The position numbers and the translations under genes are program-made. A stretch of 64,000 nucleotides of DNA from Macrostomum lignano (taxonomy: Eukaryota). Location of the stretch: the NCBI GenBank assembly GCA_002269645.1, contig NIVC01002721.1:82577-146576 (forward strand), written 5' to 3'. Below, one piece after another: positions 1 through 64,000 of the stretch; positions within the stretch are counted from its first letter, which is position 1, and every line of letters starts with the position of its first letter. The notes under the pieces are model-generated. The model saw nothing but the letters and a program-made list of their open reading frames with translations. It did no database searches and was not told the origin of the DNA.

Positions 1-830
1 ACTAGATAGATCCCATACCCTCAACTGTATCTGAGACTAGATAGATCCCATACCCTCAACCATCTGAGATTAGACAGATCCCATAACTTCAACTATCTGA
101 GACTAGATAGATCCCATACACTCAACCATCTGAGACTAGACAGATCCATAACTTTAACCATCTGAGACTAGACAGATCACATGTCCTCAACTGTATCTGA
201 GACTAGATAGATCCCATAACCTCAACTGTATCTGAGACTAGATAGATCCCATAACCTCAACTAACTGAGAATAGATAGATCCCATACCCTCAACTGTATC
301 TGAGACTAGATAGATCCCACACCCTCAACTAACTGAGAATAGATAGATCCCATACCCTCAACTAACTGAGAATAGATAGATCCCATACCCTCAACTGTAT
401 CTGAGACTAGATAGATCCCATAACCTCAACTAACTGAGAATAGATAGATCCCATACCCTCAACTGTATCTGAGACTAGATAGATCCCATAACCTCAACTA
501 ACTGAGAATAGATAGATCATACACCCTAAACTGTCTGAGACTAGATAGATCCGATGCCCTCAACTAACTGAGAATGGATAGACCCCACACCCTAAACTGT
601 ATGAGACTAGATAGATCCCATACCCTCAACTGTCTGAGACTAGATAGATCCCACACCCTCAACTGTCTGAGACTAGATAGATCCGATGCCCTCAACTGAG
701 AATGGATAGACCCCACACCCTAAACTGTATGAGACTAGATAGATCCCATACCCTCAACTGTCTGAGACTAGATAGATCCCACACCCTCAACTGTCTGAGA
801 ATAGATAGATCCCACACCCTAAACTATCTA
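1..830. repeat. Minisatellite, ~33-35 bp unit (ACTAGATAGATCCCATACCCTCAACTGT[AT]CTGAG), in an STK32 intron
   Basis: More than 20 consecutive imperfect copies visible; array continues off the left edge. Confidence 0.95.
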
Positions 831-1157
831 GCATTGAGTCCTCCCAGTGCCGCAGACAATAAAACGCTTCAAAGTAAGTCTTGGACGACTGTTTGACGAC
901 TTTTTAGCGACTTGTACCGTGACATCTCGTTATTTTAGAGTAATTTAGAGAGTCACTTCTTCCCTATTTTACCGCAACAACACTGAAACCAGCGGGTATC
1001 CTCTCTCTCATCTCTCATCTCATCTATCCTCTTCTCTCTCCTTTATTCCCTCTATCTCTTTCATCAGGCCCACAGCAATAGTCTAGATTTCCCTAAACTG
1101 AGACTAGATAGAGACTGATAGACTATCAATAGCAAACAGTACACGATCCCAGCTCAC

Positions 1158-5171
<4,014 letters not shown>

Positions 5172-6227
5172 AAAGCACCCAATGGTGGCTGCCTGGTAGC
5201 TGGTTAATGCTTTAATAAAGACAGCGTCACCCTGCTTTGTAAATATGCTGTCATAAATAATAAAAATTAATGATCGATTTAAAGAGTCTTGCACTAAAAT
5301 AGTTATCAATTTTTTATGTTTAAATAGTTACATTTGTGTATGACATAAATTACCATATAAGTTAATTTTTATCCTAAATTTACTCAAAAAAGGGAACTAT
5401 ATTCTGCTATAGACATTCAAGACTTAAAAAGATTTTAAAGGCTAATAAATATACAAAAAATCTGACATAGCAAGCTGGTTTATTATAGATTTTTTCTTAA
5501 TTGATTTCTAAGCTTATCATTTCAACTTACAGATGATGTAATAATTATGAGACAATATATAGATAATATAATAAAGATGCCTAAGTTTATCATACAAAGC
5601 ATAAAATTTTTCTAGGAAGTACTGGCCTCTAGGTGATATAATCTATCTCAATATGATTTATATGGCCCAATTTTTCTATCTTAGTGGTCTAGTGTCTAAT
5701 AGTTATAAGGATTTACAATATTGCTATAGACTTGTCTAGGCTGCCTTTTAATTTGTAAGGGCTGTCCTAGTCTAAGGCCTTGCTTGACTGCCAGTGGATG
5801 ACACTATTCTAGTGATTAAGACTGTCCTATTATATAATGTCAAGACCTATATGCTAATATGAGGTGTGTCCCAAAAGTTCCTAAAATTTCTATCATTACT
5901 CGACAATTATTGAGCATATCTTCACATCCTTGGTGTTAAATGAAAGATGAATTTCTCATTAAAATATAGCTATTTGAATCACGTCAATATGTCTAACCAT
6001 CTCTTTGCTACACATAAAAATGTTTGCAAAGGTTGGTACTAGGGTCACACATCCTTAAGAGCCTTTTGAAAAAAAACAATGATATTCATAAAACAGTGAA
6101 GAAAAGAAATATGGGATAATTTAAACAGCAACATTGATTAAATCTCAAGTTAGTCAGCAGTAGGAAAAGTTCAAATGTATATTTACTCATCCAACTCAGC
6201 CTGTGGCTTTTCAATTGTAGTTGCCAT

Positions 6228-6526
6228 CATACATGCGCAACAGTCGGCCGAGTCGGCCGATCCGGCCGACCGATTTGGCGGCCAACCAAGGAAGTCGCAA
6301 AAATGCCCACCCGAAAAAAACGCAAAGTAGTAGTACTAAGTAGCTGACGAGGCATTTTAACTTAATAAGACAGTTATAGTTACTCCTGCCGTTTACCCAA
6401 AGTTGCGTTAATTTTGCGTTTGGGTTTTTTTTACATGTAAGTCGCATTTTTGGCCAAAAACTACGTCGCATTTTTGTTAAAACTAAGTCGCATGGCCGAC
6501 CGAATTTTGGAGGTTGCGCATGTATG
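6228..6526. mobile_element. hAT-type MITE, copy 1 (299 bp)
   Basis: TIR CATACATGCGCAAC...GTTGCGCATGTATG; exact 8-bp TSD GTTGCCAT on both sides; non-coding; further copies at 9892 and 62058. Confidence 0.9.
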
Positions 6527-7166
6527 GTTGCCATCCAAATGCATACATTTCTGCCACCTGGATCACATGGCATTGATGGCCTTGGCAAATGTAGAGCAAG
6601 GCATTTCATAGAGGATGACATGGCAAATGAGGCTTTCAAGTTCACTTCAGTTTTTAAAAACCCGGCCACAAAGAAGTCTTTTCATTTGGGGTAATATTGC
6701 AAAATTGGCAGGCACCATATCTGGCAAGTATGGCAGATGAGACAGCAACTCAAAGTTGAACTGCTCAATCTTCTCCATCGTCTTTCCTGCTATATGGGGT
6801 CTATCAGTAAGGGTAATACTTTTCTATGGTGCACTAAGGCTCTTAGTTTTAGTGTTTTAGTTTTAGTGTAGTTTTAGGATAAATAGCAAGAGTAACCATG
6901 AGTGTCTTATTAAGGCTAAATTCCTTGTTATCTAATTAGTACTATATCTATATTCAGTATAAAAGTTAACATGATCTGTTGCATCATACAGAGCTATAAT
7001 TTTAGATCTCATGTTATATAGTCACAAATTTTCAATAGGGCACATCGTAAACCACAGTAATATTTTGTCTAGGCCCTACTGTCCTTATATTCTCTTATAA
7101 CTAACTAGCTTAACTGATTAATATTATACATTTTATTGTATTTAGGGATAGAATGATATAAAAAAT

Positions 7167-8382
7167 GGGTCTATGAAATTTGCTAGCAAGAAATTTGCTT
7201 GCCAAAATCTGCTAGCTGAAATCTGCTAGCCGAAATTTGCTAGCAGGAATTTTGCTGGCCAAAAGTTGCTAGCAGGAATTTTGCTAGCAAGGATTTAGCT
7301 AGCCAAAATCTGCTAGCAGGAATTTGCTGACCAAACTTCTTGCAACCGGCGTCAAAAGATTGCTTGTTTTCTGGCAATGGCAATGTATTGTTTTACCTAA
7401 AAAAATCCACAGAAGTGGGTAAAAATCCCAAATATTTTATAACTAAAAGCATCAGCATCAGTTCAAGTGTTTGGAAAGTCAGTTTGTCATTGTGGGGGAC
7501 AGAATACTCTCAAGTCGCAATCAGATAGCTTGTAGTTAGGACAGTAGTTGAATTCCTTATTGAACTGTCATGGCTAAATGTTAGTAGAGAAGGCTATAAA
7601 AAGTTTTTCCAGAACACTGTATATTTGTTATGTATATTGAGCCCTATCACCTGATCGTTGGTCTAGGGTAATGAGTGAGTGAGTAGCACAAACAACAGAA
7701 AAAGCTGACAAACTTCACATGCCTACAGTTTATGTTCTAACTGGGGTACAAAGTTGAGACTTTATATTTAGACAGAGAATGAGTCAATGAAGAATTTTAT
7801 CAAGTTTAAAGTCAATCGCTGTACGTGGAGCAAACTTATGGCAGCTGAAAGTTAGTTAATTTTAAACCCCCTTCACACATCTCTCCAGTGGTCAAGAAGG
7901 AGAGAGGCGGAGGTTGGGGTGGCTGTCTTGCTGACGAAAAGCAGACTAACTTAAAAAAAAAACAGTGTTGTTAGGAATTAACTTCGAGACTCAAAAATTT
8001 CTACACGATTGTCAAAATAGTTGAAAATTGGATTGTGTCCAATTTGAAGAGGATTGGTAAAGCTGTAAAGGTAAAAGTGGAATGACGCTATAGAGGATTT
8101 ATTGAAATTCTTGCAAAACTGGACAAGCAAATTGTCTCTAGCTAATTACAACTTCCTGAGTTTGGCCAGCCAAATTGCTGCTTGCCGGTTTTGGTTGGAT
8201 TCCTGCTAGCAGATTTTGGCTAGCAAAATCCTCGCTAGCAAAATTCCTGCTAGCAAGCTTCGGCTAGCAAATTTTGGCTAGCAGATTTTGCTAGCAAACT
8301 TTGGCTAGCAGATTTCGGCAAGCAAATTTCTTGCTAGCAAACTTTGGCTAGCAGATTTCCTGCTAGCAAATCTCGTACTCCC
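7167..8382. mobile_element. Foldback-type element with ~170-220 bp inverted arms built from GCTAGC-containing subrepeats
   Basis: Left arm GCTAGCAAGAAATTTGCTTGCCAAAATCTGCTAGC is the near-exact reverse complement of the right arm GCTAGCAGATTTCGGCAAGCAAATTTCTTGCTAGC; ends GGG...CCC; no coding capacity seen inside. Confidence 0.7.
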
Positions 8383-9891
8383 AAAAAAATCCTTTAAAGG
8401 AAGGCCAAGCTATATTAAGCATTATAACCCAATGGCCAATATTGAAAAATGGACCATGTATATCTATAAGTCAAAAACATATGGCCCAAATCTTTTTGGC
8501 CATGCCTAAGAAAAATGGCCATGGCTCCCTTGGCTACCCCTTTAGATCTACTATTAGACATGGTTATAAAAGTTTATTCATTTTTAATTAAAAATGTTTT
8601 ACACTACACTTAATAAAACTAAAACATGCAATATTGTAGGCCTAATTAAAAAACATTAGGCTTATATAACATAAGGACATTTAGTTTTATTCAATAAATA
8701 TTATTTTGTAGTATATTGGATATTGATGATTTTTCATAAGACTGTATATAAAATAATAAATAAATTATAAAATTTTTATTCTATAACAAAATGTATCATA
8801 GCCATAGGCCTTATTTTAAACCTAAAAATAAAACTTCAAATAAATTATTAACATATCTTAGGCCTAGTTAGACTTAGGCCTAGGCCATACTTCAGAAGAT
8901 ATACTGCAATAGTAATGTATATTACTATTAGAAATTCAAATGCTAGGTCTACTATATTAGCTATTTTAGATGAGTAATTTATGTTATGACTACAAAAAGT
9001 TATAAATGATACTGACATCAAGGTTTTTACATAAAAATAGGGCCTAATATAGAGCCCTAGGGTCCTAAGCCTAAGGACCTAAGCACTTAGCACTATAGAT
9101 AGATAGGCCTATGGTGGTTATTTAAGAATAAGAGCACATGTTTGTTATATTTAATAGTATTGACAAATAAAATTATATTTTAGGAACTAGCAATAAATTA
9201 TATTATTGAACTACCTCTCTTGACTCTCGTCTCGACTTAACTGAAAGACCAAAAAGCTAAAAAACCAAAGGCCAAAGCCGAAAGGGTTTAGGCCTAAACA
9301 TTTTTAAAATTGCAAAATCGCTACGAGTCTAGGAAAAATGGATGGATTTTGAATTGCAGCGCCTTTCTATGAAACAACTTTCTTGTCGTTATCGATATCC
9401 AACCTTTAAACAACGGATAAAGCAGCTGTAAGCAGCTATAAGCTGCTATAAGCAGCTGTCAAATCCTTCCAAATCAATGCTCAGCTCGGCCGGAAAAGCT
9501 AAAAATCAGCGTGCAATAAAAGTAATTTTTAAACTGTCTAACAATGGGCGTCGACGGTTGGCACTTTGGCACAGTTAGACGCCTCAATGCTAAGACCTCA
9601 GCCAAGGGACACTTAGAACTTTGGTGTTGCACAGCCAATTTCTTTCAGCTGTGCATCCTAGAGTCTTGTTGTTATCTATTCAATGATCAAACTTTCTTTG
9701 TACATGTACTATACTATTCTCATATTTTTTCTTTATTCTAGGTCTACTTAAGCTATAGCCTATACTAGGCTTTACTCATTTTGGTATTTTAATTGGGTTG
9801 ATATAATTGTACTATGCCTATTATTATCTTATTTGTGTCTTGTTTTTCTAAGTGTCAATTAGGCCTAGGTCTATTAGCCTATAAGCTTATT

Positions 9892-10190
9892 CATACATGC
9901 GAAACCTCCAAAATTCGGTCGGCCGTGCGACTTAGTTTTAACAAAAATGCGACGTAGTTTTTGGCCAAAATTGCGACTTACATGTAAAAAAAACCCTAAA
10001 GCAAAATTAACGCAATTTTGGGTAAACGGCAGGAGTAACTATGACTGTCTTATTAAGCCAAAATGCCTCGTCAGCTACGTAGTACTACTACTTGGGTGTT
10101 TTTTCGGGTGGGCATTTTTGCGACTTCCTTGGTTGGCCGCCAAATCGGTCGGCCGGATCGGCCGACTCGGCCGACTGTTGCGCATGTATG
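9892..10190. mobile_element. hAT-type MITE, copy 2 (299 bp, opposite orientation to copy 1)
   Basis: Same TIRs with one mismatch; exact 8-bp TSD AGCTTATT. Confidence 0.9.
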
Positions 10191-10394
10191 AGCTTATTTC
10201 CTATAATAATACCCATTTTCATCTTCACTTATAATATAGGCCTTAATTATAAATAATGTAGAATTGTGTCTGCATTATTTATAGATCATACCAAGTATAC
10301 CTAGGCCTAGTCCTACCTGAGCCTAAGTAAGGAAATTAAAAAATAATAAAAATATAAAAAAAAAATTTATCTAAAAGGAAAAGTAATATATATT

Positions 10395-11010
10395 CTCAGA
10401 TCCTTAGTTGCTAGGTTGCCTCACCTTCCTAGATGCTTAGTTGCTAAGCCACCTTCAGATCCTCAGTTGCTAAGCCATCTTAGTTGCTAGGCTGTCTACA
10501 ACTCTTCTAGATCCTGGGTTGCTAGGCCATCCCACTTTCCTAGATCCTAAATTGCTAGGCTAGGCCTCCCTACTTTCCTAGATCCTGAGTTGCTAGGCCA
10601 TCCTAACCCCACCTTCCTAGATCCTGAGTTGCTAGGCCACCCTAACTGCATCTTCCTAGATCCTAAATTGCTAGGCCCCCATCCTACTAGATCCTTGGTT
10701 GCTAGGCCACCCTCAGGAGGCACCCTCCCAGATCCTTAGTTGCTGGGCCACCCTCCCAGACCCAGATCCTCAGTTGCTAGGCCATCCTCCCATATTCCTC
10801 AGTTGCTAAGCCAGCCTCCTAGATCCTCAGTTGTTGGGCCAGCCTCCTAGATCTTCAGTTGCTAGGCTACCCTCCTAGATCCTTAATTGCTGGGCCAGTC
10901 TCCCAGATCCTCAGTTGCTAGGCCAGCCTCTTAGATCCTCAGTTGCTGGGCTACCCCCCTAGATCCTCAGTTGCTAGGCCACTCTACCAGATCATTAGTT
11001 GCTAGGCCAT
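10395..11010. repeat. Degenerate minisatellite, ~28-35 bp unit (CCTAGATCCTCAGTTGCTAGGCCA core)
   Basis: About 20 imperfect tandem copies. Confidence 0.9.
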
Positions 11011-11336
11011 AGAGGTTTAAGTGGGTTCATAAAAATTCTTTAAAAAATCATAAAAATTCTTACAGCAAACACTTAAACAGAAGTTACAATATATGTACCT
11101 GCGCCATTTTATAAAGTGATGGCTTCCTCAGTGTCATGTAGGATTCTTCTATTCTAACTTAGTTGTCTACAAATCATTTGAATATAGACTACTAATATCA
11201 GTAGTAGATAAAGCGTCATTCCACTCTACTCTTAATTCGATTCATGAGTGTGTCTTTCTGTCTTAGTGTTTGTCTTTCCGTCTGTCTGTCTGCTGACTAC
11301 TGTACAATAAAATCAAAAAACTTTCCAGCGCACCAT

Positions 11337-13420
11337 ATGGCAGCCGCCAAGCCAAAAGTCTCCAACCCGCTGAGCCTGAGCCTGCCAGACCGGGCACTCA
11401 GCGGCATCCTGCGCTGCCTGGACCTGCGCAGCCTGGCCGCCTGTCGTCTCGTCTGCCGCGCCTGGCTGTCTCGCATCGACGCTTTTTGCAGCGGCGGCGC
11501 CTGCGTTGGTGGTGGCTTGTTGACCGCTGGTCGCGCCGTCCGTCAGCTGTGCGGCGGCGGCAGCAGTGCAAAATCGCCGACCGCCTGGCAGGCGCTGCAG
11601 CTGTCTAGACGGTGCAGCTTGGTGTGCTCCACGCTGAAAGAGACGGACGTGCAGTGCGAGGAGGAGCTGCTGCCGAGCCTGCCGGACCTGCAGCTGCTGC
11701 CCATGGTGAGTGCTCGGCGCTCGCTCACAAATCAATGCTGCAATATTGTGTGGCTATAAGAAACGAACCAGAAAATGCGCAGCTGGAAATTTAAACTACT
11801 TATAGTAGGTTTCAGTCTACCATGGGGGCCATGGATTTTATGGTGGGGGGGGGCAAAGTAAGGAATTCTACATGACTAAGTTCCTACATAATTTTGAGAA
11901 TCGGTGTTGTTAGCACTCGTTTTGGCGCCGCAGGCACTTATTTTAGCGCCACAGACATTCATTTTAGCGCCTCAGGCACTCATTTTAGCGCCGGAGACAC
12001 TGAGACACTCATTTTAGCGCCGGAGACACTGAGACACTTATTTTGGCGCCCCAAAGCAAAATTATTGATTTCCATAGCATTTAAATGTCCCTCCTATAGC
12101 TTTCACTCGGTGGGGAGTCGGGGACATGCCCCCCCTGTCCCCCCGGTGGCGACGCCCCTGCGTGAAAGTGAATGACTCTTGTACTTGAGGTCCCAAGTTC
12201 GAGCCCCTATGCTCGTCGCAAAGTTTCCTACGTAACACCGTTTGCAGTCGGACAAGGGCGGCCGCGGCCGCCTGATGCTGCGAACTCGGATGCTGGACCG
12301 TGGCCGCTGCCGCCTTATCAATCGGCTACTGAAAGTGCCCCAAATACCCGAGGATGCCGAGTGCAGCTTGAAGTTCTGCGCCACCTCCTGGATCGGTCTG
12401 GTCATCTGCCGCTTCAACGATGGCACATGCGTGGTGACGCTGCCGCTGAGGCCTGGCGACGGCGGACTGGGCGGAGACGAAGTGCTGACCCAGGCGGTGA
12501 TCAGCCCGCCTATATCCGGCATTTTCCCTGTTGTCATGGCAACGCACAAGTGCGCCAAGTGCGGCCAAGACCAGCTGCTGGTCTACAGTATGAGCTTGGC
12601 TGCGCCCCAGCTCAGCCTGTGGTCGCTGCCGCCCGCCGCCGACTCGTTCGGCAGGTCGCCGCAAGTCATCGGCAAGCCGCACAGCGTCCTGCAAAGTGGT
12701 GTCGTGGGCAGCGATGAAGAGGCCCTGCGGATGCTGCAGGTGGCGTCGCCTGTCGAGTCGGAGTTTGCCGTGTTCGCCGTGATGAACAGCAACGATGAGG
12801 ACACTCTGACCACCGTCAGCTTCGTCCGCGCCGGGTGCCGCCAGCTCAGCCTCCTCCGCAGCCGCATCAGCCTGGGCGGAGACGAGTGCGGCTTCATCAC
12901 GGACTCCAGCGACGGCGTCCTCGTCACCATGGTGATCGACGGCCTTCGCCGACGTCGTGGACAGGCTCGCTGTCAGCTGAGACTCCGAGTGACTCGTCAC
13001 GTGCTGGCCGGACCGAAGTGCACTGTGTGTCCAGAGACCTTCCTGTACAACTGCCCGATGCCGTCTGCTGAGGTGCCCGAATCCCAGCCTAAGCTAATTG
13101 GCCACGGCAGGCAGCTGCTGTGCGTGACCTTCATGGTGCCGCACTGCCTGGCTCTGTATCGGCCGAGCTGTCCGCAGCCTCCGGTCGTCATCGACCTGCC
13201 CAACGACCAGCCGTTGCACTTTCTGTGGCCGGTCGGCAACTGGCTGAACTGCGGCATCGACCCGGAGCGGCAGAGCTGCCCGCTGCTGGTGTCAGCTGGC
13301 ATGGAGCGAGATGAAGCAAACAAACAGAGCCACCTGCTGAGCTTGAGCTTCTCTAAGGATGCTCCGCAGTCAGCTGTGTGGCAGCGGACTGTGCAGTTTG
13401 GCAGCTCGGTTTCTGAGTAA
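11337..13420 (+). CDS. F-box protein with unrecognised C-terminal region, two exons (11337-11705, 12248-13420), ~513 aa
   Basis: N-terminal LPDRALSGILRCLDLRSLAACRLVCRAWLSRI fits the F-box consensus; phase-0 intron ATG|GTGAGT...TTTGCAG|TCG; open 391-codon exon 2; paralog 3 kb downstream has the same intron position. Confidence 0.8.
11821..12160. mobile_element. Probable MITE remnant in the F-box intron
   Basis: Degenerate inverted ends (CATGGGGGCC... / ...GACGCCCCTG), internal ATTTTAGCGCC repeats; absent from the paralog's shorter intron; no TSD found. Confidence 0.4.
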
Positions 13421-13769
13421 CAGCTTTGATTTATTTGTTGACATTTGGTTTCAGACTTTGTGCTCATCAGTTTACTAATTCTTCTGCAAGCATTTGACAG
13501 GTCTGTTTGATCTATTTTTAGCATTAATTATATCCAATCTGCCCTGCATTTTATCAAGTACAATAATTTTTTAGACAATTTGTTTGTCACTTGAGTCTCG
13601 ACTTTTTTTACTATAATTTTTCGCTGTCGCTTTGTTGCTTTGGCTTAATTTTAACTCGTTCGTTATTAAATATATAAAAAATAGGCGAATTCTTCGCTTT
13701 CTCAAAAATCGTTCTGAGTTTTATACTCTTATTCAATTTTTAGACGTTGCTCTTCATACCTTCTCCATC

Positions 13770-14190
13770 CCCACAGTCACAAATCATTTAGTTCCCCATC
13801 CCCACAGTCACAGATCATTCAGTTCCCCATCCCCACAGTCACAAATCATTTAGTTCCCCATCCCCACAGTCACAGATCATTCAGTTCCCCATCCCCACAG
13901 TCACAAATCATTTAGTTCCCCATCCCCACAGTCACAAATCATTTAGTTCCCCATCCCCACAGTCACAAATCATTTAGTTCCCCATCCCCATCCCCACAGT
14001 CACAAATAATTTAGTTCCCCATCCCCACAGTCACAAATCATTTAGTTCCCCATCCCCACAGTCACAAATCATTTAGTTCCCCATCCCCACAGTCACAAAT
14101 CATTTAGTTCCCCATCCCCACAGTCACAAATCATTTAGTTCCTCATCCCCACAGCCACAAATCATTTAGTTCCCCATCCCCACAGTCACA
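13770..14190. repeat. Minisatellite, 31-bp unit AGTTCCCCATCCCCACAGTCACAAATCATTT
   Basis: About 13 near-identical tandem copies. Confidence 0.95.
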
Positions 14191-14344
14191 AATCCCTATC
14201 CTTCAAATCCCCATCCTGCAAATCCCCATCCTGCAAATCTCCTTCCTGCGGATCCCCATCCTGCAGATCTCTATTGTGCAGATTCAGGAAGAACCTGTTT
14301 CTCAGTTCACGGGACTGTCAGTACTGGAGGCGGAAATGGGATAG

Positions 14345-14740
14345 CAACGTTTGCCAGCCGACGTTTGCCAACGGGACATTTGCAGGCGGTAATTGGTTTT
14401 ATAGAATTATGCCGCGTTCTAGTGGGCAGTTGTTTGTTAGTAAACTGTACTAGTGAGCAGTTTTTTGTTATGAATAGTAACCTGTATATTTAGTAGCAGT
14501 AGTAGGGAGCGAGGTGGGGTTAGATTAGTGCTATGTCCGCAGTTTTCAAATTGAAGTACATGTAAGCCTAGAGAGTGCAGAATTCTTTAACCGATTACTG
14601 TCTGCAAAAGTAAATGTCCGGCTGTCAAACGTCAGCTGGCGAACGTCGGCTGGCAAACGTCCCGCTGGCAAACGTCGGCTGGCAAACGTCCCGCTGGCAA
14701 ACGTCGGCTGGCAAACGTCGGCTGGAAAACGTCCCGGTGG
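14345..14740. mobile_element. Small foldback-like element with inverted arms of 14-bp subrepeats (GGCAAACGTCGGCT / GGCAAACGTCCCGCT)
   Basis: 14346-14386 (ACGTTTGCCAGCCGACGTTTGCC) is the reverse complement of the repeats at 14625-14737. Confidence 0.55.
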
Positions 14741-15419
14741 AAATGATTGATACTTTGCTGGAAGAAGCGTCCACATATACAGCTTTGACTGACCAAGATC
14801 TGGATGAAATTGCCAAGATGGAGGATGCCAAGATGGAGGACACGGGAAGCCATCACTTATCTGCCGTACGAGTTCCTCAGTCGATAGCGCTTTACCCACT
14901 GGTCTCAAAGCAGTAGAAGATCCGGCTTGCGCATCAGGGATGTCAACTTCTTCCAGTTTCTACCCGAAAAACTCATCCATCAGGCCAAATTCCAACTGTT
15001 GATCCATTGTCTGAGCCTTCTTATTAGGCAAATAAAAAAGTCGTTTTATTGGGAGTGAAGATTCTGCGGGGCGTTCTAGACACCCATACTCTACAGCGAG
15101 GACGATGATAATTGAATGTCCATTGCATGAAGTAATGTAATGTATTCCTCAGAATACACTGTCTGTGGCAGAAAGCGTATTCTGAAGAGTGTTGATCTTT
15201 TACTGACGTACACAAAAACATCGGCGTCCTGAAAAGCCAAAATGAAATCGTCTAGGGCAATAGTCGAATATAGTCATGGTACCAGTACAATTGTCTTGGG
15301 TCGCTATCGCAAGTAGCAATAAGGAGAAATCAAAGAACTGAACAACAAGCAATAACGTTCTTCAACAAGTATACATGTATTTGCACCCGTAGACAAAGAG
15401 ATTCTTCCAACCTTGAGCG

Positions 15420-17070
15420 ATGCAGCAGGACTTCTTGCATCAGCGCATGCCGGACCACGCGCTCAGCTGCATTCTGCACCGCCTGGACCTGCGCAGCTTT
15501 GCCGCCTGTCTGCCGGAGCTGGCACTGTCGAATCGACGACAGCCGCGTTCTGGAAGCGGCCCGGACCTCCTGGCACCTGTGCGCGATGTTAACCGGCGGT
15601 CAGGCTTGGAAGGTGGCCATCCAGAGAGGCTTGGTGTGCTCGGAGCTGGAGGAGAGGGTCGTGACCTCCGAGGACGAGCTGGTGTCCATTCTAGAGGACC
15701 TGAAGCTGCTGGGCATGGTGAGTTCCTGAAGCCATGCAGGAAGTATTTATTTACCTAGTTTAAACTAGCACTATACTACAGTATAGCTAGTTTCATTATT
15801 GCAACGACAGAGGTCATAGAGAGGTTATGCATAGCTGGAATCCATGGCCGTCATAGCATAGTATCGAGGGGTTCATAGCTGGTCCCCGAAATCCACTTGC
15901 AGCATGATCAAACGGGCAACGGAGGCCTGAAGATGTACACCAGGATGCTGGACTGCCGCATGCTGCATCGAACTTTCCGAGTGCCACAGGTGTTCGCTGA
16001 TGTCAGCTACATGACGCGGTACTGCTCCACCTCCTGGGTGGGCCTAGCGCTGTGTTAGCGAAATGGAGTCAATGGGGGCGTGCTAGCGGTGCCTTTGAAG
16101 CCGGGCAGAAGCGGCCTGGGCAGAGATGAAGCTCTAATTCAGGTTCAGATTCGGGTTATGATTCCAACCTCCATGGCTTTTGACGTTGTCATGGCAACAC
16201 ACAAGTGCCCCACCTGCGGGGACACACAGCTGCTGCTACTGAACAGTTTCTTGGTGGACCAGCTGAAGCTGTGGTCGCTGCCGCCCGCTGGCGACTCCTT
16301 GAAGAATAATATGTCGCCTGTGCTAACGCAGCCGCACAGCGTCCTGCACGACGTCACGAATGATGCCGGCAACGAAGAGGGGCTTCGTATGCTGCAGGTG
16401 GCGTCGCCTGTCGAGTCGGAGTTTGCCGTGATGAACAGCAACGAGTGCGACACTCGGACCACCGTTAGCTTCGTCCGCGCCGCTTGCCGCCAGCTCAGCC
16501 TCATCCGAAGCCACATCAGCCTGGGCGGAGACGAGTGTGGCTTCATTGCGGACTTCAGCGACGGCGTTCTCGTCACCATGGTGATTGACAGCCTTCGCCG
16601 ACGTCGTGGGCAGACTCGGCACCAGCGGAGACTTCGAGTGACTCGTCACGTGCTGACTGGGCCGAGCTGCCAAGTGCAGGCTGAGACCTTCCTGTACAAC
16701 TGCCCCATGCCGTCCTCTGAGGTGCCCGACTCCCGTCCCGAGCTGCTTGGCCACGGCAAGAAGCTGCTGTGCGTTAACTTCGTTAAGCTGCAGCGCCTGG
16801 CTCTGTACCGACCGCGATATCCGCAGCCTCTGGTCGTCATCAACTTTTCCCACCCACTCAATAATTCATATTTCTCGTGGCCAGTTGGAGACTGGCTTGA
16901 CCGCGGCATCGACCCTGAGAGGCAGAGCTGCCCGCTGCTGCTGGTTTTGGGGTTTCAGTGGATAATCCGTGCCCAGCCACCTGCTGAGCTGGACCTGCGC
17001 CAAGGAGGTCCCGGAGACCGCCGCTGTGTGGCAACAGGCCGTGCGGCTTGGCAGCTTCGGGTCCGAGTGA
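15420..17070 (+). pseudogene. F-box paralog pseudogene (exons ~15420-15717, 15903-17070)
   Basis: Clearly homologous to 11337-13420 (e.g. EGLRMLQVASPVESEFAV, GGDECGFI, ETFLYNCPMPS). Three lesions: 8-nt deletion inside the F-box (~15510), in-frame TAG at 16056-16058, and a frameshift at ~16970 (shifted frame gives SHLLSWTCAKEVPETAAVWQQAVRLGSFGSE*, matching the paralog's C-terminus). Confidence 0.8.
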
Positions 17071-17129
17071 CGGACTGCTGCATCTGAGTCTCCATTTACC
17101 AATTAAAGTTGTTTTTTGTTAATAATAAT

Positions 17130-17411
17130 GGCAATAGATTATTACACCTACCCCAGTTGGACCAGATGTGCAACCGACAGCTCAGCCACAGTTATTGCGC
17201 GGCGCATCTGAAGGCTGCTTTCGGCTGTGTCAGTTCGCACACCCTCAATTACCTCAGCTAATGCCAGTACAGCTGGGTGAACTGCAGCAATGCAGAGTTA
17301 AGCAAGTGTCTTGCTTGCTCAAGGACACAAACTGTTTCAGTGGGATCGAGAATCGAACCCCCGACCTTCAAGTCGCGAGTCCGACGCTCTAAACCACTAG
17401 GCTACAATCCC
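17130..17411 (-). mobile_element. tRNA-derived SINE with V/Meta-type central domain
   Basis: Minus strand starts GGGATTG-TAGCCTAGTGG (A box)...GGTTCGATTC (B box), with an imperfect cloverleaf, then TGTGTCCTTGAGCAAG(CAAG)ACACTT, typical of V-/Meta-SINE cores, and an AT-rich tail. Confidence 0.7.
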
Positions 17412-19944
17412 TTTTTTGTTTGTTGAATAGGGATTTAACCCCAGTGATACATTTTTGTGACCCTGCTTTTTTTAGCTATAGTCAGAAACTATAGTCTGAA
17501 ACTATAGATTATGATCCTAAATTAATGCCCCAAAACTTTTTTTGATATTCGAGAAAAATTAGGAGTAAAAGTTTGTTTTAGGGCGGCTGAAGGGCCGCAG
17601 GCTGGAAGGGGGCTAGAGAATTTCATATGCATTTCAGATGTTAAATTACATATTTTACTCGTAATGGATGGCCCAACCGATTACAGAAAGCAAATAAGTG
17701 AATAACCCCCAAATAGGATAACGACCGAAGTGACACCGTCACATGTTTCTATGGCGACCTAGCGTGTACTGATATTTAATTTAAGGCACGCAAATATTTA
17801 ATTAACTATTTTTGGAACGCACTATACACATGTGCATGGCTCTAATGAAGTGAACTGAATTATTTAACCCTGATCTAATCAATGATCAATGATGTCAATT
17901 TTAAATTTTTTGTATGTCACTTTTAAGCCTACATATGTAGGTACAATGTTTATTAAAAATTAATGTCAGCCTACTGCTAGTGTTAAATTTAATACGATAT
18001 TAACCTTACCATCTAGCTTTGTCTGTACGTCAGTCAATCTTCGTTTATATCACTAGACCTACGGAATCAGATAGGCTCGGCTGGGCCTGGGTCTATAAAT
18101 TTAAATATTATGTTTCGATTGAATCGTTGTCAAATTTTACTGGTGCTCATAAATACGTATAAAGTATTAAAATACTTTTTAAAATGAAGCTTTAAATTAT
18201 GCCGTGAAGTGATTTTAATAGGCAAGCTATATAAATTTAAATTAGCTATCTGAATGACTTGAAATAATTTTTCTTCATTCTTTAAACTTCAAGGACTTTT
18301 CCAGAGACAAGTTTAGTTGTTTAGCTAATTTATGTTTTAGCCTGTCAGGACTCAGCACAGAAGCAGCCATTCAGAAGCAGTTGTGGCATGCGGGAGACGA
18401 TTTGTGCAGTCATCTGTAGGCCAGATGAAGGCCAAAAAGTCGCCAGCCCATACATCAGGCAACAACTTGAAATATCTTGCAAGATCTTGAGAAACACGTG
18501 TGAAATCTTATAAGATCCTTAAAACTTTCTTGCGAAATCTTGTCAGATCTTATCAGATCTGCAAAAAAAACTTCAAGTCAGATCTTATATTTTTTTAGCA
18601 AAAATCATAGGAAATTTTAAGTAAGATCTGTCAAGTTTGCTCAAGTCATTGTCAACTAGGGATTGTTGTTGAGCCACAAATGTCTGGGTAGGTTATTTGG
18701 TTGTTCTCAAGTTTAAATTCACTTATCAATAAGATATGTGCTACCGGTTTTGAACTTAGAGTTGATTTTGCGTCCTTAACTCGGGTTGTATTTAACAGTA
18801 GAAAGATCACACTGTTTTTCCCCATCGGGAAAGACCACGGGGTGTATTACAAATGCACACGACCCATTTCACGATAGCTCGCAAACCGAATTACCGATTT
18901 TCGTAAAATTCCACCTTTTAAAATCAAAATTTTCGGCCCTTTCAACTTTCAAAGTCATCCAACGTCACATCCGTCGAGATATTCAACGATTCTTGTCGAA
19001 GACACTGGTGGCAAGGACAACCAACACTACACTGTATAAACCTTTATTGTGAATCCATATTGGCTCAATAATCTGGGTTCATCTGTCTTAGAGCGTAGAG
19101 GCCTTTGTTCTCAGCATACCAGGCACCAGGGCCCCCTTCATCTCCATCTGGAGCATCGGCGGCGACCGTCGGGACCTTCAACAAAAGCACCCGATTGGCA
19201 TCTCAGAGACGGCTGCGTTCCCAAAACTGAAATGGAAGAATCCTCTTCTGCATGCAGCATTCAGTCAGTAGACATAATCAGTGAATGAAATGGACGATGG
19301 TGACCCTCTAGGCTGACCTGTAGACATACAGGCGACCTTCGGGACCTTCAACAGTGCCACCACGCGCCACGTGCCCCGACGAGCTGACACCGCCAGCATG
19401 GTGATTTTTCTATCAAGGCACCAAACCAGGCGCGGCATGTCTGCACATTATGCAATGGTCCTGCACCATGTTCAGCACTGGTACACTGGACGACCTTCGG
19501 GACATTCAATGGAGTGCCACCACGAGGGCCTGACAAGCTGGCACCCCACCATGTTGAACATGGTGCAGGACCATTCTTCTAGTCTTTCTATTGTTAACTG
19601 TCTTGATAAACTTTCTTACTATCCCTGTGTGCTCTTTTGAATAATGTAGTCATTAGAGTTGTTCTAGTTGTCAGTTAATTTCGTTTTATTTTTTTTAATC
19701 AAACGTTTCCAAACACATAAGCATTTATTGTTATTGGTTACATCTCTTGGTTTAGTTGACTTGGCTTTATCATTTCTTTGATTTATTATTTATTCCGAAA
19801 GATTTTGCTTGTAGGCTGTCAATGACGGTGGCTCCCAGTTTCCAAGATTTTTTAACGACGTTAAGGATTCTGTGTTGTAATTAACTAACGCGAGTTCATT
19901 TTTAAAGACTGATAACAGCTCCCTCAAAGAGTAGCTTGAATCCG

Positions 19945-20660
19945 CCGTCTGCAGATCCCCATTAACCCATCTGCAGATCCCCATCATTCCATCTGCAGAT
20001 CCCCACCATTCGATCTGCAGATCCCCACCATTCCATCTGCAGATCCCCACCAACCCATCTGCAGATCCCACAAACCCATCTGCAGATCCCCATTAACCCA
20101 TCTGCAGATCCCCACCAACCCATCTGCAGATCCCCATTAACCCATCTGCAGATCCCCATCATTCCATCTGCAGATCCCACCATTCGATCTGCAGATCCCC
20201 ACCATTCCATCTGCAGATCCCCATTAACCCATCTGCAGATCCCCACCATTCCATCTGCAGATCCCATTAACCCATCTGCAGATCCCCACCAACCCATCTG
20301 CAGATCCCTACTAACCCATCTGCAGATCCCCACCATTCCATCTGCAGATCCCCATTAACCCATCTGCAGATCCCCACCATTCCATCTGCAGATCCCCACC
20401 ATCCCATCTGCAGATCCCCACCATCCCATCTGCAGATCCCCACCATCCCATCTGCAGATCCCCACCATCCCATCTGCAGATCCCCACCATCCCATCTGCA
20501 GATCCCCACCATCACATCTGCAGATCCCCACCATCCCATCTGCAGATCCCCACCATCCCATCTGCAGATCCCCACCATCCCATCTGCAGATCCCCACCAT
20601 CCCATCTGCAGATCCCCACCATCCTATCTTCAGATCCCCACCATCCCGTCTGCAAATCCC
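19945..20660. repeat. Minisatellite, 22-bp unit GCAGATCCCCACCATCCCATCT
   Basis: About 32 tandem copies; source of the spurious (GICRWDGGDLQMGWWGSADGMV)n ORFs. Confidence 0.95.
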
Positions 20661-21147
20661 CAATTCCCCGACAAGGACAACTGAAGTTACGTTATTTAAG
20701 TTGTCCTTGTTCCCCGACCCCATCCCATTCCATTTTTTATGAAAAAACCTACATAGTGACTGAAATAGTTTATAAACGCATATACCCATGACTACTAATA
20801 TAGTTAGTGAATATGTAATTATGTAAACTAATTTATATTGTCATTAAGTTGACTTTAAAAGCATTACGATCTGATTTAGATATGATGCTCCCTCCTTTTT
20901 GACCACCTGGTAATTAAAAGCATTACTTTATTGCTTATAGTTCACATATTTAATGGGTATGCATAAATTTTGTACTTTTTCAAGCAGCAATCCAAATATT
21001 ATCATTCCTACGATAATTTCCAGAGAAAATGGCTGCTGCAGCTTCCGAATCGTGTGAAACTGAACTCCATGATCAAATTAAAAAACTGCGTAATTGGCTG
21101 CGGCAGTCAGAAGATGTTCGTGAACACCCTCCTCCGGGGCATATACA

Positions 21148-21858
21148 ATGTACCCATTTTCGGATTTGGATTGGGATATGACTTCTGTCGATTGGTTGGA
21201 AGCAATTTTGGAATTAGAAAGAGAAGGTTACTACACTTATGATTCCTACCAATGGGTTGACGTGTCAAAAATATACCACTTCAATGATAAAAACCGAAAA
21301 GTAAAACCAGATCCAGCAAGGCGAGTATGGAAGCCTGACAGTTTCCAATACTTAAAAAAGCAGGTTGATGAACAGAAAGAAATCTCGCCTGTTTTACTAT
21401 CTCCTTCTGATGAGCATCCGGGACAGTATGATCTAACTGATGGAATCCATAGGATTGCTGCCGTTCACCATCACGGATATACATCCATTTTAGCTCGGGT
21501 GACAAACATTCGATCTCCGGATAGAACAAAAATGCCACCGCTGTTGACTGACCACTATCCATTTTGGCTCAATTACTCACACGTGTGCTCAGTGGCGGGT
21601 ACGATTGGTAGTGAAATTCAGAGTTTTAATAACTCCACATTTCTAGCAAATGAAACAGAAGTAACTGTTAATGTGTGCAGTCTTTCCTGCGCTAATAAGT
21701 TTCAAATTGAGTCGGCTCAAGCTGCGGATAATTATAACTCGTGGAAAGCCAAAAACATTAAAGGCTCCTTTGAGACGTGCAAAGGGTCTACCGGTGAATT
21801 CAGCTGTGATTCTATTGAAGAAGCGGCTAAGTTTCTGGCAGGCAAAATGTGCAAATAA
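21148..21858 (+). CDS. Intronless ParB/Sulfiredoxin (ParB/Srx)-fold protein; true start possibly 21029
   Basis: ISPVLL...GQYDLTDGIHRIAAV...GYTSILARV matches the ParB N-terminal PxxV...YxxxDGxHRxxA...GxxxIxAxV pattern (GxxRxxA). An upstream ORF from ATG 21029 is one nt out of frame across a GGGG run (21136-21139). Confidence 0.7.
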   Translation: MYPFSDLDWDMTSVDWLEAILELEREGYYTYDSYQWVDVSKIYHFNDKNRKVKPDPARRVWKPDSFQYLKKQVDEQKEISPVLLSPSDEHPGQYDLTDGIHRIAAVHHHGYTSILARVTNIRSPDRTKMPPLLTDHYPFWLNYSHVCSVAGTIGSEIQSFNNSTFLANETEVTVNVCSLSCANKFQIESAQAADNYNSWKAKNIKGSFETCKGSTGEFSCDSIEEAAKFLAGKMCK

Positions 21859-22499
21859 AGTTTAACTTTAAAACTGCGTAAAAGGTTGTGTAGCAGGTGT
21901 AGCTGTGCTTAGTGTTCAATGTTCTATGTTAATGTTGTAGCAGGTATGATTTTACTTATTTGTTCTGTCTGTCTCTAAGCTATGACTCTTTCTTGGAAAA
22001 TTCCTAAGTTCACTCGATTTCTTAGAAATCTCGTGGTAGCTGTGAGTGTCTGAGCGGTAAGACACTGTCTAATTTCCTAAACTAGTTCGAAAGTATTGTA
22101 TTGTAAAGTATTGTAATACTTTATTGAAAGTATTAAAAGTAACTCTAAAATGTAGTGTTCTTCGTTTGTTAGTTATTCTTCTGGCGTCACTGAGAAGCTT
22201 CTTGATACTCGTATTGGAAGTCCATAAGGCTCTCTCATTTTAACTGTTTAACTGTATCTATACCCATGCTACGCTTTGCAAACTTTTTTACTCCTAACGT
22301 AGTAAAAGATAAAAATTAAAGCAACGATCAGCGCTTAGCTATTCACTCAGTCTAAGTATCACAATAATAACGTACATGTACGTGTGATAATTAAAGTTCA
22401 ATTGCGATTTGCAGGATGCATATTGCAATCCCCGTGCAAAATTTAAAAAAAAACTTTCGAGCAATACACTTTCAAGAAAATATCCCTACCAAAATTGCT

Positions 22500-23443
22500 A
22501 CAACAAAACAACAACAACAACAAGAAAATACAGTCACAGTTAGAGCAGGGCGCGTCAGTCGATGGCGCGCCGCAGAGCCTGGGAGCGAACAAAGTCAGCT
22601 CCGTTGGCAGTGTCGGGCGCCCCAGCGTCGCACAGCAGGCAGTCCACGTATCGACGGGTTCGGGCCTGACCCCGCCTGAACGGACCCTGCAAGGTAAGCA
22701 GCAGGACGTCCTGAACAGGTTGGGGGCAGTAGCCCTCGGCCCGGATCACGTGACCCGCCAGTTGAGGTCGCCGCCGGCGCAAAATGATGGACGGGCGCTG
22801 CAGCTTGGCCCGATCGTACAGGACCTCGATCCCGACGCTCTCGTCAGCTGGAAAGCCGCACGGAGCAGCCCTGAGTGCGCCGAGTCCAGCTGCCGCTCAA
22901 GCGTAGCCGTCAGCGTCCACGTCTCGGCGTTGTAGAGCAGGACGGTTTCGACCCCCGCCTGCCACAGCCGAGCCCTCTGGCGGTCGGGCAGCGCTTCGGA
23001 CTGGGGGACGGCTCGGATCGAACGAAAGGCCGCCCAGGCAAGTCCTCTGCGCCGCCGGAGGTCCTCTTCCACGTGGGGCACCAGACCGCCGAGGTAGGTG
23101 AACCGCTGGCAGCGTGCGAGCCTGGTCGTCTGCCCGTCTGCGCCGCGGCACGTCAGGTCCGCTGGGAATGTCGGCCGGCACAGTCAGCACCTCGGTCTTC
23201 AGCGTGTTGACGATCAGACCGACGCTCGATGCCACCTCGACCAGCCTGTCGATCTGGCGCTGGGCGCCTTCAACGGACGAGGACAGGAGGGCGAGGTCGT
23301 CGGCGTAGCCAAGCACGCTTAGGCGCTTTTCGCCGTGGCGGTGACCGATGCGTCTGCGCAGCAGGAAGCCGTCATCAGCCGAGGGGAGAGCGGTCCGAAG
23401 CACCCAGTCCAGAAGCAGCACGAAGAGGAACGGCGCTAGCGTG
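22500..23443 (-). mobile_element. 5'-truncated RTE-clade non-LTR retrotransposon fragment (RT C-terminal part, frameshifted)
   Basis: LAPFLFVLLLDWVLR...LGYADDLALL...GLIVNTLKTEVL and VETVLLYNAETWTL motifs; short (GTT)n tract at the 3' end. Confidence 0.85.
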
Positions 23444-23736
23444 TTCTGTTCTGAAATTGCTACAAAAAGGCAATTCAATATTCATATTCAACACGAAGCT
23501 TCTAAAAATTTGAGAAACAATTCGCTTGCAAGAATCGCGAGATTTTCGTGGTGTCCAATTGCAATTCTTGGTAATTGGTTGTCACAAATTATGATGAAAC
23601 CTTTTTTAAAGCTTATAAGTTATGATCATGCTTTATAATATATATTGAACTCGTTTTCATTACATTATATATTATCATTTATGGTAAATGTCAAAAAATT
23701 GCGCCAATATGTTGCATGTACACTACAATGAAGAGT

Positions 23737-24306
23737 CTAACAAATGCCTCCAAGACTCAACGACAGCTCATATTCCATCCCGCCGCCACTGTTCAAGTGC
23801 CTGCCCAGCTGTAGAGGATGGTTAATCTCAGTTATCTGTCGCGGCCACTCAGTCTTGACAATCCTGATGGAGCTGTCCGCAATTACTCGTCGTGGCGGCA
23901 GCTCGTCGAACTCCATGGTTCTCTCGCCAGCTTTGAGACAGTTAATCAAGCCGCCAAGTTCTTTGTCCGTCTGTATGTGGCCTATCCGTGTGCCGTTGTC
24001 GATGATAAACATCAATTCGCCGATGTACAACTGGACAGTAATGCGACTATACTCTGTAGCTGCGATGGTGACTTTATGAATAGTTAGCCACCACCATTCG
24101 ATGTTGTCTGGGCACAGAAAGTCAGCAACTGCTACAGCTGGAAGTAATTGAAGACAGCCCAGCAACACCAGCAATGAACACGAGCTGCACAATGCAAGCT
24201 GCACGATTTTAGTAGGCTGAAATGTTGTCATTGTTATATATTGGTCCATAAATATATATTTGAATTCTGCCCACAAAATCAGCACCTAAAACCCTATACT
24301 TACCAT
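23737..24306 (-). CDS. Small secreted protein, family member A (exon 1 ends in ATG 24306-24304; exon 2 24216-23737; ~160 aa)
   Basis: ATG|GTAAGT...CATTTCAG|CCT gives M-PTKIVQLALCSSCSLLVLLGCLQLLPAVAVA (signal-peptide-like), then CPDNIEWW...LQLG-x17-GGIC*. Confidence 0.75.
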
Positions 24307-24600
24307 ATCAAACGGCAAAGCTTTGAAGTGGCAATGGAAAACTTGCGTCTATGAAGAAAAATTCATTTTAATTTTACGCTCTAGTATAATATTATATGTA
24401 TGTGCTGATAAGTGAAGTGGTATACACTAGAGCGATGTCAAATTCAAAAATAAAATTTGTTTAAGCGATTGTCTATCTATGGCTTTTGTACATTGCATCG
24501 AATGTACTTTTCATCTATGCGTCTAAAAATAGCGAATGAACCTACCTTGACCACTAAAGTTCCACTGAAAGTCTTGTTGTAAAAAGTTATCTCGAAAAAA

Positions 24601-26539
24601 GGGGATGTCAACTCAAGCACCAGAATGGAGCCCGAAGTTTAGCTCCAGACCAAACCGACTGCAATCGATAACTTCTCGGCCCAGATGACTAGAATCGCCG
24701 AGACATCCCATCCGGGTCTCTTCCTTGGGGTCCCAGGGGATAAAGGGGATAAAATGGGGATCTCATGTCAACTTAAGGCTCTAGAATGGAGCCCAAAGCA
24801 AGGCTCTAGACCAAACCGACTGGAATCAGCAGATTAGACATTGTTATCGAGAACTCAATGGCAAAGTACAATCGGGCACATCCAGGTTTTGAATCATTGA
24901 AACAGCTGCCACCGTCATGGACAGGGCTATCGTTGTTCGAATTCCGTTAGAATTTCATGCGCTGAGTGTTCTTGTCCAACGAACTGGACGAAATTGAGCA
25001 GCTGCACTTCAACGGCGATCTGACGCGAGGGCTAACTAACTCCTCTGCTAACACAAGGGCATGGATTTCCGTCAATCCGCTGGTCCAAGGGCATGGAGAT
25101 CCAAAAAGCTGGGGGTTCCCCCGAATTCACACAGAGAATTTGACAGAGGTTTCGGTGGGTCCGTATCAACTAAATCAAGCCGATGATTACATTCAAAACA
25201 TTCGTGCCAAAAAGGTTCTCGGTAGCTATACGAAGGTGACTCCTGAAGAGACTTTCAGTCGCTCACATCCGAACATCTGAGCCACCTGAAGTGTTGGAAG
25301 TTTCGGCAAGAGTCGTCCCAGTCAGAAAACTGAAACAACCTATTCGGTCGGTGGCATCCGTCTTGGATTTTTCTAGCTGTCGTTTTCTCGCGCCATAATT
25401 CGAAATCTTACCACGTGATTCTTAGAGTGTGTGACAGCAGCGGACAATCGCTTTGGTTTTAGAGATCCAGGATTGCAACTTCCTCATGGCTACTATTCGT
25501 CTGCAAAAGCTGGAAATACGACTGCAGGCTGCGATTGTCATGTAATGGCAGTGCTCAAACTCCTGGGCTGCTACGCTTAACCACCAAGATAGCTATCGAA
25601 GGTCTGGTGCTAGCCTTCGCTTTGTTGATTCCGCTCTTCCACGCAACGCAGGCTTGTTGCCAGAATTTATACCAGAGAAAATGCTTTACCACAGCAGCGA
25701 AAGCCTACTGAGCAACAGTCTAGCAGACAGCATGAGGAGTTTCAGTCAGCCAGCAGCAGCTCACGATCCAAGCCTCAGCCTTCAAGACTCTTTGGTCTTC
25801 AAAACCATGGTCAGCAGTGCTATACGCAATTGTTGTTGCACAACTGTTTCACTGCATCAGCAGCGAAGTCCAACTCCTTCAGCCGGTCAGAGGTAGAGCC
25901 GTGAACACCGCAATGACCAACCTGATGACATCTATGGCGACTGGACCAGCAAGCGTAGATCAACTTGTCAAAGCTATCCGAAGCCGATATCCGCAGCCGT
26001 TGTCGCCAAGACAGCAACACTCCATGAACGAGGTGCTACAGTGCATTCTGTCAGAGTTGCAGCTGCAGCGTCATTGCCTAATCGAATTTACACTAACTGT
26101 ACGTGCGGTAGTTGCCTGATTAGCACGGAGGAGCTGCTCATAGGAGTTCTGGATAATTGTATCCTCAGAATCTCCTTGCAGGAGTTTTCAACCACACTGT
26201 TAACTCTATACTGTCTCTACGCTGCTTTTACGTCACCAAAGCACGTCCCATGCACCAACACCAACTATGCAGCTGATAGTGCGCTGGAAGTTCAAGTCTC
26301 TAACGGCAGAGTGACCCTGATGCAGAGTGTCCGGAGCTGAACTTCGGGCTCCATTCGAGAGCCTTAAGTTGACATGAGATCCCCATTTTATCCCCTTTAT
26401 TCCCTGGGACCCCAAGGAAGGGACCCGGATGGGACGTCTCGGCGATTCTAGTCGTCTGGGCCGACAAGTTATCGATTGCAGTCGGTTTGGTCCGGAGCTG
26501 AACTTCAGGCTCCATTCTGGTGCTTAAGTTGACATCCCA
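24601..26539. mobile_element. Defective DNA transposon with ~220-bp TIRs; transposase remnants on + strand (PHIS/ISL2EU/Spy-like assignment tentative)
   Basis: 24601-24830 is the reverse complement of 26326-26539. Internal fragments GFPRIHTENLTEVSVGPYQLNQADDYI and GYYSSAKAGNTTAGCDCHVMAVLKLLGCY resemble the C-terminal SWIM-like region of DDE_4-type transposases. Flanks are AAAAAA | TTTTT with no TSD. Confidence 0.75.
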
Positions 26540-26681
26540 TTTTTCTTGTTCTCTCTTCTTTTAAAGTCGTTTCGAAAGAAACAGAAAGCAAATATAATCA
26601 GTTTATGTTAGACTTCAACTTAGTTCGCAACACAGCTTATAAAACAAAAATTTAGAAGCAAAAAAGCAAAGTCTCGAAGGA

Positions 26682-28115
26682 CTAGGATTCCGTGTAAATG
26701 CGTAGAAGAAATTCCAATCGCTTGCCATTCAGCGGCGATTCAGTCTGTGGCACCACCGTGTAATCACCTGGCGGCAGGGACACGCGGAACACTACCGAGC
26801 GCTGGTTGTCTTCGGGGTGTTGAGCCACCTGGTACACGGGTCGCCTCAGACAGTTAGCCCCTTTATAGATGTCAACAGCTTTGACAGAGAATCGTCGCTT
26901 TTCTAGCGGAATGTTGCGCTGCCCCGGCTCTTCCAGACTGATCACAACGGTGGCAACTCCGTCCTGATTGCTTCCATCGCAAAAATTCGTCAGGAACGTG
27001 TTGTCCTCGAAGAATTCGTCAATTTTTTGACCTGGATACCACTCTCCGTAGATGTACTTGCCGTTCCACTCGGCTCCCGTCACGCCGTTGTCCAAATTTC
27101 TAGCCAAATGCAAAACTGTCAGGAACTCGAAGAACTTCATAAAGTCGGACAGCTCCATCCAGTTCTCACCGTCGTCCTGCTTCACTAATCCAGCTAGCTT
27201 CATCTGCTCGGGAGTCCACCTGGGATCATTGTCGTTCCATTTGCCGCGCCATTCAAATTCGCTTAGCGGCCCCCAGGGATTGCAAATCCGGATCAGATCC
27301 ACCAGTTTGCCATTGTGCGGGATCTGCACTGTGCCTGTGACGATGTATTCGTGACCGGACGTCAATCCAAGGCTCTCGAGGTTTTCGCCCAGAATTTCGG
27401 TGTGGGTAGCCGCACCAGCGGACAGTTTTTTTGATAGGCAATACTTAATGTTCTCCAGCACCTTTGCCCCGTCCTCCCGCTTGAATGGGATCAACTCGCA
27501 CACTCCACCGGTGAGGTCGGCCATGGCCTCCAGCTCGAGCCCGCCAATTAGAGACTCATAGCATCCGTGCAGCTTAGCTAGCGCCTTCTCCAACAGGCAG
27601 ACCCAGTACTCGCCCTCGTGCGCCGCGGCGTACACAAGCTGGCCGTCCTTGGTCGGCAGCCGATCGTCCACCATGATCTCCACTTCGCGTCCAAATGGTC
27701 GGAAGCGGAACCGGAAGGCGCCGCAGTAACCTGCACCGCTCAGTGTCTGGTCAGGAAGGATGACCTGGGACAGTAGGTCCGGTCTCTGCGTGATGGCAGC
27801 AACAGCAGCCAAGATCCAGCAGTTCTCCAGTTCGCCTTGATTTATATCAAATCGAGAGAAACCATCTTTGACGAACTCCGGGTCAGCGTCGAGTTCTTTA
27901 GGTCGCAGCCACTTGTAATTGAGCTTCTTGTGAGCATAAGTTAGAGAAGTGTCGTCGGCAGGAAATTCCGGATCTTCAAACAGCCTTTTGCTAGCTCGAA
28001 GCTCCCGGATTATCTCATTGTTCTTTTCAACGTTCAGAGTTATAAAATTAGTGGTCGACACTCGAAATTGAGAGCAGCTTGCAGTAGAAGGTCTCCAAAA
28101 CGCCTCTTGCTGCAT
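26682..28115 (-). CDS. Intronless calpain-family cysteine protease (CysPc + domain III, no penta-EF-hand), triad intact, ~477 aa
   Basis: FEDPEFP, WLRPKEL, DINQGELENCW (Cys), VDDRLP, CLLEKALAKLHGCYESL, GHEY (His), ICNPWG (Asn), WMELSDF; ends after the C2-like domain (PGDYTVVP...EFLLRIYTES). Confidence 0.9.
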   Translation of the reverse strand: MQQEAFWRPSTASCSQFRVSTTNFITLNVEKNNEIIRELRASKRLFEDPEFPADDTSLTYAHKKLNYKWLRPKELDADPEFVKDGFSRFDINQGELENCWILAAVAAITQRPDLLSQVILPDQTLSGAGYCGAFRFRFRPFGREVEIMVDDRLPTKDGQLVYAAAHEGEYWVCLLEKALAKLHGCYESLIGGLELEAMADLTGGVCELIPFKREDGAKVLENIKYCLSKKLSAGAATHTEILGENLESLGLTSGHEYIVTGTVQIPHNGKLVDLIRICNPWGPLSEFEWRGKWNDNDPRWTPEQMKLAGLVKQDDGENWMELSDFMKFFEFLTVLHLARNLDNGVTGAEWNGKYIYGEWYPGQKIDEFFEDNTFLTNFCDGSNQDGVATVVISLEEPGQRNIPLEKRRFSVKAVDIYKGANCLRRPVYQVAQHPEDNQRSVVFRVSLPPGDYTVVPQTESPLNGKRLEFLLRIYTES

Positions 28116-28729
28116 GACGTTTGCGAGCAAACTACTAATAAAATCTGTACAAAGATTAGAAAAAGAGAAGATTATCTCTATTCTCTTTTGAATCAGGGCT
28201 GGGTCTTCTTGAACCCGAGTTCCAACTTATTTGCACATTAAATGGGCAAAAAATATATTTTTCACTGGGCAACCGTATAGTCTATGGAAAAAGTCAATCA
28301 ATGCTATGCAGTAGAACACACGTCTGAACCATTTTAAAAATAGCAAAAAACACAAAATATGAACATAAAATAAACGCAGAGCAAATCAAGTTTAGATGGT
28401 GTGAATTGATCACATCCCAGATTAATGCGAGTATAGATTTATTGATATTGAAGAATACACCAGGTACAATAGTACGACCTACATTGTATAATTGGCTACA
28501 TTGTATAATTTACCAGCTACGAGTATATCTGTTACTGGATAAATTAGCTCTAATGTTAAAGGGCAACTTTATATTTTAACTTTTGCAATAACCTTTGCAA
28601 TGCACAGACTGTGGAGACTGTGACAAAAAACGCAGTTTCGAAAAACCTGCCTAACAAACGAAACCGATTTTGATTCTACGAAGTTAGATTGAACGATTTA
28701 AACAAAAGGCGTGCATATAGTCGTGTATA

Positions 28730-30940
28730 AACAATATGTATTAGGACGCAAAGGGAAGGCCCCTAGCGCGCACGCGCTCGCAGAACAGCTAGGTGGGAGG
28801 GGCAGGCAGCAGCAGCCTGAGGGATCAGCTCAAGCGCCTGCAGGTCAGCGATGAGGCAGTCCTAAAGGCAGTGGCCCAGCAGCATCTGACGGCGACGGCG
28901 CAGGGTATCTCTCAGGGACTTCTAGCGCGGGCCATCAGAGCGTTGGTCGGCAGGCGCTTCGGGTCCAGGGCTGGCTTTCGCAACTCGGTCAACGGCACAG
29001 CCTCCATGCCGTACAGGAGGATCGGCTCGACGGCCGCGCGGAACAGGCGCACCTTCAGGTCGTCTCCGGCAGCTGAATTGAAGACGTTCCTGAGGAGGTG
29101 CGCGGCGCGCCATAGCCTGATTTCTTCTGTAGGAGACAATCGCATTGGGATTCATTACCAGGGCGCCGAGATACCGCGGAAGTCCTCGCACACCTCGATG
29201 CGGTCTCCATTGGGCAGCTTAAGGGTTGGGACGGTATTCATGCCCACGTGCAGCGCCTCCGTCTTGTGAGCAATTACCAGCAGCCCAACACGGGCGCCCT
29301 CGTCGCAGAGCCTTGTGAGAGCTCGCTGGGCAGCAGCTGGAACGCGGCAGAGCAGTGCGATACGCGAGAGAGGGAAGCGAAACAGCAGGGTGTCTGGAGC
29401 TTCGGCGCGTGGACCCAGCAAGTAGCTGTCATCCTCGCGGAGGGCCCGACGAAGCACGTAGTGCATAACCACGGGGAAGAGCAGAGTAGCCAGCGTGTCG
29501 CCCTGAAGGACGCCTGCATGGGCTGGTGCCGAATTCTTCTGTGAGGCCATCGCTCGACATGACAAAAGCCCTGGAGTCGTGGTAGAGGTCCATCACCACG
29601 CTCACCTCGCTCACCACCGCAGCATGTACGCCATAATGAGATAGAAGCCACGCCTGGACACCGAGTCAAAGGCCTTGCGATCTAAGCGCCATCTGAGCGC
29701 CTGGGACACCCTCCTTTGCCGGAAAAGACAGGCGGTTTCACTTCATCTGCGTCTATGCTCCAACGGCTCCCCGGACCAGCGAAGATCCATCCGTGACAGA
29801 AGCCCTTTAGGACACTCTGGGCTGCATGCTTGATTCCATCCCTGCTCGTGACGATCTATCATTGTTGCTGGTGACTTCAACTCGCCATCCAGTTTTATCC
29901 AGGCCAGAGATCTGATGGCTGTCAATGGCACCATGCGACAGCGCTTCAGCAAGCTTCCAACTTTATTTGGCCCCAACGGGCGAACCACTCGGCTGGACTG
30001 GATTTTCTGCCCCGAGGTCCAGGGTGAGCAGAGTCCTCAACATCCGCCCCGACTGCGTTCAATCTGATCACCGCCTGATGGCATGCGACTTCGATCTGCA
30101 CTGGCAGAGACTCCCGTCTGCGCCACCTCACCCGCTCTGGGCCGACCTGAGACACCCGGACACGCGGCAGGCCTTCCTACTGCTTGCCACTACTCCTGCT
30201 CTAGCGCAGTCCTTCGAGTCTTTCCATCACGCCGTCGAGGATGCTGCAGCGCTTCTCCCACGGAGGCAGGCAAACCCTCCAAAGGCCCTGTGGGACCGCA
30301 ATCGCATCATCTCCCAGGCAAGGCGGCATGTGCAGAGCACTGCTGCACTCCACGGCCGTGACAGCAACCAGGCCAGTGCTGCCAGGGACGAGCTGCAGTG
30401 CATCTACGCCCAGCGGACTGAAGCCTGCCTGCATCAAAGAAGCTGTGAGCGAAATCCAACTCGCCACTGACAACTGCCGCCATAGTGCTGCCTGGAGAGC
30501 CATCAACCAGCTGACTGGCAGGAAGCCCAGGCCTAACACCATTGTTGGCGCTGATTCCACCGAGCACCGCAAGGCCCTGCTGGCCACCCACTACCGCGAG
30601 GTGCTCAACGCGCCCGCTCCAACTGCGCCTCTTCTGCCGATCCCAGCTACTTCGCTCCAGCTCAGCCAGGCCCTTCAACACCGGCCCCCATCACCGTAGG
30701 CGTAGTTGACCGAGCACTGAGGACCATGCGAGCTGATGCTGCCGCTGGGGTGGACGCCGTCCCTCCCAGGGTCCTGAAGCTGCCCGAGCTCACCCCAATC
30801 TTCACCAACCTGATGAACAAGCACTGCAGCCTTGGAGGCAACGAGGCCGCCTCCTGCCCAGCCTCAACCAGCTGCTGCTGAGCTTCCAAAGCGGCTTCTG
30901 CCCGGACAGGTGGACAGATGAGCAATTCACAGTATTCCTT
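28730..30940. mobile_element. RTE-like LINE copy with inverted 5' part (3' RT half on - strand 28730-29683; endonuclease-to-RT half on + strand ~29685-30940)
   Basis: - strand: RKAFDSV...GVLQGDTLA...LFRAAVEPILLYG. + strand: ICVY...GDFN...PTLFGPNGRTTRLDW...SDHRL...KLPEL...FQSGF...EQ. Both halves align with the uninverted copy at 49.3-52.2 kb. Confidence 0.85.
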
Positions 30941-31144
30941 CATCCATGACCGTAGCTACGAGTATGTACATTTTTATTTTTAGCTTTTGTTTAACACGCG
31001 AACTTCCATATAGTCTTTGATGTAAAGCCAGAATGCCAATGGGAAGCGAAACTTGTTAGTCTTAATTAACGAACCCAAAACTTGTGTTTGAAATCAAGAT
31101 CTTTCATCCCTCGACTTTGTCGTTTTTCGTTAAAAAGACCAATA

Positions 31145-31729
31145 ATGGTAAGCGCTTTTGCTTCAGTGACAAAACTGTATTGATGCCTGTATGTCTTCAT
31201 TCATTGACGCAATCAGTTTCAGTTTCAGGCTCAGCACAAGTTGCTGAAGAGATCAACAATATTTGCTGTCATCGTCATTCATCTATGCTTGATAATTACG
31301 CCATCAAACAAAGCCTTAGGCAGACGAAGAGATCAAGAAGAGTTGACCTACTGCAAAGGCAAAATGCGCTGGTGGGTCATAGTCAGACAGAGGGTGACAC
31401 TGTTCGCTAGCAACTTCGGCGGCGCCAAAGCTTACATGTATTTTAACAGGATTTTGCCTCCCAGTGGCTTACTGCAATGGCACAGTTATGAAATGAGACG
31501 CCATGTTGCTCCAAATATGGGCGCAGATGTGGTGTTCCTGGATAAAAATCACTACATAGTGCCAGCTTATAGCTACTATCGACTGCGTCGAATGGCCAGG
31601 CTTCGTAAAGGCTCATTCAACGAGATCAATGGTCACCTGCTGCTTGGTAGTCACGTTCACATGTACCATTACATGAGGTACGAATACACTACCGTAGACG
31701 GTGGCAGCTGTGGCGACACATTCACTTAG
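31145..31729 (+). CDS. Small secreted protein, family member B (exon 1 ends in ATG 31145-31147; exon 2 31229-31729)
   Basis: No in-frame ATG in the long ORF, but AATAATG|GTAAGC...TTTCAG|GCT supplies it (81-bp intron): MAQHKLLKRSTIFAVIVIHLCLIITPSNKALG-RRR...CKGKMRWW...LLLG-x17-GGSCGDTFT*. Confidence 0.75.
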
Positions 31730-33254
31730 TTCTCTGGAGATTGAAGAGCTCAGACCAGCTCGAACTGTCTAAATTTCTTCTGGGAGTCTTTCTTGAGTGC
31801 GCTTTGAGTTATTCGCAAAAAATACATTTAGTATATGAAAATTCAAAACTTTCAATTTTATTAACTCATTTTTGAGTTTCGATTGTTAATTTTCATTTGA
31901 TATAAAACGGATCAGTTTGGAGACACTTCGATTTTGTAGCTACTAGTTGTGTCAGACTTTTGCTGATATTTGTAGAGATTCATTAAGTGTTACATTTAGT
32001 ACTTATAATCTTATTATAGAAATAAGACCCCGTTTATGTCTTAGTCGAACGTTTTTTTAAGATTCTCTGTAAATTCAAAGCAGAAATTCCAGCCTCTAAT
32101 TGCAGTTGCCATCTCAATGCGGCGAACGCAAGGACTACTCTAAGTAACATAGGACTCGAAATCTATAGTAAATGTTTTGAAGGCAACTTCGCCAAAAAAT
32201 ACACTGCAGAGATAGGAGGTTTTAATTTTTTCAGCACAAACATTTTTATTGCTTTTGAAAGGAGGCAGATCCAGTGTTCATCTTTTGATATGTTGTGCCT
32301 TTCTTATTGCTCTATCGATATTCATAAAGCTTTTCGTTCAGAAATAGTTTTAAAGGCAGGTTTCACCGAAAAAATACACTACGGAGATAAGAAATTTCAC
32401 GATTTTCAACACTAAACCAGAGATTGGGTCTCTTAACAGTGTCAGAGAAAGTTCTAATCACACTATTTTGTGCCCCACATGCTGCTCTAACTACGGATTA
32501 ATCGATTTTTCTTGTTTAATAGGTCTTGTCATTATTTTAAACGTTTTTTTCAAGTGAATTAGATTTATAATTACTTGCTTAACATGTTGCAGATTGTACT
32601 TTTTGTTCGAGAAAATCATTTTTTTTCTCACAAAGGAGTCGGTATTCTTAATGCTACAGATTCTTACATGTACTGCTTTATTAAATTTGTGCAGGATCGA
32701 GGTCTGCGGTACCCTGACACAAAGCCTTCGGCGAATTCATTCAACAAAAGCACTGAATAAATTTTTGCCCATTCCGCTGACTGCTGAGTACACGATCACA
32801 CGGTGTGTTCAACGGCCCTGACCTTCTAATCGTCAGGAATGTACACTATACTCTCTGTGGAGACTGGCCCTCATTGTTGTAAAAAGCACGACAACCCCCA
32901 GGCGGATGTTGCCCTCCCCAGCATGAACACTTTAAATAAATTATCTTCAGACACTCGTTAGATAAACAATGAAAAAGTAGCATATTTTTCGAGATTTTAA
33001 AATTAGAAACTTGCAAACTAGAATAAAGTACGGGTCTTTCTAAAAAATGCTGTGATGGTCAGAAGTTGTTGCAAGAAACTGAAATAATGTTATAGCAGTG
33101 AGAGCATTCAACTCAAACTATTTGTTTATGGCATTTCCCTACAAGCAAGATGAAGCAATCGGTTGAAGTTATTTGCTTATAGTTAGATCAAATCGGAAGT
33201 TCAAATATTAGGAGACTATTGTCGTCATAATTAATCTTGGTAGCTTTTAGAAAC

Positions 33255-33740
33255 ATGGCACTGCGATCAAGCAGTTTGCTGCGAGTATTGCTGCTGCTCA
33301 GTCAAACATTCAGTTTTGCTTGGCCCACTGACACCTCAGTCAGGCATTGCAGAACGAATTCGCACTGGTTGAGATTTAACCTCATCAGCCTGGAGCTTTG
33401 GCCCGATCCGGCATCAATCTCGGCGCCAAAGGCGAGCCTGACCTATACAACAGTATTCAAATGGAGCAGCCTTGACGACAAGACCTACCTGAAATTGGAA
33501 CACCTCCCACTGCCAGATCCAGCCGAGATCAACGGAGTGTACTATTTTAAGCTGAACCAACGACAATACAGATCGGTCAGAAGAAGTCTCGCCAACTTGA
33601 CTGTCAGTTACAATTCGATGTCTGGGCAGGTGAATCGTTACCTGGAGTTCCCGATCGAAATCGGCAGTCAAAGATTTCAAAATTACTGGATTTCAATTAT
33701 GTACTTTTCGGCATTTGGCGGTGTATGTCCTCTCTGTTAA
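33255..33740 (+). CDS. Small secreted protein, family member C (~161 aa)
   Basis: MALRSSSLLRVLLLLSQTFSFA signal-like; CRTNSHWL...IEIG-x17-GGVCPLC*; TTTTAG acceptor 4 nt before the ATG. Confidence 0.75.
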   Translation: MALRSSSLLRVLLLLSQTFSFAWPTDTSVRHCRTNSHWLRFNLISLELWPDPASISAPKASLTYTTVFKWSSLDDKTYLKLEHLPLPDPAEINGVYYFKLNQRQYRSVRRSLANLTVSYNSMSGQVNRYLEFPIEIGSQRFQNYWISIMYFSAFGGVCPLC

Positions 33741-34059
33741 TTTTTTTGGGTTAATGCGCTCCATCTCGAGTGCTACTTAAAGTATATGACTTCTTTGCTG
33801 CAATCTGTAAACATACAATCGTATAGTCAGATATATTAGATATTTATATATATATATATATATACTCGTATAATGTAACATAATATATATTATGTTACAA
33901 GTCATTTCACCCCTCCGGGTGGCACCAAAATAAATTCACAAAACGTTCATTAAATAAGCTGCCAAGTTCTGAAGAATTTCTAAATAACTTTAGTAGATTA
34001 GCAATGCCCTCATAAAGTTTAGCCATTGTCTTATTTGTCTGAATGCTTGAAATATTGTA

Positions 34060-34252
34060 GCGGGTCGCCATCATAAAGCCGAAATATCATAACTCCGAAA
34101 ACCAAAATAGCGGTTTGCGTTGCTAACGCTGCCGGAGTTATGATTTTTCGGGTTTATGATATTTCAGGTTTATGGTATTTCGGGTTTATGATGGGCGTTG
34201 CTACATGTATATCGGTATTCGAAGTTGTGATTTTTCGGGTTTGTGATGCTCC
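34060..34252. repeat. Short palindromic element (ATCATAA..CCGAAA subrepeats and their reverse complements), probable MITE remnant
   Basis: CATCATAAAGCCGAAATATCATAACTCCG versus CGGAGTTATGATTTTTCGGGTTTATGAT. Confidence 0.45.
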
Positions 34253-34477
34253 CCATTGTGCTAGTTAAAAATCCATTTTGTTACACAGTCAATAAGCAAT
34301 ATTAAGTGAATATTATTGATAACTTTAAACATTTAACTATACCTTTACCAGTTTTGTGATGCCGTATGCAGTTAAGCGCTGCGTTACCCTTAGGTTAGCA
34401 ATAAAGGTTTAGTACAATAGCAGAATCTTCAACAGATAAACAAGACAACAGCACTATAACAAAAGTTCACCAACACT

Positions 34478-34875
34478 TTAGTTCCCCAGCACTTTAGTTC
34501 CCCAGCACTTTAGTTCCCCAGCACTTTAGTTCACCAGCACTTTAGTTCCACAGCAGTTTAGTTCCCCAGCACTTTAGTTCCCCAGCACTTTAGTTCACCA
34601 GCAATTTAGTTCACCAGCACTTTAGTTCACCAGCACTTTAGTTCCCCAGCACTTTAGTTCCCCAGCACTTTAGTTCACCAGCACTTTAGTTCCACAGCAG
34701 TTTAGTTCCCCAGCACTTTAGTTCACCAACACTTTAGTTCACCAGCACTTAGTTCACCAGCACTTTAGTTCACCAGCACTTTACTTCATCCGCACTTTAG
34801 TTCACCAGCACTTTAGTTCACCAGCACTTTAGTTCACCAAGCACTTTAGTTCACCAGCGCTTTAGTTCTCCAGCA
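34478..34875. repeat. Minisatellite, 16-bp unit CACTTTAGTTC[AC]CCAG
   Basis: About 24 tandem copies. Confidence 0.95.
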
Positions 34876-35330
34876 CCGATAAACTGAACTGGCTTTGTTG
34901 AAATTAAGTTCGACATTTCCCTACTTTACTGGAAAACCCATACTTAACGTGTCAAAAGCAAGTAGTGCAAGGAGTGCAAGTAGTGCAAGTCCCAATGCAA
35001 ATCCAGAGTGAAAAAAAAACACTTTTGCCAGCATTTCCACCGGTAGATATTCAACATTTATCCGCGCTTTTTGAGATATTGAGCAACACATGAGGATCTG
35101 ACATGGAGTAGTTCGTATCCAGATTTTAGGAAAATCAATGTCTTTGAACCATGAGCTCTATAGCATTGGGACACTCAGATAAAAAGTATCTGGACTTTTT
35201 ACCATTACGCCATATACTCGTAATGGAGCATTGGGGTGGCAAAGTGCCAAAATTACAAAGAAAAAGTCGAAAGCTACCGTCAATAAAATAGTTTTCATTG
35301 AAACAGTTAGTTATTTACCTGTTAGCGCAG

Positions 35331-36035
35331 TTATTTCAAGCAGATTGGACACAAGCCACCTTTTCTTGTATGGTATGTGTAGGACATATTCTTAATGCTT
35401 ACAGTGTGATAACCAAGAAATATCTTCACTTTCATTCTGACCACTTGACCGGACCAATCAATCAGCGAGATTCGCGCGTAACTGTCCGCCAGAACAAAGA
35501 AAATATTTTTCTTGCCGTTCATAAATGTCCGACCATTGAAAGAGCGCTTTTGTTCCAGACGCATTCGCTGCTTGGTGTAGCGCACCAACGTCAGTGTGGA
35601 GTGACTGTCGTCGTTCTGATTTGAAACTTCATAAAACTCCACGTAAGCTGCATCCGTATAGGAAATTTTGGATTTAACGTAGAGAACATGCGCAACGAGC
35701 ATCCAGTATTCGGTACCATCCTCACAGATCTCGTGCCCCAGAACATAACTAGCCGGCAGCAAGATGGACTGAGATACAATGATTGCCACCAGTATACGGA
35801 GTATTGTGATCATGGGCGACGACATCTGGGTGGATTGGTAAAACAATGGGTGGCTTATTGCCTATGCGCGTGAAGCTTTGAGGTAATGTCAGGCTATTTT
35901 AGTACATCGGCATGCGTTTATTGTCGAGTTTCAGGCTTATGGTAGACTATGGCATGTTGTTGAATCAGTAATACTTGTTAGACTTTGTTCTGAATTTCTA
36001 TTATTCTGCAACAGACAGAAGAGAAAACTTACCAT
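35331..36035 (-). CDS. Small secreted protein, family member D (exon 1 ends in ATG 36035-36033; exon 2 35825-35331)
   Basis: GCGATG|GTAAGT...CACCCAG|ATG TCG; ITILRILVAIIVSQSILLPASYVLG signal-like; CEDGTEYW...IFLG-x17-GGLCPICLK*. Confidence 0.75.
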
Positions 36036-36166
36036 CGCAAACAGCGGCACTGACCCTGGGTGTGTCTAAAAAGCCTAAGCATTGCTGATTCCTTAGCGTT
36101 GGTTTCTTTTAGAAGTTTACCCATAGAACATGTAACTTCAGCGCGTTTTTCCAATCTACTCTAATC

Positions 36167-36384
36167 CATGGATGAATGAATAGAATGGATTGCTATTCTG
36201 GCTCTGGCTATTTTCGTTTTTGACTCTTTTGCATCCGGTTCCCCACCATTTCGGTTTTCCGCCGAAAATTGTCTATGGCAATCATCAACCAATGAAAAGG
36301 CACGGTGGGGAACCGGATGCAAAAGAGTCAAAAACGAAAATAGCCAGAGCCAGAATAGCAATCCATTCTATTCATTCATCCATG
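36167..36384. mobile_element. hAT-type MITE (218 bp) with ~80-bp perfect TIRs
   Basis: CATGGATGAATGAATAGAATGG...CCATTCTATTCATTCATCCATG; exact 8-bp TSD CTCTAATC; explains the mirror-image ORFs at 36161-36390. Confidence 0.9.
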
Positions 36385-36564
36385 CTCTAATCTGCTACAT
36401 GGCAGGTGATTCCTTTAAATTTCAATCAAAAGTCTAATTTAAATTATAATTGAAAATGAAACTATAATTTAACAAAAGGCGAAAACTTTATTTTGTAAAT
36501 GAAGGAACAACTGAGGGAACGTAAAAGCTAGTTGAAATTCAATCCTTGCTAACAATCCCAAGGA

Positions 36565-37950
36565 TCACGTGAACACTCGAAGCAAAAACTCCACCCTGTT
36601 GCCTTCAATCAGGGTCTCAATGCGAGGAATGACAACATAATCGCCAGGTCGCAGACTTGCTCTTGAAACAAATTGTCTTTCCAACTCCGTTCCCGTGAAT
36701 CGCATCAAAGGTTCGCCTTCGGGCAACTTTCCCGGATAAATTTCAATGATTTTCTTGGCGAATTCCGAGCCATCAGGGTACAGATGGCGTCGTTCGCCCT
36801 CTTCCAAACTGATAATGACGTACGCCGACCCATCCGGATTTGCTGACGCACCGGAAACGGTAAAGCTGAAGCGGTCGTCATGATAGAACTCATCCGGACC
36901 CTGGTTCATCGTCCACGCTCCGTAGACCTTCTTGCCAGTCCACTCTGACCCGGTCACGCCGCAGTCTAAATTTCTGGCCAAATGAAGAATTTGAACGGAC
37001 TCAAACATTTGCACGAAATCAGACAACTCAATTGTAGTTTCACCTTCTGTAGCATTGGCTTGCAACTGGTACCAGTCGGATGACAAGCGGGTATATTCTT
37101 GATCTAGCAAAGCTCTTCTATAATCCAAAATCTTCACAACATCGATTGAACTGCCGTCCCGTGGAACCTGAGCAGTGCCGCTAATAATATAATGGCCTCC
37201 TGGCGGCAGGTTGGGCAATTTTTTCATGCATTTTTCAGCGTCATCGCTGCTTTCATTGCGTGCACAGAACGCTTCAACGATCAGTTCCCGTTTTAAAGCT
37301 GACTGCAATATTTTCAGTAAATCGTCCACCTTGATTTCTCTTACATAGATTTCTTCGCAAACTCCACCAGTGAGTAGTGGCAATAGCTCTAACGATGCGC
37401 AAGTTGGTACATCTTCGTATGAGCCGAACAGCTTGGCAAAAGCCTTCTCGAGTAGGCACAGCCAGAACTGGCCACGGTGAGTTCCGGAAAACGCTAGTTC
37501 CCCGTTTATAGTAGGGAGCCGATCGTCAATAGTGAGCTCAAATTCTTGGCCAAATTGGCGAAAGATGAAGCGAACAGAGCCGTCATAGTTCTTGCCGTGC
37601 AGTGTCTGACCCGGTGGAATAACGCTGTGTAAGAGGTCCTGCCGATTTCCGATTTGGGCTAGACATAGTAATAAGCAATAGTTGGCACTTTGACCTCTGA
37701 CGTTCGCGTTGAATCCCGACCCGACGTTAACGTCTCCGACCTCGAACAGTAGTGCTGTGCCATTTCCGGTCATTTCGTGCGGCCTTAGCCAGACTAAAGG
37801 TTTAGAATGGTATCTTCCTGATGTCGAATGGGCCTGATGCTCATCATCCTGTCCGGCATGTACAGAACTGTAATCGGCTGGAAATTCCGGATCTTTAAGC
37901 GGCTTTTCTCCGGGTTTCAGCTTTTTAACCGCTTTGAAAAGTCTCTTCAT
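36565..37950 (-). CDS. Intronless calpain-like protein, predicted catalytically inactive (461 aa)
   Basis: Paralog of 26682-28115 (DPEFP, WLRPHE, IDDRLP, CLLEKAFAKLFGSYE, LHLARNLDCGVTG, EFLLRVFT). The triad positions read RGQSANYC, PGGHY and ILDYRR. AATAAA lies ~75 nt after the stop. Confidence 0.85.
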   Translation of the reverse strand: MKRLFKAVKKLKPGEKPLKDPEFPADYSSVHAGQDDEHQAHSTSGRYHSKPLVWLRPHEMTGNGTALLFEVGDVNVGSGFNANVRGQSANYCLLLCLAQIGNRQDLLHSVIPPGQTLHGKNYDGSVRFIFRQFGQEFELTIDDRLPTINGELAFSGTHRGQFWLCLLEKAFAKLFGSYEDVPTCASLELLPLLTGGVCEEIYVREIKVDDLLKILQSALKRELIVEAFCARNESSDDAEKCMKKLPNLPPGGHYIISGTAQVPRDGSSIDVVKILDYRRALLDQEYTRLSSDWYQLQANATEGETTIELSDFVQMFESVQILHLARNLDCGVTGSEWTGKKVYGAWTMNQGPDEFYHDDRFSFTVSGASANPDGSAYVIISLEEGERRHLYPDGSEFAKKIIEIYPGKLPEGEPLMRFTGTELERQFVSRASLRPGDYVVIPRIETLIEGNRVEFLLRVFT

Positions 37951-38479
37951 TTTTTCAGTAGAGTTGGTTTAGTCAAACATACTGTCGTATCTACCTCGAT
38001 AAGACTAAGAGATAAGAATGAATAGACAACAAGCTTTTATCAAAATTTAGTCTATGGAAATGAGTATCACATTTAACTGGCGCTCGCTAAGGTCCCGGGT
38101 TCGATTCTGCAGTTTGCGAACGAAAACGTACCATTATACCAGTCAATCTTCAAACACAAGGTGTGTACCTGCCTGGCAATGAGATGAGCAATGAGCTAAA
38201 GTACTAAAACAAAATGCTAAGTTTGTCAGTAGCTACAATATTAAGATTCATTTTTCAGTTTACCGAGCATAATTATCAAACAGCCGCTTCAAGTCAGTAT
38301 AATTGACGCTACAAGCTAGATGTAAAATTGTCCTTGGTTGCTGCGAATGATTCTCCAGCAAACTTCACCGTTTCATCCTAGTGGTAACAGAAACGTCGGT
38401 ATGTTTAAAAAACGCTTGGCAACATGCCATCAGCTTACAACTCAGAAGTCACAGCTCGGGTTCTACAACTGAGGAGTCG

Positions 38480-39000
38480 AGACAATCATGTTTCAAAGGC
38501 CGTCAATCGAGTGATGCTGACGCTCCAAAGCGATGAAGAGCGGACAGTGCAAGATGCTGTTGAACCGATGTTAAGGTCGGGCAACGTGAACTACCGCGGC
38601 TGAAGGCAGTGAACGGAAGGTACCAGCTGCTCTGCTCTTCACGACTGGATGAAACTGTTCATCGGCCGCCCAGCCACTCTGAATGACCTCCAAAGCAGCC
38701 CTGCAGAACGCAGTGGCCTTGTCGTTCGTTAACTTTGTCCTACCTCGTTTACCTTGTCCTACATTCTCAACTCTTACCTGTTGTTCGACCTAACTTGTTC
38801 TTAGTTTAAACATGCAGGGATCTTAGAGCCGTCAGCATGGTACCCTCAGGGCATGGCTGCTTTTCTCGCTACCGCTTCCTTCAGGGCAGGGTAGAGCGAT
38901 GCTTCTTTTGTCGCTCAGGCAGTGAAAACGCTGAGCACTTTATCTGCCACTGCCCCCGGTCTTCACCAGGGCCAGGCTCACTCAACTCGGGCCAAACCTG
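38480..39000 (+). mobile_element. Decayed 3' fragment of a non-LTR retrotransposon (C-terminal zinc knuckle)
   Basis: SGHGCFSRYRFLQGRVERCFFCRSGSENAEHFICHCP fits the GH..F..Y...C..C....E...H....CP motif; upstream frames are broken. Confidence 0.5.
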
Positions 39001-40259
39001 GTTTTCCCTGACGTTTGCGGGTTCGAGAGCATACCGCTGCTCGCCCGGTACCTCAGGGACACGGGACGAGCTGAGTTCTTCTCCACCGCCGGTGAGGAGG
39101 ACCGCGCGGCAGGTGAAATCGACGGGTCCCCCTGAGAGACATCACTTTGATGGAAAACATTGGTCGCCAGTGGCCAGCGAAATGGGCGGCGCGCCTCCTC
39201 CGCCTAGCGTTGCCCCCTGCAGCTGAGTCAACTCTATTGACGAGTAGATCGACCCATTGACAATAGAATAGAATTGTACACAATCACCCGGGAGAACAGC
39301 TAAACTGACAATTTATCCCAGAATAGCGTCAAAAGAGAAAACGCAGAATGCGGTCTGTTTTCCGAAATTTGCGCATCATACAGCGCATACAGCGTCCCCG
39401 TTTTATCTGTTGCTTTAGCTATTAAAAGCATCGCAGTTTGTAATGCAACAACTGTGTAAAAATACCTACCTTGTACCTAGTTGCATTGGTATAAAATGAA
39501 TAATGAAAAGTTAATGAATAATAATAGCCTAATCGATTCGTTTTGGCCGAAAAATAAGCTTCTTTAAGCTTCGTTGCTTCTCTCTGACCGCTCGCCCTGT
39601 GACTGTATTGTTTTGCTAACTTTCTAACGACGGCAAACCCAAAACAGAAATTATATGCGCAAATCTAAAAAGCAGGCATTCCGTCACGCTAGACGCCTCG
39701 GGTAGCTGCAACACCCACTGAGTTTGTTTATTTCTTCTCAGCAAATTTTGTGGTTTTTGCGAGTCAAAAACGAACAAAAAAGTTTTAAAGACATTTAATT
39801 TAAGCTACTCGACAAGCACTTTGATTTGCAATACTCGCCAAGTTGGAGGTTCCTTGCGATCTTTTCAGCAGCCAAGTTTACAGAAAGTTTAAACCGCATG
39901 CATAAGGAGAGTAATCTTTGCTGCAAGTGAAAGCGACGTGGACTTTTAGCCATTTGTGCTGTTGCGTGCAAGGTGAAGGTGTTAAATTACAACCTTAAAC
40001 AGGTATGCGTTGTACGAGACTGCAAAAATTTCGAGTGTATTTTGTATTCAGGATTCAAATTGTCGTGGGAGCGAATGCAGGTTTAAATTTGCAATGATTT
40101 TGCAAGAACAGAAAGGATGAGAGCGCAAAGTTATTTCCAAACTGGTTCGGTCTTAGCTTAGAGCTACATGTAGGTCGCAACTCTGTCTAACAAAAATGAA
40201 ATATTCTGTCTGAAATACCAGTACTATCTAACAGGTGTCTACCATTCTGCCTAGCCGGT

Positions 40260-41525
40260 GTGTGAGGGATTATCTTGTCTAACAGATGTGTGACACTATC
40301 CTGTCTAACAGATGTGTGACACTATCCTGTCTAACAGGTGTGTGACACTATCCTGTCTAACAGATGTGTGACACTGTCCTGTCTAACAGGTGTGTGACAC
40401 TGTCCTGTCTAACAGGTGTGTGACACTGTCCTGTCTAACAGGTGTGTGACACTATCCTGTCTAACAGGTGTGTGACACTATCCTGTCTAACAGGTGTGTG
40501 ACACTATCCTGTCTAACAGGTGTGTGACACTATCCTGTCTAACAGGTGTGTGACACTATCCTGTCTAACAGGTGTGTGACACTATCCTGTCTAACAGGTG
40601 TGTGACACTGTCCTGTCTAACAGGTGTGTGACACTATCCTGTCTAACAGGTGTGTGACACTATCCTGTCTAACAGGTGTGTGACACTATCCTGTCTAACA
40701 GGTGTGTGACACTATCCTGTCTAACAGGTGTGTGACACTATCCTGTCTAACAGGTGTGTGACACTATCCTGTCTAACAGGTGTGTGACACTATCCTGTCT
40801 AACAGGTGTGTGACACTATCCTGTCTAACAGGTGTGTGACACTATCCTGTCTAACAGGTGTGTGACACTGTCCTGTCTAACAGGTGTGTGACACTATCCT
40901 GTCTAACAGGTGTGTGACACTATCCTGTCTAACAGGTGTGTGACACTATCCTGTCTAACAGGTGTGTGACACTATCCTGTCTAACAGGTGTGTGACACTA
41001 TCCTGTCTAACAGGTGTGTGACACTATCCTGTCTAACAGGTGTGTGACACTATCCTGTCTAACAGGTGTGTGACACTATCCTGTCTAACAGGTGTGTGAC
41101 ACTATCCTGTCTAACAGGTGTGTGACACTATCCTGTCTAACAGGTGTGTGACACTATCCTGTCTAACAGGTGTGTGACACTATCCTGTCTAACAGGTGTG
41201 TGACACTATCCTGTCTAACAGGTGTGTGACACTATCCTGTCTAACAGGTGTGTGACACTATCCTGTCTAACAGGTGTGTGACACTATCCTGTCTAACAGG
41301 TGTGTGACACTATCCTGTCTAACAGGTGTGTGACACTATCCTGTCTAACAGGTGTGTGACACTGTCCTGTCTAACAGTGTGTGACACTATCCTGTCTAAC
41401 AGGTGTGTGACACTATCCTGTCTAACAAGTGTGTGACACTATCCTGTCTAACAGGTGTGTGACACTGTCCTGTCTAACAAGTGTGTGACACTGTCCTGTC
41501 TAACAAGTGTGTGACACTATCCTGT
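40260..41525. repeat. Highly homogeneous minisatellite, 26-bp unit ACACTATCCTGTCTAACAGGTGTGTG
   Basis: About 48 head-to-tail copies without spacers; main variant is A/G at one position. Confidence 0.97.
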
Positions 41526-42291
41526 GAAACAGTCGTGTGTGTGTTGCACTCTATCATGTGTATCACTTATGCACTGTAAAAAAGGTGCGAAAGTTAGACA
41601 CAGTACAAAACACTTAGAAACTGTGAAAATATTCAGAATAAAATTATACGTTAAGTCACTAATTTTTTTGAACTCATTCAGAATTCCCAAACACAGCCGA
41701 GATCTCGGTTCTGAAAAGAGCTGCTCGAATAATGAATGACTCATGCCGGTAAACGCAAGCTTATATGCATACATGTCTACACATGTAAACATGCAGTCAG
41801 AATTGCCGAAAATTCGGGTTTATAAAGACGCGAATTAATGCCAAGCCATGGAAACTTGATCCGTTTCATTCGCAATATTATATATGTGCAGCATTGGCGG
41901 AGTGCTGTGACAGGCTCTGCATGCATGCGGTGTAACTCCGCGGGTGCCAAAAGAAAGTGGTTTTCTCTGACAGTGTTCCCCCGCATGCCTGCTGTTGCTA
42001 CCAGCTTCTGGAGTCATACAATCCAATTATATTATTAGCTTTTTCACCTGTGGTCGAATCGGAGAAGCTCTTGACTAAGCAATTAGGTTAAAAAAGCAAG
42101 CCGGTCGCCCAGGAGTCGAACAGGCTCAGGCCAACACTATAAAGAATGAAATGTTGCCATTTTAGCCCTAGAAATTGCGTAGAATCCTAATTAATAAAAA
42201 ACGCCTACGGCCGCTCTCTTTCTGCCACGAGCAACTTCTCGAAAGTTAGGAAAACTCTGCAGACAAAAAAGCCCAGCGCCTGGACAAAGTT

Positions 42292-47925
<5,634 letters not shown>

Positions 47926-49329
47926 GCTCTGTAGACGGGTTCGAGTTTTACAAGCTCGAAACATGAGCTCCAACATGAAAGGGGTGTGCAACAGTGGGTC
48001 TGGGATAGGATGTTTGAAGGGCGTTTCCAGTCAGCAGTTGCAGTCGTTTTGATCCCAAGCTTAAATTAAAATCCCCTATCGGGCTTGCGAAAGTGGCATG
48101 ATATTTGTTTTAGTTATTAAATACGGGTTGCTAAATTTCAAACTCGTGAAACAAACACTGGACTCGAGCTGGCATTCGTAGAAAAAAGATTGTTCATGTT
48201 GATTTCATGGACTGTACTGGCAGGTACATGTGCTAGTAGGTGACTTTCAGGGTCAACAGCTAGTAGCGCTTTGAAATGGATTGACAAAATCTGGAGATTT
48301 TTAGTCCTGTAAAACTTAATTGCAGCCCTATAGAAGCTGGAAAAGATCATAACACTCAGACGAGAATATTGTTTGTCTGTCGTAATATTTTAGTAACATT
48401 TCTTATTTTATTTGCTATAGCTACTCAAGTTCAATTTGAACAGAAGTCTCTTGTATGTTTCTTTGAGTAGAAAATAGAGCTATAGAATATAACTTCTTTG
48501 AATGAAGGACTTCAGTGAAGTTCAGTAACAGTAAGAGTTCATTGAGGCCTTTATCATCATGTTTTACCAATTGATATTGTTCCTATGAGACTGCAGCTGC
48601 TGGTAATTCATCCGGTTTAAGTCCGCCTCGCTAAATACCCACATTATCTGGTTATTTCTGCAGTAACCACACAAAACACAAGAACTCATCCTTACTTATT
48701 TAAACAAAATACGGCATCGAGTTACAACAAATAATTTAAACAGTAAACTAATTTCAACGTATTTTAATTTATCAAATACATGTATTATCCCATTTGTTTA
48801 TAAGCTTAATGATCACAGTGTACTCGTAATGTTATACTTGCATAAATACTACTATACTAACATTTTAACTAGCTATAGCATGTATGGTTGGACCAAGAGC
48901 TGCTTCAAGCGAATATTTATGTCTAAAAATTCGAAACTATGATTTTTATTAAATTCTGCTTTCGCATGGATCAAAAATAGATTTGTTTAAAAGAACCAAA
49001 AAAATTTTCTCTTTTCAAGTGCTGATTTGGATACCATTTTGTTGCTAGCTACCACTACTTGTAGTAGTTCGTCTCAGTTAAACACGAGTTTTGTTTTAAT
49101 AAAGTATAACTAAACAAATTTAAATAGCTACTGTTTCACACCATCGTTCAAAAAGCTTCAATCTAGTGCCTTCTGAGTTTTAAATGTGACATTATAAGCC
49201 GAAATGAGCTTAGGAAGTTAATAATGATGTGTTCTTTAAAAATATTATATAGGTAAAATCAAACAACCCGTTCTCGTACACACATCGCGGAATTCCTGCT
49301 ACAAACTGCTTTAATTATATATTATACAA

Positions 49330-52200
49330 AGTATAGGGACGCAAAGATTATGGTAGGCGTCTTGCGCGCACGCGCTCGCAGAAGAGACGAGAAAGACAGT
49401 TTTTGACAGATTGTGGGGTCAGGCTTGTAGGTCAGACTCTAGCGTGGCGGTCAGCGTGGTGGTCCGGCCTTGGCCCCGTCGGAGACGCTCGGTTGGCTGA
49501 TGCAGCAGGGTGAGCGCCAGCGGGTTTTGCTCCCCTCTGCCATAGCTGAGGAAGCAGTGGCCGACGAGCATTAGCCGGCGCCGCTGGAGGGTGGCACTGA
49601 GCTGAGGCACGCGGGCTCTCGCCATCAGCAGGTCCGTCGGCAGCCGCTCGGGGTAATGGATGCCAAGGGCGAACCGCAGCAGCGATCGGTAGGCAGCGTC
49701 CAGGGCTCGAGACCTCGAGTCGGTCATTGGCACTGCCTCCAGTCCGTACAGGAAGATTGGCTCTACGGCAGCGCGGAACAGGCGCATCTTCAGGTCGTCG
49801 TTGGCAGCTGAGCTGAAGACCTCCCTGAGGAGATGAGCCGCACGCCAGGCCTGTGACCTCCGGTCAGCGATGATGGAGTCAGGGCTCATCACGAGGGAGC
49901 ACAGGTACCGGAAGTCTCTGCAGACTGAAATATGACTTGCCCATCTGGTAGGGTCAGGATTGGTGCTGCATCGGTGCCCACGTGCAGCACCTTCGTCTTG
50001 CGTGCGTTGATTTGGAGTCGGACTCGGGCGCTCTCCTCATAGAGTCTCGAGAGCGCTCTCTGGGCGGCAGTCGGACTGCGGCACAGCAGGGCGATGTCGT
50101 CGGCGTACGCGAGGGCGGGCAAAGGGGCAGCACCGCGGCGGGAGCTCCGGCGTGACGCCAGCAGGTAACTGTCCTCTGTGAGGCTTCGGCGCAGCACGTA
50201 GTCGACGACAAGGATGAAGAGCAGAGGGGCCAACGTGTCACCATGGAGGACTCCGGAGCTGGTGCAGAAGTCCTCAGTTGGACCATCGCTGGTTTAGACA
50301 AAGGCTTTGCTGTTGTTGTAGAGGTCCATCACTGCAGAGATAAGAGCCGGGGGGGACACGCCATAGTGCTCGAGCAGCCACGCGATCGCGCGCCGGCACA
50401 CTGAGTAAAAAGCTTTGCGGAAGTCCACAAAGACAATTGACGCAGCTCTTTGGTGAGTTTTACAGGCCTCGACGACTGCTCGAAGGGCTGCAATCTGCTC
50501 TGTTGTCGAGCGGCCGGGCCTGAAGCCACTTTGGAGGCTCAGGATCATTTGTTTGAGGCCAGACAGCAGCCGATTACGCAGTATAGCATTGAGCAGCTTA
50601 GCCAGAGTGCATTCCAGAGCAACGTCGCGTTGGTTGTCCAGACTGGTGGATGCGCCCTTCTTGGGGATGGAGACGATCTTAAAGGTGCGCCAGTTGTCAG
50701 CAGCAGTAGCATCTGGGTTGCCTCCAAGCGGACAGTGCTTGTTGAGCACAGTCGTGATGTCCTGTGTCAGCTCCGGCAGCTTGAGCACCCTGGGTGGAAT
50801 GCCATCTACTCCGGCGGCAGCGTCGGGGCGCATGGTCTTGAGCACTCGGTTCACCAAGTAGGCAGTCAGCGGGCCGGAGTTGAAAGTCGAGGGCTCAGCC
50901 GGGGTAAAGTTTTCGATCGGCAGCAAAGCAGCAGAGAGCGGTGGAGCGTTGAGCTCATTGTGGTAGTGAGTGGCCAGCAGGGCTTTGCGATTGTGTATGG
51001 ACTCAGCACCTACAGCGGCATTGGCCCTCTGCTTCCTGCCAGTCAGGCGGTTGATGGCGCGCCAGGCCGCTGTGTGCCGGCAGTTGTCTGTCGCTAGTTG
51101 AATTTCAGCAACAGCCTCCTGGACAAAGGCTTCGGTCCTCCGGGCATGCGTGTCGCGTAGTTGGGCCCGGGCTGTTTCAGCCTGCTCACTGTCTTGGCCA
51201 AAGACTGCGGTTGTTCTTTGCACGTCGCGCCTAGCGATGGAGATCTCCTCGTCGGAGTCCCAGGCGGCTTTTGGCTGGTGCGGTGTTCGTTTTGGTAGGA
51301 TCGAGGCAGCTTTCTCAACAGCTCTGGTGAAGGCGTCCGCGATTCATTCAGGGCCGGAGTAGCATTTTGCAGTTTTTCAATGAACGCACTGTGCGTGTCT
51401 GGGTTTCTCAGATCTGCTCAGAGGGGGGTGCGGTGGGCCAGCCTTGAACTTTTTCCATCGGCAGTCGATGTCGCAGGCCAGCAGAGAATGGTCGGACCTC
51501 ACGCATCTGGGGCGGATTTGACCACTTTGCGCAGTCGAGAACTGATGGCCGAAGGGCACAAAATCCAGTCCAGCCTGGTGGTCCGTCCATTTGGGCCGAA
51601 GAAGGTGGGTAGCTTGTTGTACTGCTGCCGCATGACACCATTGGCTGCAATCAGGTCTTGAGAGTGAATGAAAGTTGACAGGAAGTCCGAGTTGGTGTTG
51701 GTGGAGCCGCAGTTTTTCTTCACCAGGCGGCCATCAGGGGACAGTGGCGCGTTGAAGTCTCCAGCCACAAAAAGCAGGTCGCGACCAGGGACCGAGTCGA
51801 TGAGCATCCCAGGTGGTCATACATTGACTCAGTCTCGGTAGGGTCAGTAGCTGTGCGTGGGGCTGTGGGGGCGTAGACGCAGATTACATGAAGGCGCCTG
51901 TCCTTCTTGGCAAAAGAGGTAATGTCAAGGCGGTCGGTTGGGAAGCTGGCATTCAGAAGGGCCCTTGAGGCACTAGGTGACAGCAGAAACCCGATGCCTC
52001 CAGAGCCCTGGGCTGAGGCTGGGGCGGCTCGGAACTGCCAGCCAAGGCCTGGATCAGCGCACTCTTCGGTGCTCCTGCGGTGTTCTTGGACAGCCAGAAT
52101 GGAGATGTTCATGCTCTTTGCCAGCTTGGTTAGCTCGTGCAGTCTCCAGGGCGCAGTGAGCGTTCGTGCGTTGAAGGTAGCAAGTCTTGTGCAGTTATCA
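49330..52200 (-). mobile_element. Near full-length RTE-like LINE (APE endonuclease + RT) with frameshifts and stops
   Basis: LATFNARTL, ILAVQEHR, VICVYAPT, VAGDFNAP, TRLDWIL, SDH (APE); IVSIPKKG, QSGFRPGRSTTEQI, FVDFRKAF, LAYADDIALL (RT); LFRAAVEPIFLYG. Confidence 0.92.
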
Positions 52201-52960
52201 AGCTGGTTTTGACTTTCTTTGGTTGTCTCAATTGTTCTGCTAGCTGGTGCAGTTCTTTAATTAAGTCTATTTAAATTACGATTTTGAAAAAAAATTAGAA
52301 AAGCTGGAGTTCTAAAATTCAACTTAATTAGCCATACCCATACGGCAATTCTACGCAGATGATAAATAAGAGTACATGCAAGTCAGAGTTGGTACAAGGA
52401 CTACACTACATAAATACGTTACTTTAGTCGTCCTTGAGTTGGTATAGACTCCTGGTTCTATTCTGTGATTCTGTGGTCGCAGTCATTTGGTCTTGTGCGT
52501 GCACGAAAATTGGTGAGCGCGATTCACACCCGTACCGGTACGCATGTATGTTATGCCAACCATTATCCTAGGCAGAAAAGTATTCGGCTGAATAACTTTA
52601 GATGCGTTATTTTATCTGGGCCCAGATTGAATACGGCACGACATAAGTCGTGCCAAGCGCACTCCTAGGCTGATTTCTCTCTGGGGTTTACGAGATTAAA
52701 AACCTGTGAATAATCAGTTTAAGCTGTGATCGGATATCACCTACGTCTACATGAACACTGTCAAAGTTTTTAAAGCCGCGCATTCTCGTCTGCAAGTCTG
52801 TTGACAAGATTTTAAAGTCCTCTGACTTTCAGTACACCGAAATCTATGCAGTATACGTACAATTGTACATGTTGTTACGCAATACGTTGCCTATAAATAA
52901 CTGAAAGTTTAAATATCAACTACACTGGACTTCGTGCACTTGGCTTACTAATACATAAAC

Positions 52961-54254
52961 ATGTCTGTTGCGTATTCCGACATAAAACTCTATTTGCTTA
53001 GTGGCGCATACGACGTCCCTGTGTCTTTAACAACAACTAAGGAGAAGAATAATTTCAAAAGCAAGGTTCGGCAAAAGGCGCGCAACTTCAAGTACGAGGG
53101 CCAGCAGCTGTTCTATCAGCTCTCAGCTCGGGATGATAATCAGAAGAAGCGCCATCGGTCAAGGGAGCGTCGCCTGGAGGTTGAAGAACAAGAAGAACGG
53201 AGTCGATTAATTCAAGAGTATCACACCTCTGCGACTGGAGGAGCTCATCAGGGGATAAAGTCCACCCTATCGAAGCTGCAGGGACGATTTCATTGGGACG
53301 GCATGACGAAATCTGTGCAAGATTACGTTCAGAAGTGCGCCGTCTGCCAGCGCAACAACAAGAGGGCCGTGGCGAACGAACCCCAGTTGACGCCAATTTT
53401 GATTCCTTCGATGGCCGAACGAGTATTCGGTTTTGTCTGCGTTGACTACGTCAGGTTCGAGCCATCTTCGAAAGGTGATTGTTTAATCGATTAATAGCTT
53501 TTGTGGCTACGTGTATCAAATCTAAGTAGCATACTCTCATTCATTTTAATTCATTTTTATTGACAAGAGACGAACCTCTGCTTATCACCCCCAGGTTAGT
53601 AAAGTTAATATTTTTTTGCCTTCCATGCTCTCAGTAATAAGTCTTAATTCGAATAAGTTCATATTCGATATTAAAGAACTGACAATGCTCTTTCAGACCA
53701 ACGGTCAGTGCGAGCGCCTCAAACAGAGCTTAGTCGCAGCTCTGCGCAAAATGTGCGACCAGGACTCTGACTCTGCGGCATGGGATGATTATGTCGATGG
53801 CGCAGTTCTGGCGTACAACAGTCGCGTGCACTCGACAACTGGCGTCTCGCCTTACAAGGCCGTGTTCGGCAACGAACCACGACTTCCCCATGACAGCATC
53901 GGACCAGCAGACGCTGCCATGGTCGGTGACGTCACGATTCGTCATGTAGAGAGAAAGTCCGAAGCACGTGGGCGGACCATTGAGTTGATGCGTCGACGCA
54001 TCCGTCGGGCGCAGCAAGCTATGCAGCAGTACCATCAGCAGCGTCTGGCGTCTGCCAGCAGCCTCAGCTTCAAAGTCGGAGACAAGGTGCTGCTGCGGAA
54101 CTTCGACCGTGACGATCGGAAAGGCGGCAAATTGAAGACACCATGGTGCGCCAAGGTTTACACGGTCGAACGTGTCCTAAGCAACAACCTGTACCGACTC
54201 GAGGGGAGATCTACAGCGATCAATGGCCGCCACCTGAAAAAATACCACGAATAG
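52961..54254 (+). mobile_element. Intron-containing Gypsy-type integrase without gag/RT (Ginger/GIN-like transposase), internally deleted
   Basis: Met start; YL..G.Y N-terminus; HHCC finger (EYH...GAHQG...CAVCQ); VDY (first catalytic Asp); donor at 53475; remnant exon RRTSAYHPQ (53568-53594), 102-bp GT-AG intron, then TNGQCER...WDDYV...AYNSRVHSTTGVSPY...VGDKVLLR (GPY/F-like). Confidence 0.75.
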
Positions 54255-55546
54255 GTGATTTACAGAATTTGAATTTCTAATATTTGAAAGTAGCTTTAGG
54301 CTCCTAAATAAAATAATCGTTGCACAAGATCAAAATGCTTGATATGAACGAAAAACTAAAAAGTTTCTAACTTGACTCAGTAGAAACTTTGAGCTTTAAA
54401 GCAATGTACACTTAATGGAAGATCTAGAAAGTAGGACTTAAACGATAAGAAAGTTTGATAATTCAACATATGCTCGTAATTTCTTTGCGCATATTTGAAA
54501 ATGTGCAGGATTTGTGCAGGACTGTCTAAATTAGCAATTTACGGATAAATTATTTTTCATAATTCATAACCTTTCATATTTCATAGCCTTACAATACGAG
54601 CGTATTATAAAGTTTTATAATTTACATAATTTATTTAGTTTTGGATTGCTCTTGTCTTTTTTGTAGCAATATGCACTTTACAGTAATAATTTATTGTCTA
54701 CTTGCAAAGTTGTCGGAATATTTTAAGACGAATAAAATAAGGCATACGATAGTTTCTGCTCAGGGAGTGAGAGAATTCAAGATGGCCGAATGAGTTTGGA
54801 TAAATGAAAAGTATTTGGCCAAATACGTTTGTCGTCTTATTTCATTCAGCCGAATAAAACAACGCAGAATTTTTTTAAGACGTGACACCTGTCGGTATAG
54901 GAGTGCAAAAGCGATTATCTCACCGAAAGCGTTACAGCGTTTTTGATATTTATTTTTCCACATCTTGTGCATTAATTGGACTGTAGGAATTTCTTATGAT
55001 ATTTGTCGATATGATTGCTTAAATGCAGACAGTATTTTATCTCGTAATCACAACGCTCCAACGCTATAATTTCATTGTCAATCAATGAGCCTTCAGGCCT
55101 GCCTGTCAATTTAAGTAGTTAGCAGACAAAAAATTGAAGGAAACCCAAGCCCAGCCCCTGAAGGCGCCCCATGGTTGGGTGTTGACGCCGAAAAATTGCA
55201 GATATTCTAGCTCTGAAGGGTTTAAGCATCTTCCGCATTTTTCGTTAAAGAGCTGTGCTAGCTACCTTTTAAGAGTGGCACTAGAGTCATTTTCCTCACA
55301 GCGATACTTTTCTCAACCATGCAAGCCAATCTTGAATGCGAGACGTGTGAAGTCAACCAGCCAGCCTCGCCAACACCACCTAGGAGCAGAAATATAACCA
55401 GAATCTTAAGTGGAACGGTAGCAGGTGTCAGCGACACACGGCCAATAAGAAATTCTCTGGTGTGAGAGAAGTTTGTGATAAATACGAGTATTAGGCTCAG
55501 AGAGGCGCAAGCCCCAACAATTTATTTCATATCACGACAATCCAAA

Positions 55547-56515
55547 ATGATAGCTCTACTACTGCTCGCATCGCTTCTGAGCAGCCCTTGCTCAGCCTCT
55601 GGCCAGACGCAGCAGTGCACCGGCGGTCTCCGTCGCTACCAAAACTACAGCCTGCAGCCGGACTGCAGCGACTCCAACAGCACAGCTGATGAAGCAGGCG
55701 ACTCTGTCACGGTGGCCACCTCAAGCCCACTCACCTGTGCACTCATTACCAGCCAGAATGCCACAGCTGCTCCAGCTGCACTCGTCATGATGAGCTCTCC
55801 GACCCAGAACTCCATCAGCGAGTGCCGCATCGTCTCTGCTTCGTGCCAGCGCTTCAAGCTGATCAACAAGTCGGAATCAGCTCGGCGACCGACTCCCCTG
55901 CTTGTTCTGGTGAGGTCAGCTGACTCGAAGGCGTTCCTTGTGTTCTCAATCAAGGCCGGCAGCGGAGTGAAGTCGTGGCAGCTGTTCACAGGCGGCCTCG
56001 CGGCGTCCAGCAGCGAGCGGCTGCTGCTGCAGTCGATGGATTCCCCTCTGCTGCCGGACAGGTTCAGGTCCGGCCTGCTGGACAGGATGCCGAGTCTGCT
56101 GCGAGCCCTGGCCTTCAAGCAGCTCATTGTGTGCGTGTACAGGCCTGGCGGGGAGGTGGCGGTGAAGCTGGTGTTCGACGTGTCCGGTCTGGGCGACTCC
56201 ATCGACAGGGAGAACTGGTTCCACTGGCGCCACCTCGTCTACAGCTGGCCCGTGCCCGACCTGAGCAGCCGGTCGTTTGACTACTTCAGCATTAAAGGTC
56301 ATGACGTTTATGAGCGGAGATTTTTCTTGAGTTACCGCTTCCAACCCTGTGAAACAGAGACCGGATTTCTGCTCGTATTCGACAGAAGTTCCGAAGGATG
56401 CCCTTGGCTTTACTCGATCAGACCGGAGCCCCGGATTGTCTACAATCCGTCAGACAGCGGCTTGTGGAACGAAGGTGCTACGGATGCCGAATACTTAGCC
56501 ATCTGGGCTAGATGA
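55547..56515 (+). CDS. Intronless secreted protein (~322 aa): Cys-containing PAN/apple-like N-terminal part plus an invertebrate-type extracellular domain of unknown function
   Basis: MIALLLLASLLSSPCSA signal peptide; several N-x-S/T sites; C-terminal LVFSIKAG...VYRPGG...LVFD...ENWF...FSIKG...RRFFL...PCETETGFLLVFD...CPW...AEYLAIW pattern; GC-rich codon usage like the other genes. Confidence 0.7.
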   Translation: MIALLLLASLLSSPCSASGQTQQCTGGLRRYQNYSLQPDCSDSNSTADEAGDSVTVATSSPLTCALITSQNATAAPAALVMMSSPTQNSISECRIVSASCQRFKLINKSESARRPTPLLVLVRSADSKAFLVFSIKAGSGVKSWQLFTGGLAASSSERLLLQSMDSPLLPDRFRSGLLDRMPSLLRALAFKQLIVCVYRPGGEVAVKLVFDVSGLGDSIDRENWFHWRHLVYSWPVPDLSSRSFDYFSIKGHDVYERRFFLSYRFQPCETETGFLLVFDRSSEGCPWLYSIRPEPRIVYNPSDSGLWNEGATDAEYLAIWAR

Positions 56516-58074
56516 AAACTTATAAATCAACGAGGCTGCTTGCGTTTTTTGTGGTGGAGCTATGCAGGGACTTCTAAATTGAACCGAATAGTCTTACTGA
56601 ACATTTTACACACTATACTATAACTTAATCTACGAAAAGTTAACGTAGCAAGCAAAGACGCAAACTTTTCAATAATATGTCCTTTTTATAAATAGTCTAT
56701 GGACGTCGATGACAAGATATGTACTTTAACATTGCACCGACGTGATCAGCCGATGTATGACGTCGTTATCCGTTGATGTAATGTACAAAGCACATGCATT
56801 TTTGTCCTCGACGTCAGACTGCTGTACGTGTTTGAGTAAACAGGCTGCAGAAAGGAAGACAATATTCTATAAAGTGTTAGGTTAGCCTGTGTGACGTATT
56901 AATGTGGCAGCCTCGAGAATAATCAGCGAAGGCAAATGAATACGGCAGAGCGAGAGGCAATTTTGTAGCGGTAGAACTTAATTGGCAATAATATCAGTTA
57001 ATGCGATCAATGGCCGCAGACTTGGTTTTTTGGAACAGTTGTTATTGTCAACAGAGACAGGTCAAAATACAAGTTGGATTCGTAACGATGCACTGGCGGC
57101 TACACAACAATGAATAGATAGCTTAGGTAGTAGAAGTGGCGTGACTGAGAGTGGCAGAGGCGTGGCCTAGGGCCGTGGCGTAGTGAGGCAGGAAGAGAAG
57201 GCAACCAAACAATTAAGAGTGCCGGGCGGCAAGGGTCTACCGGCGGGGACGCAAAGCCAGGCTCCAAGATAATCCCGAGCGCACGGCAAGACAGAACTGA
57301 TAAGGAGCGGGCTGGGGGTGGGTGCGCGAGGAGAACTTAGTAAAATTAATGCGCGGCTTTTCCATTGGCCGGCTGGGAAAAACAGAAAACAGAAATTATC
57401 GATCGCGCGCTGTACGCAGGCTTTACAAATGTACGCAGCTGATTAAAATTCTTTGGGCACTATTTTTTAAGCAGACGTGAGAGAACGAAACTAATAATAT
57501 TGTAGATTGGTACCGTATGTCAAAACGGCTCTTGGCGGGGCTACTTAAACTGACAACGTCACACCTGGATCGATACCCAATTCAACAGATAAACGATCGT
57601 GAAGTGTTGCTAATTGTTTTTGTACTGAATGTAATTGCAATATAGACGTTTTTCTTAGAGCCTGTGCAAACACACTTCACTCCGATAATTAGGCCTACAA
57701 TGAAAACGGAACGAGATCAAGCTAGCTAGATACGGCGCGGGAATTATAATTGCGATCTTTATCGACTAGATGAATTATACGCAGCAAAGTGATAGTGCAT
57801 GCATTGGCCTGCTTGAAAAATTTGGGATAAATAGAGAAATTTTTATAAAAGAAAAGAAAATACATCACCCCCTTTCCATGTATGCTCCGCAGCGTTCAGC
57901 ACATGGAGTTTTGCCTTCAGATATACATGTACATCCCGGATATTGCATGCAGTTTTACATTTACATGCACCCGAACACTGCATTTTTATAATTCCATGTT
58001 CATGTACAATTTAGGGGTCGGCAAACTTTTTTACAGTAATCACCGAGTAATCTATAGCTGCAGACCAGAGTTAA

Positions 58075-58350
58075 GAGAGAGAAGATCAGGCTATGGAGAA
58101 AAAGAGAAGAGGGATAGCAAGGGAGCAAGGAGAGGCAAGGGAGTAAAGAACTGAGGAGAGACAAAATTCGAAGATGAGAGACAAGATGATCGATGAAAGA
58201 AGAGGAGAGGAGAGGAGAGAGGGATCGAGGAGCTGAGATGGGGGGATCGAGAAGAGATACGAGAGGATCGGGGATCGATGAAAAGAAGAGGAGTATAGAA
58301 GGGAGAGAAGATCAGAGAGAAAGAGGAGAGAGAAGATAGAGAGAAAAGCT
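58075..58350. repeat. Purine-rich low-complexity tract
   Basis: GA-rich sequence; gives spurious Leu/Ser/Phe ORFs. Confidence 0.8.
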
Positions 58351-59434
58351 GCAAAGACACAAGCCTTCAGCTGGCCGCATTGCAATTGTGAAGTAATGAA
58401 GTTTCAAAACGACTCAGTACAGTATATATATAGGGCCGCGCCGGCAGGATTTGCTAAGGGGCATAGTAACCCGCCACATGTAACTGCAGTGCCAACACTT
58501 GGACATAGTAGGGGGTCCAGGCACCAGCACATGTACGTACTTGTCCAGTTCGCTAATCCTAGATGCGAGGATACTTAGTGAACCTTGATTTGTTAAGTTT
58601 TTTAGTTTAACCTAGCAACTGCTATATTTTATAATTTCTGTTTAAGATTATGTACCTTTGTTTTTACTGTTTCCTATTGCGCAAATTTAAAACGGTATTC
58701 TGTTTGTTCAAAATCGTGCAGCAGTCATCATGCAGGCTTTATAATTCCTGCATGCTATCTAGGATATAGGATATCTCCTGCTTTTACAGTCGCAGAACAA
58801 ATCTAGTAGATTCTTCTACTACAATACAATAGTTTAACACTAAGTTGATCTATTCTGAAGAATACTCATTTTAAGAATATGCCATGATCTGCAATAACTC
58901 ACTCACAACGCAATGGGCTATTGTATGCTACTTTCAACCAAGATTTTGGTAAGATATAGGCCTACATACAGCCTGATCTGATTATATTTGTATTGCGTAA
59001 TATTGTTAGGCTAGTATATAAATATAAAGTTGCATTCATGTCAGTGTCATTCTTAAAAATGATATTAGAGCTTGGTAGGAAGGTATATTATTTTTGGTAT
59101 AGTTGTGAATTGAATTTTTTGGTAACAGGCTGGCCCATAGATGCCCAACACCCATCCAACCTGTCCGAACCGGATGGGTGAAATGGCTGCCAGCCAAGGC
59201 AAGTCACAAAATTGTAAACGCAAAAAATAAAAAATTGGGGGAAGAAAGAAAGAAGAAAAAAGGGAAAAGAAAGGAGGGACTTGGGAGAAGAGAGAAAGGG
59301 GAAAAGAGGAGAAAGAGAAAGAAAAAGAAGAAAAGAGAAAAATGCAAGAAAAGTCATACAAAGTAAAAATTAAGTTGCAATTAGCAGGAACTAAGTTGCA
59401 AATCTATACAAAACTAAGTCACACTAGATAGGTG

Positions 59435-60489
59435 AAATTTTGGACTTCTTCAAGTTTATGTTGATAAAATAGTTTCAATTTGGATAGGATCATAATTTTG
59501 TCTCTACAGGGGTTTTTGATGGTGCTGATTTCAAATTTGAGCTCCATTTTTAGGTAGCTTTAACCCAATTATATGTAGCTTAAAACCAACCACCGGGGCA
59601 TGGGGAATGGGGGGTTTTAGGGTGGGGAGATTCTTCATGGGGATTGATTTTATCAACATAAACTTGAATAGAGGCATAGAGACCTATTCAAGATTGTGCT
59701 GATAAATTCCAATTCTAATGGGGGGGGGTTGTAGCTTAAAACCACCCACTGGGGCATGGGGAATGGGGGGTTTTAGGGTGGGGAGATTCTTCATAGGGAT
59801 TGATTTTATCAACATAAACTTGAAATTGAATAGAGGCATAGAGACCTACTCAAGATTGTATTGATAAATTCCAATTCTAATAGAGGGGGGGGGGCGGTTG
59901 AAACAAGTTGGAATTTATTTGACAATGAATCTCTGTTTAATTATATCAACATAAACTTGAATCAACATAACTTTATCTAAATGAATTTGCTTACCGAAAT
60001 TAAGTGCTGTTACTGCCTTAATACAATAGAATTAGTAATCTAGCCTTGTACAGTAGTTGGTTTTGAGGTGCGAAATACAAGTGCGAGTTTTGAATGTTGC
60101 TTTAGCTAGGTGCAGTGAAAGTGCAAGTGCAAAGATTGAGCACATTGTGACGTGGCAGTTTTTAAAAAAAAGCACACAGTGACGTGGCAATGTCTATGCA
60201 TTATAACTAAATTGAAAAACTATAATCCGCAAACATAAAAAACATTTGCATATTAATTTGTAGATATTAGTCTACTTTAAGAAAGAAAGAAACTTTTTCT
60301 TACCAAACCTCATTAAGAGAATAGGGAATCAAGTAAATCGTCATTGCATCAACCGTACAGGTAACTTTCTACACTTTTTTTTGCATTTTTGCAATTTTGA
60401 ATCCCCCATAAGTCTCCACCGGAAGTTTCAGAAAAATTGAAAAATCGGAAGTATTTTATCAACATAAACTTGAAGAAGTCCAAAATTTT
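59435..60489. mobile_element. Non-autonomous element with ~37-bp inverted repeats and an internal ~150-bp tandem duplication
   Basis: AAATTTTGGACTTCTTCAAGTTTATGTTGATAAAATA versus TATTTTATCAACATAAACTTGAAGAAGTCCAAAATTT; direct duplication at 59575-59890; ATCAACATAAACTTGA recurs three times internally in addition to both arms. Confidence 0.55.
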
Positions 60490-61942
60490 GAGGTTGGGCA
60501 TATATGGGCTAGTCCTAAGTCTACTAATAAAGGCAAAGAAGGCTATGTTATTTAAATAACTTTGCTAAATAAGCATGCCCTATTATATAAGCCTATGACA
60601 CTAGTAAATTTGTGCACCATTGCACTAGCTCATATGGCATAGTTGTAATGGTATGCTGACACTAAAGTTGTAAAAAATTACTTTTTAACAATGTTTTTTA
60701 AAGTAACTTCCAGTTCTAAGATCTAAGGTAAATAACTTTTGGCACTTGTTCCAATACCAGTACTTACTATAAAAAGTAACTTCTATTACTTCTACTACCA
60801 GTCCTAATTTTAAAGAATTGCCTATTATATTAAAAAGTGCTCAAACATGTCTTTATGAAAAAAGTATATACTAGCCCTAGTCTAGAGTTAAACATGCTAT
60901 TATTCCTCCATAAAGATGCTTTATAATATTTATTATTATTATCACATTGAAAATTTGAGTGAATAAATAAAACCTTTATAAAACAAGGATTAGCCCTATT
61001 AAAATAAATGTAAAAAATCTGCAAACAGGTGACAGGTCAAATTATAGCTCAAAAACACAACATGATATAGAACATGTTAACTTTTGAACTGAATATAGTA
61101 CAGGCTAATACTAATTAGCTAATGAGGAATCTAGCCCTAATAAGACAATCATAGTTATTCTTGCTGTTTACCCAAAAATTGCATTGTGCCAGTACTGGCA
61201 CACTATCTACCTTGACTTCAACTATAATGCAACACTAGAAAGTTCCAAAATTGCAATAGACAATCTACCACGGTTCGGATCGTGTAGTAGTGTACGCCGG
61301 AACAAGAATCCTATCTCAGCTAAATGTATGCCAGTGTATGCCAAAAACAAAAAATTCCCTTAAATGTACGCCAAAAATTCCTCCTAAAAAAGGTCATTTG
61401 GTTTTCACAAGTAGAGTTTTCTAAGAAAGGTTTTTTGTACGAAAAGTCTTTCAAATCTTACGAATATTTTCATTTTAAAAAAACTTAAATTAAACCTACA
61501 GAAAAAAGAATGCAAAATTTACATTCTTAGCAATAATTTACACAAGTTTTATTCATTGTTAATTGTAAAAAAGCAAAAAGTTTATCACTGACTTTTAAGA
61601 CTATATAAATTTTCTTTTCATTTTATGTAAAAACTAAAAAGGGTTAATTTACATTACAATTTTTTTACACGCATCAATTTATTCACCAAAATTGGTACGC
61701 CAAAAATTTCTCGAGCTCAAAGTGGTACGCCAAAGTGGTACGCCAAAATAGCCAAACTTCTCAATGGTACGCCGGAAAATTCCGGCTTACATGTAACCTT
61801 CCTGAGTGTGGCCAATCTAATGCTTTTGTCCACTTATTCCAATAAAGAGGATTAGTAGTATCTAATATATAAAGATACTACATATGTGATTTACCCTATT
61901 GGAATAAATGTTAAAAACCTGTGGACGCGCGCTTTAAGATTA

Positions 61943-62562
61943 TTAGAGATGTTCCAAAAGATCTGCAGTTTCGTCAAAATCAAAATTCGCTAACTTTCCA
62001 AAATCAAAATTGAAATTTCCTGAAATCATAATTCAGAAAAACAAAGTTTAGTATGATCATACATGCGCAACCCCCAAATTTCGGTTGGCCATGCGACTTA
62101 GTTTTAACAAAAATGCGACATACTTTTTGGCCAAAAATGCGACTTACATGTAAAAAAAACCAAAAGCAAAATTAACGCAACTTTGGGTAAACAAAAGGAG
62201 TAACTATGACTGTCTTATTAAGCCAAAATGCCTCATCAGCTACTTAGTATTACTACTTGGGTGTTTTTTCGGGTGGGTATTTTTGCAACTTCCTTAGTTG
62301 GCTGCCAAATCGGTCAGCCAGATTGGCCGACTCGGCCGACTGTTGCGCATGTATGAGTATGATCAACACTCACTTTTTTAGTTTCAATTTACTGCTTAAG
62401 CAGAAAGTAATACATGTATTATGTAGTAGAAAGTAGTTTATTTTTAGCGACTTTTTTGACACTACTAAAATTTTCACTTCTAAATTTTTTTTGAAATTGA
62501 AATTTGCTCTAAAAAATTTCAAATTTTAGAAAATTGAAATTGAATCTTTGGAACATCTCTAA
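61943..62562. mobile_element. Probable older MITE (TIR TTAGAGATGTTCCAAA) hosting a nested insertion
   Basis: TTAGAGATGTTCCAAAAGAT ... ATCTTTGGAACATCTCTAA; no TSD recognised. Confidence 0.45.
62058..62355. mobile_element. hAT-type MITE, copy 3 (298 bp)
   Basis: Same family as 6228 and 9892; exact 8-bp TSD AGTATGAT. Confidence 0.9.
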
Positions 62563-64000
62563 GCTTAATAAATTACAAGTGTATAAGCCCCTTCAACAGA
62601 GGTATTATACCCATTTCCATGTATATGTATTTGCTAGAGCAGCAGGCAGCAGCCAGTAAGAAAGGGCAGCGCACGCACAGGCGCTGCGCCTATGCGCGCA
62701 TTGCACTTTAGAAAAATTTCAAAAGTGTGCCGGACACCATCCGCAGTTTTACAACTTTTCCTATAGGGGTGATTTATAGAATGAAATTCAAAGACAGATT
62801 TTCAAATGTTTATTTTGACTCTAAAGTTATATAAAAACAAGGGCAGATTTAGAGGGAGATAGAGGGTGAGGCAGCTGCCATTTCTATCCCAAAATAGCTT
62901 GATAAAACATATTGTGCCCCCCAAAACCTACAAGGGGCAGTCAAAAAGTTCTTGGACTTTGGTTCATAAAACCAAAAGGGTAAGTCTAGTCAGTTTTAAT
63001 TTTTAGAATTTTTCAAAGTAATCTCCATTAGCATTAATGCAGCAATCCTAGTGCTTTGGCAATTTCTTGATCCTAGCAGCAAACCACTCTAGGTTGACCT
63101 CTAAACCACTTCTCAAGGTCACGCCTAAGCTCCTTTTTATTGCTATAATGCCCACCATGGAGGGCATCCTTCATCAAATTAAAGAGGTAGTAATTGCTAG
63201 GTGCCAGATTAAGGCTGTATAGTGGATGTGGCAGAATTCACCAGTTTTTTCTGCATATTTCTGCCAGTGTAGCTTGGGATATGTGGGGCTGCGCATTGTC
63301 ATATAGCAGAAAAATGCCAACATGCAGTTTCCTAGGTTGGCATTTGACTAGCTGCAACTATAAACCAGCTAGGGATGCCATATAGCACTTAGAGTTAAGG
63401 TCTGGCCTTTCTTTAGGTAGTCAATGAAGATGACTCTTTCACAGTCCTAGAAAATTGTTACCATTTGTTGAGCCTGGTGCGTGGGGTTGGGGTATGCTTT
63501 TACTCTGTGTATTGTTTGTGTTCTTAACTCTGTGCATGTACTCATGGTCTGTGGCTCATGCTCTTTGCACGTCTCTGCTCTATTGTGATTTTAATGTACA
63601 TTGTTGGTGTTTTAGCCCTGGGGTGGGGGTGGCTACTATTGAACCTCGCTTGTAATAAATCGTATTGTTGGTTGTTGGTGCACTTGGCACTTTTGTCTCG
63701 TCTCGCATACTCTCAGCTCATGACTTGTTCATTTCAACACCATTGTTTTAGTGACAGCTGGTACTGCCTTGGCCTTGGTTGGAGAGGGCTCTCCAAGGGC
63801 CACCCAAACTTTGGACTGCTGTTTAGTTTTAGGGTTGTAGTGTGGTAACTAGGTTTTGTCAGTGGTACAGGTTTTGTCAGTGGTAACAAAATTATAATAA
63901 ATAATAATCTAGTAATAAGATCACCTCTTTTTTACCTCTTTATAATTGTACTGTAAGTATTTTGGTGAAAGTTTTCCACTTTTGGAATATATTTAGTGCT

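What the first reader, a model, noticed from the sequence alone, without database searches (positions are those of the whole stretch)
21029..21858. ParB/Srx-fold gene in an animal genome: candidate horizontal or viral acquisition
Seen: an intronless ORF with ISPVLL...YDLTDGIHRIAA...GYTSILARV and a Cys-rich C-terminal extension, embedded among eukaryotic repeats. Established: GxxRxxA is the nucleotide-binding motif of ParB CTPases and related kinases/nucleases, and animal sulfiredoxin instead has FGGCHR with a catalytic Cys, which is missing here. Inference: a non-sulfiredoxin ParB-like enzyme (NTPase, nuclease or kinase) possibly taken from bacteria, phage or a large DNA virus. It sits just left of the secreted-protein/calpain island.
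Basis: partly seen in the sequence, partly recalled or inferred. Interest (0 to 1): 0.72.

Follow-up and report, generated by a model that had tools for sequence, protein, structure and literature searches.

The report
Fast-evolving ParB/Srx-fold gene in a flatworm
This is a real, unannotated gene of the flatworm Macrostomum lignano. It encodes a nucleotide-binding protein of the ParB/sulfiredoxin fold and belongs to a tiny, unnamed animal gene family; it is not a fresh bacterial or viral import, and it is evolving unusually fast between the duplicated copies of this genome.

Summary
The quoted residues are there, in a 236-codon ORF (21148-21858, +). The finding's start at 21029 is a separate 50-codon ORF in another frame. 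It matches the N-terminus of the closest relative, so the gene carries one frame change.

The ParB/Srx fold is supported:
- A family profile hits the serine kinase SbnI (E 8e-7), then ParB, Noc and KorB.
- Every listed PDB match (50) of the AlphaFold model is a ParB/Srx-fold protein.
- It is neither a sulfiredoxin (no Cys in residues 1-146) nor a canonical ParB clamp (no HTH, below the TIGR00180 cut-off).

Recent horizontal or viral acquisition is not supported. The window is Macrostomum lignano contig NIVC01001642.1. A search of 1.84 billion proteins found nine related clusters, all unnamed:
- most lie on eukaryote-type contigs or transcripts;
- at least one lies in another animal;
- one lies on a prokaryote-type contig;
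- nothing was found in the phage, plasmid, viral (IMG/VR) or GTDB-genome searches run.

New here: a duplicate M. lignano contig is mostly 95-100% identical over about 20 kb, but only 72-79% identical across the 1-kb gene block. Both ORFs stay open, all four indels are in frame, dN/dS is about 3 in the C-terminal domain, and all six Cys are conserved. This points to a functional, rapidly diversifying gene.

The parts
21029..21858 (+). The whole ParB/Srx-fold gene, given as one part. It consists of a short N-terminal piece that opens at the ATG at 21029 and a 236-codon main ORF that ends at the stop at 21856-21858. One frame change separates the two. The main ORF has no in-frame stop.
   Evidence: ORF list and three-frame translation. 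The N-terminal piece matches P0001 residues 3-25 and the main ORF matches P0001 residues 37-190, collinearly. The same net frame offset is seen in the duplicate contig L125.
21232..21516 (+). ParB/Srx-fold nucleotide-binding core (main-ORF residues about 29-123). It includes W61-K62-P63 and D98-G99-I100-H101-R102.
   Evidence: Pfam ParB_N residues 54-122. TIGR00180 residues 53-122. PDB profile hits to SbnI, ParB, Noc and KorB. AlphaFold pLDDT is about 90 over most of this span. Foldseek matches. G99, I100, H101, R102 and A105 are invariant in 10 of 10 aligned family members.
21538..21618 (+). Predicted helical linker (residues 131-157), following the conserved P130.
   Evidence: AlphaFold secondary structure H131-135 and H137-157, pLDDT 77-85 falling to about 60. 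The family HMM match extends to about residue 179.
21655..21855 (+). C-terminal beta-rich domain (residues about 170-236) holding five of the protein's six Cys. It is diverged from the family's C-terminal domain and evolves fast.
   Evidence: Cys positions. AlphaFold predicts strands plus a terminal helix at low confidence, pLDDT 45-60. dN/dS for residues 141-236 is 2.97 against the duplicate copy (Fisher p 0.007), with 6 of 6 Cys conserved. This part is not matched by the family HMM beyond position 180 of 253.
20942..21950 (.). Hyperdivergent block of about 1 kb. It covers the gene plus about 85 nt upstream and about 90 nt downstream. Identity to the duplicate contig is 72-79%, within about 20 kb that is otherwise mostly 95-100% identical. 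Both edges are sharp.
   Evidence: Tile-by-tile blastn against L125. Pairwise alignment and boundary views. Published subgenome divergence is 1.4-2.5% (PMC10733133).

Best explanation
This is a genuine, unannotated, single-exon gene of the flatworm Macrostomum lignano. It belongs to a very small, unnamed gene family found mainly on eukaryotic (at least partly animal) contigs.

Domain layout:
- A ParB/Srx-fold nucleotide-binding domain.
- A helical linker.
- A small Cys-containing C-terminal domain.

Shown here:
- The fold assignment.
- The invariant Gly-x-x-Arg phosphate-binding positions (G99, R102), and a basic residue two or three positions before W61.
- No catalytic Cys, no HTH domain and no ParB C-terminal domain.
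- The M. lignano lineage has cut off the ancestral first ~35 codons by one frame change. Both genomic copies nevertheless keep the main ORF open while changing about 43% of their residues.

Inferred:
- The domain binds a nucleoside triphosphate and serves as the NTP-binding module of an enzyme or switch, as it does in SbnI, SerK and sulfiredoxin. It is not a DNA-sliding CTPase clamp.
- The C-terminal domain is the partner- or substrate-recognition part and is under diversifying selection.
- The gene was not acquired recently from bacteria or viruses. Any transfer into animals predates the split between the two family subgroups.
For: Reality and host:
- The ORF is present.
- The window is NIVC01001642.1 of GCA_002269645.1, the M. 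lignano Mlig_3_7 assembly. The neighbouring calpain has M. lignano paralogues as its best named hits.

Fold:
- Pfam and TIGR hits lie on the same stretch.
- The profile against PDB gives SbnI 7.8e-7, ParB 1.1e-4, then Noc and KorB.
- The AlphaFold model built with the family alignment has pLDDT 71.6, with the core about 90.
- Every listed Foldseek PDB match (50) is a ParB/Srx-fold protein. SbnI and SerK superpose at 1.7-2.9 A over 87-90 residues.

Family:
- Nine true clusters were found among 1.84 billion representatives.
- The contexts are eukaryotic: DENN, SMUBP-2 and a PCMT that is 8e-87 to human PCMT1; a pogo transposase; a two-piece gene in L001 and L006; a transcript-like contig with an AATAAA.
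- The literature says sulfiredoxin is the usual eukaryotic representative of the fold, and that SerK, SbnI and Srx use it as an ATP-binding module (PMC12704722).

Selection:
- The duplicate contig L125 carries a 246-codon ORF that is 57% identical.
- Only 0.2% of random-substitution simulations at the observed divergence keep the ORF open, and 4 of 4 internal indels are multiples of three.
- dN/dS is 0.94 for the N-terminal 140 residues and 2.97 for the C-terminal 96 (p 0.007). All 6 Cys are conserved.
Against: - There is no expression evidence. No gene is on record at this place in the collection's gene table for the assembly, and no identical or near-identical protein exists in the protein collections.
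- The N-terminal ~35 codons, conserved in relatives, are out of frame.
- dN/dS of about 1 across the ParB/Srx part is what a pseudogene would show.
- The duplicate copy has lost 4 of 15 conserved family positions, including the W-K pair.
- The Pfam and TIGR scores are below their curated cut-offs.
- The C-terminal domain model is of low confidence.
- Nucleotide binding and any catalytic role are inferred from relatives only.
- At the position aligned to the His-Glu pair of SbnI, the window protein has Arg. I recall that Glu as SbnI's catalytic residue from memory and could not check the paper.
- Silent-site and UTR divergence within the block (about 20-30%) far exceeds that of the flanks. Part of the divergence must therefore come from gene conversion or old alleles, not from selection on the protein alone.
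Confidence: 0.6

Rival explanations
1. It is a decaying pseudogene: a relic of the family gene whose N-terminus was broken by a frame change and that is now drifting neutrally in both copies.
For: - One frame change separates the conserved N-terminal piece from the rest.
- The duplicate copy has two further frame changes inside that piece.
- dN/dS is 0.94 over the ParB/Srx part and 1.34 overall.
- The duplicate copy lost the W-K pair and two other conserved positions.
- The place is not annotated.
- GC3 is 0.38, close to the AT-rich intergenic background and unlike the neighbouring genes at 0.50-0.80.
Against: - Both main ORFs remain open over 236 and 246 codons despite 157 substitutions. Only 0.2% of simulated neutral sequences do so.
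- All four internal indels are multiples of three, whereas indels in the non-coding part of the same block are not.
- All 6 Cys are conserved against 57% overall identity.
- The C-terminal excess of replacement changes (dN/dS about 3, p 0.007) is not neutral.
- Neutral drift cannot explain divergence ten times that of the flanks.
Confidence: 0.2
2. One reading: a recent horizontal acquisition by this animal from a bacterium, phage or large DNA virus.
For: - The gene is intronless in a genome averaging 4.9 introns per gene (PMC5730564).
- The fold is overwhelmingly prokaryotic and phage-borne (PMC12704722).
- The family is absent from all annotated proteomes in the collections.
- One relative, P0006, lies on a densely packed prokaryote-type contig beside a gene with a weak Flp-pilin Pfam hit.
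- The best BFVD structural match is a giant-virus (Sylvanvirus) ParB-like protein of similar length, aligned over 233 columns.
Against: - The closest relatives (24-39% identity) are on eukaryote-type contigs and transcripts, one in an animal with a human-like PCMT and with a two-piece gene.
- The prokaryote-type relative shares only the core of about 80-140 residues at 29-36% identity.
- No relative was confirmed in the IMG/VR scans, the phage records, the plasmid records, 71 candidate loci from GTDB genomes or 44 from metagenomes.
- The gene is embedded in duplicated flatworm sequence on two contigs, so it is not contamination.
- The Sylvanvirus match is structural only (13% identity, TM 0.39).
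Confidence: 0.1
3. It is a canonical ParB-like CTP-dependent DNA clamp or partition or regulatory protein working on DNA.
For: - ParB, Noc and KorB are the top Foldseek PDB hits by E-value and appear in the profile search.
- TIGR00180 is the only NCBIfam hit.
- The Arg pair aligned to the Arg-Arg of Caulobacter ParB, and the Gly...Arg...Ala positions, are kept.
Against: - The TIGR00180 score is 26.8 against a cut-off of 58.45.
- No HTH or other DNA-binding Pfam domain was found.
- Superpositions on ParB, Noc and KorB have rmsd 12-16 A because only the N-domain matches, whereas SbnI and SerK fit at 1.7-2.9 A.
- The predicted C-terminus is beta-rich rather than helix-turn-helix.
- The best sequence-profile relatives are the kinases.
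Confidence: 0.05

Closest known systems
SbnI (Staphylococcus) and SerK (Thermococcus) free serine kinases, ParB/Srx fold (PDB 5ujd, 5uje, 6nr6, 5x0k, 5x0g)
   Same: - They are the best sequence-profile matches (E 8e-7).
- They give the tightest superposition (1.7-2.9 A over 87-90 residues at 15-22% identity).
- Overall size is similar (about 240-255 aa) with a two-domain layout and no HTH.
- The Asp-Gly-x-His-Arg stretch is shared (alignment).
- The fold serves as an ATP/ADP-binding module (PMC12704722, PMC5120207).
   Different: - Similarity stops at about residue 122. The C-terminal domains are unrelated as far as the tools can tell.
- At the position aligned to the His-Glu pair of SbnI, the window protein has Arg. 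An acidic residue is present in only about half of the family.
- The hosts are animals, not bacteria or archaea.
- No serine or cysteine pathway context is present.
ParB/Noc/KorB CTPase clamps (PF02195 + HTH; TIGR00180)
   Same: - The N-terminal fold is shared.
- The Gly...Arg...Ala positions and a preceding Arg pair align with Caulobacter ParB 6t1f.
- Foldseek E is 7e-5 to 1e-3.
   Different: - There is no HTH and no C-terminal dimerisation domain.
- The scores are below the curated cut-offs.
- No stretch after the core aligns with the part of ParB that follows its nucleotide pocket.
- No ParA-type partner was seen among the window ORFs scanned.
Sulfiredoxin (animal and plant Srx; PDB 1xw4, 3cyi, 6ky4)
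   Same: - It is the only well-known animal protein with this fold.
- The structural match has TM(target) 0.5-0.67 and rmsd 4-5 A.
   Different: - Residues 1-146 have no Cys, so the Cys-dependent chemistry is impossible.
- The protein is twice as long and has an extra C-terminal domain.
- The sequence profile does not retrieve Srx at E <= 1.
Giant-virus ParB-like proteins (Sylvanvirus A0A3G5AHG1, Orpheovirus A0A2I2L3N2) in BFVD
   Same: - They are the best viral structural matches.
- The Sylvanvirus protein is 227 aa and aligns over 233 columns (E 6.5e-7).
   Different: - Identity is 13% and TM 0.39.
- They are not retrieved by sequence in 1.84 billion proteins or in IMG/VR.
- The relationship beyond the shared fold is unproven.

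Membership tests
ParB/Srx fold superfamily (Pfam PF02195 ParB_N) | Sequence match to PF02195 at the gathering score | tested here: not met
   17.3 bits against a cut-off of 26.3, E 0.0048, residues 54-122. Only 2 of 10 family members match at E <= 0.1.
ParB/Srx fold superfamily (Pfam PF02195 ParB_N) | Profile-level similarity to solved ParB/Srx-fold proteins | tested here: met
   Family profile against PDB: SbnI 7.8e-7, ParB 4umk 1.1e-4, ParB 6t1f 8.4e-4, then Noc and KorB.
ParB/Srx fold superfamily (Pfam PF02195 ParB_N) | Predicted three-dimensional fold | tested here: met
   The AlphaFold core has pLDDT about 90. Every listed Foldseek PDB match (50) is a ParB/Srx-fold protein with probability 0.96-1.00. 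The named BFVD top hits are mostly ParB-like proteins.
ParB/Srx fold superfamily (Pfam PF02195 ParB_N) | Gly-x-x-Arg phosphate-binding stretch in the loop-helix after the central strand | tested here: met
   G99, H101, R102 and A105 are invariant in 10 of 10 aligned members. They align with the corresponding Gly, Arg and Ala of Caulobacter ParB and with the Asp-Gly-x-His-Arg of SbnI.
Canonical ParB CTPase DNA clamp (TIGR00180) | Score at or above the TIGR00180 cut-off | tested here: not met
   26.8 bits against 58.45.
Canonical ParB CTPase DNA clamp (TIGR00180) | Helix-turn-helix DNA-binding domain and C-terminal dimerisation domain after the N-domain | tested here: not met
   No such Pfam domain was found in any of the 10 members. 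The predicted C-terminus is four strands plus one helix. Superpositions on ParB are confined to the N-domain (rmsd 12-16 A overall).
Canonical ParB CTPase DNA clamp (TIGR00180) | CTP binding and hydrolysis, with a parS-type loading site | not testable with these tools
   There are no biochemical data. No ParA-type ATPase was found among the window ORFs scanned.
Sulfiredoxin | Catalytic Cys in the nucleotide-binding loop | tested here: not met
   The loop reads D98-G99-I100-H101-R102. The first Cys of the protein is residue 147.
Sulfiredoxin | Single-domain protein of about 100-140 residues | tested here: not met
   236 residues in two domains. The Srx chains matched are 89-121 residues long.
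Free serine kinases SerK/SbnI | Closest sequence and structure relatives over the N-domain | tested here: met
   E 7.8e-7 for profile positions 47-122. rmsd 1.7-2.9 A over 87-90 residues.
Free serine kinases SerK/SbnI | Acidic residue at the position aligned to the His-Glu pair of SbnI (I recall the Glu as catalytic; the paper could not be opened) | tested here: not met
   By the alignment, this position falls on R59 of the window protein. An acidic residue sits there in only about half of the family members. The importance of that Glu in SbnI is recalled from memory because the SbnI paper is not held.
Free serine kinases SerK/SbnI | Homologous C-terminal substrate-binding domain | tested here: not met
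   There is no alignment beyond about residue 122 in the profile search or beyond about 90 residues in Foldseek. The C-terminal model is of low confidence, so structural similarity cannot be excluded.
Recent horizontal gene transfer into an animal | Nearest relatives belong to the donor group (bacteria, phages, large DNA viruses) | tested here: not met
   The nearest relatives are on eukaryote-type contigs. The scans of viral contigs, phage records, plasmid records, GTDB genomes and metagenomes found no member.
Recent horizontal gene transfer into an animal | Physical linkage to host genes, which excludes contamination | tested here: met
   The gene is on the same contig as flatworm calpains, LINE fragments and a satellite, and the whole region is duplicated on a second contig.
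Recent horizontal gene transfer into an animal | Absence from related animals (patchy distribution) | tested here: inconclusive
   There is no hit from NCBI or UniRef sources among 1.84 billion representatives. However, unannotated single-exon genes would be missed, and the taxa behind the Logan and ENA contigs could not be named.

The most novel reading that the evidence does not exclude
The gene is one member of a cassette-like, rapidly diversifying gene family of flatworms and some other animals. In this reading it works in a biological conflict (immunity against a parasite or mobile element, or a selfish toxin-antidote-type or self/non-self recognition locus). A ParB/Srx nucleotide-binding module is coupled to a Cys-scaffolded recognition domain under positive selection, and whole transcript-sized blocks are exchanged between paralogues or kept as old, hyperdivergent alleles.
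Probability: 0.15. Interest if true: 0.8.

Novelty: new variant of a known kind. Interest (0 to 1): 0.55.

Why it matters
Sulfiredoxin is regarded as the usual eukaryotic representative of the ParB/Srx (ParB-CTPase) fold (PMC12704722). A recent survey of the fold used Pfam's gathering cut-off, which this family does not reach, so it would have been missed there.

If the gene is functional, three things follow:
- Animals have a second, independent use of this nucleotide-binding module. Its closest relatives are small-molecule kinases rather than DNA clamps.
- The 1-kb block that is about ten times more diverged than the rest of two duplicated Macrostomum lignano regions is a clean natural case for studying how single genes escape the general similarity of young subgenomes. 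It keeps its ORF, its Cys residues are conserved, and replacement changes are in excess.
- It also illustrates how lineage-restricted single-exon genes are missed by annotation.

Tried and rejected
- The word-indexed protein search with the ORF found nothing. With the family alignment it found only two members.
- Exact look-ups of the ORF and of the calpain ORF as listed failed.
- AlphaFold without an alignment was useless (pLDDT 39.5).
- P0008-P0010 from the exhaustive search are long repetitive proteins with inflated scores and are not relatives.
- The PADLOC defence models gave no hit for any member.
- PHROGs gave only weak ParB-like hits.
- A degenerate DNA pattern spanning the W-K-P and D-G-I-H-R codons found 71 GTDB loci and 44 metagenome loci. 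None encodes a family member by HMM.
- The IMG/VR scans with the alignment and with P0006 confirmed no relative.
- tblastn of the window protein against phage and plasmid records, and of P0006 against phage records, found no match.
- No terminal inverted or direct repeats bound the gene, and there is no second copy within the window. A transposable-element reading was therefore dropped.
- The pogo transposase next to one relative is not repeated at the other loci.
- A compositional island was considered. The ORF's GC (0.41) equals the local intergenic background, so this is uninformative.
- Attempts to name the taxa behind the Logan, ENA and JGI samples failed.
- The relative in the other animal (L001 against L006) shows no hyperdivergence between its two contigs, so that feature is specific to M. 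lignano.
- The SbnI paper could not be opened.
Full report
**1. The observation**

The short ORF is nevertheless part of the gene:
- Its residues 14-35 match residues 3-25 of the closest relative, P0001 (pairwise E 0.002).
- The main ORF matches P0001 residues 37-190 (E 2e-31).
- In P0001's own 1,075-nt contig the two parts are one frame.

The window gene therefore carries one frame change between an N-terminal piece of about 35 codons and the main ORF. The main ORF has no in-frame stop.

The gene lies between a 22-nt satellite (19948-20662, 32.6 copies) and LINE reverse-transcriptase fragments. No repeats bound it, and there is no second copy in the window.

**2. The host**

- The window encodes two uninterrupted classical-type calpains, an F-box protein, LINE fragments and a Ty3/gypsy-type integrase fragment.
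- The calpain's best named relatives are Macrostomum lignano proteins (365 and 356 bits, against 267 for the next group).
- An exact look-up places the window on NIVC01001642.1 (71,213 bp) of GCA_002269645.1.
- That accession is the Mlig_3_7 assembly of M. lignano (PMC5730564).

No gene is on record at the ParB-like ORF in that collection's gene table. The protein is absent from the protein collections.

**3. The fold**

Single-sequence hits are weak, but all fall on residues 53-122:
- Pfam ParB_N: E 0.0048, below the gathering score.
- TIGR00180: E 3.8e-6, below its cut-off.
- PHROG ParB-like families.
- Caulobacter ParB 6t1f: E 0.0095.

An exhaustive HMMER scan of 1.84 billion cluster representatives gave 12 hits. 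Nine are true relatives (P0001-P0007, P0011, P0012). Three are repetitive proteins unrelated to the query.

A profile of the ten sequences hits SbnI at 7.8e-7, then ParB (1.1e-4, 8.4e-4), Noc and KorB.

AlphaFold with that alignment gives pLDDT 71.6. The core is at about 90 and the C-terminal third at 45-60.

Foldseek against PDB lists only ParB/Srx-fold proteins among its 50 matches: ParB, pNOB8 ParB, Noc, KorB, PadC, sulfiredoxin, SbnI, SerK and the Pyrococcus homologue. The tightest fits are SbnI and SerK, at 1.7-2.9 A over 87-90 residues. The fold assignment is therefore sound.

Conservation and family exclusions:
- G99, I100, H101, R102, A105, L84 and A116 are invariant in 10 of 10 sequences.
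- W61, K62, D98, Y94, L115 and P130 are kept in at least 9 of 10.
- Residues 1-146 contain no Cys, which excludes sulfiredoxin chemistry.
- There is no HTH or other DNA-binding domain, which excludes a canonical ParB clamp.
- Likeness to SbnI and SerK ends at about residue 122. At the position aligned to the His-Glu pair of SbnI, the window protein has Arg. I do not file it as a serine kinase.

**4. The family and its distribution**

All nine clusters come from Logan, ENA or JGI assemblies. None comes from NCBI or UniRef, and none has a name. They fall into three groups:
- One subgroup of seven clusters at 33-60% identity to each other.
- The window protein with P0001, at 36% identity.
- The outlier P0006, which shares only the core.

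Genomic contexts:
- P0012 and P0020 lie on contigs of 212 and 454 kb. Their neighbours are DENN and SMUBP-2 fragments and a PCMT that matches human PCMT1 at 8e-87 over its full length. This host is an animal. There the gene is in two pieces about 640 nt apart.
- P0016 lies on a 78-kb contig next to a pogo-type transposase and a PHD-finger protein with a weak YopJ-type acetyltransferase hit.
- P0001 lies on a transcript-like AT-rich contig that has an AATAAA near its end.
- P0006 lies on a 4.2-kb contig with tightly packed, partly overlapping ORFs and a neighbouring gene with a weak Flp-pilin Pfam hit. This is a prokaryote-type layout.

No relative was found in any of these searches:
- IMG/VR
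- phage records
- plasmid records
- PADLOC
- 71 GTDB-genome loci and 44 metagenome loci picked by a two-motif DNA pattern

The best viral structural match is a 227-aa Sylvanvirus ParB-like protein, aligned over 233 columns. It has only 13% identity and TM 0.39.

Conclusion: this is a sparse, old family that is mostly eukaryotic and at least partly animal. A recent import into this flatworm is not supported. An ancient transfer from prokaryotes remains possible.

**5. The duplicate copy**

A second contig of the same assembly (NIVC01004424.1, locus L125) carries the same region. Over about 20 kb, most 250-nt tiles are 95-100% identical, and the calpain is 98-100% identical. The four tiles covering 20951-21950 are only 72-79% identical.

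The edges are sharp, at about 20942 and about 21950. The block is thus the coding sequence plus about 85 nt upstream and about 90 nt downstream. Published divergence among the three M. lignano subgenomes is 1.4-2.5%, with about 98% identity at the sub-kilobase scale (PMC10733133). The block is therefore at least ten times more diverged than the norm.

The L125 copy:
- Its main ORF has 246 codons and is 57% identical in protein.
- Its N-terminal piece has the same net frame offset, plus two further frame changes that compensate each other.
- All four internal indels of the main ORF are multiples of three.
- It has lost 4 of 15 conserved family positions, including the W-K pair. The window copy keeps 14 of 15.

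Evidence on selection between the two copies:
- With 157 substitutions, only 0.2% of random simulations keep the frame open.
- Nei-Gojobori dN/dS is 1.34 overall.
- For residues 1-140 it is 0.94 (dS 0.31).
- For residues 141-236 it is 2.97 (dS 0.095, dN 0.283; Fisher p 0.007).
- All six Cys of the window protein are conserved.

The relative in the other animal shows no such divergence between its two contigs.

Reading: the frame has been kept open by selection, and the C-terminal domain shows an excess of replacement changes. Silent and untranslated sites of the block are also far more diverged than the flanks. Exchange with another paralogue, or long-kept divergent alleles, must therefore contribute. 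Which of the two applies cannot be told from 64 kb.

**6. The likely mechanism**

Shown:
- A ParB/Srx nucleotide-binding core with its phosphate-binding Gly and Arg positions intact, preceded by basic residues that align with the Arg pair of ParB.
- A helical linker and a small C-terminal domain.

Inferred, by analogy with SbnI, SerK and sulfiredoxin, where the fold is an ATP/ADP-binding module of an enzyme (PMC12704722, PMC5120207):
- The protein binds a nucleoside triphosphate.
- It acts on a substrate or partner held by the fast-evolving C-terminal domain.

Its substrate, its nucleotide preference and whether it is expressed are all unknown. The pseudogene reading keeps about 0.2 probability because dN/dS is about 1 over the core, the N-terminus is cut off, and there are no expression data.

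**7. Verdict**

- The fold call is right.
- The 'not sulfiredoxin' call is right.
- The 'horizontal or viral acquisition' reading is not supported as a recent event.

What is new is an unannotated animal family of the ParB/Srx fold, and a striking gene-sized hyperdivergent block between duplicated flatworm regions. I rate it a new variant of a known kind, of moderate interest.

Noticed in passing
window 24596-26544: An element of about 1.95 kb bounded by 216-nt inverted repeats (92% complementary). It is absent from the duplicate contig L125, whose coordinates run on without a gap. It is probably a non-autonomous TIR transposon inserted in one of the duplicated regions only.
   Followed up: partly
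window 19948-20662: A tandem array of a 22-nt unit (32.6 copies, 90% matches) directly upstream of the gene. It is also present, with a different length, in the duplicate contig.
   Followed up: partly
window 26682-28130 (-) and 36565-37950 (-): Two uninterrupted calpain ORFs (Peptidase_C2 plus Calpain_III, with no EF-hand domain found in the ORF), in a genome that averages about 5 introns per gene. The first is 98-100% identical in DNA on the duplicate contig. The nearest named relatives are M. lignano paralogues at 40-51% identity.
   Followed up: partly
window 22897-23478 (-), 50294-51223 (-), 52961-53494 (+): Retroelement debris: two reverse-transcriptase fragments (RVT_1) and a Ty3/gypsy-type integrase zinc-binding domain. 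The GC-rich patch (0.68) at 22700-23300 overlaps the first fragment.
   Followed up: no
window 17341-17411 (-): A borderline Rfam tRNA match (30.8 bits, gathering score 29) that ARAGORN does not call. It is possibly a tRNA-derived repeat.
   Followed up: no
L001 8986-9240 and 9878-10570; L006 8979-9233 and 9812-10570: In the relative from another animal, the family gene is split into two pieces about 640 nt apart. The last residues of the first piece are repeated at the start of the second. This is either an intron or an insertion, and it was not resolved.
   Followed up: partly
L007 1-4244: The only prokaryote-type relative (P0006) sits among small, same-strand, partly overlapping ORFs with no Pfam hit and essentially no PHROG hit, beside a gene with a weak Flp-pilin Pfam hit. 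Whether this contig is a bacterium, a plasmid or a virus is unknown.
   Followed up: partly
window 11244-11759 (+): An ORF with an F-box domain, GC3 0.70, in a GC-rich stretch.
   Followed up: no

Follow-up and report, generated by a model that had tools for sequence, protein, structure and literature searches.

Relation to described protein families and gene structures

C2 domains, such as those of cPLA2 alpha (6iej), PLC-delta1, PLC-epsilon and NEDD4L, are cytosolic modules within larger proteins and carry conserved Ca2+-binding aspartates. Domain III of calpains (PF01067), itself a C2-like beta-sandwich, is part of a cytosolic protease and has neither a signal peptide nor a terminal Cys pair. 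Proteins of the ML class, including NPC2 and Der p 2, are stand-alone secreted beta-sandwiches of about 130 amino acids in which a Cys of the N-terminal region is paired with a Cys of the C-terminal region, and ML domains have extra conserved disulfides.

With regard to gene structure, genes with an intron directly behind the start codon have been described as a class encoding short, Lys-rich proteins without a signal peptide, mostly ribosomal proteins (Nielsen and Wernersson, 2006; PMC1626468). In the flatworm Macrostomum lignano, the spliced leader (SL) encoded by the SL RNA gene ends in ...TTGCATG and is followed by GTAAG (PMC8629364). A further report on this species describes putative seminal-fluid proteins, defined as a set by prostate-limited expression, that are small and secreted and many of which have no recognizable homologs (PMC5977470).

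A paralogous gene family in Macrostomum lignano

The DNA analyzed here (the window, 64 kb in length) belongs to M. lignano, as a calpain and three small proteins encoded on it match GenBank entries of assembly GCA_002269645.1. Judged by sequence comparison, four adjoining genes in this window, termed A, B, C, and D, are a genuine paralogous family that has not been described before. It is reasonably probable that they make up a locally duplicated, secreted, disulfide-tied beta-sandwich family whose members act as extracellular binding modules. One gene without annotation and three proteins listed in GenBank as "hypothetical" can thereby be assigned to a family, with gene models, a probable fold, and evidence for selection; the overall result is a modest one, a well-founded yet ordinary orphan gene family.

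The original prediction held that four reading frames were related through two Cys-containing motifs, and this was borne out. The motif C-x5-[WY] is present exactly in all four proteins, and so is [LI]G-x17-GG-x-C, with H or Q at +2, M or I at +9, Y or I at +11, and Y or L at +13; the two Cys are 124, 119, 126, and 125 residues apart, within the predicted range of 119–126. When the mature parts were aligned by Smith-Waterman and scored against 500 shuffles, four of the pairs had z scores of 11.9 (A-D), 7.6 (C-D), 6.5 (A-B), and 5.5 (B-D), and the pairs A-C and B-C were not significant against the shuffles. D is the hub of the family by pairwise similarity. BLASTP gave E-values of 2e-8 for A-D and 3e-5 for C-D. 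Leave-one-out HMMs recovered A, B, and D (E-values 4e-10, 2e-14, and 4e-12, respectively), whereas C reached an E-value of only 0.05. C is the weak member, loosely tied to the others and without an intron.

Searching 1.84 billion representative proteins with the family profile retrieved only A, B, C, and one further protein of 153 amino acids (P0124), a fifth member with the same motifs from sequencing run SRR29421764, whose contig has no DNA in common with the window. Repeating the search with a profile of five sequences added nothing, D on its own returned no matches in a homology search, and a scan of metagenome contigs with P0124 yielded no relatives; within the 64-kb window, no additional members were found. 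No family was matched when the five members were compared with Pfam-A by hmmscan at E-values up to 10, or with PDB sequences by profile search at the same limit, and these searches gave no sequence match to C2, toxin, or lectin families; a CpcD assignment for protein C (Pfam E-value 0.21) was rejected as noise. The family is thus as unrecognized as had been claimed, since HMM searches assign it to no well-known family and it is nearly absent among the representative proteins.

Identity between paralogs is 15–30%, and the five-member alignment has just five invariant columns (C, S, G, G, and C), both motif Cys being among them. The family would have grown via local duplication, with a stable sandwich core being conserved and the loops and surfaces being free to diverge among paralogs. 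Comparison of the sequences upstream of A, B, C, and D, including the promoter regions, revealed no similarity.

Gene structures and start-codon exons

Of the earlier gene calls, the existence of four reading frames was upheld, but in the case of A, B, and D the coordinates proposed as open reading frames (ORFs) describe gene spans. These contain in-frame stops, and the three are therefore not continuous ORFs. [quoted passage not shown]

Gene A (23737..24306, minus strand; BOX15_Mlig004263, 160 amino acids) has its start-codon exon at 24304-24306, an intron of 87 nt (GTAAGT...CAG) at 24217-24303, and the main exon, including the stop codon, at 23737-24216. Its splice junctions can be read in the sequence, and the annotated protein P0121 equals M plus the translation of exon 2. 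MPTKIVQLALCSSCSLLVLLGCLQLLPAVAVA probably serves as the signal peptide, which would leave a mature part beginning with DFLCPDN. In gene B (31145..31729, plus strand; BOX15_Mlig010399, 167 amino acids), the start-codon exon (31145-31147) and an intron of 81 nt (GTAAGC...CAG, 31148-31228) are given by both the sequence and the annotated CDS, and the main exon including the stop codon (31229-31729) agrees with the annotated protein P0126. The N-terminus MAQHKLLKRS is common to the annotated proteins of gene B (P0126, P0122, and P0127). Because the main ORF of gene B has no ATG ahead of the signal-like region, the gene relies on the upstream start-codon exon.

Gene C (33255..33740, plus strand; BOX15_Mlig022872, 161 amino acids) is a single, intronless exon whose product, the most divergent member, has the C-terminus GGVCPLC. 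Gene D (35331..36035, minus strand) is unannotated. A putative start-codon exon (36033-36035), placed by an identical ATG/GTAAGT junction, and a putative intron of 207 nt (GTAAGT...CAG, 35826-36032) with an in-frame acceptor would precede its main exon (35331-35825, including the stop codon), which has an ATG of its own at its first position; the predicted product has 165 amino acids and the C-terminus GGLCPICLK. This product is absent as an exact sequence from a collection of 15 billion proteins and from a gene index, and no gene is called at the position of D in either of two further copies of the locus.

The GenBank models of A, B, and C derive from transcripts, and each bears the name "hypothetical protein." The annotation of the M. 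lignano assembly was built from RNA-seq transcripts (PMC5730564), and A, B, and C are therefore transcribed; the splices of A and B agree with proteins P0121 and P0126, gene C itself being intronless.

Counting both strands, the window contains just four instances of the octamer ATGGTAAG. Three of them coincide with the start-codon exons of genes A, B, and D, and the fourth (18005-18012, minus strand) has no ORF behind it. A phase-0 intron straight after the ATG is what A, B, and D share with the described start-codon-intron genes, but the family proteins differ from the products of that class in being signal-peptide-like at the N-terminus and poorly conserved. The ATG/GTAAG junction of these three genes is identical to that of the M. 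lignano SL RNA gene. However, exon 1 of A, B, and D is not a copy of the SL: the 35-nt SL sequence has no match in the window with up to 3 mismatches, and splicing of the annotated transcripts is in cis. In A and B, exon 2 has no start codon of its own, and the same acceptor could obtain its Met from the SL (e.g., as a downstream gene in a calpain-led operon) or from a cis exon. There is a slim chance that the family shows SL-AUG-dependent flatworm genes becoming self-sufficient, with proteins that perhaps form a new secreted C2-like sandwich. A start-codon-only exon that copies the SL junction offers a small, testable case of flatworm initiator codons being supplied by splicing.

Coding constraint

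Selection was assessed by comparing the window with two further copies of the locus (L001 and L002), i.e., three copies in all. All four ORFs are intact in both further copies, with 0 indels and no stops, whereas the introns of A and B have frame-breaking indels between copies and the flanking DNA also has many indels; the splice sites of gene B are kept in both. Pooled over the four ORFs, 15 non-synonymous and 16 synonymous changes give a dN/dS (omega) of 0.27 (binomial P = 3.5e-4). The intact, indel-free ORFs and this pooled ratio therefore indicate coding genes under constraint.

These data bear on the reading that the ORFs are non-functional, either because they arose by chance in non-coding DNA that is transcribed or because they are pseudogenes in decay. 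That D is unannotated speaks for such a reading, as does its pattern of substitutions, which are few and mostly non-synonymous across the three copies (4 non-synonymous, 2 synonymous; compatible with neutrality), and so does the lack of a homolog in the searches from any other named species. It is nevertheless very improbable, given the significant similarity among the four ORFs, their freedom from indels next to indel-rich flanks and introns, the pooled omega, the conserved splice sites, and a homolog with the same motifs in an unrelated sample.

The original prediction also described the family as diversifying quickly, and this has to be revised: the paralogs are very divergent, yet recent copies of the same gene are under purifying selection. 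A neighboring gene, calpain 1 (26682..28115, minus strand; P0001), has 0 non-synonymous and 12 synonymous changes between copies (Fisher P = 0.003 against the family). Constraint on the family is relaxed relative to calpain 1, but this is not positive selection.

Predicted secretion and fold

In each of the five members, a charged n-region is accompanied by a hydrophobic 12-mer core within the first 30 residues (mean Kyte-Doolittle 1.75–3.2) and by small residues at −3/−1 (site types AxA, ALG, SFA, VLG, and VEA). On this heuristic reading, in which the n, h, and c regions were judged by eye and by hydrophobicity, it is plausible that A–D and P0124 are secreted via a classical signal peptide. 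Each gene would encode a precursor of about 160–167 amino acids, in which a signal peptide at the N-terminus is followed by a mature domain of about 125–135 amino acids.

The AlphaFold2 model of P0124 is all-beta with nine strands (pLDDT 77.6, pTM 0.72), in line with the earlier suggestion of a beta-rich domain. With D as the query and a four-sequence alignment without P0124, the AlphaFold model was unusable (pLDDT 43), so that the evidence for the fold is a single model of moderate confidence, made for a homolog that is 15–30% identical. Most likely, the domain would be a single antiparallel beta-sandwich of eight or nine strands with a loosely C2-like topology, in which the LG-x17-GG-x-C block would form the last beta-hairpin. 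The invariant Cys just ahead of the first strand and the Cys just past the last strand would most likely form a disulfide that ties both ends together, and such an N-to-C disulfide between the two conserved Cys is plausible from the alignment. A third Cys is also present in A, C, and D; only one Cys pair is conserved.

In Foldseek searches against the PDB, C2 domains were the best matches (6iej_A, E-value 1.7e-3), with TM scores of 0.44–0.52 among the C2 matches and an RMSD of about 6 Å. As the E-value does not reach 1e-3 and the TM scores are around 0.5 or lower, "C2-like" is to be taken loosely. A search against viral structures returned nothing meaningful. The family shares with C2 domains a length of about 125–130 residues and the predicted all-beta antiparallel sandwich, but has no sequence similarity to them (Pfam PF00168 and PDB, E-values up to 10), and its proteins, unlike C2 domains, stand alone, bear a signal peptide by their features, and have a conserved terminal Cys pair. 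No conserved acidic cluster of Ca2+-binding Asp or Glu is present in the five-member alignment. ML proteins (PF02221) resemble the family as predicted here in being stand-alone secreted sandwiches of similar length with a Cys pair that joins the two terminal regions. They differ in sequence, as the family has no match to Pfam E1_DerP2_DerF2, and in that the family has one conserved Cys pair only; no ML structure was among the best 50 Foldseek matches. There is a slim chance that the proteins are a novel kind of secreted C2-like sandwich, stapled by a disulfide, whose extracellular role is specific to the lineage.

Possible functions

A secretory cell would release such a protein as an extracellular binding module. 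The immune, toxin, adhesive, and seminal-fluid roles put forward in the original prediction are, at present, candidates. Aromatic residues and His are abundant in the mature domains (F+W+Y+H 11–22%), a composition that would also suit effectors in defense or digestion that bind membranes or lipids via the C2-like sandwich and aromatic-rich loops, like secreted beta-sandwich toxins. The best structural matches being lipid-binding C2 domains agrees with this possibility. However, the structural similarity is weak, the acidic Ca2+-binding cluster is absent and the few invariant columns are those listed above, and the sequence searches matched no C2, toxin, or lectin family, so that we regard a membrane-binding role as improbable. 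Nothing points to a known toxin, virulence, or resistance function.

Alternatively, the genes might encode reproductive effectors, e.g., seminal-fluid proteins of the prostate, with sexual selection behind the rapid divergence of the paralogs and, because of that divergence, behind the missing homologs. Like the putative seminal-fluid proteins of the same species, the family proteins are small and secreted-looking; they are also narrow in lineage and very divergent among paralogs. Reproduction-related genes of Macrostomum are reported to be fast-evolving (PMC7336406), and M. lignano has secreted transcripts that are limited to the prostate (PMC5977470). Membership in the seminal-fluid set is defined by prostate-limited expression, whereas A–D are known here from sequence. 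Against a reproductive role, recent copies are under purifying rather than positive selection, M. lignano has many other secretory cell types, and the identifiers Mlig004263, Mlig010399, and Mlig022872 had no match in the full text and supplements of the M. lignano literature that were searched as text. A reproductive role is therefore unlikely, and an extracellular binding module remains the preferred reading.

Species-specific biology, e.g., in gland secretions, reproduction, adhesion, or defense, often depends on small secreted families of narrow lineage. Since transgenesis and RNAi are established in M. lignano, the function of these genes is directly testable.

Neighboring calpains

Two calpain genes, which are context and lie outside the family, are encoded beside two of the four genes. 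Calpain 1, upstream of gene A on the same strand, is intronless and encodes 477 amino acids with Peptidase_C2 and Calpain_III domains (Pfam E-value 6.6e-87) and no EF-hand. Calpain 2 (36565..37950, minus strand) encodes 461 amino acids, with 37% identity to calpain 1 and apparent substitutions at the catalytic Cys and Asn. Between its stop codon and the ATG of gene D, which lies downstream on the same strand, there are 530 nt.

This arrangement raises the question of whether the small genes could go back to a duplicate of calpain domain III that broke away, diverged, and acquired a signal peptide afterwards. Both A and D lie just downstream of a same-strand calpain, both calpains contain Calpain_III, and the family model resembles C2 domains, the fold type to which domain III also belongs. 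However, hhalign of the family against a 16-sequence alignment of domain III gave a probability of 0.1% and an E-value of 0.47, by which descent from domain III is close to refuted at the level of sequence. Moreover, there is no calpain structure among the best 50 Foldseek matches, and another (third) calpain locus of M. lignano has no family member within 10 kb. We therefore consider a calpain origin highly unlikely, and retain local duplication of a separate, probably secreted family as the preferred explanation.

A and D, each directly downstream of one of the calpain paralogs on the same strand, are the most similar pair of the family. Poly(A) hexamers within 600 nt downstream were seen only for gene C and the two calpains, and their distribution is uninformative.

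Sequence Similarity and Distribution of the Family

Four small genes in the window, A (23737-24306, minus strand), B (31145-31729, plus strand), C (33255-33740, plus strand) and D (35331-36035, minus strand), encode a sound and modestly interesting orphan family of apparently secreted proteins in M. lignano, a tractable model flatworm. Judged from their sequences, the resemblance is not a chance one: in Smith-Waterman alignments of the mature regions, the scores of A with D (z = 11.9), C with D (7.6), A with B (6.5) and B with D (5.5) exceeded those of all 500 shuffles, and BLASTP returned E-values of 2e-8 for A with D and 3e-5 for C with D. A and D resemble each other most closely, at about 23% identity. 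The motifs of the original prediction, C-x5-[WY] and [LI]G-x17-GG-x-C with shared residues at +2, +9, +11 and +13, proved exact, as did the spacing of 119-126 residues between the two Cys. When searched against all window ORFs, leave-one-out HMMs recovered A, B and D at E-values of 4e-10 to 2e-14. C is the outlier (E 0.05), being linked to the family mainly via D; its membership is further supported by the common length, the Cys spacing, the C-terminal block and its place in the cluster. No fifth copy was found in the window or the two sister loci.

A HMMER profile of the four mature domains, searched against 1.84 billion representative proteins, matched nothing but A, B, C and a single additional protein (P0124, 153 aa, E 3.5e-9), the sole relative found outside M. 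lignano. P0124 is encoded on a 1.7-kb contig from sequencing run SRR29421764 as a single exon (979-1440) lacking a start-codon intron, and the coding region has 52% GC vs. 30-36% in the AT-rich flanks. It has a signal-like N-terminus, C-x5-WW and LG-x17-AG-x-C, with H, I, Y and Y at the corresponding positions. A five-sequence profile search and a metagenome scan yielded no further members, and Pfam and PDB sequence searches gave no match. The family was thus rightly described as unrecognized.

Gene Models and the Start-Codon Exon

The spans of A, B and D had been read as ORFs; however, each contains in-frame stops. In all three, an ATG at the 5' end is directly followed by GTAAG, and an AG acceptor in frame with the main ORF lies 87 nt (A), 81 nt (B) or 207 nt (D) downstream. 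The annotated GenBank proteins of A (P0121, MPTKIVQ...) and B (P0126, MAQHKLLK...) correspond exactly to the exon 2 translation preceded by Met, and therefore the first coding exon supplies the start codon only. In A and B, exon 2 lacks an ATG ahead of the signal-like region, and C has just one exon. No gene model is annotated for D, whose product is absent from a collection of 15 billion proteins; by analogy with A and B, gene D probably has the same exon/intron structure, and its exon 2 also starts with ATG. Repeat overlap may be the reason why D was filtered from the GenBank annotation. Counting both strands, the window contains the octamer ATGGTAAG four times, vs. about two expected by chance; three of the occurrences are the start-codon exons of A, B and D, and no ORF follows the fourth. 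Taken together, the junctions and the octamer placement indicate that A, B and D share the start-codon intron as a family character.

The M. lignano spliced leader (SL) ends in ...TTGCATG, followed by GTAAG in the SL gene (PMC8629364), and A, B and D have the same ATG/GTAAG junction at the end of their cis exon 1. Flatworm SLs are known to be able to contribute the AUG at their end as a start codon (PMC12582326, citing Cheng et al., 2006). It is tempting to speculate that the exon 2 acceptors also accept the SL, which would be relevant since D lies within operon distance of a calpain gene (calpain 2, 36565-37950, minus strand). The annotated transcripts of family genes are cis-spliced, and the SL sequence is absent from the window. 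Elsewhere, start-codon introns typically occur in genes for proteins that lack signal peptides (PMC1626468), whereas the products of A, B and D have N-termini resembling signal peptides.

Predicted Fold

At the N-terminus, all five members have a short segment of polar or charged residues, a hydrophobic core and small residues at -3/-1, followed by the first conserved Cys. Cleavable signal peptides have this organization, which suggests that the proteins are secreted. AlphaFold2 with D as the query reached a pLDDT of 43, and with P0124 as the query and the five members aligned gave a usable model (pLDDT 77.6, pTM 0.72). This model is all-beta with nine strands, in support of the beta-rich domain predicted originally, and pLDDT is about 90 at residues 105-128. 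The conserved C-terminal block forms the last hairpin, with strand 8 starting at LG and Y-E-Y lying within strand 9, which accounts for the constant spacing of 17 residues. The first Cys is just ahead of strand 1 and the last just past strand 9, and both are among the five invariant columns of the five-member alignment; their position and invariance make a putative disulfide between the N- and C-terminal ends likely in the modeled domain.

In a Foldseek search of the PDB with the P0124 model, C2 domains (cPLA2, PLC-delta, PLC-epsilon, NEDD4L and Munc13) ranked first, with a best E-value of 1.7e-3 and TM scores of 0.38-0.52. Since these matches are weak, and the acidic Ca2+-binding cluster of C2 domains is not conserved in the small proteins, we refer to the fold as a C2-like sandwich and keep the family out of C2.

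Calpain Neighbors

Genes A and D each follow a calpain gene, and all four genes lie on the minus strand: A is downstream of calpain 1 (26682-28115), and calpain 2 is followed by D after 530 nt. Neither calpain has introns or an EF-hand domain. The two calpains share 37% identity, and A and D are the closest pair among the small proteins; this would fit an old duplication of a calpain plus small-gene unit, with faster divergence of the small genes thereafter. Since calpain domain III is C2-like, derivation of the small proteins from it was also tested, and was rejected at the sequence level: hhalign gave a probability of 0.1%, and no family member was found near a third M. lignano calpain locus. 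When aligned with calpain 1, calpain 2 has Tyr in place of the catalytic Cys (ENCW to ANYC) and DYRR in place of the NPWG Asn motif, and so looks like a pseudo-protease.

Locus Copies, Transcription and Selection

The window is part of a 146.6-kb contig, and the same locus is also present on NIVC01001642.1 and NIVC01004424.1, giving three copies in the assembly. Over the region compared (window 17505-36760), the copies share about 95-99% identity in long aligned blocks, dropping to about 85% in a few shorter segments. The extra copies are consistent with the neopolyploidy of the M. lignano genome (PMC10733133). In NIVC01004424.1, the interval separating calpain 1 from gene A is shorter by about 1.9 kb (window 24600-26539 missing), placing A a few hundred bases from calpain 1.

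The exact calpain 1 protein is a GenBank entry of GCA_002269645.1, as are the products of A, B and C (BOX15_Mlig004263, Mlig010399 and Mlig022872, each named "hypothetical protein"). Since this annotation derives from RNA-seq transcripts and TransDecoder (PMC5730564), A, B and C are transcribed and spliced as modeled.

All four ORFs are intact and indel-free across the three copies. Indels of a length not divisible by three are present in the introns of A and B, and the non-coding DNA around the genes has many gaps (e.g., 26 gap openings in one 7-kb block). Counts of variable sites among the copies gave 5 non-synonymous and 8 synonymous sites for A (omega 0.19), 4 and 4 for B (0.28), 2 and 2 for C (0.29), and 4 and 2 for D (0.57), which by itself is indistinguishable from neutral evolution; pooled, there were 15 and 16 (omega 0.27, binomial P 3.5e-4), vs. 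0 and 12 for calpain 1 (omega 0; Fisher P 0.003 for the contrast). Therefore, the family is under purifying selection, clearly weaker than that on the neighboring housekeeping-type calpain 1. The rapid diversification originally proposed agrees with the strong divergence of the paralogs but not with the purifying selection on the recent copies.

Other Features of the Window

The window is eukaryotic in content, with retrotransposon fragments and satellite arrays besides the calpain genes, and the best non-self relatives of calpain 1 are M. lignano proteins. As part of the retrotransposon debris, reverse-transcriptase (RVT_1) fragments adjoin gene A (22746-23478), lie between calpain 1 and gene B (28800-30950), and recur at 49419-51223, while further debris (52961-54254) includes a Ty3/gypsy-type integrase zinc-finger ORF (52961-53494). 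Satellite-like tandem arrays lie between genes C and D (34464-34876, 26 copies of 16-bp units) and at 40227-41541 (50 copies of 26-bp units), 19948-20662, 13761-14194 and 1-829. Long minus-strand ORFs rich in Ser, Pro and Leu (1500-5300) run over tandem repeats of 15-37 bp units and are almost certainly not genes. A single tRNA match (17341-17411, minus strand), barely over threshold (Rfam 30.8 bits vs. a gathering score of 29), could represent a repeat derived from a tRNA. On the plus strand, an F-box ORF (11244-11759) is followed by two paralogous ORFs with no Pfam match (12242-13420, 392 aa; 16080-17087, 335 aa), an arrangement suggestive of tandem duplication of an F-box gene whose C-terminal exons are uncharacterized. 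Finally, a plus-strand ORF of 346 aa (55475-56515), with the signal-like N-terminus MIALLLLASLLSSPCSASG and no Pfam match, is a candidate for a further orphan secreted protein, unrelated to the A-D family.

What the first reader, a model, noticed from the sequence alone, without database searches (positions are those of the whole stretch)
23737..37950. Twice-repeated tight calpain-to-secreted-protein gene pair
Seen: on the - strand, calpain 2 (37950-36565) is followed by member D and calpain 1 (28115-26682) by member A. Removing the intervening insertions (218-bp MITE plus TSD; 1939-bp TIR element) leaves only ~300 bp and ~440 bp between calpain stop and the next ATG. Calpain 1 and member B are also head-to-head, ~0.8 kb apart once the LINE is removed. 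Inference: an old two-gene cassette was duplicated and kept despite extreme divergence of both partners. This suggests co-regulation (possibly dicistronic transcription) of an intracellular protease or pseudo-protease with a secreted partner, such as a secretion, wound or defence module. This is the best candidate for an undescribed system in the window.
Basis: partly seen in the sequence, partly recalled or inferred. Interest (0 to 1): 0.78.

Follow-up and report, generated by a model that had tools for sequence, protein, structure and literature searches.

The report
Duplicated calpain plus orphan-secreted-protein gene cluster
In the flatworm Macrostomum lignano, two intron-less calpain genes (one catalytically dead) each sit just upstream of a small secreted protein from a tiny orphan family; this is real, but it looks like one old local duplication, and nothing shows the pairs are transcribed or regulated together.

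Summary
The window is Macrostomum lignano contig NIVC01002721.1. On the minus strand, calpain 2 is followed by member D and calpain 1 by member A. After removing a 218-bp MITE plus its 8-bp target duplication, and a 1939-bp TIR element, the stop-to-ATG gaps are 303 and 436 bp. Other copies of the locus in the same assembly lack these insertions, which proves them.

A-D are a real but tiny orphan family: signal peptide, all-beta fold tentatively C2-like, conserved Cys pair. A profile search of 1.84 billion proteins found only A, B, C and one further protein. Calpain 1 keeps the Cys/His/Asn triad. Calpain 2 has lost it.

A/D and calpain 1/calpain 2 are each other's best matches, so one cassette duplication is the simplest history. 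That is a single event, not two independent pairings.

Dicistronic transcription is not supported. A, B and D share a 5' mini-exon ending exactly in the start ATG, and B has no calpain upstream. An annotated transcript of A starts inside the spacer, not at an AG acceptor. An unlinked calpain paralog has no family member within 10 kb. The pairs meet the published M. lignano operon distance rule, but trans-splicing could not be tested. Interest is low to moderate.

The parts
23737..24216 (-). Member A, exon 2 (codons 2-160 plus stop). Gene Mlig004263.
   Evidence: M + this exon is identical to annotated protein P0001. pN/pS is 0.19 against the contig 4424 copy.
24217..24306 (-). Member A: start ATG (24306-24304), which is the last 3 nt of exon 1, followed by an 87-nt phase-0 intron (24303-24217).
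   Evidence: ATG|GTAAGT donor and ...TTTCAG acceptor. The splice is confirmed by annotated proteins P0001 and P0010.
24601..26539 (.). 1939-bp non-autonomous DNA transposon with 216-nt terminal inverted repeats, inserted in the calpain 1 -> A spacer.
   Evidence: Inverted repeat arms 24596-24811 and 26329-26544, 92% complementary. Empty site at L002:11577/11578. None of the three of its ORFs scanned matched Pfam.
26682..28115 (-). Calpain 1: 477 aa, intron-less, protease core plus C2-like domain III, no penta-EF-hand domain. Cys/His/Asn catalytic triad intact.
   Evidence: Pfam. Alignment to human m-calpain 1kfu. 12 synonymous and 0 non-synonymous differences against the other two copies.
28750..30955 (.). 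Degraded non-LTR retroelement fragment between calpain 1 and B. Boundaries are approximate.
   Evidence: 67-70% DNA identity to the element at 49.7-51.9 kb, which carries an RVT_1 ORF. Reverse-transcriptase-like ORF remnant. Present in all three copies.
31145..31729 (+). Member B (Mlig010399): ATG 31145-31147 ends exon 1, 81-nt intron 31148-31228, exon 2 31229-31729. 167 aa.
   Evidence: ATG|GTAAGC donor. The model matches annotated protein P0002/P0006.
33255..33740 (+). Member C (Mlig022872): single coding exon, 161 aa.
   Evidence: Identical to P0003. Linked to the family through D (z = 8.6) and through the shared signal peptide, N-terminal Cys and C-terminal GGxC motif.
35331..36035 (-). 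Member D (unannotated): ATG 36035-36033 ends exon 1, 207-nt intron 36032-35826, exon 2 35825-35331. 165 aa.
   Evidence: ATG|GTAAGT donor and CCCAG acceptor, in frame. ORF intact in all three copies. Exon 1 region 100% and intron 98-99% identical between copies. The splice itself is inferred by homology with A and B.
36159..36392 (.). 218-bp MITE (36167-36384) with 81-nt perfect terminal inverted repeats, flanked by the 8-bp target duplication CTCTAATC. It lies in the calpain 2 -> D spacer.
   Evidence: Absent from both other copies of the locus.
36565..37950 (-). Calpain 2 (Mlig027602): 461-aa intron-less ORF, protease core plus C2-like domain III. The catalytic Cys, His and Asn are not conserved, so it is a predicted pseudo-protease.
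   Evidence: Pfam. Alignments. pN/pS 0.20. It is annotated as only 304 aa because of a 70-nt intron at 37043-36974.

Best explanation
This is a lineage-restricted six-gene cluster in Macrostomum lignano, built by local duplication. In window order it is A<-, calpain 1<-, B->, C->, D<-, calpain 2<-.

History (inferred). An ancestral neighbouring pair, an intron-less short calpain followed about 0.3-0.4 kb downstream by a small secreted beta-sandwich protein gene, was duplicated once as a unit. This gave calpain 1/A and calpain 2/D. Member-only duplications gave B and C. Calpain 2 then lost its catalytic residues but stayed under purifying selection as a pseudo-enzyme.

Transcription (inferred). 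Each member gene is most likely transcribed from its own promoter in the short spacer. Its first exon ends exactly in the start ATG and is cis-spliced to exon 2. On this reading the tight calpain-to-member spacing is inherited from the single duplication and is not evidence of a dicistronic unit.

What is shown: the gene models, the family relationship, the insertions and empty sites, the loss of the triad, and the constraint between copies. What is inferred: the order of duplications, independent promoters, and secretion.
For: - Organism and copies.
- Cassette duplication: A-D are reciprocal best matches. Calpain 2's best relative is calpain 1. The two calpains share an intron-less structure and indel pattern that P0009 lacks.
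- All six ORFs are intact and gap-free in the three copies, while non-coding DNA carries indels. pN/pS is below 1 for five of the six genes and uninformative for D, which has too few substitutions; calpain 1 shows 0/12.
- Own first exon: ATGGTAAG occurs only 4 times in the 64 kb on both strands, and 3 of these lie 90-210 nt upstream of exon 2 of A, B and D on the correct strand. B has this exon with no calpain upstream on its strand.
- P0010 places the 5' end of an A transcript model about 58 nt upstream of the ATG, inside the spacer and not after an AG.
- The family is confined to this locus. No member lies near the unlinked calpain paralog.
- Recent transposon insertions are tolerated inside both spacers.
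Against: - Both pairs meet the repeat-adjusted 1-kb distance rule used to call operons in M. lignano (PMC8629364).
- The calpain 2 -> D spacer and the D intron are as conserved between copies as coding sequence, 98-100% with no gaps. However, synonymous divergence is also low in that part of the locus.
- D is unannotated even though calpain 2 has a transcript model. That could mean D lies inside the same transcriptional unit.
- No RNA data could be examined, so a shared precursor RNA or co-expression is not excluded.
Confidence: 0.6

Rival explanations
1. Operon-like dicistronic units. Calpain and the downstream member are transcribed as one precursor RNA and separated by 3' end formation plus SL trans-splicing, as in annotated M. 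lignano operons.
For: - Same strand, with repeat-adjusted gaps of 303 and 436 bp, below the 1-kb operon threshold. About 15% of M. lignano genes are estimated to be in operons, and repeats inside operon spacers are common (PMC8629364).
- An AATAAA lies about 75 nt after the calpain 2 stop, followed by pyrimidine-rich AG sites just upstream of the D mini-exon.
- D is unannotated although the neighbouring calpain 2 has a transcript model.
Against: - The downstream genes have a cis-spliced first exon, shared with B, which cannot be in a calpain operon.
- The A transcript model on contig 4424 starts at a non-AG position and reads through the candidate acceptor unspliced.
- No [T/C]TNCAG trans-splice motif was seen directly upstream of the exon 1 of A or D. 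This is from reading the sequence, not a formal scan.
- Only 24% of trans-spliced M. lignano genes lack a human homolog, and this family is such a gene (PMC8629364).
Confidence: 0.1
2. A co-regulated functional cluster without shared transcripts. The calpains and the secreted proteins are expressed in the same cell type through shared enhancers or a shared chromatin domain, and they act in one pathway, for example a secretory or gland cell, wound or defence programme.
For: - All four family members in the annotated proteome lie within 12 kb of the two calpains.
- The arrangement has persisted while the proteins diverged to 22-37% identity.
- The pseudo-calpain is under constraint.
- The family's tentative C2-like fold and the calpains both belong to protein classes usually tied to Ca2+ and membranes. 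That last point is general knowledge, not a test made here.
Against: - There is no expression evidence of any kind.
- Clustering is what tandem duplication produces by default.
- There is no conserved acidic Ca2+-binding motif in the family alignment.
- There is no sequence link between the family and calpain domains (hhalign probability 0.2%).
- A cytosolic protease and a secreted protein are in different compartments.
Confidence: 0.2
3. The 'members' are not real genes but chance ORFs in repeat-rich DNA.
For: No Pfam hit. D is unannotated. Pairwise identity is very low.
Against: - A, B and C are annotated from transcript-based models whose splice junctions match mine.
- The ORFs are gap-free and stop-free in three copies that diverge by 2-23% in flanking DNA. 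pN/pS is mostly below 1.
- They share a signal peptide, a Cys pair and a gene structure.
- There is an independent homolog, P0004, at E 8e-12.
Confidence: 0.02

Closest known systems
SL trans-spliced operons of Macrostomum lignano (Wudarski et al. 2017, PMC5730564; Ustyantsev & Berezikov 2021, PMC8629364)
   Same: Same-strand neighbouring genes. Repeat-adjusted intergenic distance is below 1 kb. Transposon insertions sit inside the spacer.
   Different: The defining trans-splicing of the downstream gene is not shown. The downstream genes carry a cis-spliced 5' mini-exon. Stop-to-ATG spacers of about 300-440 bp, which include both UTRs, compare with a modal transcript-to-transcript distance of about 100 bp. 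The downstream genes are orphan, non-conserved genes.
Non-classical calpains (protease core plus C2-like domain III, no penta-EF-hand domain) and catalytically inactive calpain-like proteins
   Same: Both genes have Peptidase_C2 plus Calpain_III domains. Calpain 1 has the full Cys/His/Asn triad. Calpain 2 is an inactive homolog under constraint.
   Different: They are short (461-477 aa) and intron-less. They are specific to this locus and only 30-43% identical to the nearest other M. lignano calpain found (Mlig005442).
Extracellular C2-type beta-sandwich domains (perforin C2; the N-terminal C2 of Delta/DLL4/Jagged)
   Same: Two independent AlphaFold models of the family give an all-beta sandwich. 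Their best Foldseek matches are C2 domains, including these secreted ones.
   Different: The matches are marginal (E 1e-3 to 1e-2, TM 0.4-0.55). There is no sequence or Pfam match and no conserved Ca2+-binding acidic residues. The proteins are stand-alone 130-aa domains with a conserved N-terminal/C-terminal Cys pair.
Ordinary tandemly duplicated gene clusters
   Same: Paralogs of two families are interleaved within 14 kb. Reciprocal best-match pairs are consistent with duplication of a two-gene segment. One copy has become a pseudo-enzyme.
   Different: Nothing essential differs. This is the category the evidence best fits.

Membership tests
Calpain (Peptidase family C2) | Calpain protease core domain (Pfam PF00648) | tested here: met
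   Calpain 1 scores E 6.6e-87 and calpain 2 E 1.1e-38, both nearly full length. PDB calpains match calpain 1 at E 1e-71.
Calpain (Peptidase family C2) | Catalytic triad Cys-His-Asn | tested here: met
   This row is for calpain 1: NCWILAA, SGHEY and ICNPWG align with C105, H262 and N286 of human m-calpain. Calpain 2 does not meet this feature; see the next row.
Calpain (active protease), calpain 2 only | Catalytic triad Cys-His-Asn | tested here: not met
   Cys->Tyr (NYCLLLC), Asn->Asp with loss of the PWG motif (ILDYRR), and Gly in the His column with a His one residue later. Calpain 2 is a calpain homolog but is predicted to be inactive.
Classical calpain | C-terminal penta-EF-hand domain | tested here: not met
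   Both proteins end with domain III (PF01067, 26.3 and 24.0 bits against a cut-off of 21). There is no EF-hand hit.
M. lignano operon (criteria of PMC8629364) | Adjacent genes on the same strand, with repeat-adjusted distance of 1000 bp or less | tested here: met
   303 bp (calpain 2 -> D) and 436 bp (calpain 1 -> A) from stop to ATG after removing the MITE and the TIR element. Criteria taken.
M. lignano operon (criteria of PMC8629364) | Downstream gene is SL trans-spliced | not testable with these tools
   No RNA-seq or SL-read data were reachable. Indirect evidence points against it: the cis-spliced mini-exon, and the transcript model P0010, which starts at a non-AG site in the spacer.
C2 domain | Eight-stranded beta-sandwich fold matching solved C2 domains | tested here: inconclusive
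   C2 domains are the top Foldseek matches for both models, but at E 1.3e-3 or worse and TM 0.3-0.55. Model pLDDT is 73-76.
C2 domain | Sequence-profile match and conserved Ca2+-binding aspartates | tested here: not met
   No Pfam hit at E 0.1 or better. No PDB sequence hit. The only invariant residues are Cys, Ser, Gly, Gly and Cys.
MITE / TIR DNA transposon (the two spacer insertions) | Terminal inverted repeats, a target-site duplication, and an empty site in a homologous locus | tested here: met
   MITE: 81-nt perfect inverted repeats, 8-bp target duplication, absent in two copies. 1939-bp element: 216-nt inverted repeats and an empty site in L002. Its target duplication was not resolved.

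The most novel reading that the evidence does not exclude
The calpain/pseudo-calpain genes and the orphan secreted C2-like proteins form a flatworm-specific functional module. They would be co-expressed from operon-like or shared-promoter units, and the cytosolic (pseudo)protease would control production or release of the secreted membrane-binding partner, for example in gland, epidermal or wound-response cells.
Probability: 0.08. Interest if true: 0.55.

Novelty: new member of a known kind. Interest (0 to 1): 0.25.

Why it matters
As it stands, this is a well-documented example of a lineage-specific tandem cluster in a recently polyploid flatworm. It adds:
- an uncharacterised orphan secreted family with an unannotated fourth member;
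- a constrained pseudo-calpain;
- dated transposon insertions.

If the pairs turned out to be co-transcribed or strictly co-expressed, that would link a cytosolic Ca2+-dependent protease lineage to a secreted protein family, and it would give a compact test case for how operon-like units arise from duplication in flatworms. The existing M. lignano SL-read and poly(A) tracks could settle that quickly.

Tried and rejected
1. Mini-exons derived from the spliced leader. Local alignment of the 35-nt SL to the 42 nt ending at the ATG of A, B and D scored no better than shuffles. No SL-like sequence occurs in the window.
2. Family derived from the calpain C2-like domain. hhalign probability 0.2%.
3. 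Known-domain assignment for the family. No Pfam hit and no PDB sequence hit.
4. More family members.
   - The word-indexed search found only A, B and C.
   - The full HMMER search of 1.84 billion representatives added only P0004, plus one spurious repeat protein.
   - The metagenome scan found nothing.
   - No further member lies in the window or in any fetched locus.
5. Transcript evidence.
   - Exact look-ups of D and of the full-length calpain 2 found no record.
   - No Logan RNA contigs exist for the family.
   - Text searches for the gene ids and searches of the supplements of four M. lignano papers found nothing.
   - The run accession of P0004 appears in no paper.
6. The bacterial-type promoter and terminator scan is irrelevant for a eukaryote and was ignored.
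7. No residual homology was found between the two calpain upstream regions or among the members' upstream regions beyond the ATG|GTAAG junction.
8. Rfam found nothing in the region.


Full report
**Source and copies.** The calpain 1 protein is encoded exactly on two contigs of GCA_002269645.1. Proteins from the locus carry the names 'BOX15_Mlig... [Macrostomum lignano]'. The window is 100% identical to NIVC01002721.1. The assembly holds three copies of the locus, on contigs 2721 (the window), 1642 and 4424. They are 77-100% identical depending on the segment, as expected for this recently polyploid genome (PMC10733133, listed).

- Calpain 1 (26682-28115, -) and calpain 2 (36565-37950, -) both have Peptidase_C2 and Calpain_III domains. 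They are the only calpains in the window.
- Member A lies downstream of calpain 1, and member D lies downstream of calpain 2.
- The MITE (36167-36384) has 81-nt perfect terminal repeats and an 8-bp target duplication. The 1939-bp TIR element (24601-26539) has 216-nt terminal repeats.
- Both insertions are proven by empty sites. The MITE is missing from both other copies, and the TIR element is missing from contig 4424.
- Without them, the stop-to-ATG distances are 303 and 436 nt.
- The calpain 1 and B start codons are 3029 nt apart. About 2.2 kb of that is a degraded retroelement with a reverse-transcriptase remnant, present in all copies.

**Gene models.**
- A, B and D share an unusual structure. 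Exon 1 ends exactly in the start ATG, followed by GTAAG and a phase-0 intron of 87, 81 and 207 nt.
- My spliced models of A and B equal the annotated proteins.
- ATGGTAAG occurs only four times in the 64 kb on both strands, and three of these are these junctions. The structure is therefore inherited, not chance.
- C uses an ATG in its single coding exon.
- D is not annotated in any copy, yet its ORF is intact in all three.

**The secreted family.**
- All members have an N-terminal hydrophobic segment and no other one.
- All have a Cys at the start of the mature part and a C-terminal GGxC motif.
- Shuffle tests on the mature regions give z = 13 (A-D), 8.6 (C-D), 6.2 (A-B) and 5.5 (B-D).
- There are no Pfam or PDB sequence matches.
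- A full HMMER search of 1.84 billion representatives found only A, B, C and one 153-aa protein, P0004, from a Logan assembly of SRR29421764. P0004 is most similar to B and A. Its 1.7-kb contig has no calpain in the 978 nt upstream.
- Two AlphaFold models (pLDDT 73 and 76) are all-beta sandwiches. Their best, but marginal, Foldseek matches are C2 domains, including the extracellular ones of DLL4/Delta and perforin.
- There is no sequence link to the calpain C2-like domain.

**The calpains.**
- Calpain 1 keeps Cys, His and Asn.
- Calpain 2 has Tyr for the Cys and Asp for the Asn, and its His is displaced by one position. It is a predicted pseudo-protease.
- The two are 37% identical. Calpain 2 is 30% identical to the unlinked paralog Mlig005442, and calpain 1 is 43% identical to it.
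- Both are intron-less, and they share indel patterns that Mlig005442 lacks. Mlig005442 has introns.
- Calpain 2 is annotated as 304 aa because of a 70-nt intron inside the ORF. However, its C-terminal 159 codons are 45.6% identical to calpain 1, more than the N-terminal part, so the 461-aa ORF is the conserved product.

**Constraint.** All six coding regions are gap-free and stop-free across the copies, while the flanking DNA carries indels. pN/pS values are:

| Gene | pN/pS |
|---|---|
| Calpain 1 | 0 (12 synonymous, 0 non-synonymous) |
| Calpain 2 | 0.20 |
| A | 0.19 |
| B | 0.14-0.46 |
| C | 0.29 |
| D | uninformative, too few changes |

**Interpretation.** A-D and calpain 1-calpain 2 are reciprocal best pairs with the same orientation and spacing, so one duplication of a two-gene cassette is the simplest history. 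That makes the 'twice-repeated' pairing a single event. Adjacency is then the default outcome and does not demonstrate selected linkage. No independent replicate exists:
- the family is confined to this locus;
- the unlinked calpain paralog has no member within 10 kb;
- the only foreign homolog has no calpain immediately upstream.

**Dicistronic transcription.**
- The pairs meet the published distance rule for M. lignano operons, which is 1 kb or less after subtracting repeats. The defining requirement, SL trans-splicing of the downstream gene, could not be tested (PMC8629364).
- Indirect evidence points to independent promoters.
  - The ATG mini-exon is shared with B, which has no calpain upstream on its strand.
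  - The 5'-partial CDS P0010 shows an A transcript model beginning about 58 nt upstream of the ATG. That is about 350 nt after the calpain 1 stop, at a non-AG position, and the model reads through the nearest candidate acceptor.
  - The mini-exons are not SL-derived.
- Points that keep the operon reading alive.
  - The calpain 2 -> D spacer and the D intron are as conserved between copies as coding DNA, although local synonymous divergence is low too.
  - D is unannotated next to an annotated calpain 2.

**Verdict.** There is no positive evidence for co-transcription, co-regulation or a functional module. The finding is a new, uncharacterised instance of an ordinary kind of feature, a tandemly duplicated lineage-specific cluster, with some modestly interesting details.

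Noticed in passing
window 24299-24306(-), 31145-31152(+), 36028-36035(-): In A, B and D the first exon ends exactly in the start ATG, followed by GTAAG. These are 3 of only 4 ATGGTAAG occurrences in the window. The layout mimics the M. lignano spliced leader, which ends ...GCATG|GTAAG, but the exons show no sequence similarity to it.
   Followed up: yes
window 36974-37043(-): All three copies of calpain 2 are annotated as 304 aa because of a 70-nt GT..AG intron inside the ORF, which shifts the frame (protein ends TEEI*). The 159 codons skipped are better conserved against calpain 1 than the N-terminal part. This is likely a minor isoform or an annotation artefact.
   Followed up: partly
window 35331-36035(-); L001:619-1146, L002:674-1201, L007:11864-12391: Member D is not annotated in any of the three copies in the assembly, although its ORF, intron and mini-exon are intact and 98-100% conserved.
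   Followed up: partly
window 23737-28115 versus L001/L003 and L002: Relatedness among the three copies is mosaic. A is identical in the window and contig 1642 but has pS 0.07 against contig 4424. Calpain 1 is identical in contigs 1642 and 4424 but differs from the window by 12 synonymous changes. This suggests recombination or gene conversion between homeologs or haplotypes.
   Followed up: partly
L005 979-1440 (Logan contig SRR29421764_182325): This is the only family homolog found outside the M. lignano annotation. It is 153 aa, has its own ATG and no intron, and is closest to B and A. The source organism is unknown. The flanks are AT-rich and transposon-like, with no calpain within 978 nt upstream.
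   Followed up: partly
window 34464-34876: A 16-nt tandem repeat array (AGTTCACCAGCACTTT, 25.8 copies) lies in the C-D tail-to-tail spacer. Alignments to the other copies are staggered, so its length probably varies between copies.
   Followed up: no
L006 10001-12235 versus window calpains: Calpain 1 and calpain 2 are intron-less, whereas the unlinked paralog Mlig005442 spans 2235 bp for 495 aa and so has introns. The locus calpains may descend from a retrocopy.
   Followed up: no
window 17341-17411(-) and about 38085-38125: Rfam reports a tRNA hit (30.8 bits) that ARAGORN does not call. A tRNA T-arm-like fragment (GAATCGAACCCGGGACC) lies upstream of calpain 2. Both are probably tRNA-derived repeat remnants.
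   Followed up: no
window 11244-11759(+), 50294-51223(-), 52961-53494(+): Elsewhere in the window there is an F-box ORF, a reverse-transcriptase ORF (the relative of the retroelement fragment between calpain 1 and B), and a retroelement integrase zinc-binding domain.
   Followed up: no
window 28116-28223(-): The annotated calpain 1 CDS on this contig (P0013, 513 aa) is 5'-partial. It reads through 108 nt upstream of the ATG without splicing, so the calpain 1 transcript starts at or beyond 28223.
   Followed up: no
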